Assembly: GCA_016199085.1 (NCBI GenBank)
Contig: JACQHJ010000002.1
Location: 122,622-186,621, forward strand
DNA from: Candidatus Levyibacteriota bacterium
Lineage (GTDB): Bacteria > Patescibacteriota > Microgenomatia > Levybacterales > UBA12049
Length of the DNA stretch: 64,000 nucleotides
Direction: 5' to 3'
Below, piece by piece: positions 1 through 64,000 of this stretch; within the stretch, counting starts at the first letter, position 1, and every line of letters begins with the position of its first letter. Position numbers and translations under genes: made by a program. The notes beneath the pieces were generated by a model. That model saw only the letters and a program-made list of their open reading frames with translations, was not told the DNA's origin and made no database searches.

Positions 1-250
1 TCTCCCAAAGCTTTTTAAAATATGGAAGCGTAAGCGTTGAAAGCAAAAAGCCGATTGCGGGAACAATTGCGTTTACCCATGGGTCGATTTGGACAATGTA
101 CTTAAGGTACAGGGCAATTGAAAAATAGGTAAAGAAACTTAAAAGTATTTTTCTACTCCAGCTTGTTTCCCAGGATTTGTTCGACTCAACCTCTTTGTTT
201 CTTTTTTCAATTTTTTGGATTCTTTCTTCAATGCTTGGTGGATTACTCAT
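1..250 (-). CDS. Hypothetical membrane protein, partial (C-terminus runs off the window start).
   Basis: ATG is the reverse complement of cat at 248-250. It translates MSNPPSIEERIQKIEKRNKEVESNKSWETS... followed by hydrophobic segments. No stop before the window edge. Confidence 0.4.
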   Translation of the reverse strand, partial: MSNPPSIEERIQKIEKRNKEVESNKSWETSWSRKILLSFFTYFSIALYLKYIVQIDPWVNAIVPAIGFLLSTLTLPYFKKLWE

Positions 251-295
251 TTGATAAATTATACACAAATTTTAAGTAAGAATAAATTTTTTATT

Positions 296-673
296 CTATT
301 TCCCTTGGGGGCTTGGATTAGTTACTCTCTGAAACCCAATACCAACAAAAGCATTATTGTTTGCATCGCGTCGTTCAATAAGAACTTGTCGCACTAGTCC
401 TTGTGCTTCCAGATCTAATAGTCCTAAGAAAATATCTCCTCGCATGATTTTATTCAAAATTGAAAATCTGCCTCTTTGCGGATGTAATTGGCCAATTCTT
501 TCAAAAATTTCAGTCGTTGTCGCCCCAATTACACCTTCGCTCTCAAGTGAGGAAAGAGCTTCGTTAACATTGCCCCAGATTCTTTTTTGGGTAAAACGCA
601 GAGGAAGCCTAAGAGTTTCGACAAAATTTCTTCGCATCGGTTGCATTATAGTTAGAGGTATATGTAAAATCAA
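296..673 (-). CDS. Hypothetical protein, possibly a winged-helix DNA-binding protein.
   Basis: 125-aa ORF. The segment TTTEIFERIGQL...ILNKIMRGDIFLGLLDLEAQGLV resembles an HTH plus wing. No family recognised. Confidence 0.3.
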   Translation of the reverse strand: MILHIPLTIMQPMRRNFVETLRLPLRFTQKRIWGNVNEALSSLESEGVIGATTTEIFERIGQLHPQRGRFSILNKIMRGDIFLGLLDLEAQGLVRQVLIERRDANNNAFVGIGFQRVTNPSPQGK

Positions 674-754
674 TGCTGTTTTTGCGGATTTACGTTACAT
701 TTATAAGTATAACGAAAAAATATTGATTATATTGCTTAGAGGAGCGATTTGGAG

Positions 755-937
755 CTATCTAGTTCGAAAACGCTCAATGTTGGTTACTAGTTTATGTTGA
801 TTTCTAATACCCGCCTCTATCTCTGCTCGTTGTGCACTAGTTAAGCCTGCAGTAAATATACGTGCCACACCAAGTGCACTTCTTAAAGCGGCTCTTCTTG
901 TAATTGTCTTTGCAATTGGTCTAAGCAACTTACTCAT
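755..937 (-). CDS. Small basic hypothetical protein.
   Basis: 60-aa Arg/Ala-rich ORF. Not recognisably a ribosomal protein. Confidence 0.25.
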   Translation of the reverse strand: MSKLLRPIAKTITRRAALRSALGVARIFTAGLTSAQRAEIEAGIRNQHKLVTNIERFRTR

Positions 938-1005
938 AAGCCAAGATTATAACAAAAACGGATGTGAAGATAAATACATGGAACATTAAAATATTGCGAT
1001 ATAGA

Positions 1006-1752
1006 TTATTTACGCAGCTTGTCTTTTATATCTCGTGCAAAAAGCACAGTTGCAAGGGAAAGATCAGTTGTGAGTCCATACTTAAATTTACCTTTAACTC
1101 TCTCAATGTTTATCCCATCATGCCTTACTCCGTTTGCAAGCGGATTATATTGCCATCTTTGTACGCCTTCGTGATCTGGTTGACCGGAAATATCGCCTCC
1201 TGGTCCATGAGCTGCACCAAATAACAATTCAACTCTTCCACCAGAAAGAGTCCCAACTAAATCTCTTAACGATTTTACCGCTTCATCTTTGACTTGGTCA
1301 TCTAATATTAAGACTCTTGGTCTTTCAACTGTTTCTGTCATTTTTTCAATATGTGGTTGTAGATATTTTCTTCTGTCCTCAAGCGGTATATTGGAAAGAT
1401 CGGAAAGATTTGCAAATGAAATATTATGGTTTCTTGTCGGAAAAGGTTCTTGATATAAATTCCGGTGTAGCATGAAAACACATAGTCCAAAAAGCCTTGC
1501 AGTTCTTGAATTGACAACTACGAAGTCTGGCTGAGTAGTTCTTATGAATTCGACAATGGGATAAGCAAACTCATTGATATTTGCCACTTCAATCTGTGAG
1601 TCGGAATACAGGTTTATGTATGAACTTACAGTGGGTAATCTTGAATATGATCTTATTTGAGTAGCTTCTTTGGCTCTTTGTCTTTGGAACACACCGACTA
1701 GAGTTCTCCAAAATATCCCTCTTGGTGCTTCCGCTGACATGTCATAGGCCAT
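1006..1752 (-). CDS. Hypothetical protein; GC noticeably higher than the neighbours.
   Basis: 248-aa ORF with no recognised motif. Codon composition differs from the flanking low-GC genes. Confidence 0.4.
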   Translation of the reverse strand: MAYDMSAEAPRGIFWRTLVGVFQRQRAKEATQIRSYSRLPTVSSYINLYSDSQIEVANINEFAYPIVEFIRTTQPDFVVVNSRTARLFGLCVFMLHRNLYQEPFPTRNHNISFANLSDLSNIPLEDRRKYLQPHIEKMTETVERPRVLILDDQVKDEAVKSLRDLVGTLSGGRVELLFGAAHGPGGDISGQPDHEGVQRWQYNPLANGVRHDGINIERVKGKFKYGLTTDLSLATVLFARDIKDKLRK

Positions 1753-1800
1753 TCTATTGCCGGGGATTTATATTGTCAATGATAAAAGTAAATATGATTA

Positions 1801-2445
1801 CTACAATTCTAAAAATAAACTCTCAAGTCCCAAGCGAAGATTGACGTTGGATTGTTTTATCTGTCTGTAATATTTTTGCAGCAAAACGATTTGCTTTCCA
1901 TATTCTACTTTTTGTTTTTTTACCATCTCATTTCTGGCCGCAACAATTAATTTTTCCAAAAACAAAAGCGTACTTTCTTTGTCTTTGGCAAGATCCTGGG
2001 CAATTTTTAGTCTCTCCCCTACTTCGGCTTTTTTTAGGTCCTCAAGAATTTCAATTATATTTCCTTCCTCATTTTCCTCAAAACTTATCTTTGAGGAGAG
2101 TTCTATCAGTTTGCACCTTGAGACAATTGTAGGAAGGAAAAAATTTGATGAAGCAAGGATTATTATAGTAGTTGAAAGCGGCGGTTCTTCTAAAACTTTT
2201 AAAAAAGCATTTTGGGCATCGATTGTTGCGCCGAAAAATGCCTCAAGTACAACCATTTTTTTGTCTCCCCTAAGTGGTTTTAGAAATATCTGTCTTGTCA
2301 GATTTTTTATGTCTTGTATGCCTATTTGTTTCTCCGATGTGAGGGTAAAAACATCAAAATTAGAGATTTTTTCCTCTCTTGCCATCTGCAAGACTTTATC
2401 CCTTGCTCTTTGGGTACTTTTAGAAATAATAATGAGACTTTGCAT
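1801..2445 (-). CDS. holB: DNA polymerase III delta-prime subunit-like clamp-loader protein.
   Basis: Contains NAFLKVLEEPP and the SRC motif (TIVSRCKLIEL). Size is about 214 aa. Confidence 0.65.
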   Translation of the reverse strand: MQSLIIISKSTQRARDKVLQMAREEKISNFDVFTLTSEKQIGIQDIKNLTRQIFLKPLRGDKKMVVLEAFFGATIDAQNAFLKVLEEPPLSTTIIILASSNFFLPTIVSRCKLIELSSKISFEENEEGNIIEILEDLKKAEVGERLKIAQDLAKDKESTLLFLEKLIVAARNEMVKKQKVEYGKQIVLLQKYYRQIKQSNVNLRLGLESLFLEL

Positions 2446-2492
2446 TGTTTTTCTGTTGACTTTATATCATATTTTAGCCTACTATTATAGTA

Positions 2493-4277
2493 ATGCCCGA
2501 TACATCTAATTTATCAGACCAGTCCAAGACCGCACCGGCCCAAACGCCAAGCGTCGTAGATGAACAAATAGACGTAACGACCCAGACTTTGGCAGATATT
2601 CTCTACTTAGAAAAGCTTCTTAATAAAAGCCAGTATGACGATATTAAGGTAAAATCTGCTTCCAAAGGTGTTTCTGAAGAAGCAATTATCGAATCAATGG
2701 AGGTTGTTTCGCCTGCAAAGCTTGCCGAAGCAAAAGCAAAACTTTTAGGCATTCCTTTTGTAGACGTTGTTAACGCTTCATTTTCTCCCGAAGCATTGGG
2801 TCTTGTTCCAAGAGCTGTTGCCGAAAGATTTTCCCTAATCCCTTTTGCCTACGACGACAATACAAAAACGCTTTCCGTTGCGATGGCAAATCCTGTAGAT
2901 TTGGAAGCAATAACTTTTGTCAGGGAAAAAACAGGATTAAGTATTAAGTCCTTTGCCGCAACCCCGACAGAAGTCGTAAAAGAAATCAATCAGCAATACA
3001 GGCAAGAACTAGTCGGTGAAGTCGGAGCGGCAATAAAAGAGACGGAAGACGTTAACAAAATAAAGACCGTTGATACGGACCAGATAGCCCAGCTGATTAA
3101 AGAAGCTCCTATTGCCAAAATCGTCTCAACTATTTTGGAATATGCCGTAACCAGCAGGGCTTCTGATGTACATATCGAACCCCAGGAAGACAGGGTCAGA
3201 GTCAGGTACAGAATCGACGGAATACTCTATGACCGACTTTCTCTTCCCAAAGCAGTTCAGGAAGCGGTAATCTCAAGGATTAAGATTTTATCAGAAATGA
3301 AAATTGACGAACACAGAAGTCCACAGGATGGACGCTTTAACTTTAAAGTTGACCAAAAAGAGGTTGACCTTCGTATCAGCGTCCTTCCAACAGTTTTTGG
3401 AGAAAAGATTGTCATGAGGCTTCTTCGAAAAACAGGAGGAATCCCAGGTCTTGCAGAACTCGGGCTTGCTGGTTTTTCGGAAAAAGTGCTTGAAATAGCA
3501 ATACAAAGGCCTCACGGAATAATTATTGTCTGCGGACCAACTGGCAGTGGAAAAACAACTACGCTTTATTCTGTTTTATCAAAACTTAATACAACAAGAG
3601 TTAATATCTCAACTTTGGAAGATCCGGTTGAGTACCAAATAGCGGGAATCAACCAGGTCCAGGTAAATCCGGCTGTAGGGCTCACTTTTGCAGAAGGTTT
3701 AAGATCATTTCTAAGACAAGACCCAAATATTATCTTGGTCGGAGAAATAAGAGACGGAGAAACAACAGAGCTGGCAATCCAGGCTGCTTTAACTGGACAT
3801 TTGGTTTTTTCAACGCTTCATACTTCCTCTGCCGCTGGAGCACTCCCTAGGCTTTTGGATTTAGGCGCTGAAACATTTTTGCTTGCTTCTACTATGAATG
3901 CCGTACTTGCCCAAAGGATTGTTAGAAAAATCTGTCCTCATTGCAAAGTGTCATATACTCCCCCGCCCCAGATGGTTGAGGAAATGAAAGTGGTCTTGGG
4001 GAAATATTTCCCTCCAAATTTAACTGACCCCAAACTATACAAAGGCCAGGGTTGCGAAGACTGCGGAAAGTCTGGCTACATGGGAAGAGTCGGAATTTTT
4101 GAGACACTTCCGATAACGGAAAAAATAGCAAGCCTAATTTTGCAACACGCAGATAGCGGCGCAATTGAAAAGGAAGGAAGGTTAGAAGGTATGATAACGA
4201 TGAAACAGGACGGATATATTAAAGTCTTAAACGGCATAACAACAATTGAAGAGGTACTAAGAGTTGCTCAGGAATAA
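2493..4277 (+). CDS. pilB: Type IV pilus assembly ATPase PilB (GspE family).
   Basis: N-terminal GspE_N-like region. Walker A GPTGSGKTTTLYS. Tetracysteine motif CPHC...CEDCG. Confidence 0.9.
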   Translation: MPDTSNLSDQSKTAPAQTPSVVDEQIDVTTQTLADILYLEKLLNKSQYDDIKVKSASKGVSEEAIIESMEVVSPAKLAEAKAKLLGIPFVDVVNASFSPEALGLVPRAVAERFSLIPFAYDDNTKTLSVAMANPVDLEAITFVREKTGLSIKSFAATPTEVVKEINQQYRQELVGEVGAAIKETEDVNKIKTVDTDQIAQLIKEAPIAKIVSTILEYAVTSRASDVHIEPQEDRVRVRYRIDGILYDRLSLPKAVQEAVISRIKILSEMKIDEHRSPQDGRFNFKVDQKEVDLRISVLPTVFGEKIVMRLLRKTGGIPGLAELGLAGFSEKVLEIAIQRPHGIIIVCGPTGSGKTTTLYSVLSKLNTTRVNISTLEDPVEYQIAGINQVQVNPAVGLTFAEGLRSFLRQDPNIILVGEIRDGETTELAIQAALTGHLVFSTLHTSSAAGALPRLLDLGAETFLLASTMNAVLAQRIVRKICPHCKVSYTPPPQMVEEMKVVLGKYFPPNLTDPKLYKGQGCEDCGKSGYMGRVGIFETLPITEKIASLILQHADSGAIEKEGRLEGMITMKQDGYIKVLNGITTIEEVLRVAQE

Positions 4278-4279
4278 AC

Positions 4280-5347
4280 ATGCAAATAGCTGAATTATTA
4301 AATATAGTGATAAAAAATAATGCGTCAGACCTGCATCTTCTTGCAGGAATTCCTCCTACTATAAGAATAGACGGAGTTTTAACGTTTCTTACAAGCTATC
4401 CTGCTTTAACTGCAGGGCAGCTTGAGGAAATGATTTTCTCACTTTTAAAACCTGACCAAAAGCAGCTTTTATTAAATAACAAAGAACTTGACTTTTCTTT
4501 CGGGTTTGGAGGCGGAGCTTACGGAGACCTAGGTAGGTTTAGGACAAACCTCTATTATCAAAGAGGAGTACTTTCAGGTGCATTCAGATTCTTACAACCA
4601 AGCATTCGAACTATCGAGGAACTAAAGCTTCCCAAGGTTTGTCACAGTTTTTCAGGATTAAAGCAAGGATTTGTTTTGGTAACCGGCCCGACAGGTCATG
4701 GAAAATCAACGACACTGGCTGCGATTATTAATGAGATTAATCTAGGTAAGTCTTTGCACATTCTAACAATTGAAGATCCTGTTGAGTATGTCTACCCATT
4801 GGGTAAAAGCATTATATCCCAAAGGGAAATGGATATTGATACGCACTCATGGGCGATGTCTTTAAAATCGGCGTTAAGGGAAGATCCGGATGTTGTTTTG
4901 GTTGGAGAAATGAGAGATCCCGAAACCATGGCTGCTGCCATTACTATTGCCGAAACAGGACATCTAGTATTCTCAACGCTACATACAAATTCCGCTTCTC
5001 AGACGATTGACAGAATTTTGGATTCATTTCCTTCAAATCAACAGACGCAAATAAGGATACAGCTTGCGGCAACATTAAAAGGCATTGTATCCCAAAGGCT
5101 AATACCAATGATAAACGGAGGCAGAATCCCGGCAGTGGAAGTTCTAATCGGAAACACGGCGGTTTCAAGCAATATTAGGGACGGAAAAACCCATCTTATT
5201 GATTCGGTCATCCAGACCTCACAAAGCTTGGGTATGATTCCGCTTGAGATATCTTTGGCATCCCTTGTTTTATCCGGTGCAATAAGTCTTGAAACAGCCA
5301 AAAGCTATGCGTTAAGACCTGATGAACTTTTGAGGCTTATTGGCTAA
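4280..5347 (+). CDS. pilT: Twitching-motility/retraction ATPase PilT.
   Basis: Walker A GPTGHGKSTTLAA. Size is 355 aa. Sits directly after pilB. Confidence 0.85.
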   Translation: MQIAELLNIVIKNNASDLHLLAGIPPTIRIDGVLTFLTSYPALTAGQLEEMIFSLLKPDQKQLLLNNKELDFSFGFGGGAYGDLGRFRTNLYYQRGVLSGAFRFLQPSIRTIEELKLPKVCHSFSGLKQGFVLVTGPTGHGKSTTLAAIINEINLGKSLHILTIEDPVEYVYPLGKSIISQREMDIDTHSWAMSLKSALREDPDVVLVGEMRDPETMAAAITIAETGHLVFSTLHTNSASQTIDRILDSFPSNQQTQIRIQLAATLKGIVSQRLIPMINGGRIPAVEVLIGNTAVSSNIRDGKTHLIDSVIQTSQSLGMIPLEISLASLVLSGAISLETAKSYALRPDELLRLIG

Positions 5348-5350
5348 ATT

Positions 5351-6553
5351 ATGAGACTTAGATATAAAGCTGCTACCAAAGAAGGAAAACTAACTCAAGG
5401 ACTTCTCGATGCAAAAGACATAGAGGAGGCAGCATTGTATCTTCGAAGCAAAGGCTTTCTGCCCATCCAGATTGTAAGAATAGATAATAAGCTCTCTACT
5501 CAACTTCCCTTTCTAAACAGCGTAAAAACCCAGGACCTAGTTCTTTTTACAAGACAGCTTTCCTCAATGCTTTCCTCAGGGCTTACGGTTATGAAATCCC
5601 TGGAGATACTAAAAGATCAGATTCAAAACCCGGCAATGGCTGAAATTGTAACAACAATAATAAACGACGTTTCCGAGGGAAAAACACTTTCCCAGGCAAT
5701 CTCAAAACACCCTAAGGTGTTTAGTAATATCTATGTTTCCATTATAAAAGCGGGAGAATCTTCCGGCTTACTGGATAAGGTTTTACTTAGGCTTGCCGAC
5801 AATTTGGAAAAACAGGCAAAGTTAAAATCAACAATAAAATCTGCCCTTATGTACCCGATTATTGTCATTATTTTAATGGCGGTAGTCATGCTTGTTATGA
5901 TGGTTTTTGTCATCCCCCAGCTGACTGTTTTATATGAAAACCTGGGTGTTGCCCTCCCTCTTCCGACACAGATTTTAATATCTGTCTCAGATTTTGTCAC
6001 CCTTTTCTGGCCGGTAATCCTAATCATTATTGCGGCCCTAATTTACCTTTACAGAAAATGGGCTAAGACGCTTGGGGGAAGGCTTATAATTGATGATCTT
6101 GTATTAAAGATGCCAGTTTTTGGAAAACTAATAAAGCAAACAATTCTTGCCGAGTTTTCCAGAACTTTCGGCCTTTTGGTAGGAACAGGAACCTTGGTGG
6201 TTGAAGCATTAAACGAGACCGCCGAAACAACCGGAAACGTCCATTTTTATAATGCAATTGTCGGGGTGGGTCAACAGGTTGAAAAAGGAGTAACGGTGGG
6301 CGCCGCTATGGCCCAGTCTACCCTCTTTCCTTCGCTCTTGGTTCAGCTTGTCAAAATCGGTGAGCAAACTGGAAAAATGGATGAAACCTTGCAAAAAGCT
6401 TCGGAATATTTTGAAAGAGAAGTAGACCAGTTGGTAAAAACCTTAACTACTGCGATGGAGCCTTTCATCATGATTGTTCTTGGAATTGGCGTAGCATTTT
6501 TGATAATTTCGGTTATTACGCCAATTTATAGCCTAATCTCAAGTATTCAATAA
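5351..6553 (+). CDS. pilC: Type IV pilus inner-membrane platform protein PilC (GspF family).
   Basis: 400 aa. Two GspF-type repeats with three TM segments. Position matches pilB-pilT-pilC order. Confidence 0.9.
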   Translation: MRLRYKAATKEGKLTQGLLDAKDIEEAALYLRSKGFLPIQIVRIDNKLSTQLPFLNSVKTQDLVLFTRQLSSMLSSGLTVMKSLEILKDQIQNPAMAEIVTTIINDVSEGKTLSQAISKHPKVFSNIYVSIIKAGESSGLLDKVLLRLADNLEKQAKLKSTIKSALMYPIIVIILMAVVMLVMMVFVIPQLTVLYENLGVALPLPTQILISVSDFVTLFWPVILIIIAALIYLYRKWAKTLGGRLIIDDLVLKMPVFGKLIKQTILAEFSRTFGLLVGTGTLVVEALNETAETTGNVHFYNAIVGVGQQVEKGVTVGAAMAQSTLFPSLLVQLVKIGEQTGKMDETLQKASEYFEREVDQLVKTLTTAMEPFIMIVLGIGVAFLIISVITPIYSLISSIQ

Positions 6554-6574
6554 AAATTAAGCTTAAACTACCTA

Positions 6575-6604
6575 TTGACAAGGTTTTTTAAATATGATTA
6601 TGAT
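6575..6604 (+). promoter_or_regulatory. Sigma70-like promoter for the major pilin gene (TTGACA, 18-nt spacer, TATGAT).
   Basis: -35 TTGACA at 6575-6580 and -10 TATGAT at 6599-6604. The predicted transcription start sits about 3-5 nt before ATG 6615. Confidence 0.4.
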
Positions 6605-7133
6605 TAATACATACATGAGAAATTATTTCAAGACGCTTAAAAAATCCGCAGGATTTACCCTTATAGAACTTTTAGTCGTCATCGGAATTTTAGGAGTACT
6701 AGCTGCAGCCTTAATCGCAACCATCGATCCTTTTGAACAAATCAAAAAAGCAAATGATGCAAACAAGAAAAATGTAGCGGTCGAGTTTTTAAACGCTAAT
6801 ATCCGCTACTATACAACTCACAATGCAATGCCTTGGGGAGATAATGCATCATGTGCTACAACAGGTACTCTTTCAGATGCCAGCGCTATAAACTGTTTGA
6901 CAACGTTAATAGCTGACGGAGAACTTAAAGGTGGATTCACTACCGCAACAAACGTATTAAATCAGGTCCAATTCTTTGGAGGCTCAAATGAAGTTACGGC
7001 CTGCTTCCTGCCTGAATCAAAATCCCAGCAAAGAGATCCTAACACGAAATATAATGCCTCCGGGGTGCTTACCACAGGATGTGCTGGACAAAGTGGCGGA
7101 ACAGCTACTAACTGCTACTGGTGTAGCTTATAA
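6594..7133 (+). CDS. pilA: Major type IVa prepilin.
   Basis: Class III signal KKSAG|FTLIELLVVIGILGVLAA with Glu at +5. C-terminal Cys pair. The true start is probably ATG 6615 (MRNYFK...). Confidence 0.85.
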   Translation: MIMINTYMRNYFKTLKKSAGFTLIELLVVIGILGVLAAALIATIDPFEQIKKANDANKKNVAVEFLNANIRYYTTHNAMPWGDNASCATTGTLSDASAINCLTTLIADGELKGGFTTATNVLNQVQFFGGSNEVTACFLPESKSQQRDPNTKYNASGVLTTGCAGQSGGTATNCYWCSL

Positions 7134-7141
7134 ATTTTTCG

Positions 7142-9178
7142 ATGCCCTCTAAGAGATTATCAATTATTCTGCCTCTTTTCTTGCTTGGCATAAGCTTCTT
7201 TTCTTATCTACACAATCTCTCGTTAAGCGTCTACGGTGGAGATGTAGGAGACTTGGTAACGGCAGCGGTGGTTGGCGGAGTGGCTCATCCCCCTGGGTAC
7301 CCTTTATTTATGGTTTTAGGCCTTATTTTAACTAGGTTTGATTTCGCAACGCCTGCCTTTATGGTAGGGCTAATTTCCGTATTTTCCTCTTCTATGGCAG
7401 TTTTAATTTATTACTTTTTTTCTCTTAAATTAACAAACAGTAAGTTAATCTCTTTTATCTCCTCGCTTATTTTAGCTTTTAATTATCTGTTTTGGTTTTA
7501 TGCAGAAATCGCAGAGGTCTTTGCCTTAAACAACCTGTTTGTACTCTCTCTAATGTTTGTCGCTTACCTATATTATAAAAGCAAAGAAATAAAATATTTA
7601 TATCTGTTGTCGCTTTTAGCCGGACTTTCACTGACTAATCATCATACAATAGTACTTCTATTCCCCTCTTTGGCAATACTGGTTTTAGCAAATTACAAAA
7701 AAATATTTCAAAAACCAAAAGACATAGCCAAATGCATTTTGTTTTTTATTTTGGGTTTGTCAGTCTACATTTATGTTCCGATAGCTTCCTATTTTGACCC
7801 GGTTGTAAACTGGGATAAGGTCAAAGATTTAAATTCATTTCTGCATCTTTTTTTACGGAAAGATTACGGCACTTTAAGCGCCGGCCTTTTTCCAACTCCG
7901 GTAGCTGCACAAAGAGTAGTAATTCTTAACAGTTTTCTCTTTAATCTTTTGACTCAGGTTACAATTCCAGTCGTTGTACTTAGTTTTCTTGGGGCAATAT
8001 ATTCTTATCTAAGAGACAAAAGGTTATTTTTGGCTATTTTATTAGGATTTTTAATAAGCGGACCTCTTTTTATTGCCTATGCGGGTTTTCCAATTACAAA
8101 CGTCTTCTTTATAGGTATCTACGAAAGGTTTTTTGCTATGTCTGCAATAGTTTTGCTTTTGTTTTTGCCTCTTGGTTTAAAATATCTTTCCAAGCTGCTT
8201 TGTAAAATAATCAACAGAGACTTGGTAAGATTGGTTATCGGGGTCTTTTTATTAATTCCGATAATGCTTTTTTATTACAATTTTCCAAAAACAGACCTGC
8301 ATAACATTTGGGTCGGAGACTATTTAGCTTATGATTTCCTCTCGCCTCTTCCCAAAAATTCCGTGCTTTTATTATCCGGAGACACTATGGTTTTTAACAC
8401 TTGGTATGTTCACTATGGATTAGGTTTTAGAAAAGATGTGGAGGTTGCAAGCATAGGCGGTCTTAGCGGAAGCAAATACGTTGAGGCAAAGAAAAAGGAT
8501 TACCTTAAAAAACATCCCAAGGCTGATAAAGATCCAAATTTTCCCATAAATGTTATAAGAGAAATTGCAAAAGAAAAGAAAGTTTTTTCTATCGCTATGC
8601 TACAGCCCAACAGCGGGGAGAAGTTGACCTGGATACCATATGGATTAACTTATGAACTTTTAGAAAACAAAGATGATATTCCAAGTGAAGAAGAATATCT
8701 AAGAACCAGGGAAAGTATTTGGCAAAGTTTTAAGTTTAATGAATATATGAAAAACAAAAGCTTGGCCACAGGAAGCCTGACGATTGCCGAAATCCCCATT
8801 TTCTACTCGGACTCAATGATTGCGTACGGCAATTTTGTCTTTTCAAACTATGAAAATACGGATTATGCATTTAAACTGTATAAGAAATCGATAGAAATTG
8901 CCGAAAACAATTACAAAAGCTATCTCACAATCGGTGTCTATTATTCTTATAAAAAAGACTGTGAATTGACCAGGCAAAACCTGACAAAAGCAAGACAAAT
9001 TTACCCATTTGATAAAAACGTTTATACATTGTCGTACTTAAATTATATAGAATGTTTTAAGGATATTGAGAAAGCAAAAGATGTTGTTTTACTATACAAT
9101 AAGACTTTTAAATCTGATTTTTTCAAAGACGCAGCATCGTCTTCAGCAACATTAAATGAAGAAAATAAAAATAAATAG
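7142..9178 (+). CDS. GT-C superfamily membrane glycosyltransferase (DUF2723/TMEM260-like) with a C-terminal TPR-like domain.
   Basis: N-terminal GGDVGDLVTAAVVGGVAHPPGYPLF motif. More than 10 TM helices. C-terminal soluble region with TPR-like YxxxG repeats. Confidence 0.55.
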   Translation: MPSKRLSIILPLFLLGISFFSYLHNLSLSVYGGDVGDLVTAAVVGGVAHPPGYPLFMVLGLILTRFDFATPAFMVGLISVFSSSMAVLIYYFFSLKLTNSKLISFISSLILAFNYLFWFYAEIAEVFALNNLFVLSLMFVAYLYYKSKEIKYLYLLSLLAGLSLTNHHTIVLLFPSLAILVLANYKKIFQKPKDIAKCILFFILGLSVYIYVPIASYFDPVVNWDKVKDLNSFLHLFLRKDYGTLSAGLFPTPVAAQRVVILNSFLFNLLTQVTIPVVVLSFLGAIYSYLRDKRLFLAILLGFLISGPLFIAYAGFPITNVFFIGIYERFFAMSAIVLLLFLPLGLKYLSKLLCKIINRDLVRLVIGVFLLIPIMLFYYNFPKTDLHNIWVGDYLAYDFLSPLPKNSVLLLSGDTMVFNTWYVHYGLGFRKDVEVASIGGLSGSKYVEAKKKDYLKKHPKADKDPNFPINVIREIAKEKKVFSIAMLQPNSGEKLTWIPYGLTYELLENKDDIPSEEEYLRTRESIWQSFKFNEYMKNKSLATGSLTIAEIPIFYSDSMIAYGNFVFSNYENTDYAFKLYKKSIEIAENNYKSYLTIGVYYSYKKDCELTRQNLTKARQIYPFDKNVYTLSYLNYIECFKDIEKAKDVVLLYNKTFKSDFFKDAASSSATLNEENKNK

Positions 9179-10331
9179 AAAATTATTGTTTCTCATTGTT
9201 TTTTCAAAAATATTTATTTTTACTACCATTTTCATCGCCTTTTTCTATCTTCCTTTTAATAAAGAAGGGTTTTTTGGCAATTTTCATTACCCGATAGATG
9301 AAAAAATATCGCTTGTTTCCTCGTTTAAAACCTGGGACAGCCAGCATTATTTATATTTAAGCGAAAAAGGATATTCCCAAAGTATTGCGTCAAACCGCTT
9401 TTTCCCTTTATATCCCTTTTCAATAAAACTGGTCTCACTTGTAGTGGGCAACAAGGTCTTTGCCGGTCTTTTAGCTTCTTTTATTTTCAGTATTTTAGGG
9501 TTAGTGTTTTTTTATAGGTTTTGCAAAAAATATTTTAAAAATGAGAATACTGCATTTAGAGCTATTTTACTCCTACTTTCCTTTCCGACCGCTTTTTATA
9601 TCTCCCTGATTTATTCCGAAGGCGCTTGTTTTTTTCTAACAATGGGTTTTTTCTATTTTCTTTATAAGAAAGACTTCTTAAAGGCTTCTATCTTTGCTTT
9701 TTTTCTGCCTTTAGTAAGACCGGTTGGAATATTTATTGTTATTCCCCATGCTGTATTTTGGATTTCATACCTATATAAAAAGGAAAAGCGTTTTTCAGTT
9801 GATTTTATAAAAAAAGTGGTTTTCAATAAAGAGACTTATCTAGTCCTAAGTTCTTTTTTGGGTTTGGGATTATATTTTTTAATAATGCAGCTTACTACCC
9901 AAAGTTATTTGTCAGGTATAAGCGCCTTGCAAGAAAGCGTAGTTGGCAACTGGCAGATAGCCAATATTTTTAATCCGGTATTTTTCTTTGTAAACTTATT
10001 TTTTCCCGACTCCCCCACCCTACATGGATTTACAAATTCCATAATTGACAGAGGAGTTTTTATGGGATTTTTATTTTCCCTGTATTTAATCTATAAAAAA
10101 TTGGATAAAACCCTTTTTTCTTATGCGTTAATGCTTGGTATGGTTCCTGTTTTTGGAAATTTTATGTCTTATACAAGATATGTTTTATTGGTGTTTCCGA
10201 TATTTATGGTTTTTGTCTTGTATTTTGAGAAACCAAGGCTTAAGCTCTTGTTTTATCCGACTGTTATATTTCTTATAATAGTACAAGCAGTTTTTTTAAT
10301 AATGCATAGCCTAAATTATTGGGTTAGCTGA
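9156..10331 (+). CDS. GT-C membrane glycosyl/mannosyltransferase (PIG-V / PMT_2-like).
   Basis: Motif WDSQHYLYLSEKGY...NRFFPLYP. Polytopic membrane protein. Confidence 0.5.
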   Translation: MKKIKINRKLLFLIVFSKIFIFTTIFIAFFYLPFNKEGFFGNFHYPIDEKISLVSSFKTWDSQHYLYLSEKGYSQSIASNRFFPLYPFSIKLVSLVVGNKVFAGLLASFIFSILGLVFFYRFCKKYFKNENTAFRAILLLLSFPTAFYISLIYSEGACFFLTMGFFYFLYKKDFLKASIFAFFLPLVRPVGIFIVIPHAVFWISYLYKKEKRFSVDFIKKVVFNKETYLVLSSFLGLGLYFLIMQLTTQSYLSGISALQESVVGNWQIANIFNPVFFFVNLFFPDSPTLHGFTNSIIDRGVFMGFLFSLYLIYKKLDKTLFSYALMLGMVPVFGNFMSYTRYVLLVFPIFMVFVLYFEKPRLKLLFYPTVIFLIIVQAVFLIMHSLNYWVS

Positions 10332-10333
10332 TA

Positions 10334-11152
10334 ATGATATATATACTTTCTCTAGTTGTCGGTTTTATTGGACTTTTTGTAGGGTCTTTTTTGGGAGTAT
10401 TGACAGACAGGCTTTATAAAAACAGGTCTTTTATATTTTCAAGGTCAAAGTGCGATAAATGTAAAAAGAATCTTGGCATGCTTGATCTAATACCGCTACT
10501 GTCTTTTATTTTTCTACAAGGAAAATGCAGGTATTGTAAGGTTAAGCTTTCTTATTTTTATCCGATTATTGAACTAATAACCGCAATACTTTTTTTTATA
10601 ACTTTCTTTTTTGTGTTTTCACCCTTAGAGAATAATACTGCGATTTTGTTCACAGTTTTTAATTTCATTAAATTCTTCGTTTATATTGTCACAGTTTCCT
10701 TATTAATAGTTGTTTTTTTTATTGATTTAAAATATGGGGTTATCTTAGACAAAGTAGTTGTTTTATTAACCGTGCTTACTCTTATCTGGTTAATGTATTC
10801 AAATCCTTCTAATATACTAAATCATATTCTCACTTCAATATTTTCGGCACTATTTTTTGCTTTAATAGTCTTTGTTTACTATCTAATAAGAAAAAAAATT
10901 GCAATGGGAGGAGGAGACATAAAATTAGCCTTGTTTTTAGGACTTTTCTTGGGTTTTCCCAATATAATATTGTGTTTGTATATAGCTTTCTTGACAGCGG
11001 CTATTTACTCTATCATACTAATAATATGGAGGAAAAATATAAAGCTTACGGATTCAATTCCCTTCGGTCCTTTTTTAACAGTCGGTTTCCTGATAACTCT
11101 GTTTTGGTCAGACAAAATTTTGTCTTTCATCCCCCTATTTTTAAAAATCTAG
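10334..11152 (+). CDS. pilD: Prepilin peptidase / N-methyltransferase PilD (A24 family).
   Basis: Zn-binding CDKC...CRYC. The GGGDIKL motif carries the active-site Asp. Eight TM segments. Confidence 0.9.
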   Translation: MIYILSLVVGFIGLFVGSFLGVLTDRLYKNRSFIFSRSKCDKCKKNLGMLDLIPLLSFIFLQGKCRYCKVKLSYFYPIIELITAILFFITFFFVFSPLENNTAILFTVFNFIKFFVYIVTVSLLIVVFFIDLKYGVILDKVVVLLTVLTLIWLMYSNPSNILNHILTSIFSALFFALIVFVYYLIRKKIAMGGGDIKLALFLGLFLGFPNIILCLYIAFLTAAIYSIILIIWRKNIKLTDSIPFGPFLTVGFLITLFWSDKILSFIPLFLKI

Positions 11153-11661
11153 GTTTTTTCCAAAAAGGTTTCACTTTCATAGAGCTTATTGTAGTATTTG
11201 GTATCATTGCAATAATGTTTGCGGCAATTGCGGCAACTCTTGATCCATTAGGGCAGTTTCAGAAAGCAACCGATTCAAGAAGGAAGTCAGATTTGGGCCA
11301 AATTAAAAAAGCGCTTGAGACCTTTTATAATGACAACGGGAGATATCCGTACCACTCGGCTGTTTTTAGGATTAAACCGACTTCTACAGGATCAGACATT
11401 GCTTGGGGTGCAAGCTGGACTCCTTATATGAGTGTTTTACCCGATGATCCAAATTCCAACCAGCAATATGTTTATTACTCGCCCGATGGACAAACTTATT
11501 ACCTATATGCTAGGCTGGAAAGAGGAGTAAAAGATGACGATGTTTGCAATGGAGGTAGTGAATGCACGAGTCTTTTGGGAGTAGGCGCATTTTGTTCGCC
11601 TGCGGGGGGCTCAAATCTTATTTGCAATTACGGAGTGTCGAGTTCAAACGTAAGCCCATAG
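11104..11661 (+). CDS. Second prepilin-like protein; start uncertain.
   Basis: QKG|FTFIELIVVFGIIAIM class III signal. Mature part starts at F 11170. No in-frame ATG lies upstream; an in-frame TTG at 11104 overlaps the pilD 3' end. C-terminus is Cys-rich. Confidence 0.6.
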   Translation: MVRQNFVFHPPIFKNLGFFQKGFTFIELIVVFGIIAIMFAAIAATLDPLGQFQKATDSRRKSDLGQIKKALETFYNDNGRYPYHSAVFRIKPTSTGSDIAWGASWTPYMSVLPDDPNSNQQYVYYSPDGQTYYLYARLERGVKDDDVCNGGSECTSLLGVGAFCSPAGGSNLICNYGVSSSNVSP

Positions 11662-11667
11662 ATTAAA

Positions 11668-12153
11668 ATGTTTAAACAGTTTAAAAATATAACCAAAGGT
11701 TTTACTTTAATAGAGCTTTTAATTGTTATCGCAATAATTGGAGTCTTGGCTGCCTTACTAATGTCAAATTTCATAGGGGTACGGCAAAGAGCCAGAGATT
11801 CACAGAGGAAATCGGATCTAAGACAAGTTCAATCTGCCTTAGAGCTTTACAGGTCAGATAACGGTTCATACCCGGTATCGGTTTCCAATGCTCTCCCCTA
11901 CGACTGTTTAGCAGCTATGTCAAGCGGTTCAACCATCTATATGCAAAAAGTTCCCTGCGATCCTACAAGTACAACCTATAACAGCGGGAAATATTATTAC
12001 AATAGCGGTGGTACTAATTATACTATTGGGGCGTGTCTTGAAAATGGCTCTGATACGTCTTCGGGCACGACAAACATTGACCCCATAACGTCAAATCCCG
12101 GAGACCCGGATACTTGTCCAGGCGTAAGATATTTCGTTCTAAATAACCCATGA
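11668..12153 (+). CDS. Prepilin/pseudopilin (GspG-like).
   Basis: ITKG|FTLIELLIVIAIIGVLAALL signal. Confidence 0.8.
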   Translation: MFKQFKNITKGFTLIELLIVIAIIGVLAALLMSNFIGVRQRARDSQRKSDLRQVQSALELYRSDNGSYPVSVSNALPYDCLAAMSSGSTIYMQKVPCDPTSTTYNSGKYYYNSGGTNYTIGACLENGSDTSSGTTNIDPITSNPGDPDTCPGVRYFVLNNP

Positions 12154-12725
12154 GAGCAAGAAAGCATATTGGCATATCTTCTGTGATAGTTAAAAGTTTT
12201 TTTTTGTCAAAATCTAGCCTAGGTTTTACCCTAATTGAAATCATTGTTGTCTTTGCGGTTTTGGCAGTTATTTCCGTAGCAGGCCTTGCTTCCTTTGTCT
12301 CTTACAGCAGGCAGCAGGCTTTGGTTACAGAAGTCAATACCCTGACTTCTGTAATTAATTTAGCCCGCTCAAATGCAATTTCTCAGGTTAAGCCTTCGAC
12401 CAAATGTGTCGGAGCAAATCTTTTAACACTTGACGGATACATAGTTACTCTTATTACAACCGGTGATAAAAATACCTATACACTTGGAGTTGCTTGCGGA
12501 CCAGGATCAGATCCAGGCCCCACCGTCTATACATTCCCCCAGACTATTACTTTTGACCCAGTTTTAACAAACGTTTCTACAATTTATTTCCGTGTTTTGA
12601 CAGGAGGAGTGATACTTAAAAATAGCGCGGGTAATGAAATTACCAATGGGAGTATTGTTTTGGAAAATGAAAGCGCTGGGCTCTCAAAATCAATCACAAT
12701 AGATAACTCGGGTAAAATAGAATGA
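12150..12725 (+). CDS. Minor pilin (FimT/GspH-like).
   Basis: SSLG|FTLIEIIVVFAVLAVISV signal. Overlaps its neighbours by 4 nt. Confidence 0.7.
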   Translation: MRARKHIGISSVIVKSFFLSKSSLGFTLIEIIVVFAVLAVISVAGLASFVSYSRQQALVTEVNTLTSVINLARSNAISQVKPSTKCVGANLLTLDGYIVTLITTGDKNTYTLGVACGPGSDPGPTVYTFPQTITFDPVLTNVSTIYFRVLTGGVILKNSAGNEITNGSIVLENESAGLSKSITIDNSGKIE

Positions 12726-13198
12726 AAACTTTGATTAAACAAAAAGGACAAAGCTTAATAGAGGCAATAGTGGCATTAAGCGCCGCTGTTTTGATTATTT
12801 CAGCAATTGCCGTTGCTGTTTTGACATCTGTAGGAAATTCCGATTATTCAAAAAATCAGAATAAAGCTACGCTTTATGCCCAGGAGGAACTGGAATCGCT
12901 AAGGGAATCAAGTGAAATAAGCTGGTCTAATTTTTCTTCTCAAGGATCTGGGATATATTGTGTTGGATCAAATGAGGTATTAGAATCGTCCGTCTCAAAC
13001 TGTTCAACTGCGAATTTGGATAATTATTATATAAGACAAGTTGATTTATATGACTTTAACACAAGCGGTTGCACAAATTCAAGGAAAGTAAGAGTAAGTG
13101 TTTTTTGGAGTGACGGAAAATGCCAAAGTGGCCAATTTTGTCACAATGTTGTTTTGGAATCTTGTTTTGCAGACAATAATACCCTGCCAACGCCATGA
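12722..13198 (+). CDS. Minor pilin (PilV/GspI-like).
   Basis: KQKG|QSLIEAIVALSAAVLIIS signal. Confidence 0.6.
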   Translation: MKTLIKQKGQSLIEAIVALSAAVLIISAIAVAVLTSVGNSDYSKNQNKATLYAQEELESLRESSEISWSNFSSQGSGIYCVGSNEVLESSVSNCSTANLDNYYIRQVDLYDFNTSGCTNSRKVRVSVFWSDGKCQSGQFCHNVVLESCFADNNTLPTP

Positions 13199-13764
13199 GA
13201 GAAAAAACACATAAGGGTTTTACTTTAATAGAGCTTCTGGTTGTCATGATGATAATTATTGCTGTCGGAAGCATAATTGCTGGAATAATTGTTGTGTCTT
13301 TAAGGGGAGGAAACAGAAGCGTTAATGTAAACGAGGTAAGGCAAACCGGAGAGTATACTCTTTCCCAAATGACTAAAATGGTTGCTTTTGCCAAAAGCTT
13401 TGACGGTATTGGTAAGTTAGTGCTTGGAAACATAGTTTATGAAACAGACTGCACTACTCAAGCTGGCGTTGAATTTACGCATTTAAAACTTACCTCTTTT
13501 GATAATACACAAACGACGTTTATCTGTGATTACAACGCAACCACAATTGCTTCTCAAAGCGCTTCAAGAACCGTAGAATTGATTAACTCTACGAAGTTTA
13601 ACTTGGACGTGTGCACTTTTAAATGTACACAAAACAGTATCGCAACCGCTCCTGTAATAGAGATAAATTTCACCCTTTCTAAAAACTCTCCTTCAACGTT
13701 TGTAGAAAATAAAATAAGCATACCTTTCGGAACAACAGTCGGATTTAGGAACCTGGCGAATTAG
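13195..13764 (+). CDS. Minor pilin (PilW/GspJ-like).
   Basis: THKG|FTLIELLVVMMIIIAVGS signal. Confidence 0.7.
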   Translation: MREKTHKGFTLIELLVVMMIIIAVGSIIAGIIVVSLRGGNRSVNVNEVRQTGEYTLSQMTKMVAFAKSFDGIGKLVLGNIVYETDCTTQAGVEFTHLKLTSFDNTQTTFICDYNATTIASQSASRTVELINSTKFNLDVCTFKCTQNSIATAPVIEINFTLSKNSPSTFVENKISIPFGTTVGFRNLAN

Positions 13765-13826
13765 CTTTAAAATTAGTTGACAAAGGTAGCTTTTTATTGC
13801 TACTCTATATTTAGATATTTATAAGT

Positions 13827-14630
13827 ATGGTTAAAAACCTACAAAGTCAAAAGGGTCAAGCTCTATTGATAGTTGTTCTGGTTATGGTAATAGCTCTAAC
13901 CGTTACCCTCTCTATTGTTTCAAGATCTGTTGTAAACCTAAGAACCTCTGTCGAGCAATCCGAATCTCAAAAAGCTTTAGCGGCAGCCGAGGCAGGAGTT
14001 GAGCAAGCTATTAAAAACAATGCTAGTATTGGCGTGGATACCCCAGCTTCATTTGGCAATACGACCTATACGGCGACAATAAGCGATGTTTTAGCAAGCT
14101 CATCTTTTTTGCTAAACGGAGGAATTGCAGTAACTAAGTCAGAAGGATCCTCAATCTGGCTTTCCACATATAATGAAGCAAACCCATGGTCTGATAGCTG
14201 GAGTGGAAATTTAGATATCTATTGGGGTGATCCAGGAGCTGCAGATTCAGCAAATGCTGCTTTGGAAATAGTTCTTTTATCTGGTCCGGATAAAAACAGC
14301 GCAACTGTTACAAGATATGCTGTTGATCCTGACGGAACCAGAAGAACGAGCAACAATTTTGCAAACGTTGCCCAAACAGGAAATTTTAATGTCGGGGGTA
14401 AATCGTTAAAATACAGATACACTATCAGCGTCGTTTCAGGATTTTTGGTAAGAGTGACGCCTGTTTATACGTCATCATATATAGGAGCCCAGGGAACAAA
14501 TCTGCCCACGCAGGGCAAAATCGTAACCGCATCTGGCACTTCGGGTAACACCCAGCGTAAAGTGACCGTCTTCCAGGGGTATCCCATATTGCCGCCAGAA
14601 CTATTCCTTTATAGCTTACTTTCTTTGTAA
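13827..14630 (+). CDS. PilX-like minor pilin.
   Basis: QKG|QALLIVVLVMVIALTV N-terminal helix without Glu at +5. Gly/Ser/Thr-rich C-terminus. Confidence 0.55.
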   Translation: MVKNLQSQKGQALLIVVLVMVIALTVTLSIVSRSVVNLRTSVEQSESQKALAAAEAGVEQAIKNNASIGVDTPASFGNTTYTATISDVLASSSFLLNGGIAVTKSEGSSIWLSTYNEANPWSDSWSGNLDIYWGDPGAADSANAALEIVLLSGPDKNSATVTRYAVDPDGTRRTSNNFANVAQTGNFNVGGKSLKYRYTISVVSGFLVRVTPVYTSSYIGAQGTNLPTQGKIVTASGTSGNTQRKVTVFQGYPILPPELFLYSLLSL

Positions 14631-14633
14631 AAA

Positions 14634-15671
14634 ATGAATAACAAAAAAGGATTCGGGCTCGATATAGGAGCTACATCTTTAAAACTTGTGTGGCTAAATA
14701 AGCAGTTATCAGGCTTTATTTTAAAGGCGGCATTAATTATGCCTGTTCCTCCCAAGGGAATGCTTTCAGAGTCCCCCCTAGATGAGGAAGAAATGGCCCA
14801 GACTCTTCGAAAAGCAGCTGACACGGCATCGGTTAATACCAAAAAGGTAAACGTTGCTCTTCCTGAAAACCAGGTTTATACAAAGGTATTGGATATGCCT
14901 GTGCTTTCTGACAGAGAGGTTGCCTCAGCCATTTATTGGGAAGCCGAACAATATATTCCGGTCCCTTTGACAAACATTAAGCTTGTTTGGAACGTTTTAA
15001 AAAGACCTGAAAAAGCAACGCCCGATGAAAAAATGCAGGTTTTAATGGTAGGAGCACCATCTATGCTTGTTAACAAATATCAAAAGATCGTCTCAATGGC
15101 GGGACTTGAAATAAACGCAATGGAGACGGAAATCCTGGCAACGATCCGCTCTCTTGTTCTAGACGAGAATTTTCCAACAAGCTTAGTTGTCAATATCGGC
15201 GCAATCAGTACATCTTTTGCCATTGTAAGAAAAGGGATAATGGTATTTACCTACTCGATGGCAATAGGAGGCGCTGCTATTAACAGAGCAATTGCCACTG
15301 ATTTCAGCCTTACGCCCCAGCAGGCAGAGGAATATAAGAGAGTTTACGGAATTTCGGGAAAGTCTTTGGGAGGAAGAGTTGGTAAATCAACAGAGCCTAT
15401 CTTAAATGCAATTTTAGCTGAAATAAAAAAATCCGTAGCATTTTATTCCCAAAAATATAAAGACGATAGTCCTATCAGGCAGATTATTCTTTCAGGAGGA
15501 ACGGCAAAGCTTCCCGGAATTGAACTATTCTTTGCGCAAAATTCGGGAATTGAAACTGCCATAGCAAACCCCTGGAAGGCACTCGCCTCACAGCAAATCC
15601 CGAAAGAAGTATTGCAAAATGCTTCTGACTACCCCATCGCAGTCGGTCTTGCGATGAGAGACTATGAGTAA
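14634..15671 (+). CDS. pilM: Type IV pilus assembly protein PilM (actin-like ATPase fold).
   Basis: N-terminal GLDIGATSLKLV. Size about 345 aa. Precedes the pilN/pilO-like genes. Confidence 0.85.
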   Translation: MNNKKGFGLDIGATSLKLVWLNKQLSGFILKAALIMPVPPKGMLSESPLDEEEMAQTLRKAADTASVNTKKVNVALPENQVYTKVLDMPVLSDREVASAIYWEAEQYIPVPLTNIKLVWNVLKRPEKATPDEKMQVLMVGAPSMLVNKYQKIVSMAGLEINAMETEILATIRSLVLDENFPTSLVVNIGAISTSFAIVRKGIMVFTYSMAIGGAAINRAIATDFSLTPQQAEEYKRVYGISGKSLGGRVGKSTEPILNAILAEIKKSVAFYSQKYKDDSPIRQIILSGGTAKLPGIELFFAQNSGIETAIANPWKALASQQIPKEVLQNASDYPIAVGLAMRDYE

Positions 15672-16200
15672 CAGTATTAATCTTGTATCAAGCAAAAACG
15701 AACAGCTGGAAAAAGAGCTAAAAATCTTAAAAATAATTAGGGTTACAGCTGTTTCCATGCTTATCACAATTGCGGTTGTATCGATAACTGCTTTTATCGT
15801 CAGTACCCAAATTCCCCTTTCCCAGATAAAACAGGAGGAAGAACAGACTTTAACGAGCATCTCAGCCCTGCATGATAAACTGACGACTTATTATCTTGTT
15901 AAAGATAGGATTAATAATATCGGAAACCTTATTCAGGTAAGGGAGAACTATATTGTGCCGATCGATACAGTTTTGGATAAAATAAACAGCCAGTTATCCA
16001 TAAATGCTTTTTCCATAGAAAAAGATAAGCTGACGGTTAGCTTAACAGCCTCATCGCTTGTTCCCATAAATGAAACAATAAGTGCAATTTATGATCTTGG
16101 AAGAGAAGAAAAAGTTATTACAGACGTCAAGTTAACCTCGCTTGGTTTAGATACGCAGGCAGGTCGGTACATAGTAACCTTACAGGCAAAAATTTTATAA
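15664..16200 (+). CDS. pilN: PilN-like bitopic membrane protein.
   Basis: Single N-terminal TM helix, then a coiled region. Overlaps the pilM stop. Confidence 0.55.
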   Translation: MSNSINLVSSKNEQLEKELKILKIIRVTAVSMLITIAVVSITAFIVSTQIPLSQIKQEEEQTLTSISALHDKLTTYYLVKDRINNIGNLIQVRENYIVPIDTVLDKINSQLSINAFSIEKDKLTVSLTASSLVPINETISAIYDLGREEKVITDVKLTSLGLDTQAGRYIVTLQAKIL

Positions 16201-16202
16201 TT

Positions 16203-16970
16203 ATGGATTTAAACAAGGATATAAAAGACATACATATAAATTTTAATTCGAGCACTCTTAATATTCTTTATAGAAAATACAAGAGCTTTCTGCTTCCGAC
16301 CGTTGCCATTATTGCTTGCCTGATTTTATTTTTTATGGTGGTTATTCCCCAACTCCAGGGCGTTTTAGATGCAAAACAAAAAGAGCAGGTTGCAAGAGAA
16401 AGACTGAATAAGCTTAAGAATAACTTTGTTCTTTTATCAAGTATGGATGAAATAAGTTTAGGCCAGGATTTACAGAGCCTTTCACGAGGCCTTTCTCCTA
16501 GCAAGGATTTTGCCGGGATAATAAATTCGATTTCATATAACGCTCTTAATGCCTCTGTTGTTTTGTCTGATTTTGAATTCACAGTTGGAGACATTTCGGA
16601 AAAAGAACCAAACACTACGCCTTTTCCAAGCCTAAGACTTGATTTAAGAGTCAGCGGTAACCCCCCAGCAATATTAAACTTTATCAAAAGGCTCTATGCA
16701 TCAACGCCTTTAACAGAGGTAACGAGTATTGCTATATCCGGTAATTCGGCTACGATCAAACTCCAGTTTTATTACAAGGCGTTTCCCCAAGGCACAATTA
16801 GTAACGAGACGCCAATTATTTCCTTCTCAGAAAAAGAAAAGGACTTAATAGAGGAGATTACTAATTGGGGAAGCGGTGTTGCAAATGCTTCTTTGATATT
16901 AAATACAGTGCCCCAAGAGGCTTCTTCGTCTTCAGCCCTTAACGCATCAAGTTCTGCGCAAACACAGTAA
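16203..16970 (+). CDS. pilO: PilO-like bitopic membrane protein.
   Basis: N-terminal TM helix plus coiled coil. Ser-rich C-terminal tail. Position after pilN. Confidence 0.45.
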   Translation: MDLNKDIKDIHINFNSSTLNILYRKYKSFLLPTVAIIACLILFFMVVIPQLQGVLDAKQKEQVARERLNKLKNNFVLLSSMDEISLGQDLQSLSRGLSPSKDFAGIINSISYNALNASVVLSDFEFTVGDISEKEPNTTPFPSLRLDLRVSGNPPAILNFIKRLYASTPLTEVTSIAISGNSATIKLQFYYKAFPQGTISNETPIISFSEKEKDLIEEITNWGSGVANASLILNTVPQEASSSSALNASSSAQTQ

Positions 16971-17648
16971 TTATTTCTTTATTAAATCGGGCCTAACTTT
17001 TTGAGTGAGCTTAAGAGATTGTTCTTTTTTCCAAGCATCAATCTTTGCGTGATTACCCGAGATAAGCACATCAGGAACTTTTGCACCTTTATAAACTGAA
17101 GGTTTTGTATATTGAGGGTGTTCCAAAAGCAAACCAAAGGACTCATTTGCCAAAGATTTGTCGGTGATTACTCCTTTGATAAGCCTTACAACAGAGTCTA
17201 CTATAAGCATTGCTGGAATTTCCCCACCTGTTAGCACAAAGTCACCAATACTAACTTGTTCATCAAGATACTTGATTATCCTTTCGTCAACGCCCTCATA
17301 ATGTCCGCAGACTAAAATAAGGTGTTTTAGCTTTGAATATCTTTTAGCAGTTTTTTGGTTAAAGGTCTTTCCACTTGCAGTTAGCAAAATAATTTTTTCC
17401 TCGCTTTTTTTGTATTTTTTGTCTTTTGCTTTTTCTATTGCGTCGAAAAGCACGTCTACCCTTAAAACCATTCCCGCCCCCCCGCCGTAAGGAGTATCAT
17501 CGACTAATTTATGTTTTCCTATGCCAAAATCACGGATATCAATAAATTCAAGTTCAACCAGTCCCTTTTCAACAGCTCTTTTAATAATAGAACTGTTAAA
17601 TGGTGAGGAAAACATTTCGGGGAAAAGCGTTATAACCGAAATTTTCAT
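16971..17648 (-). CDS. trmD: tRNA (guanine37-N1)-methyltransferase.
   Basis: MKISVITLFPEMF...YGGGAGMVL...GHYEGVDER SPOUT motifs. Confidence 0.95.
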   Translation of the reverse strand: MKISVITLFPEMFSSPFNSSIIKRAVEKGLVELEFIDIRDFGIGKHKLVDDTPYGGGAGMVLRVDVLFDAIEKAKDKKYKKSEEKIILLTASGKTFNQKTAKRYSKLKHLILVCGHYEGVDERIIKYLDEQVSIGDFVLTGGEIPAMLIVDSVVRLIKGVITDKSLANESFGLLLEHPQYTKPSVYKGAKVPDVLISGNHAKIDAWKKEQSLKLTQKVRPDLIKK

Positions 17649-17654
17649 ATATTT

Positions 17655-17891
17655 TTAGAGGTTTTCGGAAAGTGATATAAATACTTTTTTATTTTGTTTC
17701 ATAGCGGGGATTTTCATGATGTTTCTGATTGCCTTAATTACTTTTCCGTTTTTTCCGATAATTCTTCCCATATCCGTTGGATCTACTTTTATGACAAAGT
17801 TTAAAATTCCGTTTTCTTCAGTCTCTGATATTTCAACGGCAGTCTCTTTTTCGACTATTGAGGAGACAATATAGTTAAGTGTGTCTTTCAT
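17655..17891 (-). CDS. KH-domain RNA-binding protein (YlqC/UPF0109).
   Basis: RIIGKNGKVIKAIR KH motif. Sits between rpsP and trmD. Confidence 0.8.
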   Translation of the reverse strand: MKDTLNYIVSSIVEKETAVEISETEENGILNFVIKVDPTDMGRIIGKNGKVIKAIRNIMKIPAMKQNKKVFISLSENL

Positions 17892-17892
17892 A

Positions 17893-18153
17893 TTATTTTA
17901 CGAGTTTTTCTATCACCAAAGAAGGTTGTGCTCCTACAGAAACCCAGTAATCATATCTCTTTTTGTCTATTTTAAATACGCCGTTTTTGCCTTTTTCATA
18001 CCAACCCAACTGCTCAATGGACTTGCCATCCCTAGCAGACCTTTTTTCTTTAACGACAATTCTGAATTTTCTTTCTCCTCTTTTACCAATTCTGGCGCTT
18101 CGAATTACTACTGACATAATCGTAATTTTACCATTTATTTGTGGTTTACTCAA
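17893..18153 (-). CDS. rpsP: 30S ribosomal protein S16.
   Basis: VVIRSARIGKRGERKFRIVV...RDGKSIEQLGWY matches the S16 pattern. Confidence 0.9.
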   Translation of the reverse strand: MSKPQINGKITIMSVVIRSARIGKRGERKFRIVVKEKRSARDGKSIEQLGWYEKGKNGVFKIDKKRYDYWVSVGAQPSLVIEKLVK

Positions 18154-18824
18154 GGGGTCTTAGGGGTTTTGAGTTTTTGCAAAGCTTTCAGCGCAGCGTC
18201 TTCTTCTGCTTCCTGTTTTGATTTGCCTTGTCCCTGTCCAAAGAGCTTGTTGCCTATAAAAACTCCCATTGTAAACGTTTTTGAATGAGCAGGGCCATGC
18301 TCAGACATTACTTTGTATTGCGGTGAGCTTTGTTTTTTGGACTGCACATATTCCTGAAGAAGGCTTTTAGGATCTTTGAAAGATCTTTCGTTTTCCAAAG
18401 CTTCGATTCGGGTTAGGAAAACATCTTTTATAAAATCCTGAGTAACCTCAATACCAGAGTCTTGGAAAAGTGCGCCAATAAATCCCTCAAAGCAATCTGC
18501 GAGTAAGCTTTGGTTTTGTCTTCCCTTTGATTCTTCCTCTCCCTTGGAGAGTTTTAAATATTTTCCAAAATTAAGCTCCCTTGCAATATCTGCAAGACTT
18601 TTCGTGTTTACCAGAAGCGATCTCATGTTTGTTAAAATTCCCTCGTTATACTTAGGGTATTTGGTAAATAAAAGCTTAGAGATAACAAAAGAGATTATGC
18701 TGTCTCCTAAGAATTCGAGCCTTTCGTTTGAGGAGACGTCTTCTTTCGTTTCATTTAGAAAGCTTCTGTGAGTAAAAGCCTGATCGAAAAGGTTTTTATT
18801 TTTAAATACTGGTAGCTTTGTCAT
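18150..18824 (-). CDS. rnc: Ribonuclease III.
   Basis: ERLEFLGDS catalytic signature plus a C-terminal dsRBD. Confidence 0.95.
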   Translation of the reverse strand: MTKLPVFKNKNLFDQAFTHRSFLNETKEDVSSNERLEFLGDSIISFVISKLLFTKYPKYNEGILTNMRSLLVNTKSLADIARELNFGKYLKLSKGEEESKGRQNQSLLADCFEGFIGALFQDSGIEVTQDFIKDVFLTRIEALENERSFKDPKSLLQEYVQSKKQSSPQYKVMSEHGPAHSKTFTMGVFIGNKLFGQGQGKSKQEAEEDAALKALQKLKTPKTP

Positions 18825-19167
18825 TTTTGATTAAATTTGCCAGTGCTCCGTTTATAAACTTAGGGCTTGCTTCGCCTCCGTATTCTTTGGCAAGTTCTAT
18901 CGCTTCATCTATTATAACTCTTGGCGGCTGCTTTTTTTCAATGGTAAGTTCGAAGACGGCAAGGCGAAGTATTGCAAGATCAACCCTATTGATTTTTTCA
19001 ATAGGAAACTGAGGCGCAGAGATTTTGATAAAATCATCAATCTTATCTTTGTTTTTTAGAATTTCTGATGCCGTATCTCCCACTCTTTGTTTATGGAATT
19101 GTGTTTTGAAGAGGTCTTCGACGACTTTTTGCCGTCTAAGATGCCTAATATCTAGAGGATTTTTCAT
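18802..19167 (-). CDS. nusB: Transcription antitermination factor NusB.
   Basis: NusB-like helical protein. RVDLAILRLAVFEL segment. Confidence 0.8.
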   Translation of the reverse strand: MKNPLDIRHLRRQKVVEDLFKTQFHKQRVGDTASEILKNKDKIDDFIKISAPQFPIEKINRVDLAILRLAVFELTIEKKQPPRVIIDEAIELAKEYGGEASPKFINGALANLIKNDKATSI

Positions 19168-19412
19168 TACTTTGTTGTCTGTTGGGTATTTTCTTTTGTT
19201 TCTTCTTCTCTTTTCTTTTTCTTATCTTCCTTTTTTTGCATCGAAATTACTTCCCTACCCTTATAGAAGCCACATTTAGGACAAATCTGGTGGGCTAAAA
19301 TTTCGGTTTGGCAGTTTGGACAAGTTACAGTATGAGATAAAGACAAGTGGATGCTTGCTCTTCTTTTCCCCTGTCTTTGTCTTGAATGTCTTTTCTTTGG
19401 CTCTTGCGGCAT
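19167..19412 (-). CDS. rpmF: 50S ribosomal protein L32 with a Lys/Glu-rich C-terminal extension.
   Basis: C4 zinc ribbon CPNC...CPKCG followed by YKGREVI. The tail is KKEDKKKKREEETKE. Confidence 0.8.
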   Translation of the reverse strand: MPQEPKKRHSRQRQGKRRASIHLSLSHTVTCPNCQTEILAHQICPKCGFYKGREVISMQKKEDKKKKREEETKENTQQTTK

Positions 19413-19474
19413 ATAAGGTATTTTACTTTATTTGAGGCCGAGTTTCAATAACTATCCAAAAAACAAGTTAATTC

Positions 19475-21487
19475 TTAGTCTGGGGACACCTCTTTAAGAT
19501 TTTCTTCTTCAATTTTTTTAGCAAGATTAGGATACTCGCTCAGTTTTGCAAAGACCTTTTCCGCCTCTTTTTTAGTTTTTTCAATTAAATCAAAATCAGA
19601 AAAACTTGCTACTTTAAGTTGCGGTATTCCATGCTGAAGCGTTCCATACATTTGTCCGGGGCCTCTTAGTTTTAAATCTATCTCAGAAAGAACTGCTCCT
19701 GAGAAAATTGCCTCCATGGATTTAAGGCGTTCTAGAGTAACGGGGTTTTTACTTGAGGTAAATAAAAGGCAGAATGATTCCTTGCCTCCCCTACCCACCC
19801 TTCCTCTTAGTTGATGAAGCTGGGCAAGGCCGAAGCGCTCTGCTTCTTCGATCATCATGATGGTTGCATTTGGTATATCAATGCCTACTTCAACAACGGG
19901 AGTTGAGACCAAAATATCTGTTTTTCCACTCCTGAAGGTATCTAAAACCTCATCTTTTTCTTTGGCTTTCATTTTTCCATGCAAAAGTCCCAGGGAAAGT
20001 TTTGGAAAAACTTCTTTAGACAGTCTTTCAAATTCTTTTGTTGCCGCTTTTACCGTAACCATGGATTCAGATTCTTCTATAAAAGGACAGACAATAAAAA
20101 CCTGGTCTTTTCCCTTTACGATCTTTTCCTCAATCCAGTTATATGCTCCTGTTCTTTTGCTTGGTGGAACTACCCAGGTTTTGATTGTTTTTCTACCTTT
20201 TGGCATTTCGTCTAAGATGGATAGATCCAGATCTCCATACAAAGTTAGTGCAACGGTTCTTGGGATTGGCGTTGCCGTCATTGTTAGAAGATGGGGGTTT
20301 TTGGCTTTTTGCCTTAAAATGCCTCTTTGTTCCACTCCGAATCTTTGCTGCTCATCAATTACGATAAGGCCGAGGTTTTTAAATTTAACCTTTTTATGAA
20401 TTAAAGCATGAGTGCCGATTGCGATGTCAAATTTAGTGTCTTTTGATTTGGTGGTGCCCGTAAAAAGAGCAACGTTAACGTTGAGGTTAGATAAAAGCTT
20501 TGAAATAACATTGAAGTGCTGGTTTGCGAGTATCTCGGTTGGCGCCATAAAGGCCGTCTGATATCCGTTTAGAAAGGCTATGTAGGCAGCAACGGTTGCC
20601 ACTATTGTTTTTCCGCTTCCAACGTCTCCTTCTAAAAGCCTATTCATGGGTGAATCCAAAGAAAGATCTTTTAATATCTCCCTAGTTGCATTTTTCTGGG
20701 CATTGGTTAGCTCAAATGAAAGTGTTTTAATAAATTTTTTTACCTTTTCCTTATGCTTTTCCACTTCCCATTTCTTTATCTTTTCCTTTTCCCACTGTTT
20801 CTTTCTGACCAAAGATGAGAGTTGAAGATTAAATAATTCGTCAAAGGAAAGCCTTTCCCTTGCCTCTTCGGCCTCATTTAAAGAGCTTGGGAAATGGATT
20901 TTTCTAACTGCTTCATCTAAGTTCATTAAACCATTCTCTTTTATTAAATCTTTTGGTAAATAATCGTCAATACTTGGAAACTCCTGTAAGAGTTTGAAAA
21001 CCTGTCTTCGTAACCACTTAGAAGAAATTCCTTTTGTTTCAGGATATATCGGGACAAGTCTTCCGGTATGAATTGTCTGATTTTGGAAAATAACTTCATA
21101 GTCAGGAGATTTCATTATCAGTTTATTTCCGTCAAGATCAACTTTTCCAGACATTGAAATTTCATCACCCTCTTTGATTGTTTTAGGAATAAATGGCTGG
21201 TTAAACCAAAGGACTTCAATTTTTCCAGTTTCGTCGTAAACGATCCCTCTTTGTAGACTTTTCCATTTTCTTGTGTATTGGTTTTGGATTTTTTCAACTT
21301 TTCCTCTGACGGTTACAGTTTCTCCAGCCTGGACCAGGCCAATTTGAGAAACAAGGGAAAAGTCGTCATATCTAAAAGGGATATGGAATAAAAAATCTTC
21401 GAGTTTGAAGATGTTTAATTTAGAGAGTCTTCCTGCATACATTTTATATGCTTTTGAGAAAGAACCTACAGGTGTATTTAAATCCAT
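19475..21487 (-). CDS. recG: ATP-dependent DNA helicase RecG.
   Basis: Wedge/OB region. GDVGSGKT Walker A. DEQQRFGV motif II. About 670 aa. Confidence 0.9.
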   Translation of the reverse strand: MDLNTPVGSFSKAYKMYAGRLSKLNIFKLEDFLFHIPFRYDDFSLVSQIGLVQAGETVTVRGKVEKIQNQYTRKWKSLQRGIVYDETGKIEVLWFNQPFIPKTIKEGDEISMSGKVDLDGNKLIMKSPDYEVIFQNQTIHTGRLVPIYPETKGISSKWLRRQVFKLLQEFPSIDDYLPKDLIKENGLMNLDEAVRKIHFPSSLNEAEEARERLSFDELFNLQLSSLVRKKQWEKEKIKKWEVEKHKEKVKKFIKTLSFELTNAQKNATREILKDLSLDSPMNRLLEGDVGSGKTIVATVAAYIAFLNGYQTAFMAPTEILANQHFNVISKLLSNLNVNVALFTGTTKSKDTKFDIAIGTHALIHKKVKFKNLGLIVIDEQQRFGVEQRGILRQKAKNPHLLTMTATPIPRTVALTLYGDLDLSILDEMPKGRKTIKTWVVPPSKRTGAYNWIEEKIVKGKDQVFIVCPFIEESESMVTVKAATKEFERLSKEVFPKLSLGLLHGKMKAKEKDEVLDTFRSGKTDILVSTPVVEVGIDIPNATIMMIEEAERFGLAQLHQLRGRVGRGGKESFCLLFTSSKNPVTLERLKSMEAIFSGAVLSEIDLKLRGPGQMYGTLQHGIPQLKVASFSDFDLIEKTKKEAEKVFAKLSEYPNLAKKIEEENLKEVSPD

Positions 21488-21597
21488 AACTTAAAGGGTT
21501 AGGAAGGGCAAAACAGATGACGCAATTAGTGCGAAACTGACTATTACAATTATTATTTTCCAGATCCAATTATTTTTTCTTATAAACTCCATATGCT

Positions 21598-22770
21598 TTA
21601 TTTTACCACAAGTTTTACAAAACGTTTCTTGCCAACCTTGAGAATTCCTTCTTCTAAAACCTGGTTTTGGTCGGTAATCTTTTTATCATTTACGGTTACC
21701 CCCCCTTGCTCTATCAGTCTCTTAGCTTCTGATTTGCTTTGGGAAAAATTTGCATTAACTAGAACTTCGGAAGCGGTCATATCCCTTCGCACAGTAATTG
21801 TATGTAGATTTTGGGGAACTTCTTTGTTTTGAACTGTTTTTTCAAATTCCTCTTTTGCTTTTTTAGCTGATTTCTCATCAACAAGCTCTTTAACTATTTC
21901 AAAAGCAAGCTCTTTTTTAATATCTCTTGGGTTTTCCTTTGATTTAAGTCTTTTTTCAAACCTTCCAACTTCCTCCAAGGAAAAATTGGTGGCTAGCATT
22001 AGATAATTTAAAATGAGATCATCATTTATCGCCATCACTTTTCTATAAATATCAAACGGCTTGTCATCAAGCCAGATAGCGTTTCCCCAGGATTTACTCA
22101 TTTTTCTTGTGTCGGTCCCTTCTAAAATTACCGTTGTTAAGACAAAAGATTCTTTCTCTTTTAAATCTCTTATTAACGCTCTTCCCGCCTGCATATTGAA
22201 AGTCTGATCTGTCCCACCAATCTGAAGGTCTGTGTCCATAAAATAGCTGTCATATCCCTGCATGACTGGATACAAAAACTCATGAAGCCCTACTCTTTTC
22301 CCATCAGTTAGTCTTTTTTTGATAAGTTCTCTTCCCACGAAGTCCCCTACTGAAAAATGCTGGGTCAGTTTTAAAATATCGACAAAGTTAAGTTTTTTTA
22401 ACCATTCACTGTTATATCTTACTTTAACCTTATTAAAATCCAGTATTTTTTCTGCCTGTTTTTTATATGTTTTGAAATTTTCCTCAATCTCTTCGATGGT
22501 TAACGCAGGTCTTTCAGAATCCTTATCGGAAGTGTCACCGATTAAAGCCGTAAAATCGCCTATTAAAAAAGTGACGTTTTGGCCCAAAAGCGCAAACTGG
22601 TTTAGCTTTCTAAGAACGACAGCATGTCCTAAATGGATTTTGGTTGAAGTTGGGTCAATTCCTAAATAGATGTTTAGTTTCTTTCCCGACATCAGTTTTC
22701 CGGCCAACATATTTTTGTTTGGAATGATGTTTGCGACACCCCTTGTTAAGATCTCTTCAACTTGCTTCAT
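21598..22770 (-). CDS. tyrS: Tyrosyl-tRNA synthetase.
   Basis: Class I HIGH-type (KIHLGH) and KMSKS motifs. C-terminal S4 domain. Confidence 0.9.
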   Translation of the reverse strand: MKQVEEILTRGVANIIPNKNMLAGKLMSGKKLNIYLGIDPTSTKIHLGHAVVLRKLNQFALLGQNVTFLIGDFTALIGDTSDKDSERPALTIEEIEENFKTYKKQAEKILDFNKVKVRYNSEWLKKLNFVDILKLTQHFSVGDFVGRELIKKRLTDGKRVGLHEFLYPVMQGYDSYFMDTDLQIGGTDQTFNMQAGRALIRDLKEKESFVLTTVILEGTDTRKMSKSWGNAIWLDDKPFDIYRKVMAINDDLILNYLMLATNFSLEEVGRFEKRLKSKENPRDIKKELAFEIVKELVDEKSAKKAKEEFEKTVQNKEVPQNLHTITVRRDMTASEVLVNANFSQSKSEAKRLIEQGGVTVNDKKITDQNQVLEEGILKVGKKRFVKLVVK

Positions 22771-22818
22771 AGCCTCAGTATAGCACAGTTTAGCTCAAAT
22801 TTGATATACTTTAGGAAT

Positions 22819-25215
22819 ATGTTTGATTACGCAAGGAAGTCAAGGAGAAGAAGTTCATATTTCACTCTTTCAATTCCAAATTTTGGAAGATTTGGGAAAT
22901 TTAATAACTTTTCAAATACCCCCAAAGATGTCTTGATAAGTAAGATTTTTAAGTATTCTTTTTTTGGTCTTATCGGCCTTATTCTCCTGATGGCGGTTTT
23001 GTTTATCTGGTACGGAAGAGATCTTCCTGCTCCAGGAAAGCTCGTTGAGGCCCAAGTTTCCCAGTCGAGTGGAATATATGATCGAAACGGAGAGCTTTTG
23101 TTTTCCGTCTACCAAAACCAGAACAGGATTTACGTAACTTTGGATAAGATACCCAAATTCTTAAGACAAGGGACAATAGCAATTGAAGACAAGAGTTTTT
23201 ATGAAAACGAAGGCTTTTCTATAACAGGTTATATAAGAGGGCTTATCATTGACCCGATACTTAGACAAAGGGTCACTGGAGGTTCTACAATCACCCAGCA
23301 GCTGGTTAAAAACGTTCTTCTAACATCGGAGCGAAGTTTGCCAAGAAAGATCAAGGAATTAATGCTTGCTATCCAAGTTGATCGAAAATACACCAAAGAT
23401 GAAATTTTGGAAATGTATTTAAATGACGTTCCATATGGCGGAACCGCCATTGGAGTCCAGGCAGCTTCCCAAATTTATTTTAATAAAGACGTCAAGGATC
23501 TAAATCTTGCCGAAAGCGCATTTTTGGCAGGCCTTCCTCAAAGCCCAAGTACTTATAGTCCATTTAGCGGTGACAAATATTATTTATCAAGAACAAAAAA
23601 CGTTTTGGCCCAAATGGAATCCCAGGGGTATATCACTAAAAAACAGGCAGAGAAAGCATATAAAGAAATTGAGAACAAAAAGTTTTCAGGAAGCGATATA
23701 GGTATAAAAGCTCCTCATTTTGTTATGTTTGTAAAGCAAGCTTTGGTTAAACAGTTTGGCGAATCAGCGGTTGAAAACGGAGGATTAAGAGTCACAACAA
23801 CCCTTGATTATAAAATCGAAAAAGAAGCTGAAAAAATTGTCAACGAAGAGATTAAGAAACTCAAAAACTATAAAGTAGGAAACGGAGCAGCCATGGTGAC
23901 AAACCCAAAAACCGGCGAGATTTTGGCAATGGTAGGAAGTGAAGATTATTTCAATACCGATAACGACGGAAACTTTAACGCTGCAGCAGGTTTTAGACAG
24001 CCTGGATCCTCATTAAAGCCGATAACTTACGCGGTTGCTTTTAGCAGGGGTTATACCCCCTCTACTCTTTTAATAGATTCTCAGACAAATTTTAAGGCAA
24101 ACGACGACGAAAAAGATTATATTCCGGTCAATTACGACGGTAAATACAGAGGTCCTGTTCAGGTAAGATTTGCTCTTGCAAACTCACTTAATGTCCCTGC
24201 CGTAAAAATGCTTTCAATGGTTGGTGTAAAAAACGTCATGCAAAAGGCCTATGAAATGGGAATAGATAACTGGCAGCCTACAGATGAGAATCTAAGAAAC
24301 GTCGGCTACTCTTTAGTTTTGGGAGGAAGAGATGTAAGACTTTTGGATGAAGTGGAAGCATACGGGGTTTTTGCAAACGGCGGACAAAAGCAATCTTTGG
24401 TTTCAATACTTGAAGTAAAAGATTCGAAAGGAAATACGCTTTACAAATATAACCAGCCCTCTCCGCAAAGAATATTTGGCGAGGACATAAGTTTTCTTAT
24501 CTCTCACATTTTGCTTGATAATACGGTAAGAAGTGCAACATTTGGTACAAATTCATATCTTGTAATACCCGGACACCCGAGCGTTTCGGTAAAAACAGGA
24601 ACAACGGATGAAAAAAGAGACAACTGGACAGTGGGATATACAAAGTCATTTGTCGTAGGTTCTTGGGTTGGAAATAATGACAATACGCCGATGGGAAACA
24701 TCACCTCCGGAGTAACTGGCGCAGCACCGATCTTTAACAGGCTGATGACATTTGTTCTTAAAGGTAAAGAAGACGAGCCATTTAACAAACCGGATAATGT
24801 CGAGGCGGCAATTATTGACGCATATGGAGGAGGAGCTCCTGTTGACGGAAAGCCGCAAAGAAGCGAATACTTTATCAAAGGAACACAGCCCTCCGGTCCT
24901 TCTAATATCTATCAGAAAATTAAGCTTTCAAAACATGACAACGGAAAACTTGCCAGTCCTTGGGAAATTGAACACGGACAATATGACACTAAAGATTACA
25001 TTGTCCTAAAAGAAGATGATCCGATTTCTCAGGATGGTAAAAACAGATGGATGGAGGGAATAACTGAATGGATAAAGAAAACTTATGCTGCAGATCACCC
25101 TGAATATTATCCACCGACAGAGACGTCTTCATATAAAGAAGAAGAGGGTTCAAGCGATACTCCAACGCCTACTCCATCGGAAACGCCTACCCCAACGTTA
25201 ACGCCTACTCCTTAA
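22819..25215 (+). CDS. Class A penicillin-binding protein (GT51 transglycosylase plus transpeptidase) with a C-terminal Thr/Pro repeat tail.
   Basis: EDKSFYENEGFS GT51 motif. SSLKP (SxxK), SxN and KTGT motifs. The tail is PTPTPSETPTPTLTPTP. The start was moved to MFDYARKSRRR to avoid overlapping the tyrS start; the ORF track begins at 22762. Confidence 0.9.
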   Translation: MFDYARKSRRRSSYFTLSIPNFGRFGKFNNFSNTPKDVLISKIFKYSFFGLIGLILLMAVLFIWYGRDLPAPGKLVEAQVSQSSGIYDRNGELLFSVYQNQNRIYVTLDKIPKFLRQGTIAIEDKSFYENEGFSITGYIRGLIIDPILRQRVTGGSTITQQLVKNVLLTSERSLPRKIKELMLAIQVDRKYTKDEILEMYLNDVPYGGTAIGVQAASQIYFNKDVKDLNLAESAFLAGLPQSPSTYSPFSGDKYYLSRTKNVLAQMESQGYITKKQAEKAYKEIENKKFSGSDIGIKAPHFVMFVKQALVKQFGESAVENGGLRVTTTLDYKIEKEAEKIVNEEIKKLKNYKVGNGAAMVTNPKTGEILAMVGSEDYFNTDNDGNFNAAAGFRQPGSSLKPITYAVAFSRGYTPSTLLIDSQTNFKANDDEKDYIPVNYDGKYRGPVQVRFALANSLNVPAVKMLSMVGVKNVMQKAYEMGIDNWQPTDENLRNVGYSLVLGGRDVRLLDEVEAYGVFANGGQKQSLVSILEVKDSKGNTLYKYNQPSPQRIFGEDISFLISHILLDNTVRSATFGTNSYLVIPGHPSVSVKTGTTDEKRDNWTVGYTKSFVVGSWVGNNDNTPMGNITSGVTGAAPIFNRLMTFVLKGKEDEPFNKPDNVEAAIIDAYGGGAPVDGKPQRSEYFIKGTQPSGPSNIYQKIKLSKHDNGKLASPWEIEHGQYDTKDYIVLKEDDPISQDGKNRWMEGITEWIKKTYAADHPEYYPPTETSSYKEEEGSSDTPTPTPSETPTPTLTPTP

Positions 25216-27136
25216 TTGTAGCTTTAAATTTTTCTTTTAAAACACTAATTACCTTTTCCCTTATTTTTGAGACCTCTTGATTTGTCAGATTCTTTTCAAA
25301 ATCCAGATAGACGATATGGAAAGTCCTAGTATCTTTGTAGGTGTCTTTAAGAGTAACCTCTGTAATAAGAGCGTCTTGGTTTTTAATTGTGTTTATCAAA
25401 TCCTGAGTTGAAGAGTCCGAAATAACAGAAATGTCTTCAACGATTGGTGGAAATTTTGCAAAGGGCTTAAATGTTTTTTTGTTTGAAGCATGTTTTAGTA
25501 TTGTTTCAAAATTTAACTCAAAATCAACAAGGTTTGTGTCTAGTACCTCTATCTCTCCAAGATAATCCTTTTCAATAAAGATTGATGCTCCAAGTCCACC
25601 CTTTTGTGACTTTTTAAAATCAACATTTTTGATTCCTAAATCTAATAATACCTGCTCGATAAATCCTTTTACCTCGTAAAAAGACGCATGTGGTTTTTTA
25701 TATATACCTGAAAGCATTTGCACCTCATTGGGTAAATCATTTTGTTTTTTTAAATAAATATTAGACAACTCAAAGACCCTAAGTTCGTCCAATCCTTTAT
25801 TATCTCTGACTACGTTTAAAAGACTTGGGATAAGTGAATTTCTCAAATATGCCATGTCTTCTGACAGCGGATTTTTAAGTTTTATCGCATCATCTATTGG
25901 TCCGTCAAATAATTCTTCTGAGATCAGTGAATATGTATAAACTTCTGTGAATCCAAAATATTTAAATGCATTTTTAGCTTTTTTTTCAAAGTAAAAATTA
26001 TCTGCAAAACCAACAACCTTATTCGACAAGAAGGTTGGGACAACGCTTGGAAGATTGTGATATCCATAAATCCTTGCGACTTCTTCTATTATATCTTCGT
26101 CTATTGAGACGTCAGCTCTAATGGGTGGAACAGTAATCTCAAGTATGCTCCCTGAGGCCTTGGCATTAAAACCTAATTTATTTAATATCTCAACCGAGGT
26201 TTTAGTTTCTAATTCAACGCCAATCACTTTTTTAATTTTTTCATGATCTACTTTGATTTTCTTCTCTTTTGGTTTATTGGGGTAAATGTCTAAAATCTCA
26301 GAAATTACTTTTCCTTTGGCAATTTTCTCATAAAGTTCAATGCCCCGAAGCAATGCTTTTAGGGAAAGTTCGGGATCAACGCCTTTTTCATTTAAGATTG
26401 CAGCTTCGCTTCTAATGCCCAAACTCATTGAAGTATTTCTGATATTTACTGGATTATTGTTATCAATAAAAAACATTATTTTCTTGGTATTTTGGGTAAC
26501 GACGGAATTTGCGGTTCCCATAACACCTAAAAGATCAATTATCTTTCCGGTTCCATCATCTGCAACTATATCTCCTCCCAAAAGTACGTGCGTTTTTCCA
26601 TCAAGCGTTGAAATCACTTCTCCCTTTTTGGCTTGTCTGATAATTATTTTTTTTGTATTTAATCTATCAAAATCAAAGACGTGTGTCGGATGACCTACCT
26701 CTCTCATGACATAATTGGTTACATCGATTAAATTATTTAGGCTTCTGATACCTGATTTTTCAAGTCTTTGGGAAATTTCTTTGGGACTATCCCCTATCTC
26801 AATCTCCAGGATAACCGCACAGATTCTATTTACAAGTTTTGGATCATTAACAATTTCAATGGGAAATTTATTAAAAGATTTTGGGAAAGATTTAATTTTA
26901 AGATCGTTGAATCTTGAGTTTTTTAAGACAGCCGATGCTTCTCTTGCGATCCCAATAACTGACATCAGATCCGGCCTATTGGTCGTAACCTCAATGTCGT
27001 AAATATCATCGTTTTCGACTTTTTCTATTTTTTCAACAGATACACTTGTTAAAGAAAGCTCAGTTGCAATATCTTTTACAGAGGTTTTAGTGTCTAGAAA
27101 TTCTCTTAACCAACTATCAACTATTTTTATATTCAT
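25205..27136 (-). CDS. pheT: Phenylalanyl-tRNA synthetase beta subunit (short form).
   Basis: B3/B4 and B5-like regions and a C-terminal FDX-ACB-like segment. Directly downstream of pheS. Confidence 0.85.
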   Translation of the reverse strand: MNIKIVDSWLREFLDTKTSVKDIATELSLTSVSVEKIEKVENDDIYDIEVTTNRPDLMSVIGIAREASAVLKNSRFNDLKIKSFPKSFNKFPIEIVNDPKLVNRICAVILEIEIGDSPKEISQRLEKSGIRSLNNLIDVTNYVMREVGHPTHVFDFDRLNTKKIIIRQAKKGEVISTLDGKTHVLLGGDIVADDGTGKIIDLLGVMGTANSVVTQNTKKIMFFIDNNNPVNIRNTSMSLGIRSEAAILNEKGVDPELSLKALLRGIELYEKIAKGKVISEILDIYPNKPKEKKIKVDHEKIKKVIGVELETKTSVEILNKLGFNAKASGSILEITVPPIRADVSIDEDIIEEVARIYGYHNLPSVVPTFLSNKVVGFADNFYFEKKAKNAFKYFGFTEVYTYSLISEELFDGPIDDAIKLKNPLSEDMAYLRNSLIPSLLNVVRDNKGLDELRVFELSNIYLKKQNDLPNEVQMLSGIYKKPHASFYEVKGFIEQVLLDLGIKNVDFKKSQKGGLGASIFIEKDYLGEIEVLDTNLVDFELNFETILKHASNKKTFKPFAKFPPIVEDISVISDSSTQDLINTIKNQDALITEVTLKDTYKDTRTFHIVYLDFEKNLTNQEVSKIREKVISVLKEKFKATIKE

Positions 27137-27138
27137 AA

Positions 27139-28173
27139 TTAAAATTGTTCTAAAAATTCCATTCTATCCGAGTAGATCGTTCTTATGTCATCGAGCTTAA
27201 TTCCGTCTTTCATCATAAGCACTCTTTCCACTCCCCAGCCAAAAGCAAACCCGTTATAAACGCTTGGGTCTATTTCGCAGTTTTTTAAAACATTGGGATG
27301 GACCATTCCTGCTCCTCCCATTTCCAACCATCCCTCTTTACAAAGTTTGCATCCTTTCCCGTTACAAGCGCCGCAGCTTACATCGACTTCAAATGATGGT
27401 TCTGTAAATTCAAAATGATAAGGTCTTATTCTTGATTGTCTTTCTTTTCCAAAGTATGCTTTAACAAAGTAATCCAAGACTCCTTTTAAGTTGCTTATCG
27501 AAAGATCAGTATTGACAGCTAGCCCTTCAAACTGATGAAACATCGGGACATGGGAAATATCACTTTGTCTTCTATAACATTTAGCAATGTTTAACATTTT
27601 TATCGGGGGTTTATTTGTTGTCATTTCTCGAATTTGCCCGCTTGATGTTTGAGGTGTAAGAAGTACTGGTCCGTATTTTGGATGTGGCTTTTCATCTACA
27701 AAAAATGTTTCCCAGTCATCACGTGCTGGATGGTTAGGCGGGAAATTTAAGGCTTCAAATGCATACCAATCCCATTCAACCTCAGGGTACCTTACCCTTA
27801 CAAATCCTATTTTTTCAAAAATACTTTGAATCTCTTCAATCGCCTGGGTAACCAAATGCAAATGGCCAAGAGGTGGTTTGACTCCCGGATTTGTAACGTC
27901 AATTTTTTCAAGAAGAGTTGTTTTCTTAACCGCCGAAAGGGATTTGATTTTATCTTCTATTGCTTCTTCAATAGTCTGTTTTACTTCATTTGCCAAAACT
28001 CCAAACGCAGGGCGTTTCTCAGCGGGAAGTTTTGTGACCTCTTTTAAGGCAAGTGTTAACTTTCCGCTTTTCCCAAGGAACTGCAATTTTGTTTCTTCCA
28101 GGGATTTTAAGTCCTCGGCTTCTAAGACAAATGACAATGCGGCATTTTTAATGCCAATAAGTTCCTCTTCCAT
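27139..28173 (-). CDS. pheS: Phenylalanyl-tRNA synthetase alpha subunit.
   Basis: Class II motifs, including FRPSYFPFTEPS-like and GWGMGLERV-like (GFAFGWGVERV) segments. Confidence 0.9.
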   Translation of the reverse strand: MEEELIGIKNAALSFVLEAEDLKSLEETKLQFLGKSGKLTLALKEVTKLPAEKRPAFGVLANEVKQTIEEAIEDKIKSLSAVKKTTLLEKIDVTNPGVKPPLGHLHLVTQAIEEIQSIFEKIGFVRVRYPEVEWDWYAFEALNFPPNHPARDDWETFFVDEKPHPKYGPVLLTPQTSSGQIREMTTNKPPIKMLNIAKCYRRQSDISHVPMFHQFEGLAVNTDLSISNLKGVLDYFVKAYFGKERQSRIRPYHFEFTEPSFEVDVSCGACNGKGCKLCKEGWLEMGGAGMVHPNVLKNCEIDPSVYNGFAFGWGVERVLMMKDGIKLDDIRTIYSDRMEFLEQF

Positions 28174-28182
28174 TAAATATAA

Positions 28183-29517
28183 TTATAGCCTTGATATTTG
28201 TAAAAAACTAGTATAGTTTTCTTTGGCGTCTTGCAGATTATCCTCAACGACTCTTAGATTGTAGATCTGGGCAAGAATCTTACTACCAATAGTAGCAATA
28301 TTTTTCGATAGTTTTTTTTGAGAAAGATATTTTGCTACCATTGCATGATCTATTAAGTCTCCAGATCCAGAAAGTTGTTTTAAGTCGGGATATTTTCTTA
28401 ACAAAGTTTGCCCACATTGTGCAAAAACTTGTGGATGTGACATTATACTGTTTATTTCTTTTAAGTTTGCATCTTTTCTTATCATAAGAGCATGAGCGAT
28501 TTTTATCGAAAATTGATCCACAATATTAAATTTATATTTTGCCATTGCCACGATGCTTTCTTTTACGACCCCGCCTACGGCATTGTGAATGGCAAACTGC
28601 CCCCTATCAATCTCGCCTTTATGCAGTGAGGATAGCACATTTCCACTTGTATAGAGATATTTTACTCTGTAATTTTGGATTTTTGATTTTTTTATGTAAT
28701 AGAATAATGCTTCTTCATTAAAACTTCCCCTGCCTCCTTGAATACCAAAAGTTATATATTTAGGATTAATCTGTTTAGGCAATAATTTGTTATATAGCTT
28801 GTCAAACGAGATTCCCAGCTTGACCCGCACCTGCTTTGTATATGGATTATATTGCTGTAAATCGTTAAATAACTGCCAGGTGTCATTACACGTTTGTTGC
28901 ATAATATCTAATAATTTTTTTGCACCCAGTGAATCAATGTCGCTTTTTTGAAATTTATATTCATTAAGAAGCCTTCCAATAAAATGGGTTAATCCCTGAG
29001 AATTAGCTGCAATTTTATCGTGTTGCCCAGCAGACATCTCTATGACTTTTATTTTTTTATTTAAAAAATAATTCTTCCAAAATTTGTAATTTGCATCATC
29101 TGTTTTGAACTTATCTAAGATGATCGTATGTTTTTCAAATCCATCTTTTGTACTGTCGGGTCCAAACATTGGATGAGTAAGAAGTGCCTGAATATTTGTA
29201 TTTTTAAGATATTTCTCTAACACGTTTTGAGGGTGTATTTTTACAGATAATACATCAATGAGAAGATTTTTCTCAGTAAAATATTTTCCATGATCCCTGA
29301 TTACTTTCTCAAATTTTGAAATAGGTACGGCAAAAAACACAGCTTCACTTTTATAAACATTACTTAAATTAGTTTCGATAAAGGTGTGTTTGGAAAGATT
29401 AAGTCCTTTTGTATCTATCTTACTTTTGTTGTAAAGCAGAATTTTAAAATCATCTTTTATAAGACGATATAGGGTTTTGCCAAATCTGCCAAATCCGATA
29501 ATACTAACTTGTTTCAT
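28183..29517 (-). CDS. Bifunctional prephenate (or arogenate) dehydrogenase / prephenate dehydratase fusion, with no ACT domain.
   Basis: N-terminal Rossmann IIGFGRFG and HPMFGP TyrA signatures. The C-terminal PDT-like region has GIQGGRGSFNEEAL and an ENYTSF (TRF-like) motif. Confidence 0.7.
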   Translation of the reverse strand: MKQVSIIGFGRFGKTLYRLIKDDFKILLYNKSKIDTKGLNLSKHTFIETNLSNVYKSEAVFFAVPISKFEKVIRDHGKYFTEKNLLIDVLSVKIHPQNVLEKYLKNTNIQALLTHPMFGPDSTKDGFEKHTIILDKFKTDDANYKFWKNYFLNKKIKVIEMSAGQHDKIAANSQGLTHFIGRLLNEYKFQKSDIDSLGAKKLLDIMQQTCNDTWQLFNDLQQYNPYTKQVRVKLGISFDKLYNKLLPKQINPKYITFGIQGGRGSFNEEALFYYIKKSKIQNYRVKYLYTSGNVLSSLHKGEIDRGQFAIHNAVGGVVKESIVAMAKYKFNIVDQFSIKIAHALMIRKDANLKEINSIMSHPQVFAQCGQTLLRKYPDLKQLSGSGDLIDHAMVAKYLSQKKLSKNIATIGSKILAQIYNLRVVEDNLQDAKENYTSFLQISRL

Positions 29518-30671
29518 GATCTAAAATAGTCATTGATATTATCAATATTTACACAAATACTAATTCTTACAAACCTTCTCCCGTTTTTTCCAAAAGCAGT
29601 ACCCGGTGTAAAAAGTATTTGTTTTTCTTCGAGAAGTTTATTAACAAACTCCTCTGAGTTTTTTTCATTATCTGGAATTTTTGCCCAAATATATAGTCCT
29701 GCTTTAGGTAAAATAAAAGTAAGCCCAAGTTTTCTCAAATGGTTTGCAATTAGATCTCTTCTTTTTTTATAACTTTCAAGCATTTGCTTGTTCCAGGTTT
29801 TATCAAAATTAGTTAGGGCAAAAGCGCCAAGTTTTTGAAGAGGAATAGAAAGGCCTGAATCCATTTGTGATTTCACTTTGGAAATTGCTCGAATAATATC
29901 TTTATTTCCGACAATCCATCCCATTCTAAAACCAGCAAAGGAGAATGTTTTAGAAAAAGAACCAATTTCAACAGCTATGTCTTTTGCTTCCTCTATTTCT
30001 AAAATACTTGGTGCCCTAAAGCCCTCAAACGTAAGTTCCGAATAGGCATTGTCGTAAACAATAAAAATATTATTTTGTTTTGCAAACTTCACTATTTTTA
30101 GTAAGTCCTCTCTACTTGCAACCTGTCCAGTTGGGTTTGAAGGAAAGTTAACCCACATAAATTTTGTTTTAGGAGAAAGTTTATTTTTTAATATATTAAA
30201 ATTAATTTTAAAACCATCTTCTTCTCTTAAAGAATATGCGATTGGTTTTGCTCCAATCATTAATGCAGGATCTCTAAATGCCGGGTATCCAGGATCAGGA
30301 ATGAGCACCTCTTGACCATTGTCCAAAAGAGCAAGAGGCAAATGACTAATTCCATCTTTTGCTCCTAACAACGGAAGAAGCTCTTCCTTGCCTATGGACA
30401 CATTAAACCTTTTTTTGTACCACCAAATTAACGCATTGGAGAACTCTTCTATTGCACCATAACCGGGATATAAGTGTGCGTCATTTTGGTTAATAAACTC
30501 ACTAAGTTTTCTGATATATAGATTGCTTGGTTTTATGTCAGGTGTTCCTGGCCCAAAGTTTAAAACTTTTCTTTTTGCCTTTTTCTCAACCTCCACCCTC
30601 TTTTTAGCAAGGCTTGCATGGATATACTCTGAAAATAAATCCAATCTTTTTGCCTGTTTTGTTGTGTTCAT
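29514..30671 (-). CDS. Class I/II pyridoxal-phosphate aminotransferase (aromatic/prephenate aminotransferase candidate).
   Basis: SFSKTFSFAGFRMGW contains the PLP-binding Lys. ATGA overlap with the downstream tyrA-pheA gene. Confidence 0.8.
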   Translation of the reverse strand: MNTTKQAKRLDLFSEYIHASLAKKRVEVEKKAKRKVLNFGPGTPDIKPSNLYIRKLSEFINQNDAHLYPGYGAIEEFSNALIWWYKKRFNVSIGKEELLPLLGAKDGISHLPLALLDNGQEVLIPDPGYPAFRDPALMIGAKPIAYSLREEDGFKINFNILKNKLSPKTKFMWVNFPSNPTGQVASREDLLKIVKFAKQNNIFIVYDNAYSELTFEGFRAPSILEIEEAKDIAVEIGSFSKTFSFAGFRMGWIVGNKDIIRAISKVKSQMDSGLSIPLQKLGAFALTNFDKTWNKQMLESYKKRRDLIANHLRKLGLTFILPKAGLYIWAKIPDNEKNSEEFVNKLLEEKQILFTPGTAFGKNGRRFVRISICVNIDNINDYFRS

Positions 30672-30673
30672 AA

Positions 30674-30949
30674 TTATTTTTCTTCACTTTCTATAGTAAG
30701 TGAATTTTTATGAATAAGTGTATATAGGTTTTTAATAAAGTCTTTGTCAAGATTTAAAGATTTTGCAATTAATATTCTTGATTCTAAAACCTCTTCCCAT
30801 CTTTTTTGATCAAGAGGCTTAATATTATTTTTTCTTTTAAGTTTTCCGATCTTTCGTACAACGCTTGCCCTTTTTGCCACGACAGATAAGAGTTCCCTAT
30901 CAATTTCGTCTATTTCCTTCCTTAATTTTTTTAACATAATTTTATTCAT
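30674..30949 (-). CDS. Chorismate mutase, AroQ class.
   Basis: 91 aa. LRKEIDEIDRELLSVVAKR...K...R matches the CM_2 helical pattern. Confidence 0.8.
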   Translation of the reverse strand: MNKIMLKKLRKEIDEIDRELLSVVAKRASVVRKIGKLKRKNNIKPLDQKRWEEVLESRILIAKSLNLDKDFIKNLYTLIHKNSLTIESEEK

Positions 30950-31707
30950 TAAATTCTTACCGCCTGGTCAAACTGATCCCAAGAAAGTTGTTGTAATTTA
31001 TCTGTCCAAGCTTCTTCTGGATTTGGATGAACCTCTATCATTAAGCCATCAAATCCTACACCGTTAATATTAAATTCTTGTGCTTGTTTTATGACATCTA
31101 ACACTTTTTCCCTAGTCCCACCCATATGTGATGGGTCAATTAACATGGGTAGTCCCGTTTCGGCTTTAACCTGCATAGCCATTTCGAAATCGGGATTATT
31201 TCTAAGACCATTTGTTCCAGGCGAAAAACCCCTATGACATAAAATTATTTGAGAAGAGTCTCCGCTACCGTTTACTACATGATCTACGATTCCTAACCAG
31301 TGTGATAAGTCTGGCCATGGTTGATTTTTGATTAGAACCTTCACGTGTCTCTCCCCTTTTGCGATTTCTCCGATGTGACGCTGAATTAAATGATTTTGAT
31401 TTCTTGAGCCAATCCAAATCAATACGTCTTTTCCTAAACCACCGGCAATCCTGTTCACCACTTGTTCAGCATTGCTTTCATTTAATACTTCTGTTGCAGG
31501 AGTTAAACCAAGTTGCGTAACCTCCTCAAGCCAGCTAATACCTGCTTCTTGTACTCCGTCAAATTCGGGTCTTGTTCTAGGTTTCCATAAACTTGCCCTA
31601 ACTATTTCAACACCGCGCTCTTTCGCCATGATGGCTGAAGCAAGAACTTGACTTCGCGATTCAGCGGCACACGGTCCTGCAATTATCATTCTATTTCTTT
31701 CAATCAT
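30949..31707 (-). CDS. DAHP synthase, type I-beta (KDO8PS-like fold).
   Basis: IIAGPCAAES, KPRTRP, DPSHMGG and LMIEVHPNP motifs. AGGAG ribosome-binding site 7 nt upstream of the ATG. Confidence 0.8.
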   Translation of the reverse strand: MIERNRMIIAGPCAAESRSQVLASAIMAKERGVEIVRASLWKPRTRPEFDGVQEAGISWLEEVTQLGLTPATEVLNESNAEQVVNRIAGGLGKDVLIWIGSRNQNHLIQRHIGEIAKGERHVKVLIKNQPWPDLSHWLGIVDHVVNGSGDSSQIILCHRGFSPGTNGLRNNPDFEMAMQVKAETGLPMLIDPSHMGGTREKVLDVIKQAQEFNINGVGFDGLMIEVHPNPEEAWTDKLQQLSWDQFDQAVRI

Positions 31708-31734
31708 ATTTATCTCCTTTCAAAATTTGACAAC

Positions 31735-31860
31735 AAAAAAACCTCCCGTTCGGGAGGTCTAATTTTTGCTTTTCAGCAATACGTTACCTCCCGGTTAGGG
31801 ATGTAAAGTAGAAATAAAAAGCTGCAAATTTATTCATCTCCAATAATATATCATATCATC
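31735..31860 (-). promoter_or_regulatory. Ribosome-mediated transcription attenuator upstream of the aro/phe operon (leader peptide, antiterminator, terminator).
   Basis: Terminator CCUCCC-GAAC-GGGAGG plus U7 lies 17 nt before the AGGAG/ATG of the DAHP synthase. An upstream CCGGGAGG copy (31787-31794) can pair with the 5' arm of the terminator. Confidence 0.6.
31784..31837 (-). CDS. Phe/Tyr-rich leader peptide MNKFAAFYFYFTSLTGR.
   Basis: 17-codon ORF in the leader. Its UAA stop abuts the CCGGGAGG antiterminator strand. A 6-codon mini-ORF MIYYWR (31834-31854) ends in an overlapping ATGA. Confidence 0.55.
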   Translation of the reverse strand: MNKFAAFYFYFTSLTGR

Positions 31861-32043
31861 TTTTAAAACACAACGGTTATTTTGAAAATAATAAAGTATA
31901 ATCCAGTAAATAATTAAATGAATACAAAACTTGATCTAAAAAATATTTCCAGTTTTACCGAATAAATTTATTACTCAATTATGCTTCTAGCTATTTATTT
32001 TAACTACGGGCCTCCTCTTTTTCTAAAAACACATCTAATATCA

Positions 32044-32073
32044 TTGACTTTGGGATAGATTTCTTGGTACAAT
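32044..32073 (+). promoter_or_regulatory. Sigma70-like promoter for the efflux operon (TTGACT, 18-nt spacer, TACAAT).
   Basis: -35 at 32044-32049 and -10 at 32068-32073, about 37 nt before ATG 32110. Confidence 0.4.
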
Positions 32074-32109
32074 CTTCCCCGCTGCCTCAAACTGCCTCTG
32101 TATTTATAT

Positions 32110-33594
32110 ATGAATAAGTTTATAAAAACTACAATTAATAAAGTTGTTAAAAAAGTTAAGAATTCTCTCTCTTTATCTAAAAAGAAAGTTTCCCCTTTTT
32201 ATAAAAGATTTATTATTTTTTCCAAAAGAAAGCCTATAACGGCTTTTTTAATGCTTTTGGCAGTCCTTTTCTCGTTAATAGTATTAAGCAATTTAATTAA
32301 CAGACCGGTGCCAGAGGTAGAAGAGGCGGGATTAACCACAAAAGACGTTTCAGTTTATACAATAGGTACTTCCCCCAAGATTAAAGTTCAGGCACAGGTA
32401 GAAAAATCCGGTGTAATTAAAATTGTTTCTTTGGGATCAGGCGTAGTCCAAGGTATTAATGTTTTTGTAGGACAACAGATATACAGGGGAACAAATCTTA
32501 TCTCCATGTCAACAAACTACCAGGGCGGAAACGCCTTCTCTTTGCAAAGACAACTTGCGCAAACCCAATATAAAAACGTTTTAGATACATACCAAGCCCA
32601 AAAAGACTTGATTGGAAAACAAAAAGAACTCGCAAATAAAAATGACGAAAATGCTGATGAGCTAAGAAGAATAGGAAGAGAGTCTTTGGATGATACAAGA
32701 GGACTTATAAATTTAAATAACGATATCTTAAATACTCTTTCTTTCAACCAATCCCAGTATGAGGCAACCAATTCAGGCGGAATGAATGATGCCCTGGTTT
32801 TACAAATGAAACAATTAAGGTCACAACTTTTAGCAGGAAATAACCAGCTTGAGTTAGCACTTAGAAATAGCGAGTATTCAACTTCCGATGATGAAGTTTT
32901 GGCAAATCTTTCAGATCTTGGAAAAGATATTGCGATAAGGCAACTTGATCTGCAGGAAAAAGCTTTGGATCTAAATAAGGAAGTATCAAGATTAAATGTA
33001 ATGCTGGCTCAAGTTAACGAAGCACTTATGTTTCCCTCGTCACCTGTCAACGGAGTTGTTGAAAGAATTTATGTAAGAGTTGGGCAAGTTCTAACCCCCG
33101 GAATGCCGATAGCCCAGGTTACCGGAGACAAAAGTTCATTAACGGCTACTGCATTTCTAAGTAGAGAAATAGCAGGATCGCTCTCGCAGGCTGAAATGTC
33201 CACTTTGTATTTTGGCAGTAAAACCTACGAGGAGGCACCTTTCTATGTATCGAAGGAGGCAACAGACGGAAGTCTGTATTCCGCACAGTTTAGTATTCCC
33301 GATGAATTTGCATCAGAGATTTCTGATAAAGGGTACATAACAATTGATATTCCTATTGGTTTCCCAAAGACAGGTTCGGCAGTTCCTTTTGTTCCCTTAG
33401 ACAGTATTTTCCAAACGCAAGATCAGGCTTTTGTCTATGTTGCAAAAGACCAGAAAGCGCAAAGCAAAAAAGTAATCTTAGGGCAAGTATTTGGAAGATT
33501 TGTAGAAATTGAGTCAGGTCTTTTGCCCTCAGATCAGGTAATTATAGACAGAAATGTCATTGAGGGAGACCCCGTCAGGATAGTCAAAAACTAA
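32110..33594 (+). CDS. Periplasmic adaptor / membrane-fusion protein (HlyD/AcrA-like).
   Basis: N-terminal TM helix. Long coiled-coil region. Beta-barrel C-terminus. Abuts the RND gene. Confidence 0.65.
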   Translation: MNKFIKTTINKVVKKVKNSLSLSKKKVSPFYKRFIIFSKRKPITAFLMLLAVLFSLIVLSNLINRPVPEVEEAGLTTKDVSVYTIGTSPKIKVQAQVEKSGVIKIVSLGSGVVQGINVFVGQQIYRGTNLISMSTNYQGGNAFSLQRQLAQTQYKNVLDTYQAQKDLIGKQKELANKNDENADELRRIGRESLDDTRGLINLNNDILNTLSFNQSQYEATNSGGMNDALVLQMKQLRSQLLAGNNQLELALRNSEYSTSDDEVLANLSDLGKDIAIRQLDLQEKALDLNKEVSRLNVMLAQVNEALMFPSSPVNGVVERIYVRVGQVLTPGMPIAQVTGDKSSLTATAFLSREIAGSLSQAEMSTLYFGSKTYEEAPFYVSKEATDGSLYSAQFSIPDEFASEISDKGYITIDIPIGFPKTGSAVPFVPLDSIFQTQDQAFVYVAKDQKAQSKKVILGQVFGRFVEIESGLLPSDQVIIDRNVIEGDPVRIVKN

Positions 33595-36500
33595 ATGAAG
33601 CATGCATCCTTCCTTACTCACCTAAGATTTGATAAAAAACTGGCTGATTCAGTTCAGGCGAAATATCTTCGCAATCCAAGACTCCTGGTTCTTATTCTGG
33701 CAATGATTTTTTCTTTTGGAATTTTCAGCTACTTCAATCTGCCAAGACGACTTTTTCCTGAAATTAAAATCCCGCTTGTTATAATCTCAACTCCTTTTCC
33801 AGGAGCTTCTCCATCCGAAGTTGAATCTTTGGTTACAGATCCCCTGGAAGATTCCCTAGGTTCGGTTTCCAATATTAAAACCTATACGTCTTCCTCAAGA
33901 GATTCGTTTTCGGTAATACAGGTTGAATTTAACAGCGGAGTTGATGCGGATAAAGCGGCAGGGGATGTAAAGACGGTTGTTGATAATGTCAGTATTCCTA
34001 AAGACGCAATTGATCCAACAACCACCAAAGTTGATTTTGAACAATTCCCTGTTTGGTCGTTTTCTTTAATAAGCAAAAGCGAGGATACAGCATCTTTAAT
34101 TGAATTTTCTAAAAGACTTAAAGACAGAATTGAGGAAATACCAACGGTTGACAGAGTCGGCATATCAGGTCTTGAAGAACAGGAAATCCAGATAACAATA
34201 AAACCCGAAAGCCTTTCAACTTACGGTTTTAATCCCCAGGTTTTAATGAGTGCAATCACAAATGCTACAAAGTCGCTTCCTGCAGGAACCGTCAGGACAG
34301 AAGCTTCTTCTTTTACTTTAAGCGTTGATCCTCTAATTTCAAGTATTGAGGATATTAGAGATATCAGAATTCATGTAAACGGAAGCATTGTTAATCTGTC
34401 AGATATTGCAACGGTCAGCTTTAGATCAAAACCAAATCAACTGCAAAGCTTTATAGCACAGCCTGGCCTTCCGGCAAGAATTGCCGTCAGTTTTTCCATA
34501 TTTAAAACTGCAAATGCGGATATAAGTAAAACCGTTGAAGTTGCAAGAGAGGAAATTAATTTAGCTCTTGGCGATTATGGAAACGAATTTTCCATTTTTA
34601 CAACATCTGATATTTCAGAGCAGATTGACAACCAGTTTAACGAGCTTATAAGGGATTTTATCGTAACCATTATTCTGGTCTTTATTGCTCTTTTAGTATT
34701 CTTAGGTATCAGGCAAGCAGTTGTCGCATCACTTTCAATTCCTTTAACTTTTTTAATAAGTTTTGGGATTATGAATATATTCGGAGTCGCTCTTTCTTTT
34801 ATTTCTTTTTTCTCGCTTTTACTGGCTTTGGGTCTGGTCGTTGACGATACAATTGTCGTTATTTCGGCAATGACAGCCTATTTTAGGTCCGGAAAATTCA
34901 CTCCCTTTCAGACAGGTCTTTTGGTCTGGAGGGATTTCATTACCCCGATTTTGACAACAACCTTAACAACGGTCTGGGCATTCGTTCCCCTGCTTTTATC
35001 AACAGGGATTATAGGAGAATTTATAAAACCAATTCCGATTGTCGTATCAACTACGCTTCTTGCTTCATTCTTGGTTGCCATGTTCATAACTCTTCCCATT
35101 GTCACTTTTCTTTTTAAACCAACTCTTCCCAAAAGAGTGGCGGTGCTTTTAATGGTAATTGCGATTTTTGTGATCTTTCTTTTTATTTTCGCAATTTCCC
35201 CAAAAAACATTCTGCTTTTGCCGATTTTAATTGCTTTAACAATTCTTTTGTTTACGACATACAAAGTAAAAGACGATTTGGTTGAAAAAGTTAAAGGTCA
35301 TGATTTTATCAAAAACAAAAATGTTAAATATTATTTAACGCACGGAATAATAAGTTTTGAACCATTGTCAATCCGCTACCAGCTTTTTATAAGAAAAATA
35401 TTATCCCACAAGAGGTGGGTTAAGATTACGGTTACATTGGTTGTCATTTTCTCAATCTTTTCCTATCTTTTAGTCCCCTTAGGGCTTGTTAAAAACGAAT
35501 TTTTCCCAAGGGAAAATGCCGAAACAGTAAGTATTACGGTAGAACTGCCTGCCGGAACAAATCTTGAAACTTCTAAAAAAGAAGCTTTGTCTATTTTGGA
35601 AAAATTGAGAAATGAAAAAGATGTTGAGACTGTTTCGGTTAATCTTGGCCAAGCTTCAGGAGTATTCGGTGAAGCAGCCGGAGCAACGGCTAATAGCTTT
35701 TTATACACACTTGTCTTAAAAGAGGAAAGAAGTCGCCAGTCTTCCCAAGTAACAAGGGATTTAAGAAAGGAGTTTAAAGATTATTCAAAAGGAAAGTTGT
35801 CAGTTCTTGAGCAAAGCGGCGGTCCCCCAGCCGGAGCAGATATCCAGATAAACATATCAGGCCCTGACTTGGCGGTTCTCGATGAGTATGCAGACAAGGT
35901 TATTACATATCTAAAATCACAACCGGGAACTGCAAACGTAGATAAATCAATTAAGCCCGGAACGAGTAAGATTGCATTTTCTCCCAACAGGCAGAAACTC
36001 TCAGAAAATTCCATAACGGCTGATCAAATTGGTTTTACCCTAAGGACATTTGCAAGCGGTTTTGAATTGGATTCCGTAAAGCTGGATCCCTCTTCAAACG
36101 AAGAGCAGGACATAACTTTAAGGTTTGTAAGCGGTGAGCAGTTTGTAGAAAGCATAAGCTCTTTAATGATTCCAACTCAAAGCGGGAACATTCCGCTTTT
36201 GTCCCTTGGAAGTTTAACTCTTGAGACAAGCCCAACTCTTATAACAAGGGAGGATGGAAAAAGGACTATTTCCGTAACAGCCTCTGTCGAAACAGGATAT
36301 GCGATTGCAGACGTTAATATGGATTTGCAAAATTATGCAAATACCGATTTTAATCTTCCAAGCGGTTACTTATGGAAAACAGGAGGAGTTAATGAGGAAA
36401 ACCAGGAATCTATAAATTCGGTTCTTATTGCAATGGTGGTCTCATTTGTCCTTATTTTAATAACAATGGTTTTACAGTTTAATTCATTTAGGAAAGCGTT

Positions 36501-36918
36501 TATCATTATTTTGGTTATTCCTTTGTCAATCTCCGGTGTATTTATAATTTTTGGTTTAACAAACACCTATCTTTCTTTTCCAGGATTGGTAGGCGTTTTG
36601 GCATTGTTTGGAATTGTTGTTAAAAATTCAATTTTGATTGTGGATAAAATCCAGGCAAACCAAAAAACCAAAATGAGCTTTGAAGAAGCAATAGCAGAAG
36701 GCGCCGCATCTAGACTTGAGCCGATTGCCTTAACGTCTCTTACGGCAATCTTGGGTCTAATTCCTATTACGATTTCAGACCCATTATGGAGAGGTTTAGG
36801 TGGAGCTATTATTGCTGGTCTTACTTTTAGTGGGACGATAATGCTTTTCTTTATACCTGTAGTTTATTTTCTGATATTTAGATCCTCTGCAAGAAAACAA
36901 CTATCTTCCAGAAGGTAA
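33595..36918 (+). CDS. RND-family efflux transporter (AcrB-like).
   Basis: 1107 aa. Twelve TM segments with two large loop domains. Architecture typical of AcrB/MMPL. Confidence 0.9.
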   Translation: MKHASFLTHLRFDKKLADSVQAKYLRNPRLLVLILAMIFSFGIFSYFNLPRRLFPEIKIPLVIISTPFPGASPSEVESLVTDPLEDSLGSVSNIKTYTSSSRDSFSVIQVEFNSGVDADKAAGDVKTVVDNVSIPKDAIDPTTTKVDFEQFPVWSFSLISKSEDTASLIEFSKRLKDRIEEIPTVDRVGISGLEEQEIQITIKPESLSTYGFNPQVLMSAITNATKSLPAGTVRTEASSFTLSVDPLISSIEDIRDIRIHVNGSIVNLSDIATVSFRSKPNQLQSFIAQPGLPARIAVSFSIFKTANADISKTVEVAREEINLALGDYGNEFSIFTTSDISEQIDNQFNELIRDFIVTIILVFIALLVFLGIRQAVVASLSIPLTFLISFGIMNIFGVALSFISFFSLLLALGLVVDDTIVVISAMTAYFRSGKFTPFQTGLLVWRDFITPILTTTLTTVWAFVPLLLSTGIIGEFIKPIPIVVSTTLLASFLVAMFITLPIVTFLFKPTLPKRVAVLLMVIAIFVIFLFIFAISPKNILLLPILIALTILLFTTYKVKDDLVEKVKGHDFIKNKNVKYYLTHGIISFEPLSIRYQLFIRKILSHKRWVKITVTLVVIFSIFSYLLVPLGLVKNEFFPRENAETVSITVELPAGTNLETSKKEALSILEKLRNEKDVETVSVNLGQASGVFGEAAGATANSFLYTLVLKEERSRQSSQVTRDLRKEFKDYSKGKLSVLEQSGGPPAGADIQINISGPDLAVLDEYADKVITYLKSQPGTANVDKSIKPGTSKIAFSPNRQKLSENSITADQIGFTLRTFASGFELDSVKLDPSSNEEQDITLRFVSGEQFVESISSLMIPTQSGNIPLLSLGSLTLETSPTLITREDGKRTISVTASVETGYAIADVNMDLQNYANTDFNLPSGYLWKTGGVNEENQESINSVLIAMVVSFVLILITMVLQFNSFRKAFIIILVIPLSISGVFIIFGLTNTYLSFPGLVGVLALFGIVVKNSILIVDKIQANQKTKMSFEEAIAEGAASRLEPIALTSLTAILGLIPITISDPLWRGLGGAIIAGLTFSGTIMLFFIPVVYFLIFRSSARKQLSSRR

Positions 36919-37728
36919 AGAGGCTACGTTATCTCCATGATAGATTCTTGCTGCTGCCAGGCCGGAAAGCCTGGAGAGTCCTGCAAAGAAAGCTAATTGA
37001 AGTTGGGGCCTTGTAATATTATGAGCAACAAGTTCAAAGCTTTTATCAGGCATGTCTCCATCTGGATTCAGCATTGCTGTGGTCACTCCTTCAATCTCAA
37101 GTCTTATCATATGTGGCGCAATGGCACTGGCTGTAAAATCTTGAGGATTCTTAGGTTTTTCGATTATGACCGAATACGCAGAATGCATAGAAGAAGCGAT
37201 TTCTTGTTCTATGCCTTGTTCTTGTCCGTTTTTTAAAACTTCCTCAAGCCATCTGGACATAGCAGGCCTAACTTCGGCTCCCACTGGCCATCTTGTTTCC
37301 TCTGGTCTACTCTGTCCAATATCTGCCAAAAGCAGTTGTGGTACATCTGCCTTCGATACTTTTTTGGGAGATCTGAAGGAGTCAAATAAAAATCTTAAAG
37401 TCCCAACCGTGTTATATATTCTTTCCCAATCTGTTCCCCTGTCGTTATACGAAGGAAGAGCGCAGATAAGTCTTATCCAACCTGGTGTTGGTCCTTCATG
37501 CTCGGTTAGGATTTCGCCGAATCCCCAACCTCTGTCAGGAGTAGGTAGAATGAAAGTTCCAGGAACTTCAAAATGTGCTCTTGACTGTCCATTTATTCCC
37601 TCTAAGTTAAAGTCTGCCGGAGTAGGAGCGACACTTTTATGGACGAAGATATCAACGCTGCCAGGTTGACTGTCGAGGTAGTCGAGGTAGTAATGAGCAG
37701 AACTGTCTGGGTGCTCGATTTTTGCCAC
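36901..37728 (-). CDS. Hypothetical protein; about 50% GC, clearly above background.
   Basis: 275-aa ORF with no recognised motif. Composition differs from the flanking genes. Confidence 0.4.
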   Translation of the reverse strand: MAKIEHPDSSAHYYLDYLDSQPGSVDIFVHKSVAPTPADFNLEGINGQSRAHFEVPGTFILPTPDRGWGFGEILTEHEGPTPGWIRLICALPSYNDRGTDWERIYNTVGTLRFLFDSFRSPKKVSKADVPQLLLADIGQSRPEETRWPVGAEVRPAMSRWLEEVLKNGQEQGIEQEIASSMHSAYSVIIEKPKNPQDFTASAIAPHMIRLEIEGVTTAMLNPDGDMPDKSFELVAHNITRPQLQLAFFAGLSRLSGLAAARIYHGDNVASLPSGR

Positions 37729-37762
37729 TGGAGGGGATTATAGCACAATCGTTTATGTCTTT

Positions 37763-38047
37763 TTAAGGGCTTTCTCCGTGTCCATTTTGGACTGCACGTT
37801 GCCTTCTGATAGCTTCGTATTCCAAGAGTGTAAGATCCGAAAGGGAAATACCACGAGTTTCTCCCGGGATAGGTTGAGGGAAAGTTATTATAGTAGTAGG
37901 ATTATCTCCCCTAGTCTCTCTCAGCCTGCTAAGCGTAGCTCGTCGCAAAATCATAAAGTCAACACAGGAAACAGGCCTTACATCTCCCGGAATAGCTCTG
38001 GGAGGCGGTGGTATGCTTGGCTGGCGTTGATCTTCATGGTTTGCCAT
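37763..38047 (-). CDS. Hypothetical Pro/Arg-rich protein; higher GC.
   Basis: 94-aa ORF: QRQPSIPPPPRAIPG.... Confidence 0.3.
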   Translation of the reverse strand: MANHEDQRQPSIPPPPRAIPGDVRPVSCVDFMILRRATLSRLRETRGDNPTTIITFPQPIPGETRGISLSDLTLLEYEAIRRQRAVQNGHGESP

Positions 38048-38098
38048 AAAGAAACAATATAAAGCTTATGGTATTTTATGTCAAAGTCAGCAGTAGGA

Positions 38099-38440
38099 TT
38101 ATTTTACCGAGGCGACTATTTTTTTAAATGTTTCTGGGTCATTTAAAACCAAATCGGAAAGTATTTTCCTATCAAGCTCGATTTTAGCTTTCTTTAGGTT
38201 ACTTATAAAAACGCTGTATGAGACTCCTTCTTTTTTGGCTGCCTCACCTATTCTTACTATCCACAAAGCCCTAATATCTCTTTTCTTAAGTTTCCTGCCA
38301 TGAAATGCATATGCGCCGGCATGAAGCGCTGCTTGTTTTTGAGTTCTGACAAGCCTATGCTTAGTACCCCTGTAGCCTTTTGTAAGGCTTGCAAGCTTAT
38401 TATGTTTTCTTTTTGATACAATTCCTCGTTTTACTCTCAT
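38099..38440 (-). CDS. rplT: 50S ribosomal protein L20.
   Basis: MRVKRGIVSKRKHNKL...GYRG...RDIRALWIVRI matches the L20 pattern. Confidence 0.95.
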   Translation of the reverse strand: MRVKRGIVSKRKHNKLASLTKGYRGTKHRLVRTQKQAALHAGAYAFHGRKLKKRDIRALWIVRIGEAAKKEGVSYSVFISNLKKAKIELDRKILSDLVLNDPETFKKIVASVK

Positions 38441-38442
38441 TT

Positions 38443-38640
38443 TTAGTTTTCTCCTAACATTTTCTTGATCTTTTTGGCAAATCTTTTCTTTAATACTCCT
38501 GTTTCCTTTTGTCTTCTGATTCTAGACTTTGATTTATGGAGTTTTTTATGACTGCCGTATTGATGAGTAAATAAAACCTTACCGGTCTTTGTAACTTTAA
38601 ATCTTTTAGCAACAGATTTTCTAATTTTCAACTTTTTCAT
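38443..38640 (-). CDS. rpmI: 50S ribosomal protein L35.
   Basis: 65-aa Lys-rich protein: MKKLKIRKSVAKRFKVTKTGKV. Confidence 0.9.
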   Translation of the reverse strand: MKKLKIRKSVAKRFKVTKTGKVLFTHQYGSHKKLHKSKSRIRRQKETGVLKKRFAKKIKKMLGEN

Positions 38641-39178
38641 TTTGTTTTTTAGAAGGAGAAACTAAAACAATCAATTTCCTTCCTTCAAGTTTCCTTTCCC
38701 TATCTACCTTTGAAATATCGGATAGCATAACGAGTGCTTTGTCCATGATCTGGTGTCCAAACTGCGGATGCGTAATTTGTCTTCCGCTGAAAAAGACTAC
38801 CAATCTTACCTTATCCCCTGATTCTAAAAAGTCTCTGGCTCTTTTTACCATGACCGACAAATCATTGTCGCTCATAAAAGGTCCAAGTCTTACTTCTTTC
38901 GTATCGGACGTTTTTGCCTTCTTCTTCTCTTCCCTTTTTTTCTTTTCCTCCTGATACAAAAACTTTTTAAAATCAATTATTTTTGCAACCGGTGGAGTCG
39001 CCTTGGGTGCTATTTCTACAAGATCAAGCATTTGCTTTTTGGCAAGATCTAAGGCCTTAGCCTTATCCAGTACTCCGATTTGCTTTCCCTCAGAGTCCAA
39101 AACCCGAAGAGACGTTGCAAAAATGCGTTCGTTAACCCTGTAAAATTTTTTACTGCTATCTTTAAATCTTTTTATCAA
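38621..39178 (-). CDS. infC: Translation initiation factor IF-3.
   Basis: INERI...LRVLDSEGKQIGV...DLVEI...AKIIDF and C-domain motifs. The true start is possibly non-ATG. Confidence 0.9.
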   Translation of the reverse strand: MIKRFKDSSKKFYRVNERIFATSLRVLDSEGKQIGVLDKAKALDLAKKQMLDLVEIAPKATPPVAKIIDFKKFLYQEEKKKREEKKKAKTSDTKEVRLGPFMSDNDLSVMVKRARDFLESGDKVRLVVFFSGRQITHPQFGHQIMDKALVMLSDISKVDRERKLEGRKLIVLVSPSKKQNEKVEN

Positions 39179-40382
39179 TTTCGTTTAGAACCTTATTTAA
39201 AAACTCTGACACTTTCAGCATTCCAAGATCTTCTCCAGTTCTTGTTCTCACCGAAATACTGTCAGATTCAACTTCGACTTTCCCTATTATACCTAAAAAC
39301 GGAATTTTTTGCAAAGCAGCCTCCCTTATTTTAGCTTGCAATGTTTGGCTTTTTGCATCAACCTCAACTCTTATCCCCATCTTTTTAAACTGTTCGTAAA
39401 CCTTTTTTGCAAAATCCATTTGAGCATCGGTTATAGGAAGAAGTGCCACCTGTACAGGCGAAAGCCACAAGGGAAATGCGCCTTGGAAGTGTTCGGTTAA
39501 AATTCCGATATATCTTTCAAAACTTCCCAGAATTGCCCTATGAATCATGACGGGTTTTCCAAAGCTTCCGTCACTTTTGACAAATTTCAAATCAAAGGCA
39601 TCGGGCATATGGAAATCAAGCTGAACCGTAGCCAGCTGCCATTCCCGATCAAGAGAATCTTTTATATGAACGTCAATTTTTGGTCCGTAAAACGCACCGT
39701 CCCCAGGTTTTAGTAAGTATTTTAATTTTTTCTTTTTTAAAGCCTCTTCCAAATCCTTTTCCGCTTTATCCCAGTTTGCAACAGTGCCCGCATAAACTTC
39801 GGGTCTTGTCGCAAGTCTAAAATCAAATTCAAATTTAAACTTCGTATAAAACTCTATCATCATATCCAAAATTTTTGAAACCTCATCGAAAATCTGGTCT
39901 TCAGTTGCAAAGATATGGGCATCGTCCATTGTTAATTGCCTGACTCGAAGTAGTCCGTTTACTTCCCCACTCTTTTCTCTTCTGTGAAGTTTTCCTATTT
40001 CGGATAGCCTTAAGGGAAGTTCCTTATAACTTCTTGGTCTAAATCTATAAACCATTGTCGCCTCAGGACAATTCATCGGTTTTAACGTATACAAAACCGG
40101 GTATTTATCGTTTTCATCATCTGAGAGAGTTAAATTGTACATATTGTGTTCTCCGAATTTTGCGAAGTGTCCTGAGTCTTTAAAAAGCTGTGATTTTACC
40201 ATTATCGGCGTTGAGATTTCCTGGTATCCCCCGTCCTCTGTCAATTGTCTGATATATTTTTCAAGCTCTTTGAAGATTATCATTCCTTTTGGAAGCCAAA
40301 ATGGCGCACCGGGTGCAAAGTCGTGGGAGAAGAATAATTCTAAGTCTTGGCCTATCTGCTTATGATCTTTTAAATCACTCAT
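39162..40382 (-). CDS. thrS: Threonyl-tRNA synthetase, minimal form lacking the N-terminal TGS/editing domains.
   Basis: Class II catalytic core (HRREKSGEVNGLLRVRQLTMDDAHIF) plus a C-terminal anticodon-binding domain. Only 406 aa. Confidence 0.85.
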   Translation of the reverse strand: MSDLKDHKQIGQDLELFFSHDFAPGAPFWLPKGMIIFKELEKYIRQLTEDGGYQEISTPIMVKSQLFKDSGHFAKFGEHNMYNLTLSDDENDKYPVLYTLKPMNCPEATMVYRFRPRSYKELPLRLSEIGKLHRREKSGEVNGLLRVRQLTMDDAHIFATEDQIFDEVSKILDMMIEFYTKFKFEFDFRLATRPEVYAGTVANWDKAEKDLEEALKKKKLKYLLKPGDGAFYGPKIDVHIKDSLDREWQLATVQLDFHMPDAFDLKFVKSDGSFGKPVMIHRAILGSFERYIGILTEHFQGAFPLWLSPVQVALLPITDAQMDFAKKVYEQFKKMGIRVEVDAKSQTLQAKIREAALQKIPFLGIIGKVEVESDSISVRTRTGEDLGMLKVSEFLNKVLNEIDKKI

Positions 40383-40418
40383 GAGGTTATTTTACCAGTC
40401 AAAGCCATAAATGTATAG

Positions 40419-40640
40419 CTATCTTATAAGGTCTGGCCTTTTCTCTATTATAAAATTAATAATGTCTGCGACAAAATTACCTACAAACGGAACCAGATTG
40501 ATGTTTTGCAAGATTATGCCAAGGATTGTAACTATAATCGCAAGGCCGACTGTTGCTCCAAGTGCCCAGGAAAGTCCTCCAATAAAATTATTGATTACAA
40601 GTTGTTTCCTGTTTGCCTTTACGTTTTCATGAGGATCCAT
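40419..40640 (-). CDS. Small two-TM membrane protein.
   Basis: 73 aa with two hydrophobic helices. Confidence 0.35.
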   Translation of the reverse strand: MDPHENVKANRKQLVINNFIGGLSWALGATVGLAIIVTILGIILQNINLVPFVGNFVADIINFIIEKRPDLIR

Positions 40641-40677
40641 AATTTAAGCATAGAAGCTTTTATAAACTCTTGTCAAG

Positions 40678-41247
40678 TTAGAGGCCAAGATCCGGTGCGA
40701 TTTTTTGCATAGCAGAAAGTCCGATTGTTATAAATTCATTTAAAGGGATTTGTAATTTTTCTTCACACATCTTTATTTGATCTCTGTTTGCTCCTTTGGC
40801 AAAAGATTTTTCTTTAAACCTGTTGAAGACAAAATCTGGCGTAACTGTCGCCAGTTTTTTATCAGGAGATATTAAAGTTGAAGCAATTATAAGACCGGTT
40901 AATTCATCGCAGCAGGAAATGCTCCAGTCCATTAAAGACTTAGGTTCTGCTTTTGTGAATTTATAATTGTGAGCAACGATGGCATAAATTAAAGTCGGAT
41001 CAAGTTTCCCCGAAAGCATATCCCTTGAGGTAAGTCCATGTTTTTCCGGATGATCCTTGCAAAGTTCATAATCAAGATCATGTAAAAGCCCTACCATTGC
41101 CCAATCATTTAAAGTCTCAGTGTTAGGCTGAGGATTAAGCCTTAAATACAAAGCCTTCATTACAGCTTCAGTTGAGAGCATGTGTTTTACAAGATTTGGG
41201 TTTTTAACGTTTTGAGATAATAATTGGAGTGCTTCTTCTTTTGTCAT
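40678..41247 (-). CDS. HD-domain phosphohydrolase (YqeK-like).
   Basis: H...GLLHDLD...H HD motif. 189 aa. Confidence 0.65.
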   Translation of the reverse strand: MTKEEALQLLSQNVKNPNLVKHMLSTEAVMKALYLRLNPQPNTETLNDWAMVGLLHDLDYELCKDHPEKHGLTSRDMLSGKLDPTLIYAIVAHNYKFTKAEPKSLMDWSISCCDELTGLIIASTLISPDKKLATVTPDFVFNRFKEKSFAKGANRDQIKMCEEKLQIPLNEFITIGLSAMQKIAPDLGL

Positions 41248-41270
41248 AAGTTTATTTTAGCAAAATAATG

Positions 41271-41344
41271 TGGGCCCGAGAAGAGTCGAACTTCTGACCT
41301 TTGCAATGTCAATGCAACGCTCTAACCAACTGAGCTACGAGCCC
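41271..41344 (-). tRNA. tRNA-Val (anticodon GAC).
   Basis: Cloverleaf GGGCTCG...TTGCA-TTGACAT-TGCAA...GGTTCGA(CT)...CGGGCCC-A. No encoded CCA. Confidence 0.85.
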
Positions 41345-41401
41345 CCATGATTGTATGTGTATTTTAACAGAGTTAAAAAACGAAAACAAATAACAAAGAA
41401 A

Positions 41402-42388
41402 CTATTTCTTCCTTCTTAAAACGGTTAAGAAAGCAAGCTTTTGCTCCGCTTCCCTTACTAACTCTGCTATTTTTAGGGTAGCTGCTTTTTTATTTGTTTT
41501 GGCTAGTTCCAGCGCTTCAATAAATTCTTCTCCTCGCCCTTTTACAAGAGTTCTTTCTGCTTCAGAAGTTCTTACTAACTCTTTTAAAATAGGAAATGCC
41601 GTTAAGGCGTCAAAAATAGAACTAACGATATCTTTATCTCCGTACTGAGCAACTAAAGTATTAACAACTTCTTCATCATTTGGCATACCGATTATAAATT
41701 CTGCGTCTTGAGCACTTATATTATGGGCGGCAAGAAATTTTACCGTAGATTCTTTGGATTGCATATGTAAGGGAATATGGTACATGGGAAAGCTGTCTAG
41801 GAAATCACGGTATTGATCCCGAAGGGCATGGTTTATAAATGCCCTGGCCCAATCCTCATCATGCATGGTTATTGCAACCGGTACGGTTACATTTGACAAG
41901 GCATTAATAATTGCCGCAGTTCTTGTTTGTTGCCTTGGTCTACTTATAGTTCTTCCCCCAGCCGTAGAGTCTAAAAATAAATAATCAAATGAATCGAAAA
42001 ATATGGCATATCCAAGATTGTTTGCTTCCTTAATGCTTTCAACCATTACATCTTCTGGGGCATCCTGAGCATGACCGTTAAGAAATACATATCCTTGACC
42101 AAGTTCGTCGAATATTTCGGAAAGTCCAAAAAGGATTGTTCCTTTTCCCCATTGTGGTGCACCTATGACGTTTATTTTTCCTGCTTCAAAAAAGATTTTT
42201 CCCGCTTCTACGGTTTCCTCAGGTCTCCAGACTTTTCTTGCATCTCTCATGTGTTCGACGGTTATATCTTTATAAGAGCCAAATTGAATTGGGATTTCTG
42301 AATGAGGTTTAAAGAATTTGATCCCTCCGCTTTTTGTTCGGACTTCTCGCTGGTGTCTACTTGTGCTTGCGGTTGCTTCAGGTGCCAT
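41402..42388 (-). CDS. Uncharacterised P-loop NTPase-like protein; higher GC.
   Basis: Walker A-like VIGAPQWGKGT. 328 aa. No family recognised. Confidence 0.4.
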   Translation of the reverse strand: MAPEATASTSRHQREVRTKSGGIKFFKPHSEIPIQFGSYKDITVEHMRDARKVWRPEETVEAGKIFFEAGKINVIGAPQWGKGTILFGLSEIFDELGQGYVFLNGHAQDAPEDVMVESIKEANNLGYAIFFDSFDYLFLDSTAGGRTISRPRQQTRTAAIINALSNVTVPVAITMHDEDWARAFINHALRDQYRDFLDSFPMYHIPLHMQSKESTVKFLAAHNISAQDAEFIIGMPNDEEVVNTLVAQYGDKDIVSSIFDALTAFPILKELVRTSEAERTLVKGRGEEFIEALELAKTNKKAATLKIAELVREAEQKLAFLTVLRRKK

Positions 42389-42391
42389 AAG

Positions 42392-43468
42392 TTATTTCAC
42401 GGATAAGAGGAAGTCTTTCAAAATTTCAAAATATATGCTAAGCCCTTCAGTCTCTACCCATTCTTCATCTGAGTGTAATCCTTCGCCCATTGGGCCGAAA
42501 GTAATTCCGGCACATCCTATTTGATTAAAATGCCTAACATCTGCTGCTCCGTGTTTTACAATAACCGGATATTGTCTGCCTGTTATTTTTTTAGTAGACT
42601 TTTTAAGTAATTTGATAAACTCATTATCCTCATCTGTATCTTGGGAAGGTTCATTGACTTGAGTCTCCATAGTAAAATCTTTGGGTAGTAATGATTTAAT
42701 CCTTTCAACAAAAGTGTCTTTATCCTGGGGAATATATCTAACATCCAATAATATACTGCAATCATCTGGCACTTTATTAAAAGTCTTATTTGTACATTCA
42801 ACACTTGCTACATTTACAGTTGTTTCCCAGGATTCTTTTAAAGGAACAGGAAAAGACTTTGTCAGCCTAACCAAAAACTTATTCATTTCCAAAATTGCAT
42901 TTTTCCCGTTCCAGAGATATGCTCCGTGTGCGGTTTTTCCAAAAGATTTTATTTTTATCCAAATAACACCTTTTGCCTTATTATTTATTCCAAGGTTTGT
43001 TGGTTCTCCAGAGATTACAAAATCACACCTTATACCTTTTTCAATTTGATGTTTTGCTCCATTAAATCCCCCTATTTCCTCATCAGTTACCAATTGCAAT
43101 CCTATCGCGTATGGAAGTTTCCTTGCCAGGGTCTTAAAAAGAATAATCATGGAAGCAGCAGCTGCTTTCATATCGTTCGTTCCCCGCCCAAAAAGCTTTC
43201 CGTTTTTTTCAACTAAATTAAATTGGTTGTCTTTTGCAGGAACAACGTCTAGATGGGCATTTAAAATTACACGAAAATTATTTAAATCTTTATTTTGATT
43301 TGAAAAGAGGAGAGATTTTGAACCGTTTTTCTCAAATTCTTTTACTGGGAAGCCTTCAAGCTCTTTTTTGCAAAGCATTAAAGCTTCATTGAGCGCTTTT
43401 TGATTATCAGACGTTGAAGGAATAGAGATTAATTGTCTTGTAAGTAAAAGTATTTGTGAGTTTGTCAT
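42392..43468 (-). CDS. M20-family metallopeptidase / amidohydrolase (ArgE/DapE-like).
   Basis: HLDVVP and GRGTNDMK signatures. C-terminal dimerisation domain. Confidence 0.85.
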   Translation of the reverse strand: MTNSQILLLTRQLISIPSTSDNQKALNEALMLCKKELEGFPVKEFEKNGSKSLLFSNQNKDLNNFRVILNAHLDVVPAKDNQFNLVEKNGKLFGRGTNDMKAAAASMIILFKTLARKLPYAIGLQLVTDEEIGGFNGAKHQIEKGIRCDFVISGEPTNLGINNKAKGVIWIKIKSFGKTAHGAYLWNGKNAILEMNKFLVRLTKSFPVPLKESWETTVNVASVECTNKTFNKVPDDCSILLDVRYIPQDKDTFVERIKSLLPKDFTMETQVNEPSQDTDEDNEFIKLLKKSTKKITGRQYPVIVKHGAADVRHFNQIGCAGITFGPMGEGLHSDEEWVETEGLSIYFEILKDFLLSVK

Positions 43469-43472
43469 ATTT

Positions 43473-44582
43473 TTAAGTTAATTTTAGATGTGCTGTCTTA
43501 TATTTCTCAATCTTTTTTTCATTAATTTTAAATCCAAGTCCTACAGTTTTTGGAACAGCGACAAAACCCTCACTGTCAACTATAAAACTATCATCAACTA
43601 AATCATCTTTATAGAAAAAATTTACAGGAGACATATCCGCGGGATATATATAATTAGGTAAAGATGCGACTGCAATATTAAAGGCTCTCCCTATTCCTGT
43701 CTCAAGCATTCCCCCGCACCATACGCCTACGTTTCGTTGCTTGCATACATCGTGGATTTTCTTGCTTTCCAAAAGTCCTCCTACCCTGCCAGGTTTTATA
43801 TTGATTATTCTACATGCATTGATCTCAATTGCTTTTCTTGCATCTTCTTTTGAATGAATGCTTTCATCAAGACAAATTGGTGTTTTGATTTGTTTTTGCA
43901 AGGTTGCATGATCAACAATGTCATTGTCTGCCAGTGGTTGCTCCGTCATTGTCAGATTAAATGCGTCAAGTGTTCTAAGTGTTTCTAAATCATCCAATGT
44001 GTACGAAGAATTTGCATCAACCATTAAATCAATATCACCAAATTTTTCCCTAATGCTTTTAACGACCTCGATATCCCACCCTGGTTTTATTTTAATTTTT
44101 ATTCTTCTAAACCCTTGCTTTATGCGAAGTTCTATCTCCTCCAAGGTCTCTTCAATTGAATCTTTGATCCCAATACTTTCCCCAACAGCAATTCTTTCCT
44201 GCGTTCCTCCCAAAAGATCTTTTAAATTCCTGTTTTCCTTAATTGACATTGCCATCCAAACTGCATTTTCAAGCCCTGTTTTGGCAAAATTATGATTCTT
44301 GATCGTTTTTAGAATCATCATTAATTCTTCAACATCTTTAAACCCCTTATTTAAAACCAATGGGGAAATATAGTCTTTTAAAACAAGAACACAAATGTCA
44401 GTTGTATCAGGTTTGTAATACGGGAAAGGAAGAGCAGCTGCTTCACCAAAGCCAATAATACCGTCATCTGTAGTTATTTTTATGATAACAGTAGGCTTCT
44501 CCTTGACAGTTCCAAAGCTAGTCGTAAAAGAACTGACCATCGGTATCTCAACCTTATATAAATCAATCTGTTTTATTTTCAT
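43473..44582 (-). CDS. Enolase-superfamily enzyme, MLE subgroup (dipeptide epimerase or N-acylamino-acid racemase-like).
   Basis: KIKIKPG KxK motif. Metal-ligand positions DANSSY, E and LDES. Catalytic IKPGRVGG Lys. Confidence 0.8.
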   Translation of the reverse strand: MKIKQIDLYKVEIPMVSSFTTSFGTVKEKPTVIIKITTDDGIIGFGEAAALPFPYYKPDTTDICVLVLKDYISPLVLNKGFKDVEELMMILKTIKNHNFAKTGLENAVWMAMSIKENRNLKDLLGGTQERIAVGESIGIKDSIEETLEEIELRIKQGFRRIKIKIKPGWDIEVVKSIREKFGDIDLMVDANSSYTLDDLETLRTLDAFNLTMTEQPLADNDIVDHATLQKQIKTPICLDESIHSKEDARKAIEINACRIINIKPGRVGGLLESKKIHDVCKQRNVGVWCGGMLETGIGRAFNIAVASLPNYIYPADMSPVNFFYKDDLVDDSFIVDSEGFVAVPKTVGLGFKINEKKIEKYKTAHLKLT

Positions 44583-44590
44583 ATTCTTAA

Positions 44591-46108
44591 TTATAGCAAT
44601 ATTTCGCGCTCTTTTATTAACTTAAGTAAGGCTTTATTAAATGGCATATTTTGTTTTTCAATAAATTCAATTGCCCTGTCTGCGCCATTTTTTTTAGTCT
44701 TTAAAACCCAGTCAATATATAAAAGATATTTCTGATCGGAAGCTGATAACCCCTTTTTGGCAATTTCGACAATTTTTTTTGCATAGTCGTAAACTTTTAT
44801 ATTTTTGTATCTTCCGCCTAAACCGTTTTTAATTGCTTCATTTCTTAGCTTTCCTAGATCATTCCAGTTAAAGCTATCTATGAAGCTTGTTGCCTCTTTT
44901 AGGTTGTTGATAAGTCCTGCTTGTAAAGCAGACGGACTAATTGCCACACTTTTGGCAATGTCTTCTCCGGCTGCCAATATTTCCCTATCTGCAAAATTTG
45001 CCCCTGCGTCTCTTCCCTCAATGTAGGTAAAGTTTGCAAATTGATTAAATATTTTTTCAACGTCTTTTTTATTTTGCTTTTTACAGGCCATAACAAATTC
45101 CCTTAGCGGAAATCTGTCGTTTTTTAGACCAAAACGGATTCTTGCACCTGTAAATTGGGCAAATTGCATTGCCTCTAAATGTAAAATATTTGGTTTTACG
45201 ATAAAGACGTTTTCGGTTATTCCTTCTAAAACATCCTTAAGCGCTCTAGCTTTCCATGTTTTTTTAGACAAATACGTAAGCACGGGCGGAGAATTTTCTA
45301 TAATTAAAACTCTGTCTCCCAAGCCTTTATAATTTTGTCCATTTCCTTCTCCTAACACAAAATGAATTCCGGAATCTTGTCCAAACATCCAGTCAAAATA
45401 CTGTGCGAGAGTATGAAATCTTTTATTTGGAAAATTAACAGTTCTTCTGTCGCCTTCGACCTTTGCATTTTTCATCATTTCATTCCAAAGACTAAGCCTG
45501 GATTCTTTAAAGTTTGAACGTTTTCCGTTTTCAAAAGGACTGTTGGCAAAGATTCCTATAAATGCTGCGCTTGCGCCAATAATTACCGATACTGCATCTG
45601 CTGCATCGTCAATATTTACTCCGGTTGTCGGACTATTTTGTGCTTTTGCGTCAATACCTGCTGCATGGTTCCATCCTCTATACCAAATGTAGGGATAAAT
45701 GCCTTTTAAAGCGACGAATTTTTTATACGTTTTTAAATCTGTTTTCCCCAAGGGATGGTTGGCAAAATTAATGATGGTAGCATTTTCTTTTTTAAGTGAA
45801 TCTTGCACCGTTTTTAAATCTAGTTCAATTTTGGCAAAGAGTTTATCAATGCTTGTCGTATACGGTAAAGCAGTTTCCTGGAGATTGCTTCCGTTATCCA
45901 ATCCCTGCTCCATCAAATCCTTACTTATCACCCCAATTACCGTTTTATTATCAACGTCACTTAAGTGAAAGTGGGGGTTTTGTTTTCTTTTGGCAGCCAT
46001 TTGCTTTAGGCGAATAAAAAATTGGGCAGACACTCCGTGTGGTTGTCCTGAAATGGATGAAGAAATGGGTTTTTCAAGTTCTAAACCAAATGTGCGTTGT
46101 GTTTTCAT
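44591..46108 (-). CDS. Carboxylate-amine ligase (GCS2 / glutamate-cysteine ligase family 2-like).
   Basis: N-terminal TFGLELE motif typical of GCS2. 505 aa. Confidence 0.5.
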   Translation of the reverse strand: MKTQRTFGLELEKPISSSISGQPHGVSAQFFIRLKQMAAKRKQNPHFHLSDVDNKTVIGVISKDLMEQGLDNGSNLQETALPYTTSIDKLFAKIELDLKTVQDSLKKENATIINFANHPLGKTDLKTYKKFVALKGIYPYIWYRGWNHAAGIDAKAQNSPTTGVNIDDAADAVSVIIGASAAFIGIFANSPFENGKRSNFKESRLSLWNEMMKNAKVEGDRRTVNFPNKRFHTLAQYFDWMFGQDSGIHFVLGEGNGQNYKGLGDRVLIIENSPPVLTYLSKKTWKARALKDVLEGITENVFIVKPNILHLEAMQFAQFTGARIRFGLKNDRFPLREFVMACKKQNKKDVEKIFNQFANFTYIEGRDAGANFADREILAAGEDIAKSVAISPSALQAGLINNLKEATSFIDSFNWNDLGKLRNEAIKNGLGGRYKNIKVYDYAKKIVEIAKKGLSASDQKYLLYIDWVLKTKKNGADRAIEFIEKQNMPFNKALLKLIKEREILL

Positions 46109-46116
46109 TGTCTGCG

Positions 46117-47790
46117 TTATCTTGAAATTGCTGTATTAAGAGCATTTATATCATAGATAACACTTCGTCTTCTCTCTTTGGTGAGTTTTTCCTGAGGAGT
46201 AGTTGACGGCAGGTTGGGAATTGCCAAAAGATCCTCGAGTTGGTCTCCGACATTTGTTCCAATCGGTGCGTCGTGTTCGGTCAGATAATATGTGGGAAAT
46301 GCGCCAATTTCTCCTCCAAGCCTGATTGACGTATGAGGTAAATCATACCTAGGCGTTGTCGGCAAATCATGTCCGTTTTGATATCTCTCTCTTCTTTTTG
46401 CTGCTTGTTGCATCCAGAGTCTAACTCTATATGCCATGGTTTCAAGCTCAGCTTTCTTTTTGTGATCGTGCGTACGTCTTCCTCTTTGTTCGATAAACTC
46501 CAAAAGACCTTCTGGATTAGCATTTCTTGAGAGATATTCCCTTATGGCATTGAACTGTATTTCAGGTCTTCCACCGATGGTTATCATCACGTCAGGATTT
46601 GATCGAATCCCTTGCATATGGTAGGTTACAGGGATATCCAGCCTGTCCCCAAATACCAGAGGATGTATAGCTGCATATTCAGCAGCTCTTTCTCTTCCCT
46701 TTTCTCCTCCCCTGTTGCCTCCTAATTTTTGAAGCGTAGTCAATGCGTTTTGAATAGACGGATCTTGGCTGTCTCTTAATACATGAGCGCAATATTCAAC
46801 AACAACCATAGAAGAGTGTTTCCTTTGGTCCCAAGGTATGTCCTGAGCGTATCTGACGCTTGATTCCAAATGCGGATAATGCTCGCTTACAAATCCTTTT
46901 ACTGTTTCCAAATTCGCAGCTGTTCTTGCTCTTACTTTATCAGGTTGCATTGTATGATTAATAGCAATTGCAGCTTGTGACGCAAAGAAAAATCTAACAG
47001 TCGGAAGCGTGGTTATGATTGCATTTTTAGTTCTTAATTCACCTATATCCTCAGCGGAAAGCTCTGGCAAGCCATATGAAGAATCAGCGATTGCCTTACC
47101 AATCTCGGCCCGTTCTTCTCTAGTTAATTCTCTGCCAAGAGATTCCTGTCTTTGAGCGACCTCGGTGTTATATGCTCTACTTCTTCTCTCCTTAATGACA
47201 ACAACCTGCTCTCTTGCTTTATAAAAATCTACGATTTGCTCATGCATAGTTAGGGCAGGAATCGCATACGCAGGCAAGCGTGTGGAAGTGTATTCACTGT
47301 CTGATCCGCCAAAACCTGTATTTATTACAGTTCTTCCAAGAAGGCTTGGGTCCCTTGCGACGTCAATAGCAAATCCAAAAACATTTGTAGCATGCTCTTC
47401 GCCAACTGACACAATATGTCCTTGTCTGGAGAGTAATATTGAAGAAAGCGCGGGAGCAATCTGTAATACATTATCCCATTCCTTAGTTGCTTCCGGGAGT
47501 ACTTTTCCAGTTTCGTCTAAAAGATCCTGACACCGGCTGTATACGACTTCTCTGACTGCGCTATCAAACTCTGTCTTATGCTCTCTGTCTCTTGGGTAAT
47601 ATGGATTATCACCGTTATGGTAAACTTTAACAACGCCCGTTTCTCTTTGACCAAAAGACGCTGCAAGCCGTTCTGTAAGAACAGACATACTTCTTGATTG
47701 CTCAATTATTTTTGGCACAGCACTTACTTCGGGATGGGCTGCTCCCCTGGTACTTGGCGTATAATATCTTCTTTCTTGTCCGTTTGACAT
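46117..47790 (-). CDS. Large hypothetical protein (about 558 aa); higher GC.
   Basis: No recognised motif. Arg/Ala/Gly/Glu-rich. ATG 47790 is preferred over the TTG at 47796 that the ORF track used. Confidence 0.45.
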   Translation of the reverse strand: MSNGQERRYYTPSTRGAAHPEVSAVPKIIEQSRSMSVLTERLAASFGQRETGVVKVYHNGDNPYYPRDREHKTEFDSAVREVVYSRCQDLLDETGKVLPEATKEWDNVLQIAPALSSILLSRQGHIVSVGEEHATNVFGFAIDVARDPSLLGRTVINTGFGGSDSEYTSTRLPAYAIPALTMHEQIVDFYKAREQVVVIKERRSRAYNTEVAQRQESLGRELTREERAEIGKAIADSSYGLPELSAEDIGELRTKNAIITTLPTVRFFFASQAAIAINHTMQPDKVRARTAANLETVKGFVSEHYPHLESSVRYAQDIPWDQRKHSSMVVVEYCAHVLRDSQDPSIQNALTTLQKLGGNRGGEKGRERAAEYAAIHPLVFGDRLDIPVTYHMQGIRSNPDVMITIGGRPEIQFNAIREYLSRNANPEGLLEFIEQRGRRTHDHKKKAELETMAYRVRLWMQQAAKRRERYQNGHDLPTTPRYDLPHTSIRLGGEIGAFPTYYLTEHDAPIGTNVGDQLEDLLAIPNLPSTTPQEKLTKERRRSVIYDINALNTAISR

Positions 47791-47796
47791 AAGCAA

Positions 47797-47822
47797 TAAA
47801 AAAACCGCCCATTTGGGGCGGA
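47797..47822 (-). terminator. Rho-independent terminator (GC hairpin plus U7).
   Basis: CCGCCC-ATTT-GGGGCGG followed by a U7 run on the - strand. Downstream of the 47956-48600 gene. Confidence 0.6.
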
Positions 47823-47955
47823 TCTATAAGGTTTACAGTCCAATCTCCGCCCGTTAAGGGTTTACAAGGAGAATGACCATAAACATTGATTTCATATACT
47901 AGATAAATGATATCAGATTACGCATGAAGTGTCAACGATGGAAAAATAAAGATTT

Positions 47956-48600
47956 TTAGCCTGTTTGCTGAGCGACGACTCTTTCACCTGAAAGTGAGAA
48001 GCTTGTGCCTTTTGAGCTGGCAAGGCTCCAGTAGTCTTTCTTATTTCTCTTGCTTGCTACCGCGGTTAACCATGATGCTGAACTCTCTATTCGAACTCTT
48101 GCGCTTTGGATTGTAGAGAGCATCCATTCAAAGAAATTAACATGGTATTTGCCGGGTTTAACTGTTTGTTGGATGGTTTCTTTTGTAACCTCTTTAAATG
48201 TAGATTCGAGTTCTTTGGAAGTTTCTACGATTTTTTTAAGCTCAACTCTAATTTGTTCAAGTTGTGTCCTTAACTCCCTATTTTCCTCTTGTACATGAAT
48301 AGTTTCAGCATGTATTACTTCTCTTCTGTAGTCAATGCCGGGTTCAATGTCAGCTTTTCTTTCCTGTTTTTCTTTTTTTGCTTTTGCAAAAGAGATTTCT
48401 TCTCCCTCTTGAAGCTCTCCTTCCATTGCTCTTACCTTATTTGAAGCGTCTTCTGCTTTTCCCAAAGCCTGTTGCATGAATGTTCTCCATTCCTGATCCA
48501 GTTCTTCTCTGACAGATTTTGCCGTAGTTTTAGCTACCTCAAAGCCTGCTTCGGCGAGGTTTTTTTCTCTTAATGTTTTAAGTAGATTTTTTGATGCCAT
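47956..48600 (-). CDS. Hypothetical coiled-coil protein.
   Basis: 214 aa. Charged heptad-like central region. No family recognised. Confidence 0.4.
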   Translation of the reverse strand: MASKNLLKTLREKNLAEAGFEVAKTTAKSVREELDQEWRTFMQQALGKAEDASNKVRAMEGELQEGEEISFAKAKKEKQERKADIEPGIDYRREVIHAETIHVQEENRELRTQLEQIRVELKKIVETSKELESTFKEVTKETIQQTVKPGKYHVNFFEWMLSTIQSARVRIESSASWLTAVASKRNKKDYWSLASSKGTSFSLSGERVVAQQTG

Positions 48601-48619
48601 AGTCTATAAGTCCTTTTTA

Positions 48620-49453
48620 TCACAGGTTTTTTAGAAAATCAAGTGTTTTTTGCTGTCTTATAATACTTGCAAGTAAATATCTGTTTTGTTCAAGGTTTTT
48701 CCTTTCCTCAGGAGTCTTTGCGCTTTCGACAGCTTCAGTTATTTCTTTTTCTTCAACAGTTATGCTCTCATCTTTTGCAATCTGTTGCAGTATAAATTCA
48801 AGTTTTACGTCTCCCTCGGCCTTTGTCTTATAGCCTTCTCTAAGACTTTCAATAGTTTTGCCTGTTGAAGCAAGGTACTGATCTAGGGTAAGTCCCAATC
48901 TTTTTATTTCATCCAAAGTTTGAGCAAGCAATTTTTCAACCTCCTGCTCTAATATAACGGAGGGAACAGTCAATTTGATACTAGCTAAAAGAGCTTTGGC
49001 TATTTCGTCAAAGCTAACAGGTTGTGGCTCTTTTCCAGGGACGACGATTTTTGCTTTGGCTGTTACTTTTTTAATCTCTTCTTTATAGTTTCCAAGGTCA
49101 ATTTTAGGCATCTCGCACGTTTGGGCACTAAATTCCCAATCCTTTTCATCATCAAGTTTTGAAACGTGAATTTTAGGAGAAATGATCGGAGTTACTTTGT
49201 GTTCCTTAACAGCCTGGGCATAAGCTTGAGGTAAAAGTTTTCTTAAGACGTCCTCTTTGATATGTCCTTTGTCCAAAGATTCTTCAACGAGTTTTCTTGG
49301 AGCTTTGCCTTTTCTAAAGCCAGGCATAGTTTCGTCTTTGACGTGTTCTTCAATAACCTCTTCCCTCGTCTTTTTGACAAGGCTCCAGGGTAAAACTACG
49401 GTTATATCTATTGTTCCGTCTTCCTCTTTTTTAACTTCTGTTTTTATATCCAT
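48620..49453 (-). CDS. tig: Trigger factor, short form without a recognisable PPIase domain.
   Basis: GFRKGKAP signature in the N-domain plus C-terminal arms. About 278 aa from ATG 49453. Confidence 0.75.
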   Translation of the reverse strand: MDIKTEVKKEEDGTIDITVVLPWSLVKKTREEVIEEHVKDETMPGFRKGKAPRKLVEESLDKGHIKEDVLRKLLPQAYAQAVKEHKVTPIISPKIHVSKLDDEKDWEFSAQTCEMPKIDLGNYKEEIKKVTAKAKIVVPGKEPQPVSFDEIAKALLASIKLTVPSVILEQEVEKLLAQTLDEIKRLGLTLDQYLASTGKTIESLREGYKTKAEGDVKLEFILQQIAKDESITVEEKEITEAVESAKTPEERKNLEQNRYLLASIIRQQKTLDFLKNL

Positions 49454-49458
49454 ATTTT

Positions 49459-49546
49459 TGGTGCGGACGAAGGGACTTGAACCCCCACAGCCTTTGACGG
49501 CCACAAGGTCCTAAACCTTGCGTGTCTACCATTTCACCACGTCCGC
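49459..49546 (-). tRNA. tRNA-Leu (anticodon TAG).
   Basis: 88 nt. Long variable arm. Anticodon loop TTTAGGA. Encoded CCA. Confidence 0.85.
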
Positions 49547-49569
49547 AAGGCAAGGCTATTATATCCTAT

Positions 49570-50127
49570 TTAGAAGGAAAGGGAAAGCATATTTTTCGTG
49601 TCTCTTAAAGCAAAAGCCTGGATGTTTTCCATAAATCTTTCTACCCTAACAGCCCACGTAGGTGAAGCTGCATAGACAGATCCGATTTCGTAAACGTTTT
49701 TCTTTCCCCACTTGTCCATGTATTTTTCCCTAAGTCCCTGGGAGATTGTGGTGATACCTTCTTTCCAAGAGCCAAATCTGATTACGTTATCTCCATATAC
49801 TCCCCAACCCCATGCGTTATATGAGTTATAAGGAATTGCGTTTCCAAAGCTAGATTCAAGGCCTGCGATAGCAGCCACAAATCTCCAGTCAAGGTCGTAT
49901 TTATCAGCTTCCCTGACGAAATCCTCGGCGTTATCAGCCATAGGAGAGTTTTTGTCTTTTAAGTATTCTCTTAAGATTTTAACTCTTGCAGTATATTCGC
50001 TGTCAGGCTGTACAAAGACAGACTGAATTTCCGCAGATGAAGCAGAAGCCTTTTCCTGGGCATAGAAAGCCTTTGGAAAAGAAATTATGAGGGTTAAAAT
50101 TAAAACAAAAATTAGTTTGTTTTTCAT
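49570..50127 (-). CDS. Secreted lysozyme-like (SLT/glucosaminidase-like) protein, paralog 1.
   Basis: Signal peptide MKNKLIFVLILTLII. FVAAIAGLESSFGN...NAWGWGVYG resembles the SLT ES...G..G core. Confidence 0.45.
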   Translation of the reverse strand: MKNKLIFVLILTLIISFPKAFYAQEKASASSAEIQSVFVQPDSEYTARVKILREYLKDKNSPMADNAEDFVREADKYDLDWRFVAAIAGLESSFGNAIPYNSYNAWGWGVYGDNVIRFGSWKEGITTISQGLREKYMDKWGKKNVYEIGSVYAASPTWAVRVERFMENIQAFALRDTKNMLSLSF

Positions 50128-50157
50128 AAAAAAAGGTTTGGCAAAAATTACCAAACC
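50128..50157 (-). terminator. Intrinsic terminator-like hairpin between the two paralogs.
   Basis: GGTTTGG-9 nt loop-CCAAACC with A/T runs on both sides. U7 on the - strand. Confidence 0.45.
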
Positions 50158-50249
50158 ATAAAAAAATCCTAACGTATGTATTTGGAAGGACATACCTTAG
50201 GATCTAGGACGAACTATACCATATAACTATAGGTTTGTCAAGTGGTAAA

Positions 50250-50831
50250 CTATAGGTTGAAGCTAAGTCTAGCCATGTAGCCAGAGACTCCCTCTGCCCA
50301 CGTGCCTTTGGATACGGGGTTATATTTGCTCATTATTTCTTCGGGTGTTTCAAGGCCAATGGCCTTGTATTTTGTGGCTAGGCCTTTTGTAACGGTTTCT
50401 ATGGCATCATTGTAGTTGTCAAACCTAGTTACTTTACCCCCATAGATTCCATATCCCCAGCAGTTATGCGAGTCTTTGGGTGCTTTTTTACAAAGGGTTG
50501 ATTCCTGCATGGCAATAGCCGGAATTAGCCTGTAATCGAGATCGTATTTGTCGGCTGTGGCAACTATTTCATCGGCAAATGGGGTTAATACGGATTTGTA
50601 GTATGAGAGAAAGTCTTCAACGGCTTCTACCCTTGCGTCAACGCCTTTGGGCTCTAGAAAAATAGCTTCATTTCTGTTGGGTAAGGCTGCATAGGCCACT
50701 CTTGGCTGTTTTTCAAGGGAAAAAATAAGACTTCCTTTTTGGTATGAAATAAAGGTGAGGAAAGAAAAGGCGAGAAGCAAAGTCAGCGGTGCTAAAAAGG
50801 AAAACGAAGTGAGCAGGAATATCTTCCTCAT
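50250..50831 (-). CDS. Secreted lysozyme-like protein, paralog 2.
   Basis: Signal peptide. ADKYDLDYRLIPAIAMQES...NCWGYGIYGG is parallel to paralog 1. Confidence 0.45.
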   Translation of the reverse strand: MRKIFLLTSFSFLAPLTLLLAFSFLTFISYQKGSLIFSLEKQPRVAYAALPNRNEAIFLEPKGVDARVEAVEDFLSYYKSVLTPFADEIVATADKYDLDYRLIPAIAMQESTLCKKAPKDSHNCWGYGIYGGKVTRFDNYNDAIETVTKGLATKYKAIGLETPEEIMSKYNPVSKGTWAEGVSGYMARLSFNL

Positions 50832-50883
50832 GAATATTAAGATTGGCAGATTTTAGGCAGTTTGTCAAGTTTTTGAGGCTAAT

Positions 50884-50956
50884 CTGAGCGGGCGAAGGGA
50901 ATCGAACCCTCTACCTTCTCCTTGGCAAGGAGACATTCTAACCGATGAACTACGCC
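50884..50956 (-). tRNA. tRNA-Gly (anticodon GCC).
   Basis: 73 nt. Anticodon loop TTGCCAA. GGTTCGATTCC T-arm. Discriminator U. Confidence 0.85.
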
Positions 50957-51043
50957 CGCTTGGAGTTGAGTATATCAAAAATTGTTATCAGGCTCAATAA
51001 AGAAATGTTTTAAAGAAACTTTCGTTCTATGTGAAGAAAGGAA

Positions 51044-51229
51044 GTGAGAAAAATGGCCAAATACGGTAAAAAAGCCCAGGAAAAAATCAAGAAAGCAATG
51101 CATGAGTATAAGAGAGGAAAGCTTACAATTGGTACAAAAGGAGGAAGGGTAAAAAGCCGAAAGCAGGCTATAGCAATAGGTCTTTCAGAGGCAAGAGAGG
51201 CTGGTGCAAAAGTGCCGAGGAAAGGATAA
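51044..51229 (+). CDS. Small basic hypothetical protein.
   Basis: 61 aa. KKAQEKIKKAMHEYKRGKL...GGRVKSRKQAIAIGLSEAR. Confidence 0.35.
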   Translation: MRKMAKYGKKAQEKIKKAMHEYKRGKLTIGTKGGRVKSRKQAIAIGLSEAREAGAKVPRKG

Positions 51230-51231
51230 GA

Positions 51232-51660
51232 TTATCCATGCTGCGGTAACTGGATAGCGTTGTTTGCCATACGGGCTGCCATCTTTAGGGCATACCCGGC
51301 ACGAACCCTTTTAGTAAAGGGTGTCATTCTGCCCTTTTGGAGTCTGTAGGCGTCAATTTGTTCATCGGGAGACGGGAGAACCAAAAATGCCCTATTGGGC
51401 CTAGTGATTATAACTGCAAAATCAAGAAATGGTCCAAGATGAGCAAGCATTCCTCTTCCCGTAGTTTCAGTAGTTTGGCCGCTTGTATCTCTTCTTATGC
51501 CGCCTCTTTCCCACAAAACAACAGCTCTAGCTCCATCCCTATCTCTATCTATCCTTGCATCTCCACCTGTTTGAGCGGCAATCTCAGCAAGTTTTTCGTC
51601 TGATGTCTCTCTTAAGAATCTTATAAAAGGCCTACCCTCTTTTGATCTAGTAAGGTGCAT
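51232..51660 (-). CDS. Hypothetical protein; higher GC.
   Basis: 142 aa. Arg/Gly/Asp-rich. No recognised family. Confidence 0.35.
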   Translation of the reverse strand: MHLTRSKEGRPFIRFLRETSDEKLAEIAAQTGGDARIDRDRDGARAVVLWERGGIRRDTSGQTTETTGRGMLAHLGPFLDFAVIITRPNRAFLVLPSPDEQIDAYRLQKGRMTPFTKRVRAGYALKMAARMANNAIQLPQHG

Positions 51661-51710
51661 ATACTTAGGAGAATATTTTACTCTTTGCTAGCTCATGTGT
51701 CAATTTTTTG

Positions 51711-51783
51711 TGCTGAGACCAGGAATCGAACCCGGATAAAACGCTCTTCAGGCGTCCGCCTTGACCAACTTGGCTATCTCAGC
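51711..51783 (-). tRNA. tRNA-Phe (anticodon GAA).
   Basis: 73 nt. Anticodon loop CTGAAGA. GGTTCGATTCC T-arm. Confidence 0.85.
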
Positions 51784-51810
51784 TCGCTTTACATTATACA
51801 ACACTTGTTG

Positions 51811-51885
51811 TGGACGCTTAGGGATTCGAACCCCAGACCTCCTCAGTGTAAATGAGGCGCTCTAAACCAACTGAGCTAAGCGTCC
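51811..51885 (-). tRNA. tRNA-Val (anticodon TAC).
   Basis: 75 nt. Anticodon loop TTTACAC. GGTTCGAATCC T-arm. Confidence 0.85.
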
Positions 51886-51920
51886 TTTTGCATATCAATT
51901 TTAGCAAAAATACGCTTGTC

Positions 51921-52862
51921 TTACAAATTACCAGCCTTTGGGGATTTTGAGGCAGATTTATGCTTATTCTCCTTGGTTACCATATATGCTACAAAAACAA
52001 GGACAATTACCCCCAAAATCTGAGTTAGGGTTAAAACCTTGTGATATAAAAAGTAATCGATAAATATAGCTGCAGCCGGAAAAGCAAGCTCCAGGATTGA
52101 GGATATCTTGGCTTCTACCCGTTTTAGACCGTAATAATAGATGGCCAAGGCAAGCATTCCGGTTGAAAACGTTATTATAAGAAGTATTCTTATCTGCTCA
52201 AAAGTTAAAGTAAACAAAGCTTGTGTCTGTCCTTGTAAAGAAATAAATAAAAGAGCAAAGAGCGGTGCAAAGAAAAACCTCTGTGCAGTAGCAGTTAGGA
52301 AATTAACTCTTTTTAAGACAAATTTACTTATTGCAGTCGATGTTCCCCACATAAAGCCTGCTCCGATTGCAAGCGCTGCAGCCATGATTGTTCCTGTACC
52401 GGTATCCAGATTGACGTTTAAATCCTTGAAGGTTACAAAATAGACGGAAACCAAAGCAACTGCTGCCAAAGCCAAAAATCTCTTGGTTATTTTTTCTCTT
52501 AGAAGAATTGCTGCTGCGGCTATTGCCCAAAGAGGCTGAAGCTGTTGTTGAAGTAAGACTACAACTGAGAAAGGCAGATAATTAACCTGCTGTAAGGCTG
52601 AAGTATAAAAGATTGTTCCCAAAGCTCCTGAAAAAAGAGAAACTGCAAGAATGGCGATCCATTCTCTTTTAGTCATTTTCTTCAAATCCCCTAGCCATTT
52701 AAAGGAGATAAAAAGCAAAACAATAAAGCCGAAGAAATGTTCATAAAAAACAATAACTGCTGGGGGAAGAGAATAAAGACTGATACGTAAAACCCCGTCT
52801 AGTGCCCAAAGAATTGCGGCAATAACTATAAAGATAGGACCAAGACTAAGCAATTTTTTCAT
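51921..52862 (-). CDS. EamA/DMT-family transporter.
   Basis: Ten TM helices in two EamA-like repeats. 313 aa. Confidence 0.8.
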   Translation of the reverse strand: MKKLLSLGPIFIVIAAILWALDGVLRISLYSLPPAVIVFYEHFFGFIVLLFISFKWLGDLKKMTKREWIAILAVSLFSGALGTIFYTSALQQVNYLPFSVVVLLQQQLQPLWAIAAAAILLREKITKRFLALAAVALVSVYFVTFKDLNVNLDTGTGTIMAAALAIGAGFMWGTSTAISKFVLKRVNFLTATAQRFFFAPLFALLFISLQGQTQALFTLTFEQIRILLIITFSTGMLALAIYYYGLKRVEAKISSILELAFPAAAIFIDYFLYHKVLTLTQILGVIVLVFVAYMVTKENKHKSASKSPKAGNL

Positions 52863-52884
52863 AAAAAATACCCCCTTCGGGGTA
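52863..52884 (-). terminator. Terminator-like hairpin abutting the EamA start codon.
   Basis: TACCCC-CTTC-GGGGTA plus a U6 run on the - strand. Lies immediately 5' of ATG 52862, downstream of the two tRNA-Leu genes. Confidence 0.45.
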
Positions 52885-53073
52885 CAACATACAAAATAGG
52901 AAAACCTATTTTAATAAGTTTATTCTTTCTTTCATCCCGACTTTACGGTCGCTGTCTTAGTTTCAAAGACTCATGCTGTAAATTACAGCTCGTAGAGTTT
53001 ACTACCGATTTTGACTTACACAAAACCCCGAAAGAATAAATAGAGGATATTATATTTAAAGGAGGTTTGTCAA

Positions 53074-53160
53074 TGGTGCGGATGAGAGGACTCGAACCTC
53101 CACGCTTTTTAGGGCACAGCCACCTCAAGGCTGCGTGTATGCCAGTTTCACCACATCCGC
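53074..53160 (-). tRNA. tRNA-Leu (anticodon GAG).
   Basis: 87 nt. Long variable arm. Anticodon loop TTGAGGT. Encoded CCA. Confidence 0.85.
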
Positions 53161-53190
53161 AAAGCCTAACTATATTTTATCACAAATTTG

Positions 53191-53274
53191 TGCCCAGAGG
53201 GAGAGTCGAACTCCCACGTCCTTTAGGGACACAGCGTCCTGAACGCTGCGTGTCTACCATTTCACCACCTGGGC
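53191..53274 (-). tRNA. tRNA-Leu (anticodon CAG).
   Basis: 84 nt. Long variable arm. Anticodon loop TTCAGGA. Confidence 0.85.
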
Positions 53275-53335
53275 TGACAGCTAAATTATAGCAGAGAAGC
53301 TTGACATATAAAAACCAATAACGTTTAATATATAT

Positions 53336-53764
53336 ATGGACCCAAACTTACAAGCACCTGCTCAAGAGGTCGTTGTGCCGGTAATGCCTCCACAACCTGT
53401 TTCTCAACCAGCGCAGCCTCCTGTAGGTACAGAACCTGATGCTGCCCCACCACCTCCAAAAGGAAACAAAAAAATGCTGACGATTTTTGCAGTATTATTT
53501 ATCCTGGTTTTAATTATTGTTACGGCAGTTTTGTATTTTATGACAGTTTCTAAAACCCAAAGTACACAGAGTCAGGTAAATGAGATTATAGAACTGTCGC
53601 CAACCACGACTCCTACACCGACCCCCGAAATTAATCCGGCAGATACATCGAACAACACATTGGATCAGGATTCGACAGTGCTTGAGCAAAATATTAACAA
53701 CTTAGACTCTGATGCAGCCAGTATTGACAGTAGTTTTACAGACCAGCAGACAAACTTAAACTAA
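53336..53764 (+). CDS. Pro-rich membrane-anchored hypothetical protein.
   Basis: Pro-rich N-terminus, one TM helix, Thr/Pro linker TTTPTPTPE. Confidence 0.4.
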   Translation: MDPNLQAPAQEVVVPVMPPQPVSQPAQPPVGTEPDAAPPPPKGNKKMLTIFAVLFILVLIIVTAVLYFMTVSKTQSTQSQVNEIIELSPTTTPTPTPEINPADTSNNTLDQDSTVLEQNINNLDSDAASIDSSFTDQQTNLN

Positions 53765-53765
53765 T

Positions 53766-54551
53766 ATGAAAATACTTTCTATAATAATTGCTTTTACATT
53801 GCTCTTCGTTTTTACCTCTTCTTCTTTTGCCCAAGGAACAAGTCTCAATAACAGCCTAAGAAAAGCTTCTAACTCTGCCCAGAAAGAAGCCGCTATGACA
53901 AAAACCCAAGAAACTAGAATGGAAAACCTAAGGGAAAGAGCATATAAAGAAATTGACAGAAGGATAGCGTCTTTGGAAAAACTCATTGGTAGGCTTTCTC
54001 AAATGAAAAGACTGTCACAAGATCAAATTGATGGATATAAAGATGAGATTGGGATTAATATAGAAGGATTAACAGCACTTAGGGGAAAAATTGCTTCGGA
54101 CACCGATCTTACAACTTTGCAGGCAGATGTCAAATTAATAGTTTCAGGCTATAGAATCTATGCGTTTTTCATTCAATACATAAACCTAAATGCCGCTTTT
54201 GACAGGGCTTACACCGTATATAACAACATAAATACTGTCTATGCAAAGCTTGCTGCACGAATTGACGAGGCAAAGGCAAACGGAGAAGATGTAACTATTT
54301 TGACGACCTACTTAACGGATATGAATACAAAACTGACAGATGCAAAATCGCTTCTTGATAGTGGCCTAGCAGAACTTTCCGGTCTTTCTGCCTCGGGTTA
54401 TCCGGATAACAAAGCAAATCTTGAGAGTGCAAGAACAAAGTTAAGGACAATACATCAGGATATTAAGGCTGCTTATCAATTGGCAAGAAAAATAATCCAA
54501 GGGCTTAAAGCTTTTAATAAAAATACAACTCCACAAGTTACTGTTCAGTAA
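53766..54551 (+). CDS. Secreted alpha-helical hypothetical protein.
   Basis: Signal peptide ending SSSFAQG. Coiled-coil-like content. Confidence 0.4.
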   Translation: MKILSIIIAFTLLFVFTSSSFAQGTSLNNSLRKASNSAQKEAAMTKTQETRMENLRERAYKEIDRRIASLEKLIGRLSQMKRLSQDQIDGYKDEIGINIEGLTALRGKIASDTDLTTLQADVKLIVSGYRIYAFFIQYINLNAAFDRAYTVYNNINTVYAKLAARIDEAKANGEDVTILTTYLTDMNTKLTDAKSLLDSGLAELSGLSASGYPDNKANLESARTKLRTIHQDIKAAYQLARKIIQGLKAFNKNTTPQVTVQ

Positions 54552-54554
54552 TTT

Positions 54555-55751
54555 CTATTTTCCTACAAGTACAATTGCATTTGGAATATCTCTTCCAGGT
54601 CCAACTTTGTAGCCTCCGCTGTAAAGAGCTGTTGAGCCACCGCTATCCAAATTTAAGGCATTTTTAATACCCATTGTAGAAAGAACTCTTGCCATTTGTG
54701 CCGCATTGACGCTGTGGACGACTCCTATATAAATAGTTGATCCGGTTGAGCCAACAAAACTTCTGGAGCCTGTTCCTGCTCTTTTTACCTCATCATCTCC
54801 TCCGAATACGACGTTACCGTCTAATACTAAAAGAGGTTGGTTGGCAATTACGCCGTCCACGCCCGTATCTCTTCCCCACTGAAGAGATTGGGAAACAAAT
54901 CTTGCAAAATTTCCTGAAAAGATAACAGCAGGAACGCTGCTATAGACATTGTTTGAAGAATTAAAATAAACTTTATTCCTATTCATTAAAAGAGTATCGA
55001 ATGAATTTGTTTTGCCCACGCACGAGGGATAGGCTGCAGGACAAAAATACGATCCGTTCACTCCTGCAAATCCCCCGTTTCTTGAAACATAGGTCGATAA
55101 AGAAAGAACTGGGCAGTTGTTTGAACAGTCTGCCTCAGAAGCCGTATCAACGATAACCCTGGTTGAGTTTAAATCTGCAGCTACGATGTCTACGATATAT
55201 TCACCAAAATCTGTTTTAACTTTCTGACGGCTAAATCCCGATCCGGGCGGAGTGTTATTAATCGCAACGTTTTGAGGAGCGGGAACGGAAATCTTAACAA
55301 GTGTCGTGTTTTGTTTTTGGATTAAAGTATTTAGAGAGATTACGCTGGCAGAGGCAGAAGAATAGTTATTATCAGAAAGATAATTTAGGGTTTTTGCAAA
55401 AAGCTCGTCTATCTCATCGGTATCTGCTTTTGCATCTTTTAGATCGACTATATCTTCATAGGCCAAAACGAGTTTTTTGTATTCATCGTGTATGTTTTTT
55501 ATCTCCTGCTCAAGTTTTTTGTTTTTTACGACCTGATCCTGCGTTTCAAGCGTTGTCAACGCCTTTTGGGTATTTGTTAATTTTTGGGATAATCTTTCAT
55601 TTTGAAAAGTATAGTCTTTAACCCTAAGACCAAGGTAGAGGTTTGCAATGATTGAAACAACAATGATAAAAATTCCAAAAGCTAGAAAGGGATTTATTTT
55701 TCCTTTTGGGATTTTTAATTTTTCTAAAAATGCAGGCAGTTTGGAAAACAT
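54555..55751 (-). CDS. Membrane-anchored phosphodiester glycosidase-family protein.
   Basis: N-terminal TM helix plus coiled coil. C-terminal NLDSGGSTALY motif typical of the NAGPA/phosphodiester glycosidase domain. Confidence 0.6.
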   Translation of the reverse strand: MFSKLPAFLEKLKIPKGKINPFLAFGIFIIVVSIIANLYLGLRVKDYTFQNERLSQKLTNTQKALTTLETQDQVVKNKKLEQEIKNIHDEYKKLVLAYEDIVDLKDAKADTDEIDELFAKTLNYLSDNNYSSASASVISLNTLIQKQNTTLVKISVPAPQNVAINNTPPGSGFSRQKVKTDFGEYIVDIVAADLNSTRVIVDTASEADCSNNCPVLSLSTYVSRNGGFAGVNGSYFCPAAYPSCVGKTNSFDTLLMNRNKVYFNSSNNVYSSVPAVIFSGNFARFVSQSLQWGRDTGVDGVIANQPLLVLDGNVVFGGDDEVKRAGTGSRSFVGSTGSTIYIGVVHSVNAAQMARVLSTMGIKNALNLDSGGSTALYSGGYKVGPGRDIPNAIVLVGK

Positions 55752-55780
55752 CAGTATTTATAAATTATATTAAAAAAGAT

Positions 55781-56164
55781 TTAAGTTTGTTCTACGAGTT
55801 TTTTTAAAGGAAGCATATAATAATCGCCCCAGCCCTGTTCTATGTCTTTTACTTCTTTATCCGGTACATCTGTATGAATTAATTCAACAACAGTTTTACC
55901 GTTTGCGGTTTTTAGATTGAATGTAACAATCGAGGGCTTGTCCCAATCTCCCCCAAACCACTCTTGGGTAAGCAATTTTTCTTTAATAACTTTTATGTTT
56001 TTGCCAAAAACATCTCCTCCCCAAAGTTTAAATTCAAATCCTTCCTCGTCATTCATTCTTGATGGTCCCCCGCCCCATTTATTAATTGAGTCGGGATTAA
56101 TAAGTCCGTCCCAGACCTTATCAATTGGGGCATTTATTTCATAAAACTTCTTAATAAATTTCAT
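55781..56164 (-). CDS. SRPBCC/AHSA1-like small protein.
   Basis: 127 aa. INAPIDKVWDGL...WGG pattern of Aha1/START-like domains. Confidence 0.65.
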   Translation of the reverse strand: MKFIKKFYEINAPIDKVWDGLINPDSINKWGGGPSRMNDEEGFEFKLWGGDVFGKNIKVIKEKLLTQEWFGGDWDKPSIVTFNLKTANGKTVVELIHTDVPDKEVKDIEQGWGDYYMLPLKKLVEQT

Positions 56165-56177
56165 ATATTTATTAATC

Positions 56178-57151
56178 TTAACTTACTTCTTCGAAATATG
56201 GAAGTATCGGCGTTTTTGTACCGAGTTCATTAAGTTTCTTTGACTTTAAAAGTCTTTTTTGAAAACTTTTGTCAATTTCACCCAATGTCCAAAGCTTTTC
56301 TTTTTCCAAAAACTGGGGATCAACTCTTCTAAACTTTCTTTTCTGCCTAACTTTGCTTAATGGAAAATTCTTAAGGGATTTATTAGTCAGTATCTTAAGA
56401 GTTTTTGAAATTTTTTCGTCTTTGGATTTCTCTAGTCTTTCAATAATGTATTTATCGTATTTATCAAAGTCAGAAAATTTGATAATTTTTTTATCCATGG
56501 CATATTTTAGAAGATTTGCAAAAATAAACCATCTTGAGTTTGCCTCAAAACTACCCCAATGGAGTTTTTGAAGATCTAAGAATTTAAAAGCAAAGATCTT
56601 TGCGGCTTTCTTGTTTTTGAAAACAATTTTTCCGTCAAAAACTGTTAGGTTGTTGAGGCAAAATTTTGCGTTCCTTTTAGGAAATTCTCTTAAAGAATAA
56701 TCCACTCTGTCTGCACAAAGCATAGGAAGCTCTCTTCTAAAAGTCCGAAGTGTTTATACTCAAAGATTTCTTGTGGCTTGTAGCTATATTTTTTTAAAAT
56801 TTTGGCAAGAGCGTTCGACTTAATAAAGCTTTTGTGTCTTTCGTCTTGATAGCTTTCATCTCCACCCGCATTTCCGATTACCCAATCAATAAGATGAGAA
56901 AAGGCGGTGTGAGATACGTCATGCAAAAGCCCTGCAATTTGTTCTTTCTCACTTGCTCCGAGTTTTCTTAAAAGAAGCATTACGCCCACACTATGTTCAA
57001 AGCGCGTTATGTTTTTTACGAAATAGTATTTATCAGGAATTGCAAACTGGGCAATCTTTTTAAGCCGTTGCACTGGGACTGATTTAATAAGTTCAATTAA
57101 AACTTTAGAATCTATTTTTTGTCTCCCATAGACTGGATCATTAATCAGCAT
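56178..57151 (-). pseudogene. HD-domain dNTP triphosphohydrolase-like gene split by a frameshift into two ORFs.
   Basis: The N-terminal ORF carries H..GV...LLHDVSHTAFSH. The C-terminal ORF carries LCADRVDYSLRE. The two overlap in different frames at 56690-56723. Confidence 0.55.
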
Positions 57152-57251
57152 ATATTAAAACTTAAATATGTTGTTTGAATATAACAAAATAAAAATACCG
57201 ACTCAAGAGGAAATATGTTATATTAAAACACAACCCTCGTTTTATTAGTAA

Positions 57252-58373
57252 ATGAGATATTTAGCAGTAATTATAATAATTGTCGCTTTAGCTTTGGGCA
57301 GTTTTATGTTTTTAAGCCCTGGAAAGACAAATCCATTAGAGGAAAGAATGGGAGAAGGTAAGCAAAATTCATCTCCAAAAGCACCGGTTACAACTATTGT
57401 CGCCGAAAATCTCGATACCCCATGGGCTATTGCCTTTTTACCAAATAAAAGCTTTTTGGTAACGGAGAGAAAGGGAAATATCTGGTTGATGGATCCAAAC
57501 GGAAATCCCTCGCCCTCACCTGTTGCAACAATTGAAAACGCAAAAGAGATCGGAGAAGGAGGACTTTTGGGAATTGCAATTTCCCAAAACTTTGAAAGCA
57601 ATAATTTTGTCTACCTCTATTACACATATAGTGGGGATGGTAACAATACGTTAAACAGGGTTGTTAGAATGACTTTTCAAAACCAAAAATTAGTCAATGA
57701 GAAAATTTTGGTGGATAAAATTCCGGGCGCTTCAAATCATAACGGCGGAAGAATAAAATTTGGCCCTGACGGTTATTTATACATTGGAACCGGTGATGCG
57801 CAAAATCCGTCACAAGCACAGGATAAAAATTCTTTGGGCGGCAAGATACTTCGTATTACAGAGGAAGGAAAAGCACCGGGCAATCCGTTTGGAAACTTGG
57901 TCTACTCCTTTGGACACAGAAATGTCCAGGGGCTTTCCTGGTATACCAACGGAGATCTTTGGGCAACGGAGCATGGAAGATCAGGGGCGCTCTCAGGACT
58001 TGATGAACTCAATTTAATTCAAAGCGGTAAAAACTATGGCTGGCCGGTAATTGAAGGAGACAAAAAAGGGCAAGGCATGGAAACTCCAAAGGAAAATTCA
58101 GGTAATGATACCTGGGCTCCGAGCGGAGCTGCATTTGTCGGTAATTCACTTTTCTTCGGGGGACTTCGTGGACAGTCTTTATACCAAGCAAAGATTGAAA
58201 ACGGAAACGTTATAGAGGTGAGGAAACATTTTAAAACGGAGTTTGGAAGAATCAGGGACGTAGTCTTAGGTCCCGATGGGCTTTTATATATCACCATAAG
58301 CAATCAGGATGGAAGAGGTGTTCCAAAGACCGGAGACGACAAGATAATCAAAGTGAATATTCAAAAACTCTAA
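57252..58373 (+). CDS. PQQ-dependent soluble sugar (glucose/sorbosone) dehydrogenase-family beta-propeller.
   Basis: Signal/TM N-terminus. HNGGRIKFGPDGYLYIGTGD, SFGHRNVQGLSW and NYGWP motifs. Confidence 0.85.
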   Translation: MRYLAVIIIIVALALGSFMFLSPGKTNPLEERMGEGKQNSSPKAPVTTIVAENLDTPWAIAFLPNKSFLVTERKGNIWLMDPNGNPSPSPVATIENAKEIGEGGLLGIAISQNFESNNFVYLYYTYSGDGNNTLNRVVRMTFQNQKLVNEKILVDKIPGASNHNGGRIKFGPDGYLYIGTGDAQNPSQAQDKNSLGGKILRITEEGKAPGNPFGNLVYSFGHRNVQGLSWYTNGDLWATEHGRSGALSGLDELNLIQSGKNYGWPVIEGDKKGQGMETPKENSGNDTWAPSGAAFVGNSLFFGGLRGQSLYQAKIENGNVIEVRKHFKTEFGRIRDVVLGPDGLLYITISNQDGRGVPKTGDDKIIKVNIQKL

Positions 58374-58474
58374 TTTTAGCTTCCAAGTCTTTCTAAATTC
58401 TTACATATCTTTGTCTTTATATTAATACACGTTAGTTACTCTACCTTTAGTATTTTTGAGAGGGGGTGAGAGAT

Positions 58475-58792
58475 ATGCCAGACGATAACATGCCAAGAAA
58501 CAATTCAAACGATTTAGCAGACCAGGATGATGTGTTGGATTTTGATGACAACTTAGATATGGGTTCAAAAGGCGGTGCGGCAACCCAAACATCGAACACT
58601 GATTTTGTAAATCAAAACCAGTCATCCCAAAAAGGTTTTACCAAGATGATTAGGGAGAATCCGCAAAAGCAAAAAGATATCGCTTCCAAAGGAGGAAGAG
58701 CCGCCCATCAAAGGGGTACGGCACACGAATGGACTTCCGAAGAAGCAAAAGCGGCAGGTAGGCTTGGGGGAAGAAGTAAATCCCAAGACTAA
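58475..58792 (+). CDS. KGG-repeat general stress protein (YciG/GsiB-like).
   Basis: SKGGRAAHQRGTAHEWTSEEAKAAGRLGG is a KGG-repeat motif. A GGGGTGAGAG ribosome-binding site precedes ATG 58475. Confidence 0.65.
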   Translation: MPDDNMPRNNSNDLADQDDVLDFDDNLDMGSKGGAATQTSNTDFVNQNQSSQKGFTKMIRENPQKQKDIASKGGRAAHQRGTAHEWTSEEAKAAGRLGGRSKSQD

Positions 58793-59283
58793 TCTATTTC
58801 TACGGGCAGGAAATTTTTGTCCGTAGAAAAGAACTTATTCGACTCAAGGATCTGTTCCAAAAGGCCGATGGTTTTAGTAAAAGCCCCACCTAAAAAAATT
58901 CCATCCTCATTTTTAATATCCACATAAATATGAAATTTTCCAAAAGCGTCTCTTTTCCAATTCCAAAAAGTTCTACCGTTAAATACCGCCTCATTAAACC
59001 CAAACTTTATTTTCTCAAAACATAAAACATCAATAAAGATATGTTCAAACAAATGTCCTATCTCAGTGCTTCGTACTTCTTTTTCAAAGTTGAGATTATC
59101 TTCGTTGAAGCATTCGGTTTTTAATACACTAGGAAAATGTTTCTTTAAAAATAGATAGGTATTGGGAAGATTTTTGGTGTTAACGAAGTTGATTAATACT
59201 TGCATTTCTAGATGAAGTCTCCCTTGACTAAGTGATCCGCTGAGACGGAGGTTTTTTGATGTATAAAATAAGTTCTTGTCCAT
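58789..59283 (-). CDS. Hypothetical protein.
   Basis: 164-aa ORF with no recognised motif. Confidence 0.35.
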   Translation of the reverse strand: MDKNLFYTSKNLRLSGSLSQGRLHLEMQVLINFVNTKNLPNTYLFLKKHFPSVLKTECFNEDNLNFEKEVRSTEIGHLFEHIFIDVLCFEKIKFGFNEAVFNGRTFWNWKRDAFGKFHIYVDIKNEDGIFLGGAFTKTIGLLEQILESNKFFSTDKNFLPVEID

Positions 59284-59571
59284 TAATTACGCGTTTAGTC
59301 ATTATACTTACCTAATTTTTACAATGCAAGCTCAGGTGTATAAAGCTAAATTTTAGAGAATTTGAGGCTAAAATTGACGAATTTTCACAAACACCGAATA
59401 TTTACACACGAATTTTGGTCTATTCTAAAAGTTTGTCTTGTGAAAATCTTTCTTACTTAATTCTTACCCCTTTTATGTTGTTATGCAATATTTTTGTTTT
59501 ATTATTAGCCCATGAAAAACCAGCAGTTTGTTTTAATCAACGAGATACCTTTTTCTATACTTAAAGACTTT

Positions 59572-59605
59572 TATAGTGTACTATCCTCTATAGTGTACTA
59601 TCCTC
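59572..59605. repeat. Perfect 2 x 17-bp tandem direct repeat (TATAGTGTACTATCCTC).
   Basis: Read directly from the sequence. Lies in the 400-nt intergenic region 3' of the response-regulator gene. Confidence 0.9.
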
Positions 59606-59684
59606 GCCTACTGAAAAAGATATTGGCGATAAGACAGTTGGTTCAAAGGGTGGTAGAGCACATAAAACCAAGAGCCAGGAAGGC

Positions 59685-60368
59685 TCATTCTTTAAGAGTG
59701 TAGCCGAATCCTCTGACTGAATGGATTAGTTTTTGGGAAAAACCTTCATCAATTTTTTTACGAAGGTATCCAATATAGACATCTACGGATCTGGTTTCAA
59801 TTTCTGCCGAATTCATCCAGATTTTGGATAGGATCATATCTCTTGTCAATACTTTTCCCTTATTTTCCATTAAATACTCCAGTAGCTTAAATTCAGTTGG
59901 GCTTAGTTCAATGGTCTTGTTTTTTCTTTTTACCTCATGCGTTTCTACATCCAAAAAAAGGTCGGCGACGTTTCTTTTGACTAAGTCACCCGATCCATCT
60001 CTAAGCCTTGCTTTAAGCCTTGCGTGCAGTACTTCAAGATCGAATGGTTTTGTAATATAGTCATCTGCGCCAAGGTCCAGTCCTTTTACAATATCCAACG
60101 TGTCGTTTCGGGCACTTAGAATTATCACTTTTAGCTCCGGCCATTTCTTTCTTATTTGCAAACAAACACTTTCCCCTGACATATCCGGAAGACCAAGGTC
60201 AAGTAAGACAAGGTCTGGTTTTGATTTTTCAATTAGCTTAAAAGCCTGGATTCCGTCAGATGCTGTTAAAACTAAATAATCGTTATCCAATAGAAAGCTT
60301 TTGAGGTATTCTTGCAGGTCAAGACTATCTTCAACAACCAAAATAGTTTTGTTCATATTTAGGCCCAT
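59685..60368 (-). CDS. OmpR/PhoB-family response regulator; no adjacent histidine kinase.
   Basis: Receiver domain (VVEDS...DLVLLDLGLPD...K) plus a winged-helix output domain (SPTEFKLLEYLMENKGKVLTRDMI...GYTL). The start is possibly at 60356. Confidence 0.9.
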   Translation of the reverse strand: MGLNMNKTILVVEDSLDLQEYLKSFLLDNDYLVLTASDGIQAFKLIEKSKPDLVLLDLGLPDMSGESVCLQIRKKWPELKVIILSARNDTLDIVKGLDLGADDYITKPFDLEVLHARLKARLRDGSGDLVKRNVADLFLDVETHEVKRKNKTIELSPTEFKLLEYLMENKGKVLTRDMILSKIWMNSAEIETRSVDVYIGYLRKKIDEGFSQKLIHSVRGFGYTLKE

Positions 60369-60505
60369 ACTAACAGATAAGAGTTATACTTGCAAAATAC
60401 TGTTGAGCTACTTACGTAATATAACGCATTTAAGGAAAGAGTTGTTATAGACTTTTATTTAAAGCCGTGTAAAGTTTTTGTAAAAATGATAGAATTTTAC
60501 TTTAT

Positions 60506-61390
60506 ATGAAAAATCCGCACTTTTTTAAAGTTAGATCAAGAATAGGACTTATTAACAACCCGAGTAAACAAAAAAGAGCAAACATAGGAGTTGAAGAAGG
60601 CTCTGATTATATTCTTGAAGAAAGCTTTCTAAAAACACTAAAATCACATTCCGTCTCTAGTTTTAGTTTCCCAAATCCTGAAGACCTATCCAGGGAAAAT
60701 TTCTATAAAACTTTGGAAAAAAATATTCTTCTTTTTCAAAATCTCATAAATCGAGAAATTGAAGATGGTCAAACCCAGATTGTCATAGGAGGAGATCACA
60801 GCGTTTCCCTGCCTTCAGTACTGGCAGTGATAGATAGAGTTGAAAATTCCAAAAAAGTTGGCTACGTTCATTTTGACTCTCACGGAGATATTAATTTACA
60901 TAAAGACAGTCCTTCAAAAAACTTTCATGGCATGTATTTAAGGCCTCTTTTTGATGATTTTGACGTTTTGGAAATTGACAGCCTTTTGATTGATAAAATG
61001 CCGACCGAAAACCTACTTATGATTGGAAATCTGGATTTGGATAAAGGAGAGTTTGAGTTTTTAGATAACAAAAATATAAAAACAATTTCAAGGGAAAATT
61101 TATTAAAAGATGGTAAAAAAGTATTAAAAAACTTTTCCGACTTTATAGCCAGTTTCAAATATCTGCATGTCAGTTTTGACGGAGATGTTTTGGATAAGTC
61201 AATCTTTAACGCAACAGGCATTCCCTGCGAAAAAGGATTTATGCTAGAAGAAATTATGCTTTTAATAGACCTTTTATCAAAGCACAAGAATCTTTCTTTT
61301 GATATCGCAGAATTTAATCCCTATAAAAAGAAGGCTTTGGAATCTAAAGAAATTTGCCAGGAAATTCTTCTAAAAGTCTTAGACGGTTAG
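60506..61390 (+). CDS. Arginase/agmatinase/formiminoglutamase-family ureohydrolase.
   Basis: GGDHSVS, HFDSHGD and SFDGDVLD metal-binding motifs. Confidence 0.8.
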   Translation: MKNPHFFKVRSRIGLINNPSKQKRANIGVEEGSDYILEESFLKTLKSHSVSSFSFPNPEDLSRENFYKTLEKNILLFQNLINREIEDGQTQIVIGGDHSVSLPSVLAVIDRVENSKKVGYVHFDSHGDINLHKDSPSKNFHGMYLRPLFDDFDVLEIDSLLIDKMPTENLLMIGNLDLDKGEFEFLDNKNIKTISRENLLKDGKKVLKNFSDFIASFKYLHVSFDGDVLDKSIFNATGIPCEKGFMLEEIMLLIDLLSKHKNLSFDIAEFNPYKKKALESKEICQEILLKVLDG

Positions 61391-61674
61391 TTTTTTTGTT
61401 TAATAAAGGCTTTTGAAAACACGTCTGATTCTTCTTTTGAAAAAACTTTTAAAACTTTAAAATCAATGATGGTTTTGTTTTTAACAAGTGTTAAGCTGTA
61501 TATCATAAGTTTTCCGATATATCTATAATTGTAATCGCAAAATTCCAGAGGTTTATTTATGGGTATAAAGCGTTCTCCCTGTTTTACGATGTGGTGTTTA
61601 CTCCCCTTTTTTATTTTTTTAAGATTAAAATTTTTGGGAAGCTTAAGAATTGTATTTATTTCAATAGAGCTCAC
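61387..61674 (-). CDS. Hypothetical small protein.
   Basis: 95-aa ORF with no recognised motif. Confidence 0.3.
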   Translation of the reverse strand: MSSIEINTILKLPKNFNLKKIKKGSKHHIVKQGERFIPINKPLEFCDYNYRYIGKLMIYSLTLVKNKTIIDFKVLKVFSKEESDVFSKAFIKQKN

Positions 61675-61743
61675 TTTTTTGTATTATAGCAAATAGAATT
61701 TTAAGTAGTTGACATAAATCACAAAACTTAATAAATTTAAGTA

Positions 61744-63006
61744 ATGGATGTAGTTCGAAAAGTTTTGAAAAGACCCAAAAACATTCAAACAATCTACCTT
61801 TATCTTGTTTTGGGAAATACTTTGGCCACATCTTTTATCTGGGGAATAAACACTATCTTTTTATTAGACGCTGGACTTTCTAATTTTGAAGCATTCTTGG
61901 CAAATGCTTTTTACACGTTAGGTTTTGTCATATTTGAAGTTCCAACAGGAATTATCGCAGATACATGGGGAAGAAGAACGTCGTATCTTCTGGGGTGTCT
62001 TACGCTTGCAGTTTCGACCGCCCTTTATCTTTTAATGTGGCAAATTCACGGACCATTCTTCGGATGGGCGCTTTCTTCTATACTTTTAGGACTTGGATAT
62101 ACATTTTTCTCAGGGGCACTGGAAGCATGGCTTGTTGATGCGCTGCATGCCACAAACTATAAAGGAAGTCTGGATGGTGTTTTTGCAAAAGGACAAATAG
62201 TCGGAGGAGTAGCAATGCTGACTGGTTCTGTAATGGGCGGAGTAATCGCCCAGTTTTCAAGCCTTGGGATTCCATATGTTTTGCGTTCCCTAGTTTTACT
62301 TGTCAATTTTGCAACGGCATTTTTACTTATGAAAGATCTGGGGTTTTCCCCGAGAAAGTCTACGCATTACCTAAAAGAAATAAAAAATATTTTTAAGGCA
62401 TCAATTGATAATGGGCTTAGAAATCCTCCTGTAAAATGGATGATGTTCTCAGCCCTTTTTGTTTCAGGGGTCAGTTTTTATATTTTCTATGCCTTGCAGC
62501 CTTTCCTGCTTGAACTCTACGGAGACAAGACAGCCTATACGGTTGCAGGACTGATAGCAGCTTTAACAGCGGTTTCAAACATTGCGGGTGGATTTGCTGC
62601 GCCTTACATTAAAAGACTGTTTGCCAAAAGAACAAGCGCTCTTCTTGCCGGCGGATTATTTACAGGGATAATACTGATACTTGTTTCGCTGACAAATAAT
62701 TTCTTCATTGCAGTGATTCTAATTTTTATCTGGGGACTTTTGTTTGCCGCACTGTCCCCAATCAGACAAGCCTACATTAATGGAATTATTCCATCAGCCC
62801 AGAGAGCAACGGTATTGTCATTTGATTCTTTGGTTGGATCAAGTGGAGGAATAGTCACACAGCCGGTTTTGGGAAAAATAGCAGACATTTATAGCTACTC
62901 AACCTCTTACATGGTCGCTGCCTTTATTCAGATGGGATCCCTTCCGTTTATTTACCTTGCAAGAAGAGAAAAGGCAAAGTCAGATAAGGTCGAAGAGGAA
63001 AAATAG
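61744..63006 (+). CDS. MFS transporter.
   Basis: Twelve TM helices. DTWGRR-type motif A (ADTWGRRTS). Confidence 0.85.
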   Translation: MDVVRKVLKRPKNIQTIYLYLVLGNTLATSFIWGINTIFLLDAGLSNFEAFLANAFYTLGFVIFEVPTGIIADTWGRRTSYLLGCLTLAVSTALYLLMWQIHGPFFGWALSSILLGLGYTFFSGALEAWLVDALHATNYKGSLDGVFAKGQIVGGVAMLTGSVMGGVIAQFSSLGIPYVLRSLVLLVNFATAFLLMKDLGFSPRKSTHYLKEIKNIFKASIDNGLRNPPVKWMMFSALFVSGVSFYIFYALQPFLLELYGDKTAYTVAGLIAALTAVSNIAGGFAAPYIKRLFAKRTSALLAGGLFTGIILILVSLTNNFFIAVILIFIWGLLFAALSPIRQAYINGIIPSAQRATVLSFDSLVGSSGGIVTQPVLGKIADIYSYSTSYMVAAFIQMGSLPFIYLARREKAKSDKVEEEK

Positions 63007-63007
63007 A

Positions 63008-63718
63008 CTAGCGGACATCATCTAAAACCACTTTTTTGTTTTTAAAGAAAAAGAAACTGATAAAAGTGTTAACATATGGAAATAAACCCTTAAATAAACC
63101 TTTGTCAAATCGTCTTGCTGAGGAAGTTACTCTTAAATTACTAAACGAAATCTTCCCAAGCCTACTTACTTTAAAAGAAAGATCTATATCTTCTTGTGCA
63201 TTAAGACTTTGGTCAAATCCGCCTGATTTAACATATATACCTTTATAGATTGCAAAACTAAAGCCGCTTAACCAGTAGTGGCCGAAAATTATTCTATATA
63301 TTCTCATCATGAAAGGTTGCAGAAAGTTAAAGACAGAGTTTGCTGTCTTACTTAAGCTTTCTATTTTGCATGCTCCTGTTATGGCAACAATGTCATCGGT
63401 TTTAAGTATATTTGTGAATTCCTCAATCCAGTTAGACGAAACAGCGGTATCTGCATCTGTAGAAAATATAATTTCTCCTTTGGCTTCGTTAAAGCCTTTT
63501 TTTCTTGCCGCTCCCCTACCTTTTATGGGTTGGTCAATTATTCTTAGATTTAGTCTGTCTTTATATTGATTCGCTCTTTCGACCGTTTTATCAGTGGAAT
63601 TGTTGTTTACGACGATAACCTCAAACTCCAAAGAAGTTTTCTGTTTTACAAGACTATCAAGACAATCTGAGATTGATTGTTCTTCGTTATATGCAGGTAT
63701 AACTACTGAAACCATCAA
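63008..63718 (-). CDS. Family 2 glycosyltransferase (polyprenyl-phosphate sugar synthase-like).
   Basis: VVIPAYNEE...DAD GT2 signature. 236 aa. Confidence 0.85.
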   Translation of the reverse strand: MMVSVVIPAYNEEQSISDCLDSLVKQKTSLEFEVIVVNNNSTDKTVERANQYKDRLNLRIIDQPIKGRGAARKKGFNEAKGEIIFSTDADTAVSSNWIEEFTNILKTDDIVAITGACKIESLSKTANSVFNFLQPFMMRIYRIIFGHYWLSGFSFAIYKGIYVKSGGFDQSLNAQEDIDLSFKVSRLGKISFSNLRVTSSARRFDKGLFKGLFPYVNTFISFFFFKNKKVVLDDVR

Positions 63719-63734
63719 GATAAATTATAGCAAA

Positions 63735-64000
63735 CTATTGGATCTGTTTTATTCTGAGGCTTTCCAAAAACGCAATCTCCTCAAATCCTAAAGGAATAAT
63801 TCCGGATAGGGCGCTTGCGGGAAGCCCATATAAACCCGTACTTACCCGAATATCATTTCCTTGATCGCCAACAGATACAGGATATTTATCTAAAGCTCTT
63901 CTTGTTAACCCTACTACAATTCCCTTTCTTGTCTTTGCAGTTTCAGTTGCTGCGTCCATTTGAGGATCAGTCAACCCAGCTTTGTACAAAAGCTTTACCG
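63735..64000 (-). CDS. Hypothetical protein, partial (N-terminus may lie beyond the window end).
   Basis: Open frame reaching the window edge. No recognised motif. Confidence 0.25.
   Translation of the reverse strand, partial: VKLLYKAGLTDPQMDAATETAKTRKGIVVGLTRRALDKYPVSVGDQGNDIRVSTGLYGLPASALSGIIPLGFEEIAFLESLRIKQIQ

Follow-up and report, generated by a model that had tools for sequence, protein, structure and literature searches.

In Escherichia coli, the genes for phenylalanyl-tRNA synthetase (PheRS) end the cluster thrS-infC-rpmI-rplT-pheM-pheS-pheT, in which a Phe-rich leader and an attenuator between rplT and pheS control PheRS (PMC5371410). Leaderless regulatory ORFs have been described in other bacteria; in Deinococcus deserti, short regulatory ORFs ahead of amino-acid or tRNA-synthetase genes have their AUG at the transcription start (PMC4007540), and mycobacteria use a leaderless, cysteine-sensing leader peptide whose start sites were mapped (bioRxiv 10.1101/834739). 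Among the enzymes of the pathway, the TyrA-AroQ-PheA-ACT protein of Archaeoglobus fulgidus unites TyrA and PheA catalytic domains in one polypeptide (PMC1173090), and an acidic residue at the position of soybean PDH1 residue 222 specifies arogenate (PMC5681985). Our literature search, which had incomplete coverage, found no description of an attenuated aromatic pathway in Microgenomates. CPR bacteria are usually regarded as having wide auxotrophies and few known regulatory RNAs.

The locus compared here with these systems belongs to a groundwater Candidatus Levybacteria MAG (CPR/Microgenomates), of which a stretch of 64 kb, the window, was analyzed. Six genes occupy 25205..31707 of the minus strand, in the order DAHP synthase (DAHPS), chorismate mutase (CM), aminotransferase (AT), TyrA-PheA fusion, PheS and PheT. 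We consider it probable that this block consists of two nested expression units, an attenuated DAHPS-CM-AT-fusion unit and a pheST unit that has its own promoter and also receives read-through. The genes are:

30949..31707, minus strand: DAHPS, unadorned type I-beta, 252 aa, no regulatory domain (profile, PDB and motif matches)
30674..30949, minus strand: chorismate mutase, AroQ-type, 91 aa (Pfam CM_2, 77.8 bits)
29514..30671, minus strand: class I aminotransferase, 385 aa, predicted prephenate or aromatic aminotransferase (Aminotran_1_2; substrate from context only)
28183..29517, minus strand: TyrA-PheA fusion, 444 aa (PDH_N and PDT)
27139..28173, minus strand: pheS, phenylalanine-tRNA ligase alpha, 344 aa (TIGR00468, 252.5 bits, cutoff 237.45)
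25205..27136, minus strand: pheT, phenylalanine-tRNA ligase beta, 643 aa (TIGR00472, 443 bits, cutoff 402.65)

The first-pass annotation had described a tightly packed six-gene operon, and its ORF coordinates proved exact, while domain and family profile matches upheld its gene identities. From 5' to 3', coordinates and sequence gave junctions of -1, 2, -4, 9 and 2 nt, that is, a 1-nt overlap (TAATG), a 2-nt gap, a 4-nt overlap (ATGA), a 9-nt gap and a 2-nt gap. Internal terminators, which had been named as a possible objection, did not exceed chance: six terminator-like sites were found against 5.2 expected, and the only non-coding ones were the attenuator hairpin and one outside the block. 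The block has the common strand, minimal spacers and freedom from internal terminators of a single operon, but differs from one in the conserved -10 box before pheS. The DAHPS start is preceded by a Shine-Dalgarno (SD) sequence, GGAG, at 31717..31714; internal genes of these operons generally have none. At the far end, pheT overlaps a convergent PBP gene by 11 nt. PheS and PheT both exceed the cutoffs of the equivalog models for bacterial PheRS (alpha2 beta2). PheT itself lacks the B2 OB-fold tRNA-binding domain, as the TIGR00472 alignment begins at model position 157, and PDB beta chains align to it from residue ~153-160.

The enzymes between DAHPS and PheS were consistent with a route through arogenate. 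The PDB relatives of the aminotransferase include the P. horikoshii aromatic aminotransferase 1dju (6e-50). The fusion protein carries a plant-like TyrA dehydrogenase at residues ~1-250 and a prephenate/arogenate dehydratase at 258-443 (PDT, 119.5 bits); because it ends with the PDT domain, the C-terminal ACT regulatory module is missing. The nearest relatives of its TyrA domain are plant-type clade I enzymes (soybean PDH1), and Asp212 aligns to PDH1 residue 222, with numbering fixed by wild-type and mutant PDB chains. Asp212 is invariant in 23 homologs, as is T436 of the dehydratase domain. This one specificity residue and the gene order suggested that the TyrA domain is most likely arogenate-specific. 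Together, the arogenate-type Asp212 and the CM-AT-fusion order fit a collinear route, in which chorismate would most likely be converted to prephenate by the chorismate mutase and to arogenate by the aminotransferase, and arogenate then to Tyr by the TyrA domain and to Phe by the dehydratase domain. The fusion enzyme, present in 368 species-level genomes, is a candidate one-protein arogenate branch point.

The attenuator proposed in the first-pass annotation to precede the block was recovered as a Phe/Tyr leader ORF with a terminator and an antiterminator, conserved and covarying in relatives. Its elements are:

31845..31873, minus strand: predicted promoter P1, -35 TTGTGT at 31873..31868, 17-nt spacer, -10 TATATT at 31850..31845 (sequence read)
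31784..31837, minus strand: leader ORF MNKFAAFYFYFTSLTGR plus stop, 17 codons (sequence read; aromatic-rich homologues in relatives)
31780..31810, minus strand: hairpin 1:2, anti-antiterminator, segment 1 at 31810..31798 and segment 2 side at 31792..31780 (MFE fold, z = -3.4)
31785..31793, minus strand: segment 2, CGGGAGGUA, antiterminator 5' arm, pairing with segment 3 (2:3 duplex, -13.4 kcal/mol)
31735..31760, minus strand: intrinsic terminator, segment 3 AGACCUCCC at 31760..31752, loop GAAC, segment 4 GGGAGGUUU at 31747..31739, U-run to 31735

Six of the 17 leader residues are aromatic, with the codons of F7-Y8-F9-Y10-F11 at 31819..31805 and that of F4 at 31828..31826, and comparable aromatic-rich leaders were found at 43 of 80 related loci; these loci and the window make up the set of 45 leaders used below. 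As the -10 box of P1 ends only 7 nt from the leader ATG, the leader mRNA is predicted to be leaderless or nearly so. P1 is a weak sigma-70 match in the window (8/12). A sigma-70-like promoter scoring at least 9/12 and ending 6-15 nt upstream of the leader ATG was present for 37 of 44 related leaders, versus 4.9% of control ATGs.

Segment 1 of the leader overlaps codons Y10-S13, and the segment 2 side of hairpin 1:2 holds GGGAGGU and the leader stop codon. In relatives, judged by eye only, a C-rich segment 1 stands opposite a G-rich segment 2, including CCUGC/GCGGG and CCACC/GGUGG variants. Segment 2 begins 11 nt past the last aromatic codon, with the UAA stop inside it in the window, and the corresponding gap over the 45 leaders has a median of 11 nt (range 6-15). 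Measured with the leader geometry, dG was -13.2 for 2:3 and -12.8 for 3:4. The terminator stem has nine pairs, five of them G-C, and a U7 run 3' of 31739; in a consensus of 22 leaders, compensatory changes occurred at 7 of the 9 pairs. Antiterminator complementarity tracked terminator class (matched -11.3 versus permuted -10.15 +/- 0.21 kcal/mol; 0 of 20000 permutations, z = -5.4). The sole matching Rfam family was Phe_leader (RF01859), at 31733..31835, with 41.3 bits against a gathering score of 55; scores in the relatives L002, L035 and L010 were 36.1-39.4 bits, also under 55. An aromatic-codon ORF, an intrinsic terminator, a mutually exclusive antiterminator and suitable ribosome geometry are all present. 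As read from these features, the element is a genuine Phe/Tyr leader-peptide attenuator, whose response to charged tRNA we infer.

Transcription of the first unit would begin at P1, giving a probably leaderless mRNA from which the 17-codon leader would be read. With ample Phe-tRNA and Tyr-tRNA, the translating ribosome would reach the UAA and cover segment 2, allowing the 3:4 terminator to form and transcription to end at ~31735. Under poor charging, the ribosome would stall at F7-Y8-F9-Y10-F11 and mask segment 1, leaving segment 2 free 11 nt downstream; this would then pair with segment 3 as the antiterminator, and RNA polymerase would enter DAHPS-CM-AT-fusion. Since none of the enzymes has an allosteric domain, attenuation would be the main feedback on the pathway, and may be the only one.

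The claim that pheST also lies behind this one attenuator did not stand, as a second predicted promoter is found directly before pheS:

28182..28187, minus strand: promoter P2, predicted -10 TATAAT, 8 nt before the pheS ATG (28173), conserved in relatives

A TAWAAT box ending 5-11 nt upstream was found at 19 of 21 pheS starts, versus 3 among 275 starts of other genes in these operons. Elsewhere in the window, thrS, tyrS and further first genes carry the same -10 motif at the same box-to-ATG spacing. The window P2 lacks a -35 and also the TG extension that many relatives have. Here the box coincides in part with the Leu and stop codons of the fusion gene (stop at 28185..28183), so that its conservation in the closest clade could owe something to coding constraint. 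Most relatives, however, have the box in intergenic sequence, so coding constraint alone does not account for it. An internal promoter, which had been named beforehand as evidence against a single unit, is thus strongly indicated. With a conserved -10 box at pheS, pheST is not simply behind a single attenuator; besides read-through, it is very likely served by a leaderless promoter of its own, with a predicted start.

A -10 box of pheS's own would also suit two independent units, with the pheST adjacency dating from a past insertion, read-through nil or unimportant, and synthesis uncoupled from charging. The fusion-pheS spacer, typically 21-47 nt outside the window clade, extends to 117-766 nt and contains hairpins in several relatives; most Microgenomates loci have an aromatic operon without pheST, and in L044 rplT adjoins pheS while the aromatic genes lie elsewhere. 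In the window clade, however, the spacer is 9-15 nt, too short for a terminator, so polymerases past the attenuator must enter pheS. Nor would the absence of an SD at pheS bar translation from read-through transcripts, as other internal genes are translated without one. We regard complete independence as unlikely.

The opposite arrangement, a strict operon, would have a single ~6.5-kb transcript from the attenuated promoter to pheT as the only source of pheST. Junctions that overlap or span 0-9 nt, the chance-level count of internal terminators and the lack of a -35 and a TG extension at P2 agree with it, as does the fusion-pheS-pheT adjacency, which a synteny check suggested in the first-pass annotation recovered at 20 of 80 related loci. 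Against it stand the box at 19 of 21 pheS loci compared with 3 of 275 other starts, its occurrence in intergenic sequence beyond coding constraint, and a spacing like that at the first genes thrS and tyrS; placing an essential synthetase solely behind an efficient terminator would also be risky, though E. coli pheST tolerates it. This arrangement seems quite doubtful to us. In the nested arrangement that we prefer, pheS-pheT would be expressed as a leaderless mRNA from the -10 box within the 3' end of the fusion gene. Since no terminator separates the units, antiterminated transcripts of the first unit would extend into pheST too, and under starvation for Phe/Tyr this read-through would raise PheRS output.

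Comparison with relatives indicated how the block may have come to this form. Upstream of it in the window are:

38099..40382, minus strand: thrS (short, 406 aa), infC, rpmI and rplT, with no pheST after them
32110..37728: lineage-specific insertion between rplT and the operon, with an HlyD-like and AcrB-like RND pair (plus strand) and an unknown 275-aa gene (minus strand)

As the first-pass annotation had remarked, the thrS cluster here lacks the pheST that would follow it, and rplT lies 6.4 kb upstream of DAHPS. In most relatives the leader begins 5-90 nt past rplT, and the insertion is missing from L002, the closest relative still having rplT (rplT, 668 nt, DAHPS). The Microgenomates supraoperon runs leader-DAHPS-aroB-aroA-aroK-aroE-aroD-aroC-CM-AT-fusion, and in Levybacteria-like relatives it lies between rplT and pheS. 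By this comparison, the window block is a reduced supraoperon of a lineage without aroB..aroC at the site, and the pheST link is best explained by an ancestral operon location between rplT and pheS. The pairing of entry and exit enzymes, first read as a design, is instead the remainder after loss of aroB-aroA-aroK-aroE-aroD-aroC from a longer operon. The window lineage would have lost aroB..aroC from the site and gained the RND-pump insertion after rplT.

The reported absence of aroB, D, E, K, A and C from the window was reproduced, as tblastn with the L035 proteins found no match to AroB, A, K, E, D or C in its 64 kb. The same trunk genes are absent within +/-10 kb in L001, L002 and L005, and gaps of a similar kind occur in at least 4-5 branches. 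The pathway could therefore be decaying, with aroB..aroC lost genome-wide, DAHPS stranded or repurposed, and the later enzymes using an imported intermediate. DAHPS is also gone from the operon of the sister locus L005, the window-clade DAHPS is 49% identical to that of L003 where ~65% would be expected, and CPR genomes are generally reduced. However, DAHPS is intact in three genomes and under purifying selection, with dN/dS of 0.04-0.13 like its neighbors. It matches Pfam DAHP_synth_1 (PF00793, 97.8 bits, cutoff 25.5), among PDB entries P. furiosus DAHPS 1zco matches it best, and in that alignment it keeps all catalytic motifs, namely GPCAAES, KPRT, DPSH, EVH and TD (metal ligands Cys/His/Glu/Asp). 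It shares its family motifs with orthologs, 46-50% identical, that head complete DAHPS-aroB-aroA-aroK-aroE-aroD-aroC operons. A KDO8P synthase, raised as an alternative identity for this first gene, was ruled out by NCBIfam scores of 162.9 bits for DAHPS versus 37.2 for KDO8PS, both under the curated equivalog/subfamily cutoffs. We know of no chorismate or prephenate importer, and the view of the genome spans 64 kb. Decay is thus rather improbable; purifying selection on DAHPS suggested that the absent aroB..aroC genes are probably located elsewhere in the genome. We would give similarly little credence to a broader proposal, that several Microgenomates lineages dropped the six middle shikimate enzymes genome-wide but kept a selected DAHPS and an attenuated chorismate-to-Phe/Tyr branch tied to pheST, with the pathway completed across cells (chorismate or prephenate coming from a host or community, or DAHP being consumed there) or with DAHPS in a new role.

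That the leader ORF and hairpin are there by chance, with control by a T-box, riboswitch or protein, is extremely improbable despite the subthreshold Phe_leader match and the weak window promoter. Conservation and covariation in 45 leaders take in the ORF, the spacing, the terminator and the antiterminator; a search of 25000..32300 with Rfam models, at E-values up to 10, gave neither a T-box nor a riboswitch, and no T-box reached the gathering threshold anywhere in the window.

Many Microgenomates encode the full aromatic amino-acid pathway, and the leaders described here would place it under a textbook ribosome-stalling attenuator, probably translated from leaderless mRNA. The series from the full rplT-pheS operon to reduced forms offers a natural experiment in operon insertion beside a cognate tRNA synthetase and later erosion.

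The mechanism is a known one in a new lineage and layout. Like E. coli pheM, the leader follows rplT in Levybacteria-like relatives, starting 5-90 nt past it in most loci, and its core FYFYF(T/S) resembles pheM, whose sequence we take to be ..FRFFFYFST. Homology to pheM was not supported, since in L044, where rplT adjoins pheS, an aromatic leader is missing from that site. Unlike in E. coli pheST, four biosynthetic genes (at least 10 in relatives) stand between attenuator and pheS, the leader contains Tyr codons too, plus Trp codons in relatives, and is apparently leaderless, and pheS has its own -10 box. E. coli pheL-pheA (RF01859) shares the logic and similar CCUCCC/GGGAGG terminator arms, but all scores here (36-41 bits) are under 55, and the phylum, the F/Y(/W) leader and the regulated genes are different. 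In its -10-to-ATG spacing the window agrees with the leaderless leaders of D. deserti and mycobacteria, where starts were mapped experimentally; here they are predicted, and the phylum is CPR. In contrast to the A. fulgidus fusion, the window protein has neither AroQ nor ACT, and its TyrA is nearest to plant-type clade I and has an arogenate-type Asp. Compared with the aromatic supraoperons of Firmicutes and Proteobacteria, the Microgenomates form has another gene order, a fusion enzyme, an arogenate-collinear CM-AT-fusion order, placement between rplT and pheS, and a reduced form without aroB..aroC.

The six minus-strand open reading frames at 25205..31707 had exactly the coordinates that the first-pass annotation gave, and Pfam and NCBIfam searches identified their products, in operon order, as follows.

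30949..31707, minus strand: DAHP synthase (DAHPS), family I
30674..30949, minus strand: AroQ chorismate mutase (CM)
29514..30671, minus strand: class I aminotransferase (AT)
28183..29517, minus strand: PDH_N and PDT fusion (TyrA-PheA), ending without an ACT domain
27139..28173, minus strand: PheS, above the equivalog cutoff
25205..27136, minus strand: PheT, above the equivalog cutoff

Neighbouring genes overlap by 1 nt (DAHPS-CM) and 4 nt (ATGA, AT-fusion) or are separated by 2 nt (CM-AT), 9 nt (fusion-pheS) and 2 nt (pheS-pheT). The first gene, annotated at NCBI as "hypothetical protein HY344_01645", encodes a DAHP synthase and not a KDO8P synthase (163 vs 37 bits with NCBIfam), and the fusion protein was 100% identical to MBI3984632 of a Candidatus Levybacteria MAG (CPR, Microgenomates). 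As had been observed, thrS-infC-rpmI-rplT (38099..40382) had no pheST behind it, and AroB, AroA, AroK, AroE, AroD and AroC were missing from the window in tblastn searches with queries from a relative. The observations were therefore borne out, and the interpretation, a single operon joining entry and exit enzymes to pheST behind one attenuator, was supported in part. PheT (643 aa) aligned to bacterial beta chains from residue ~153-160, with the B2 OB-fold tRNA-binding domain missing, a short form common to relatives (628-643 aa).

The 402-nt region 5' of DAHPS codes for MNKFAAFYFYFTSLTGR (31837..31784); a G+C-rich hairpin of 9 bp with U7 comes next (31760..31735). The leader RNA was more stable than shuffled RNA (z = -3.4) and folded into a 1:2 hairpin (the anti-antiterminator), a middle hairpin and the 3:4 terminator. 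Phe_leader was the sole matching Rfam family, at 41.3 bits in the window, under the gathering score of 55, and at 36-39 bits in three related loci (L002, L035 and L010). Of the 80 loci scanned, 43 had a leader of this kind on the operon strand (a short ORF with four or more aromatic residues in six, then a terminator), and three had two; examples are ..NYFWFYFTPQREVC, ..NWFYFYFTSQPGR.. and ..KFYFYFDPP... A Trp codon was usual in the leaders of relatives, and those of the window and L002 held Phe and Tyr codons only.

The terminator was conserved, with compensatory changes at seven of nine pairs. Whole-leader alignment (MAFFT/RNAalifold) yielded the terminator only, and the antiterminator (2:3) was assessed by duplex energies with permutation. 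The stretch 3' of the aromatic run was complementary to the terminator 5' arm, and this complementarity tracked terminator class: upstream regions of CCUCCC-type loci gave -11.5 kcal/mol on CCUCCC cores and -7.3 on CCCCGC cores, and those of CCCCGC-type loci gave -10.5 on their own cores vs -7.9 on CCUCCC cores. Matched pairs averaged -11.3 vs -10.15 +/- 0.21 when permuted, and 0 of 20,000 permutations reached the matched value. Segment 2 started a median of 11 nt (range 6-15) past the last aromatic codon (n = 45 leaders), a spacing that suits a model in which stalling at the aromatic codons leaves the ribosome just clear of segment 2; the leader stop codon, by contrast, lay anywhere between -18 and +19 nt, measured from the segment 2 end. 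The competing helices were nearly equal in stability (2:3 -13.2, 3:4 -12.8 kcal/mol). At the level that comparative analysis allows, we regard the attenuator as established. In six relatives (L011, L014, L019, L021, L061 and L073), the first structural gene ATG lay only 2-3 nt past the terminator U-run, so that the GGGAGG 3' arm could double as a Shine-Dalgarno sequence, which would link antitermination to translation.

A sigma-70-like promoter (at least 9 of 12 matches) with its end 6-15 nt ahead of the ATG accompanied 37 of 44 leaders vs 4.9% of control ATGs; the window elements, TTGTGT-17-TATATT, end 7 nt ahead of the ATG. This spacing, together with a GGAG that touches the ATG and is too close for a Shine-Dalgarno role, suggested that the mRNA from which the window leader is translated is probably leaderless or nearly so. 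Leaderless leader peptides have experimental precedent in Deinococcus deserti (PMC4007540) and mycobacteria (bioRxiv 10.1101/834739). A (TG)nTATAAT box also ended 5-8 nt before several first-gene starts (for example 40382, 41247, 44582, 37728, 22770 and 63718), and, as judged from such motifs, this genome seems to make wide use of leaderless mRNAs.

The block had been presented as a single unit, and an internal promoter, named there as a refuting finding, very likely lies before pheS. In 19 of 21 loci, the 70 nt 5' of pheS contained a TATAAT or TAAAAT box, often TGnTATAAT, with its end 5-11 nt ahead of the ATG; the same box preceded 3 of 275 other gene starts of these operons, and none of the 62 fusion-gene starts or 18 pheT starts. 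The window box (28187..28182) overlaps the fusion stop codon; since the box is intergenic in most relatives, coding constraint does not explain its conservation. Its spacing was also seen at thrS, tyrS and other first genes in the window, where motifs resembling Shine-Dalgarno sequences were rare. It is very likely that pheST has its own promoter (P2), giving a leaderless mRNA. A tool-predicted match, TTTACA-17-TATATT (28204..28176), was dropped, as 2 nt separate its -10 from the ATG and the tool's matches were at chance level (28 found vs 25.6 expected); the conserved element is the TATAAT adjoining it. The tyrS gene (21598..22770), 2.4 kb beyond pheT and past a convergent PBP gene, had its own TGcTATACT-N6-ATG and no aromatic leader.

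In the window clade, the fusion-pheS spacer was 9-15 nt with no terminator, so polymerases that pass the attenuator must run on into pheST, and as other internal genes lack Shine-Dalgarno sequences, pheS is presumably also translatable from read-through transcripts. The best model would be a dual input to pheST, from constitutive P2 and attenuator-controlled read-through.

Fusion homologs numbered more than 1,600; a scan of species-representative genomes found the fusion in 368 of them, and 80 loci were fetched. The usual layout, confirmed by Pfam for L035 and mapped by tblastn across all loci, was one long operon, DAHPS-aroB-aroA-aroK-aroE-aroD-aroC-CM-(AT)-fusion. This operon lay as a whole between rplT and pheS-pheT in a Levybacteria-like subset, of which L035 was the complete example (rplT, 174 nt, DAHPS ... 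aroC-CM-AT-fusion-PheS-PheT), with similar layouts in L026, L036, L038, L039, L042, L043, L049 and L054. Genes pheS-pheT followed the fusion in 20 of the 80 loci. In the window and its closest relatives by fusion identity, L001 (82%) and L002 (79%), DAHPS adjoins CM directly. L002 retained rplT on the upstream side of DAHPS, at a distance of 668 nt; between rplT and the operon of the window lay a 5.6-kb segment that L002 does not have.

32110..37728, unstranded: inserted segment with an RND efflux pair (HlyD-like and AcrB-like) and an unknown 275-aa gene

Loci without aroB..aroC fell in at least four to five separate branches of a rough NJ tree of the fusion protein (window clade with L005; L045; L066; L056; L064/L079; L059; L007/L017/L044), and this scatter makes the "entry plus exit" gene set a derived one, a reduced remainder of a longer operon. 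Some relatives carried two aromatic leaders with terminators, in tandem in L017 (2925..3171) and L044 (8372..8721), or before aroB and after aroC in L026 (2381..2498 / 8022..8148); such direct repeats could be the means by which the aroB-aroC block is excised. In several relatives, a PfkB-family sugar kinase and a divergent 310-320-aa DAHPS-like protein stood right behind the leader, and L003 had a variant with a 318-aa ORF and a class II fructose-bisphosphate aldolase. These genes may supply the erythrose-4-phosphate precursor or an alternative entry step.

Extra genes behind the leader:
L036, 1189..3032
L064, 6478..7392
L066, 7768..9613
L003, 510..2305

Neofunctionalisation of DAHPS was rejected, as its odd KNQPW and CHRGF motifs occurred in all Microgenomates orthologs, including those of complete operons. 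Loss of the shikimate trunk (aroB, aroA, aroK, aroE, aroD, aroC) from the whole genome was a minority possibility, suggested by the repeated aroB..aroC loss, by the sister locus L005, where DAHPS is gone from the operon, and by divergence of window-clade DAHPS from L003 DAHPS beyond expectation. In L005, a 102-aa ORF (8257..8565) that matched no Pfam family stood between attenuator and CM in place of DAHPS; as BLASTP showed no similarity to DAHPS, it was taken as unrelated and rejected as a remnant. An AroC protein search gave none named Levybacteria and none on the window's contig among the best 120 of 7956 matches. The DAHPS dN/dS was 0.04-0.13 (window, L001, L002), with the other five genes in the same range, which indicated an enzyme in use and argued for trunk genes elsewhere in the genome. 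DAHPS aligned best with the unadorned P. furiosus enzyme, kept the Cys, His, Glu and Asp metal ligands and the KPRT motif, and shared family-specific motifs with orthologs heading complete operons.

By sequence comparison, the TyrA domain is closest to soybean PDH1. Its Asp212, invariant in the family, lies at PDH1 position 222 (numbering fixed by comparing wild-type and mutant PDB chains), where an acidic residue makes plant and bacterial TyrAs arogenate-specific (PMC5681985). PDB relatives of AT included an archaeal aromatic aminotransferase, and the order CM-AT-fusion would follow a route from chorismate through prephenate and arogenate to Tyr/Phe. Since DAHPS and the dehydratase both lack a regulatory domain, feedback may act mainly through attenuation.

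Other features of the window were as follows.

39162..40382: ThrRS, 406 aa, class II core and anticodon-binding domain only
52920..53039: FMN riboswitch (86 bits), upstream of an EamA-family transporter (51921..52862)
51710..51783: tRNA-Phe, among tRNA genes flanking the riboswitch/EamA pair
2493..6553 and 14634..15671: type IV pilus genes (two T2SSE ATPases, a T2SSF platform protein, PilM)

No N-terminal TGS and editing region is present in ThrRS, nor could one be encoded in the 295-nt gap that precedes the gene. The EamA-family transporter probably takes up riboflavin. Type IV pilus genes are typical of CPR episymbionts.

No description of attenuation or of aromatic synthesis or operons in CPR/Microgenomates was found in the literature covered, itself incomplete. 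The archaeal precedent for a TyrA-PheA fusion has extra AroQ and ACT domains (PMC1173090), whereas the window fusion ends without ACT. The E. coli pheA and pheST attenuators work by the same mechanism as that proposed for the window leader, and the place of the leader after rplT in E. coli rplT-pheM-pheST (PMC5371410) is mirrored in relatives of the window. Homology of the leader to pheM was considered and gained no support: in L044, where rplT is 111 nt from pheS and the aromatic genes are located elsewhere, the spacer had no aromatic leader, so insertion of aro genes behind an existing pheST attenuator was not supported. That spacer had no TATAAT box and held two terminator-like hairpins (20460..20565), the second abutting the pheS ATG. 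The interest of the block lies also in the pathway gap (aroB..aroC), and the block extends leader-peptide attenuation, known from E. coli, and full aromatic biosynthesis to CPR bacteria.

Follow-up and report, generated by a model that had tools for sequence, protein, structure and literature searches.

A probable Phe/Tyr-responsive leader-peptide attenuator in front of the aro/phe/tyr-pheST operon of Candidatus Levybacteria

Does a short, aromatic-rich open reading frame followed by a hairpin, lying just upstream of a DAHP synthase (DAHPS) gene, form a ribosome-mediated attenuator in a bacterium with a reduced genome? The locus lies in a 64,000-nt stretch of DNA (the window) that, judged by its proteins, comes from a Candidatus Levybacteria MAG (CPR, Microgenomates), in line with the CPR-like genome assumed in a preliminary description. 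That description had proposed a classical Phe/Tyr attenuator in front of an operon encoding DAHPS, chorismate mutase, an aminotransferase, TyrA/PheA and PheST, and the proposal is supported by pairing energies, by conservation of the codon run, and by compensatory change in relatives. We consider it very likely that the element is a ribosome-mediated transcription attenuator which regulates the aro/phe/tyr-pheST operon by sensing the charged forms of tRNA-Phe and tRNA-Tyr. Its parts, as read from the sequence and from the computed folds, are as follows.

31873-31868, - strand: candidate -35 hexamer TTGTGT, weak (3/6 matches), 17 nt upstream of the candidate -10 element
31853-31845, - strand: candidate extended -10 element TGaTATATT, ending 7 nt before the leader ATG; predicted, like the -35 hexamer, from sequence
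31837-31784, - strand: leader-peptide ORF of 17 codons plus UAA, with ATG at 31837 and TAA at 31786-31784; product MNKFAAFYFYFTSLTGR
31822-31798, - strand: region 1, the 5′ half of the 1:2 "protector" hairpin, overlapping the aromatic codons and pairing with 31792-31768 in both the MFE and the centroid structure
31819-31805, - strand: regulatory codon run UUU UAU UUC UAC UUU (F-Y-F-Y-F, codons 7-11), the proposed stall sites
31794-31787, - strand: region 2, CCGGGAGG, in the last leader codons directly before UAA; 5′ strand of the antiterminator, pairing with CCUCCCG(G)
31779-31766, - strand: small spacer hairpin UUGC-UGAAAA-GCAA inside the antiterminator loop, present in the antiterminator and terminator states alike
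31759-31740, - strand: intrinsic terminator hairpin GACCUCCC-GAAC-GGGAGGUU, with 9 pairs, 5 of them G-C; region 3 at 31757-31751, region 4 at 31748-31742
31741-31735, - strand: U7 tract of the terminator, read from the sequence and from the terminator scan
31718-31705, - strand: AGGAG Shine-Dalgarno (31718-31714) and ATG (at 31707) of the DAHPS gene, free of terminator pairing
31707-25205, - strand: six-gene operon (ORF calls and Pfam)
31707-30949, - strand: DAHPS (PF00793)
30949-30674, - strand: chorismate mutase (ORF and Pfam, as for the four genes below)
30671-29514, - strand: aminotransferase
29517-28183, - strand: prephenate dehydrogenase-dehydratase fusion (TyrA/PheA)
28173-27139, - strand: PheS
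27136-25205, - strand: PheT

The sequence elements on which the proposal was built are present: the 17-codon ORF carries six aromatic residues in eight positions (4-11 of MNKFAAFYFYFTSLTGR), its UAA abuts a region 2 able to pair with CCUCCCG, and the hairpin CCUCCC-GAAC-GGGAGG with its U7 tract was also called independently by a terminator scan. The terminator is not that of a preceding gene, since the neighbouring ORF diverges on the + strand. It ends 32 nt before the DAHPS ATG, so that control would be transcriptional rather than by Shine-Dalgarno masking; the U-run lies 16 nt from the AGGAG, and not 17 nt as first given. The gene content of the operon was borne out as well, with gaps or overlaps between adjacent genes of at most 9 nt and no terminators found between the six genes.

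The comparison of the two alternative pairings, proposed with the original description, gave -20.9 kcal/mol for the antiterminator (2:3), which is the local MFE of leader nt 44-88, versus -14.4 kcal/mol for the terminator (3:4); the two share region 3 and are mutually exclusive. The 1:2 hairpin amounts to -18.5 kcal/mol. The 105-nt leader as a whole folds at -33.6 kcal/mol, compared with -18.6 +/- 2.8 for 200 dinucleotide shuffles (z -5.45, 0/200 as good), and the duplex of regions 2 and 3 by itself yields -13.4 kcal/mol (z -4.9, again 0/200 shuffles as good). When region 1 was masked as by a ribosome stalled at codons 8, 9 or 11, the antiterminator became the MFE fold, while a stall at codon 7 or 10 left the terminator in the full-length MFE; with region 4 still untranscribed, the antiterminator was the MFE for every stall position. 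Region 2 begins 11 nt past the last aromatic codon.

From these elements we infer the following sequence of events, in which leader translation, the transcription start, stalling and termination are all predicted. Transcription would initiate from TTGTGT-17-TGaTATATT-7 nt-AUG, at or a few nt from the leader AUG, and a ribosome would translate the 17-codon ORF. With Phe-tRNA and Tyr-tRNA both plentiful, it would reach the UAA and cover region 2, allowing CCUCCCG (region 3) to pair with CGGGAGG (region 4), so that RNA polymerase would stop at the U7 tract. Should either charged tRNA become scarce, the ribosome would stall on the F-Y-F-Y-F codons, melting the 1:2 hairpin and leaving region 2 free to capture region 3 as it emerges; no terminator would then form, and the six genes would be transcribed. 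In a transcript that is not translated at all, the 1:2 and 3:4 hairpins would both form, and transcription would terminate. That the switch responds to both Phe and Tyr is our assumption.

Conservation of the aromatic codon run in relatives, one of the checks suggested at the outset, was evident. Among 75 loci that encode related DAHP synthases and have enough upstream DNA, 69 contain a leader ORF rich in F/Y/W with a terminator after it, and a terminator lies 3′ of 91 of the 92 candidate leaders. Leaders with F/Y/W runs occur at related DAHPS loci that include L001 (78% identity), L003 (47%) and 80 metagenomic loci, and the unit is kept down to 45-47% DAHPS identity, with differing nucleotide sequences. 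The leader of L001, MNRLTAFYFYFTSLTGR, is nearly identical to that in the window, and the truncated locus L004 has a leader ending in ...LTAFYFYFTSLTGR. In a search of both strands of 472 kb of related DNA, 80 of the 87 hits to an F/Y-rich ORF plus terminator fell within 500 nt upstream of a DAHPS gene. Among 74 units, the commonest run motif is FYFYF(Y); the only codons enriched in the run are those for Phe, Tyr and Trp (TTT 210, TTC 36, TAT 102, TAC 65, TGG 24), with synonymous U/C variation at third positions, and many units among the CPR relatives are arranged in tandem. Five loci with related DAHP synthases showed no leader in the 450 nt upstream of the gene, and L084, from a MAG labelled Bacteroidetes with a DAHPS 53% identical, has a tRNA gene upstream and no leader, so that some members of this DAHPS family occur without the element.

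The antiterminator is conserved along with the terminator. In 74 non-redundant units, the predicted pairing was better than 95% of shuffles in 62 and better than 99% in 51; in 12 units it was no better than 5% of shuffles. Region 2 was paired upstream in the MFE of 46 of the 74 units. Two classes of stems could be compared: region-2 areas of the CCUCCC class gave -12.1 versus own-class arms and -6.0 versus the other class, and those of the CCCCGC class gave -10.1 versus own-class and -7.9 versus CCUCCC arms. In an uncurated MAFFT alignment of 32 units, where paired percentages are lower bounds, 80.5% of cells were paired in the terminator (0/500 shuffles as high) and 69.5% in the antiterminator (2/500 as high). 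Compensatory change, also looked for as originally suggested, was found in this alignment: column 130 (C/U) covaries with the G/A position that it pairs with in region 4 and likewise with the one in region 2, and region 2 and both arms of the terminator vary in concert. The geometry is fixed in relation to the codon run rather than to the stop codon: region 2 follows the last aromatic codon after a median of 9 nt (IQR 8-11), although its position with respect to the stop varies by about 40 nt and always falls between -27 and +15 nt. Where the C-terminal tail is long, region 2 is 19-27 nt before the stop; in such units a terminating ribosome would not cover it, and re-formation of the 1:2 hairpin must be invoked.

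How the leader might be translated is suggested by its promoter. A promoter scan did not call a leader promoter in the window, because the -35 element is weak, and the proposal for the window rests on the extended -10 and on the relatives, which have TTGACA or TTGAAT as the -35 at the same spacing. The -10 element ends 7 nt before the leader ATG also in L001, L003, L026 and L042, and 6-11 nt before it in 32 of 45 promoter-bearing first leaders, compared with 0.7% at random anchor positions. SD-like 4-mers accompany leaders in only 10 of 60 cases, and the downstream leaders of tandem loci lack both a promoter and a clear SD. The GGAG next to the leader AUG was considered as its Shine-Dalgarno and discarded, being 0-1 nt from the AUG, which is too close, and missing from the relatives. 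Promoter geometry points instead to a transcript that probably begins at, or a few nt from, the AUG, giving an mRNA that is leaderless or nearly so; without a usable Shine-Dalgarno, translation of the leader would depend on leaderless initiation. We found no paper on leaderless initiation in CPR bacteria (Patescibacteria) in a search with incomplete literature coverage. An additional mini-ORF, MIYYWR plus stop (31854-31834, - strand), had been suggested to be translationally coupled to the leader. It exists, and was set aside as a chance occurrence: the closest relative, L001, has no counterpart, and the mini-ORF starts in the predicted promoter spacer, upstream of the likely transcription start, which makes coupling unlikely.

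Of the competing explanations, the one that fares best, and is still improbable, accepts the terminator/antiterminator switch as real and assigns it a different driver, namely uncharged tRNA in a T-box-like manner, a small-molecule riboswitch, or a Phe/Tyr-binding protein resembling TRAP or PyrR, with the ORF being incidental. The leader has no Shine-Dalgarno, its translation is inferred, and the U-rich codon runs could be read as an RNA motif that builds the 1:2 stem. The preliminary description assumed T-box control to be the expected mechanism, but the window contains no T-box. In Rfam searches, no family reached its gathering score in the 64-kb window or in 20 related loci, the T-box (RF00230) included, and neither T-box nor riboswitch models matched the 601-nt region at 31600-32200 at E <= 10. 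A T-box likewise couples tRNA charging to a choice between terminator and antiterminator upstream of amino-acid and aaRS genes, but the window element is only about 105 nt long, contains a predicted translated ORF, and lacks a Stem I, a specifier loop and a T-box sequence. Driving by the ribosome is favoured by the in-frame ATG at a fixed distance from the promoter, by a frame that stays open for 9-27 codons despite AT-rich DNA, and by the 9-nt distance from codon run to region 2, which fits a ribosome footprint. Furthermore, UGG (Trp) replaces UUY or UAY within the run, as befits aromatic amino acids and not an RNA motif, and leaders of Ile/Leu/Val (I/L/V) type with the same layout precede other operons.

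It is less probable still that the ORF product is a small peptide, hydrophobic or aromatic, with a function of its own (e.g. a membrane or signalling peptide), with the hairpin as its own constitutive terminator or insulator, and with DAHPS expressed by read-through or from another promoter. Small aromatic-rich peptides do exist, and the promoter, ORF and terminator together resemble a complete mini-gene. Nevertheless, neither sequence nor length is conserved outside the aromatic run; the C-termini are determined by the complementarity of the RNA to the terminator (GGGAGG yielding "GR", and GCGGGG yielding "CGG"), and the position of the stop relative to region 2 is the mobile one. Within the window, the stretch from the leader terminator to the DAHPS gene showed no promoter-like site in the promoter scan, the unit is linked almost exclusively to DAHPS operons, and a plain terminator would have no role for the conserved alternative pairing. 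Finally, chance juxtaposition of an F/Y-rich ORF and an ordinary terminator in U-/AT-rich intergenic DNA can be dismissed as hardly credible: UUU and UAU codons are frequent in a genome with about 37% G+C, and 4/6 aromatic residues are reached by 6.6% of shuffled upstream regions, but at least 5/6 are found in 64 of 75 loci versus 0.7% of shuffles, which, together with the fold z-score and the retention of the unit in diverged sequences, already refutes it.

Comparison with described systems places the attenuator, our preferred reading, close to E. coli pheL-pheA (Rfam RF01859, Phe_leader). In both, Phe codons are abundant in the short leader, a 1:2 hairpin spans the regulatory codons, region 2 is of the GGGAGG type and next to the stop, the terminator is a CCUCCC/GGGAGG stem with a U-run, and the regulated gene is one of the Phe branch. 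The window unit aligns over the full length of the RF01859 model at 41.3 bits, below the gathering score of 55, and so do 10 of 12 relatives, also below threshold (30.7-47.2 bits, the window included). Whereas the pheL run is of Phe alone, Phe alternates with Tyr in the CPR runs, some of which include Trp; in addition, the CPR unit has no Shine-Dalgarno, its mRNA is probably leaderless, DAHPS is the first gene, and the host is not a gammaproteobacterium. The likeness to pheL is probably convergent, because other subfamilies use CCCCGC/GCGGGG stems. In E. coli pheM-pheST, the genes for phenylalanyl-tRNA synthetase are under attenuation by a leader with many Phe codons, as cited in PMC11802643 and PMC1262725. 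The comparison, made by description, is that the attenuated operon of the window ends with pheS and pheT; there, in contrast to pheM-pheST, a single attenuator serves both biosynthetic and synthetase genes.

The functionally nearest described system, again compared by description, is aroR-aroF of the actinobacterium Corynebacterium glutamicum, in which a leader peptide with a Phe-Tyr-Phe motif is located directly upstream of the DAHPS gene aroF (Neshat et al. 2014, as related in PMC11802643 and PMC7356990), much as the FYFYF leader precedes the PF00793 DAHPS in the window. The aroR attenuator responds to Phe limitation only and not to Tyr, according to PMC11802643. In comparison with aroR, the CPR runs are longer (FYFYF or FYFYFY) and often in tandem, and pheST is also controlled in the window. 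Leaderless leader peptides have precedents in Deinococcus deserti and in mycobacteria, where the ORF begins at or 1 nt from the transcription start with no Shine-Dalgarno, ahead of genes for amino-acid biosynthesis or tRNA synthetases (PMC4007540; bioRxiv 10.1101/834739). In those organisms the starts were mapped experimentally, whereas in the CPR units they are deduced from promoter position. We found no literature on the use of T-boxes or attenuators in CPR bacteria (Patescibacteria), which, given incomplete coverage, is weak evidence of novelty.

The genes behind the leaders suit the signal, DAHPS being combined either with the Phe/Tyr branch plus pheST or tyrS, or with the common shikimate genes. 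Searches by tblastn with the operon proteins of the window recognised downstream genes in a minority of loci only; in a sample of the remaining loci, Pfam identified aroB, aroQ, aroA and aroK. In L003 and L086, the position of pheST is taken by a gene for a class-I aminoacyl-tRNA synthetase of the Trp/Tyr family (PF00579), probably tyrS. The DAHPS of the window is a bare catalytic domain (252 aa, with Pfam coverage of residues 6-248), and Pfam detected no ACT domain after the prephenate dehydratase half of the fusion protein. Allosteric inhibition of type I-beta DAHP synthases and of PheA is normally carried by these missing parts; attenuation may thus possibly be the main feedback control of the pathway.

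The window also contains a second candidate leader attenuator, of the I/L/V type, at 47895-47798. The conserved operon behind I/L/V leaders (47790-41402 in the window) encodes two unknown proteins, a racemase-like protein of the enolase superfamily and an M20 deacylase, and these sibling leaders tie this operon of unknown function to branched-chain amino-acid supply.

Overall, this uncultured lineage with its reduced genomes appears to make regular use of a ribosome-stalling switch of the E. coli type, judging from the presence of the design in about 70 related metagenomic loci. We are somewhat inclined to go further and view leader-peptide attenuation from leaderless or near-leaderless mRNAs as a general strategy of the Microgenomates-group CPR, extending over the aromatic, Ile/Leu/Val, Ile (ilvA) and Leu pathways. 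The mechanism itself is textbook, and the advance lies in its taxonomic reach and usefulness rather than in concept. As the unit is unannotated and lies outside Rfam 15, it could seed a new RNA family, and the short terminated transcript ending at the U7 tract could serve as its marker in metatranscriptomes. Leader-peptide attenuation works only with a ribosome close behind RNA polymerase, and the approximately 70 conserved units, together with those of I/L/V type, therefore constitute indirect evidence for coupled transcription-translation in Levybacteria and their relatives, which cannot yet be grown alone; they are probably evidence for leaderless initiation too. If leader-peptide attenuation is indeed such a general strategy, transcription and translation would be tightly coupled and leaderless initiation would be efficient in this uncultured lineage, and the leaders could be used to assign function to operons of unknown role, such as the one behind the I/L/V leaders.

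On the minus strand of positions 31500-32300 we found the leader ORF, the 5′ strand of the antiterminator near its stop codon (region 2) and the terminator (its arms being regions 3 and 4), all as the preliminary description had them when it proposed a Phe/Tyr leader-peptide attenuator in front of a DAHP synthase operon. The hairpin was returned independently by a consensus terminator scan, and downstream lie six close-packed minus-strand ORFs, assigned with Pfam:

31837 (ATG) to 31786-31784 (TAA), minus: leader ORF, MNKFAAFYFYFTSLTGR
31794-31787, minus: region 2, CCGGGAGG, the leader's last codons
31759-31740, minus: terminator hairpin, GACCUCCC-GAAC-GGGAGGUU
31741-31735, minus: U7 after the hairpin
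31718-31714, minus: AGGAG, 16 nt past U7
31707, minus: ATG of the 252-aa DAHP synthase ORF
30949-31707, minus: gene 1, DAHP synthase, PF00793 over residues 6-248 of 252
gene 2, minus: chorismate mutase
gene 3, minus: class I/II aminotransferase
28183-29517, minus: gene 4, prephenate dehydrogenase-prephenate dehydratase (PDH-PDT) fusion without ACT domain
gene 5, minus: PheS
25205-27136, minus: gene 6, PheT, short (643 aa)

Positions 4-11 of the leader peptide hold six aromatic residues. The terminator indeed precedes the AGGAG/ATG, at a spacing of 16 nt instead of the 17 claimed, and, because the neighbouring upstream ORF (32110-33594, plus strand) is divergent, it ends no gene besides the mini-ORF. 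The DAHP synthase, PheS, aminotransferase, fusion protein and an RND pump match proteins of one Candidatus Levybacteria MAG at 100% (accessions within MBI3984631-637), and, as the accessions from aminotransferase to pump leave no slot for it, the leader peptide is apparently unannotated in the record. The host was correctly called CPR-like, Candidatus Levybacteria being part of the Microgenomates group of Patescibacteria/CPR. The DAHP synthase is a bare catalytic domain and the fusion stops after the PDT domain, so that the usual allosteric feedback modules seem to be missing from both, in contrast to the related locus L086, where a separate PDT carries an ACT domain. The short PheT adjoins a PBP1A-type transglycosylase/transpeptidase with a Pro/Thr-rich tail (22762-25215, plus); the same adjacency on opposite strands occurs in L086 (1-3794), with a PheT of 670 aa whose gene runs off the locus end.

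The 105-nt leader folds with a minimum free energy (MFE) of -33.6 kcal/mol, versus -18.6 ± 2.8 for shuffles (z = -5.45), into two elements: a long hairpin (-18.5) between the aromatic codons (region 1) and the GGGAGG...AAAAGC segment, and the terminator (-14.4). Masking region 1 to mimic a stalled ribosome whose A site holds codon 8, 9 or 11 brings up the 2:3 antiterminator with an inner hairpin (-20.9) in place of the terminator; with stalls at codons 7 and 10 the terminator is retained in the full-length MFE structure. RNA lacking the not yet transcribed region 4 adopts the antiterminator fold at every stall position. As modelled, this is the classical four-region attenuator layout.

We searched for relatives of the DAHP synthase in GTDB species genomes and JGI metagenomes, with one scan each, and found 83 loci at 45-83% identity. 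The leader of L001 (78% identity), MNRLTAFYFYFTSLTGR, differs by a synonymous UUC-to-UUU change and keeps the stems of the window, while that of L003 (47%), MNTKAQTFYYFYFKTV, is accompanied by stems quite unlike them, namely a duplex of GGAGGGUU and AACCCUC and a terminator of the form CCCUC...GAGGG. In a script search, ATG-initiated ORFs with aromatic runs appeared in nearly every locus, and 91 of 92 candidate leaders had a terminator downstream, nearly always 10-60 nt past the stop. Upstream DNA extended for 238 nt or more in 75 loci, and 69 of them have the complete unit, an F/Y/W-rich leader ORF plus terminator; the aromatic codon run was kept, with at least five aromatic residues in six in 64 of the 75 loci versus 0.7% of dinucleotide shuffles. 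Truncated loci retain remnants (L004, ...LTAFYFYFTSLTGR). Matches to an F/Y ORF plus terminator, scanned over both strands of 472 kb of related DNA, fell less than 500 nt upstream of the DAHP synthase gene in 80 of 87 cases. Five loci have no leader within 450 nt upstream of this gene, and none precedes it in a MAG labelled Bacteroidetes. L068, one of these five, has an F/Y unit, MKTTRWFFRYYFTS, with a terminator at 713 (plus), about 1.1 kb upstream; its DAHP synthase gene may be the second of an attenuated operon.

For each of 74 non-redundant units we took the strongest pairing of the terminator 5′ arm with the surroundings of the stop codon; the median was -10.7 kcal/mol, and the pairing was stronger than 95% of shuffles in 62 cases and than 99% in 51. 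The stems fall into several classes (CCUCCC, CCCCGC, CCCUC, CCUUCC, AACAGCUCCC and others), and region 2 prefers arms of its own class over foreign ones (-12.1 vs -6.0 for CCUCCC, -10.1 vs -7.9 for CCCCGC). When 32 units were aligned with MAFFT, without curation, 80.5% of terminator cells and 69.5% of antiterminator cells were paired, with covariation scores matched by 0 and 2 of 500 shuffles, respectively. Changes between C and U in column 130 covary with G/A in its partners in both region 4 and region 2, a three-way compensation. The compensatory stem changes sought in relatives do occur, and the alternative pairing is conserved and covarying across units.

The start of region 2 ranges from 27 nt before to 5 nt after the stop codon, but its gap from the last aromatic codon hardly varies (median 9 nt, IQR 8-11), as a ribosome-footprint mechanism predicts; a near-fixed gap with a wandering stop argues that the codon run, rather than the peptide, is under selection. 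Enrichment is limited to Phe, Tyr and Trp codons (TTT 210, TTC 36, TAT 102, TAC 65, TGG 24), the third positions of which vary synonymously, and the peptide C-termini are mere translations of the strand complementary to the terminator. With such strong comparative support for the main interpretation, the window unit is very probably a functional Phe/Tyr-responsive leader-peptide transcription attenuator, as judged from sequence.

No workable Shine-Dalgarno sequence serves the leader: the GGAG of the window lies right against the AUG, none exists in L001, and just 10 of 60 first leaders have an SD-like 4-mer. Directly upstream lies a sigma-70-like promoter, which in L001, L003, L026 and L042 reads TTGACA/TTGAAT-17-TATAAT-like-7 nt-ATG and was found in 45 of 62 first leaders; in 32 of these 45 the -10 element ends 6-11 nt before the ATG, versus 0.7% at random anchor positions. 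The window candidate, TTGTGT-17-TGaTATATT-7 nt-ATG, combines a poor -35 with an extended -10. Since the promoter sits just before an ATG without SD, the leader mRNA would probably be leaderless or nearly so. Mapped leaderless mRNAs for 14 leader peptides are described in Deinococcus deserti (PMC4007540), and others are mentioned for mycobacteria. The mini-ORF MIYYWR (31854-31834), to which a possible role in translational coupling had been ascribed, is present, but it starts inside the predicted promoter and so would not be transcribed on the leaderless reading; it is absent from L001.

In most loci the unit precedes the DAHP synthase and common shikimate genes (aroB, aroQ, aroA, aroK), and in others the DAHP synthase with PDH, PDT, chorismate mutase and aminotransferase genes, pheST coming last. 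The last gene of L003 and L086 encodes a class-I Trp/Tyr-family aminoacyl-tRNA synthetase (PF00579) and is probably tyrS. About 12 loci carry tandem units before the DAHP synthase (L009, L014, L022, L023, L024, L027, L034, L035, L048, L060, L077 and the L038 family), the downstream leader being of the type MKxKLVLKFYFYFYPA; this second unit had a promoter in 0 of 11 cases and usually lacked an SD.

When every terminator in the window was examined, a second candidate attenuator emerged:

47935-47798, minus: whole candidate
47935-47930 (TTGACA) to 47895 (ATG), minus: promoter, TTGACA-17-TATCAT-11 nt-ATG
47895 (ATG) to 47856-47854 (stop), minus: leader, MKSMFMVILLVNP
47821-47798, minus: terminator, CCGCCCC-AAAT-GGGCGG-U7

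Here CGGGCGGAG directly follows the leader stop, and 9 nt separate the last hydrophobic codon from region 2, as in F/Y units. The operon behind it (ORFs 47790-41402, minus) encodes a 557-aa protein with no assigned function, a 505-aa protein weakly resembling GCS2, a member of the enolase superfamily recognised by the menC_lowGC (o-succinylbenzoate synthase) model, an M20 ArgE/DapE-family deacylase and a 328-aa protein with no assigned function. The layout of the unit suggests that branched-chain or hydrophobic amino acids control what may be a salvage pathway for N-acyl or D-amino acids. The 557-aa protein has only 7 homologues among 5.8 billion proteins, and their loci preserve the gene order (unknown, unknown, MR_MLE, M20). 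I/L/V-rich leaders followed by terminators occur there too: ...FISLIIWVLLF... in L087, MMKTDSLNLNIIVLSVLVIIVTNSLGGLFR in L088 and MNKNLLLAKLGLLLGV in L089. In L089 ilvA-ridA is also preceded by an Ile leader, MNQNLQLIDIIIPS; the positions noted for these loci are 1197 and 1694 in L087, 2112 in L088, and 1135 and 2877 in L089. A generic filter (promoter with its -10 end 5-11 nt before ATG, short ORF, terminator and antiterminator) gave 46 matches: 41 leaders of F/Y and four of I/L/V type, plus one alternate-frame duplicate. With both leader types found, predicted leader-peptide attenuation appears to be used more than once in the lineage. The window also contains an FMN riboswitch (RF00050, 86 bits; 52920-53039, minus), and the genome therefore uses riboswitches besides predicted attenuators; tRNA genes lie nearby (53077-53274), and more between 41271 and 51885.

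In its proposed function the unit resembles E. coli pheL-pheA and, as pheST belongs to the window operon, pheM-pheST. Functionally closest among described systems is C. glutamicum aroR, described as an F-Y-F leader ahead of the DAHP synthase gene aroF (PMC11802643, PMC7356990). The enterobacterial Phe_leader model RF01859 aligns end to end with the window unit; at 41.3 bits (30.7-47.2 in relatives), below the curated gathering score of 55, membership was rejected, and no Rfam 15 family captures the unit. Our literature search found nothing on leader peptides, attenuation or leaderless mRNA in Patescibacteria/CPR. Leader-peptide attenuation is itself a textbook mechanism; the interest lies in its reach into CPR bacteria, in what it implies for transcription-translation coupling there, and in the use of the unit for annotation.
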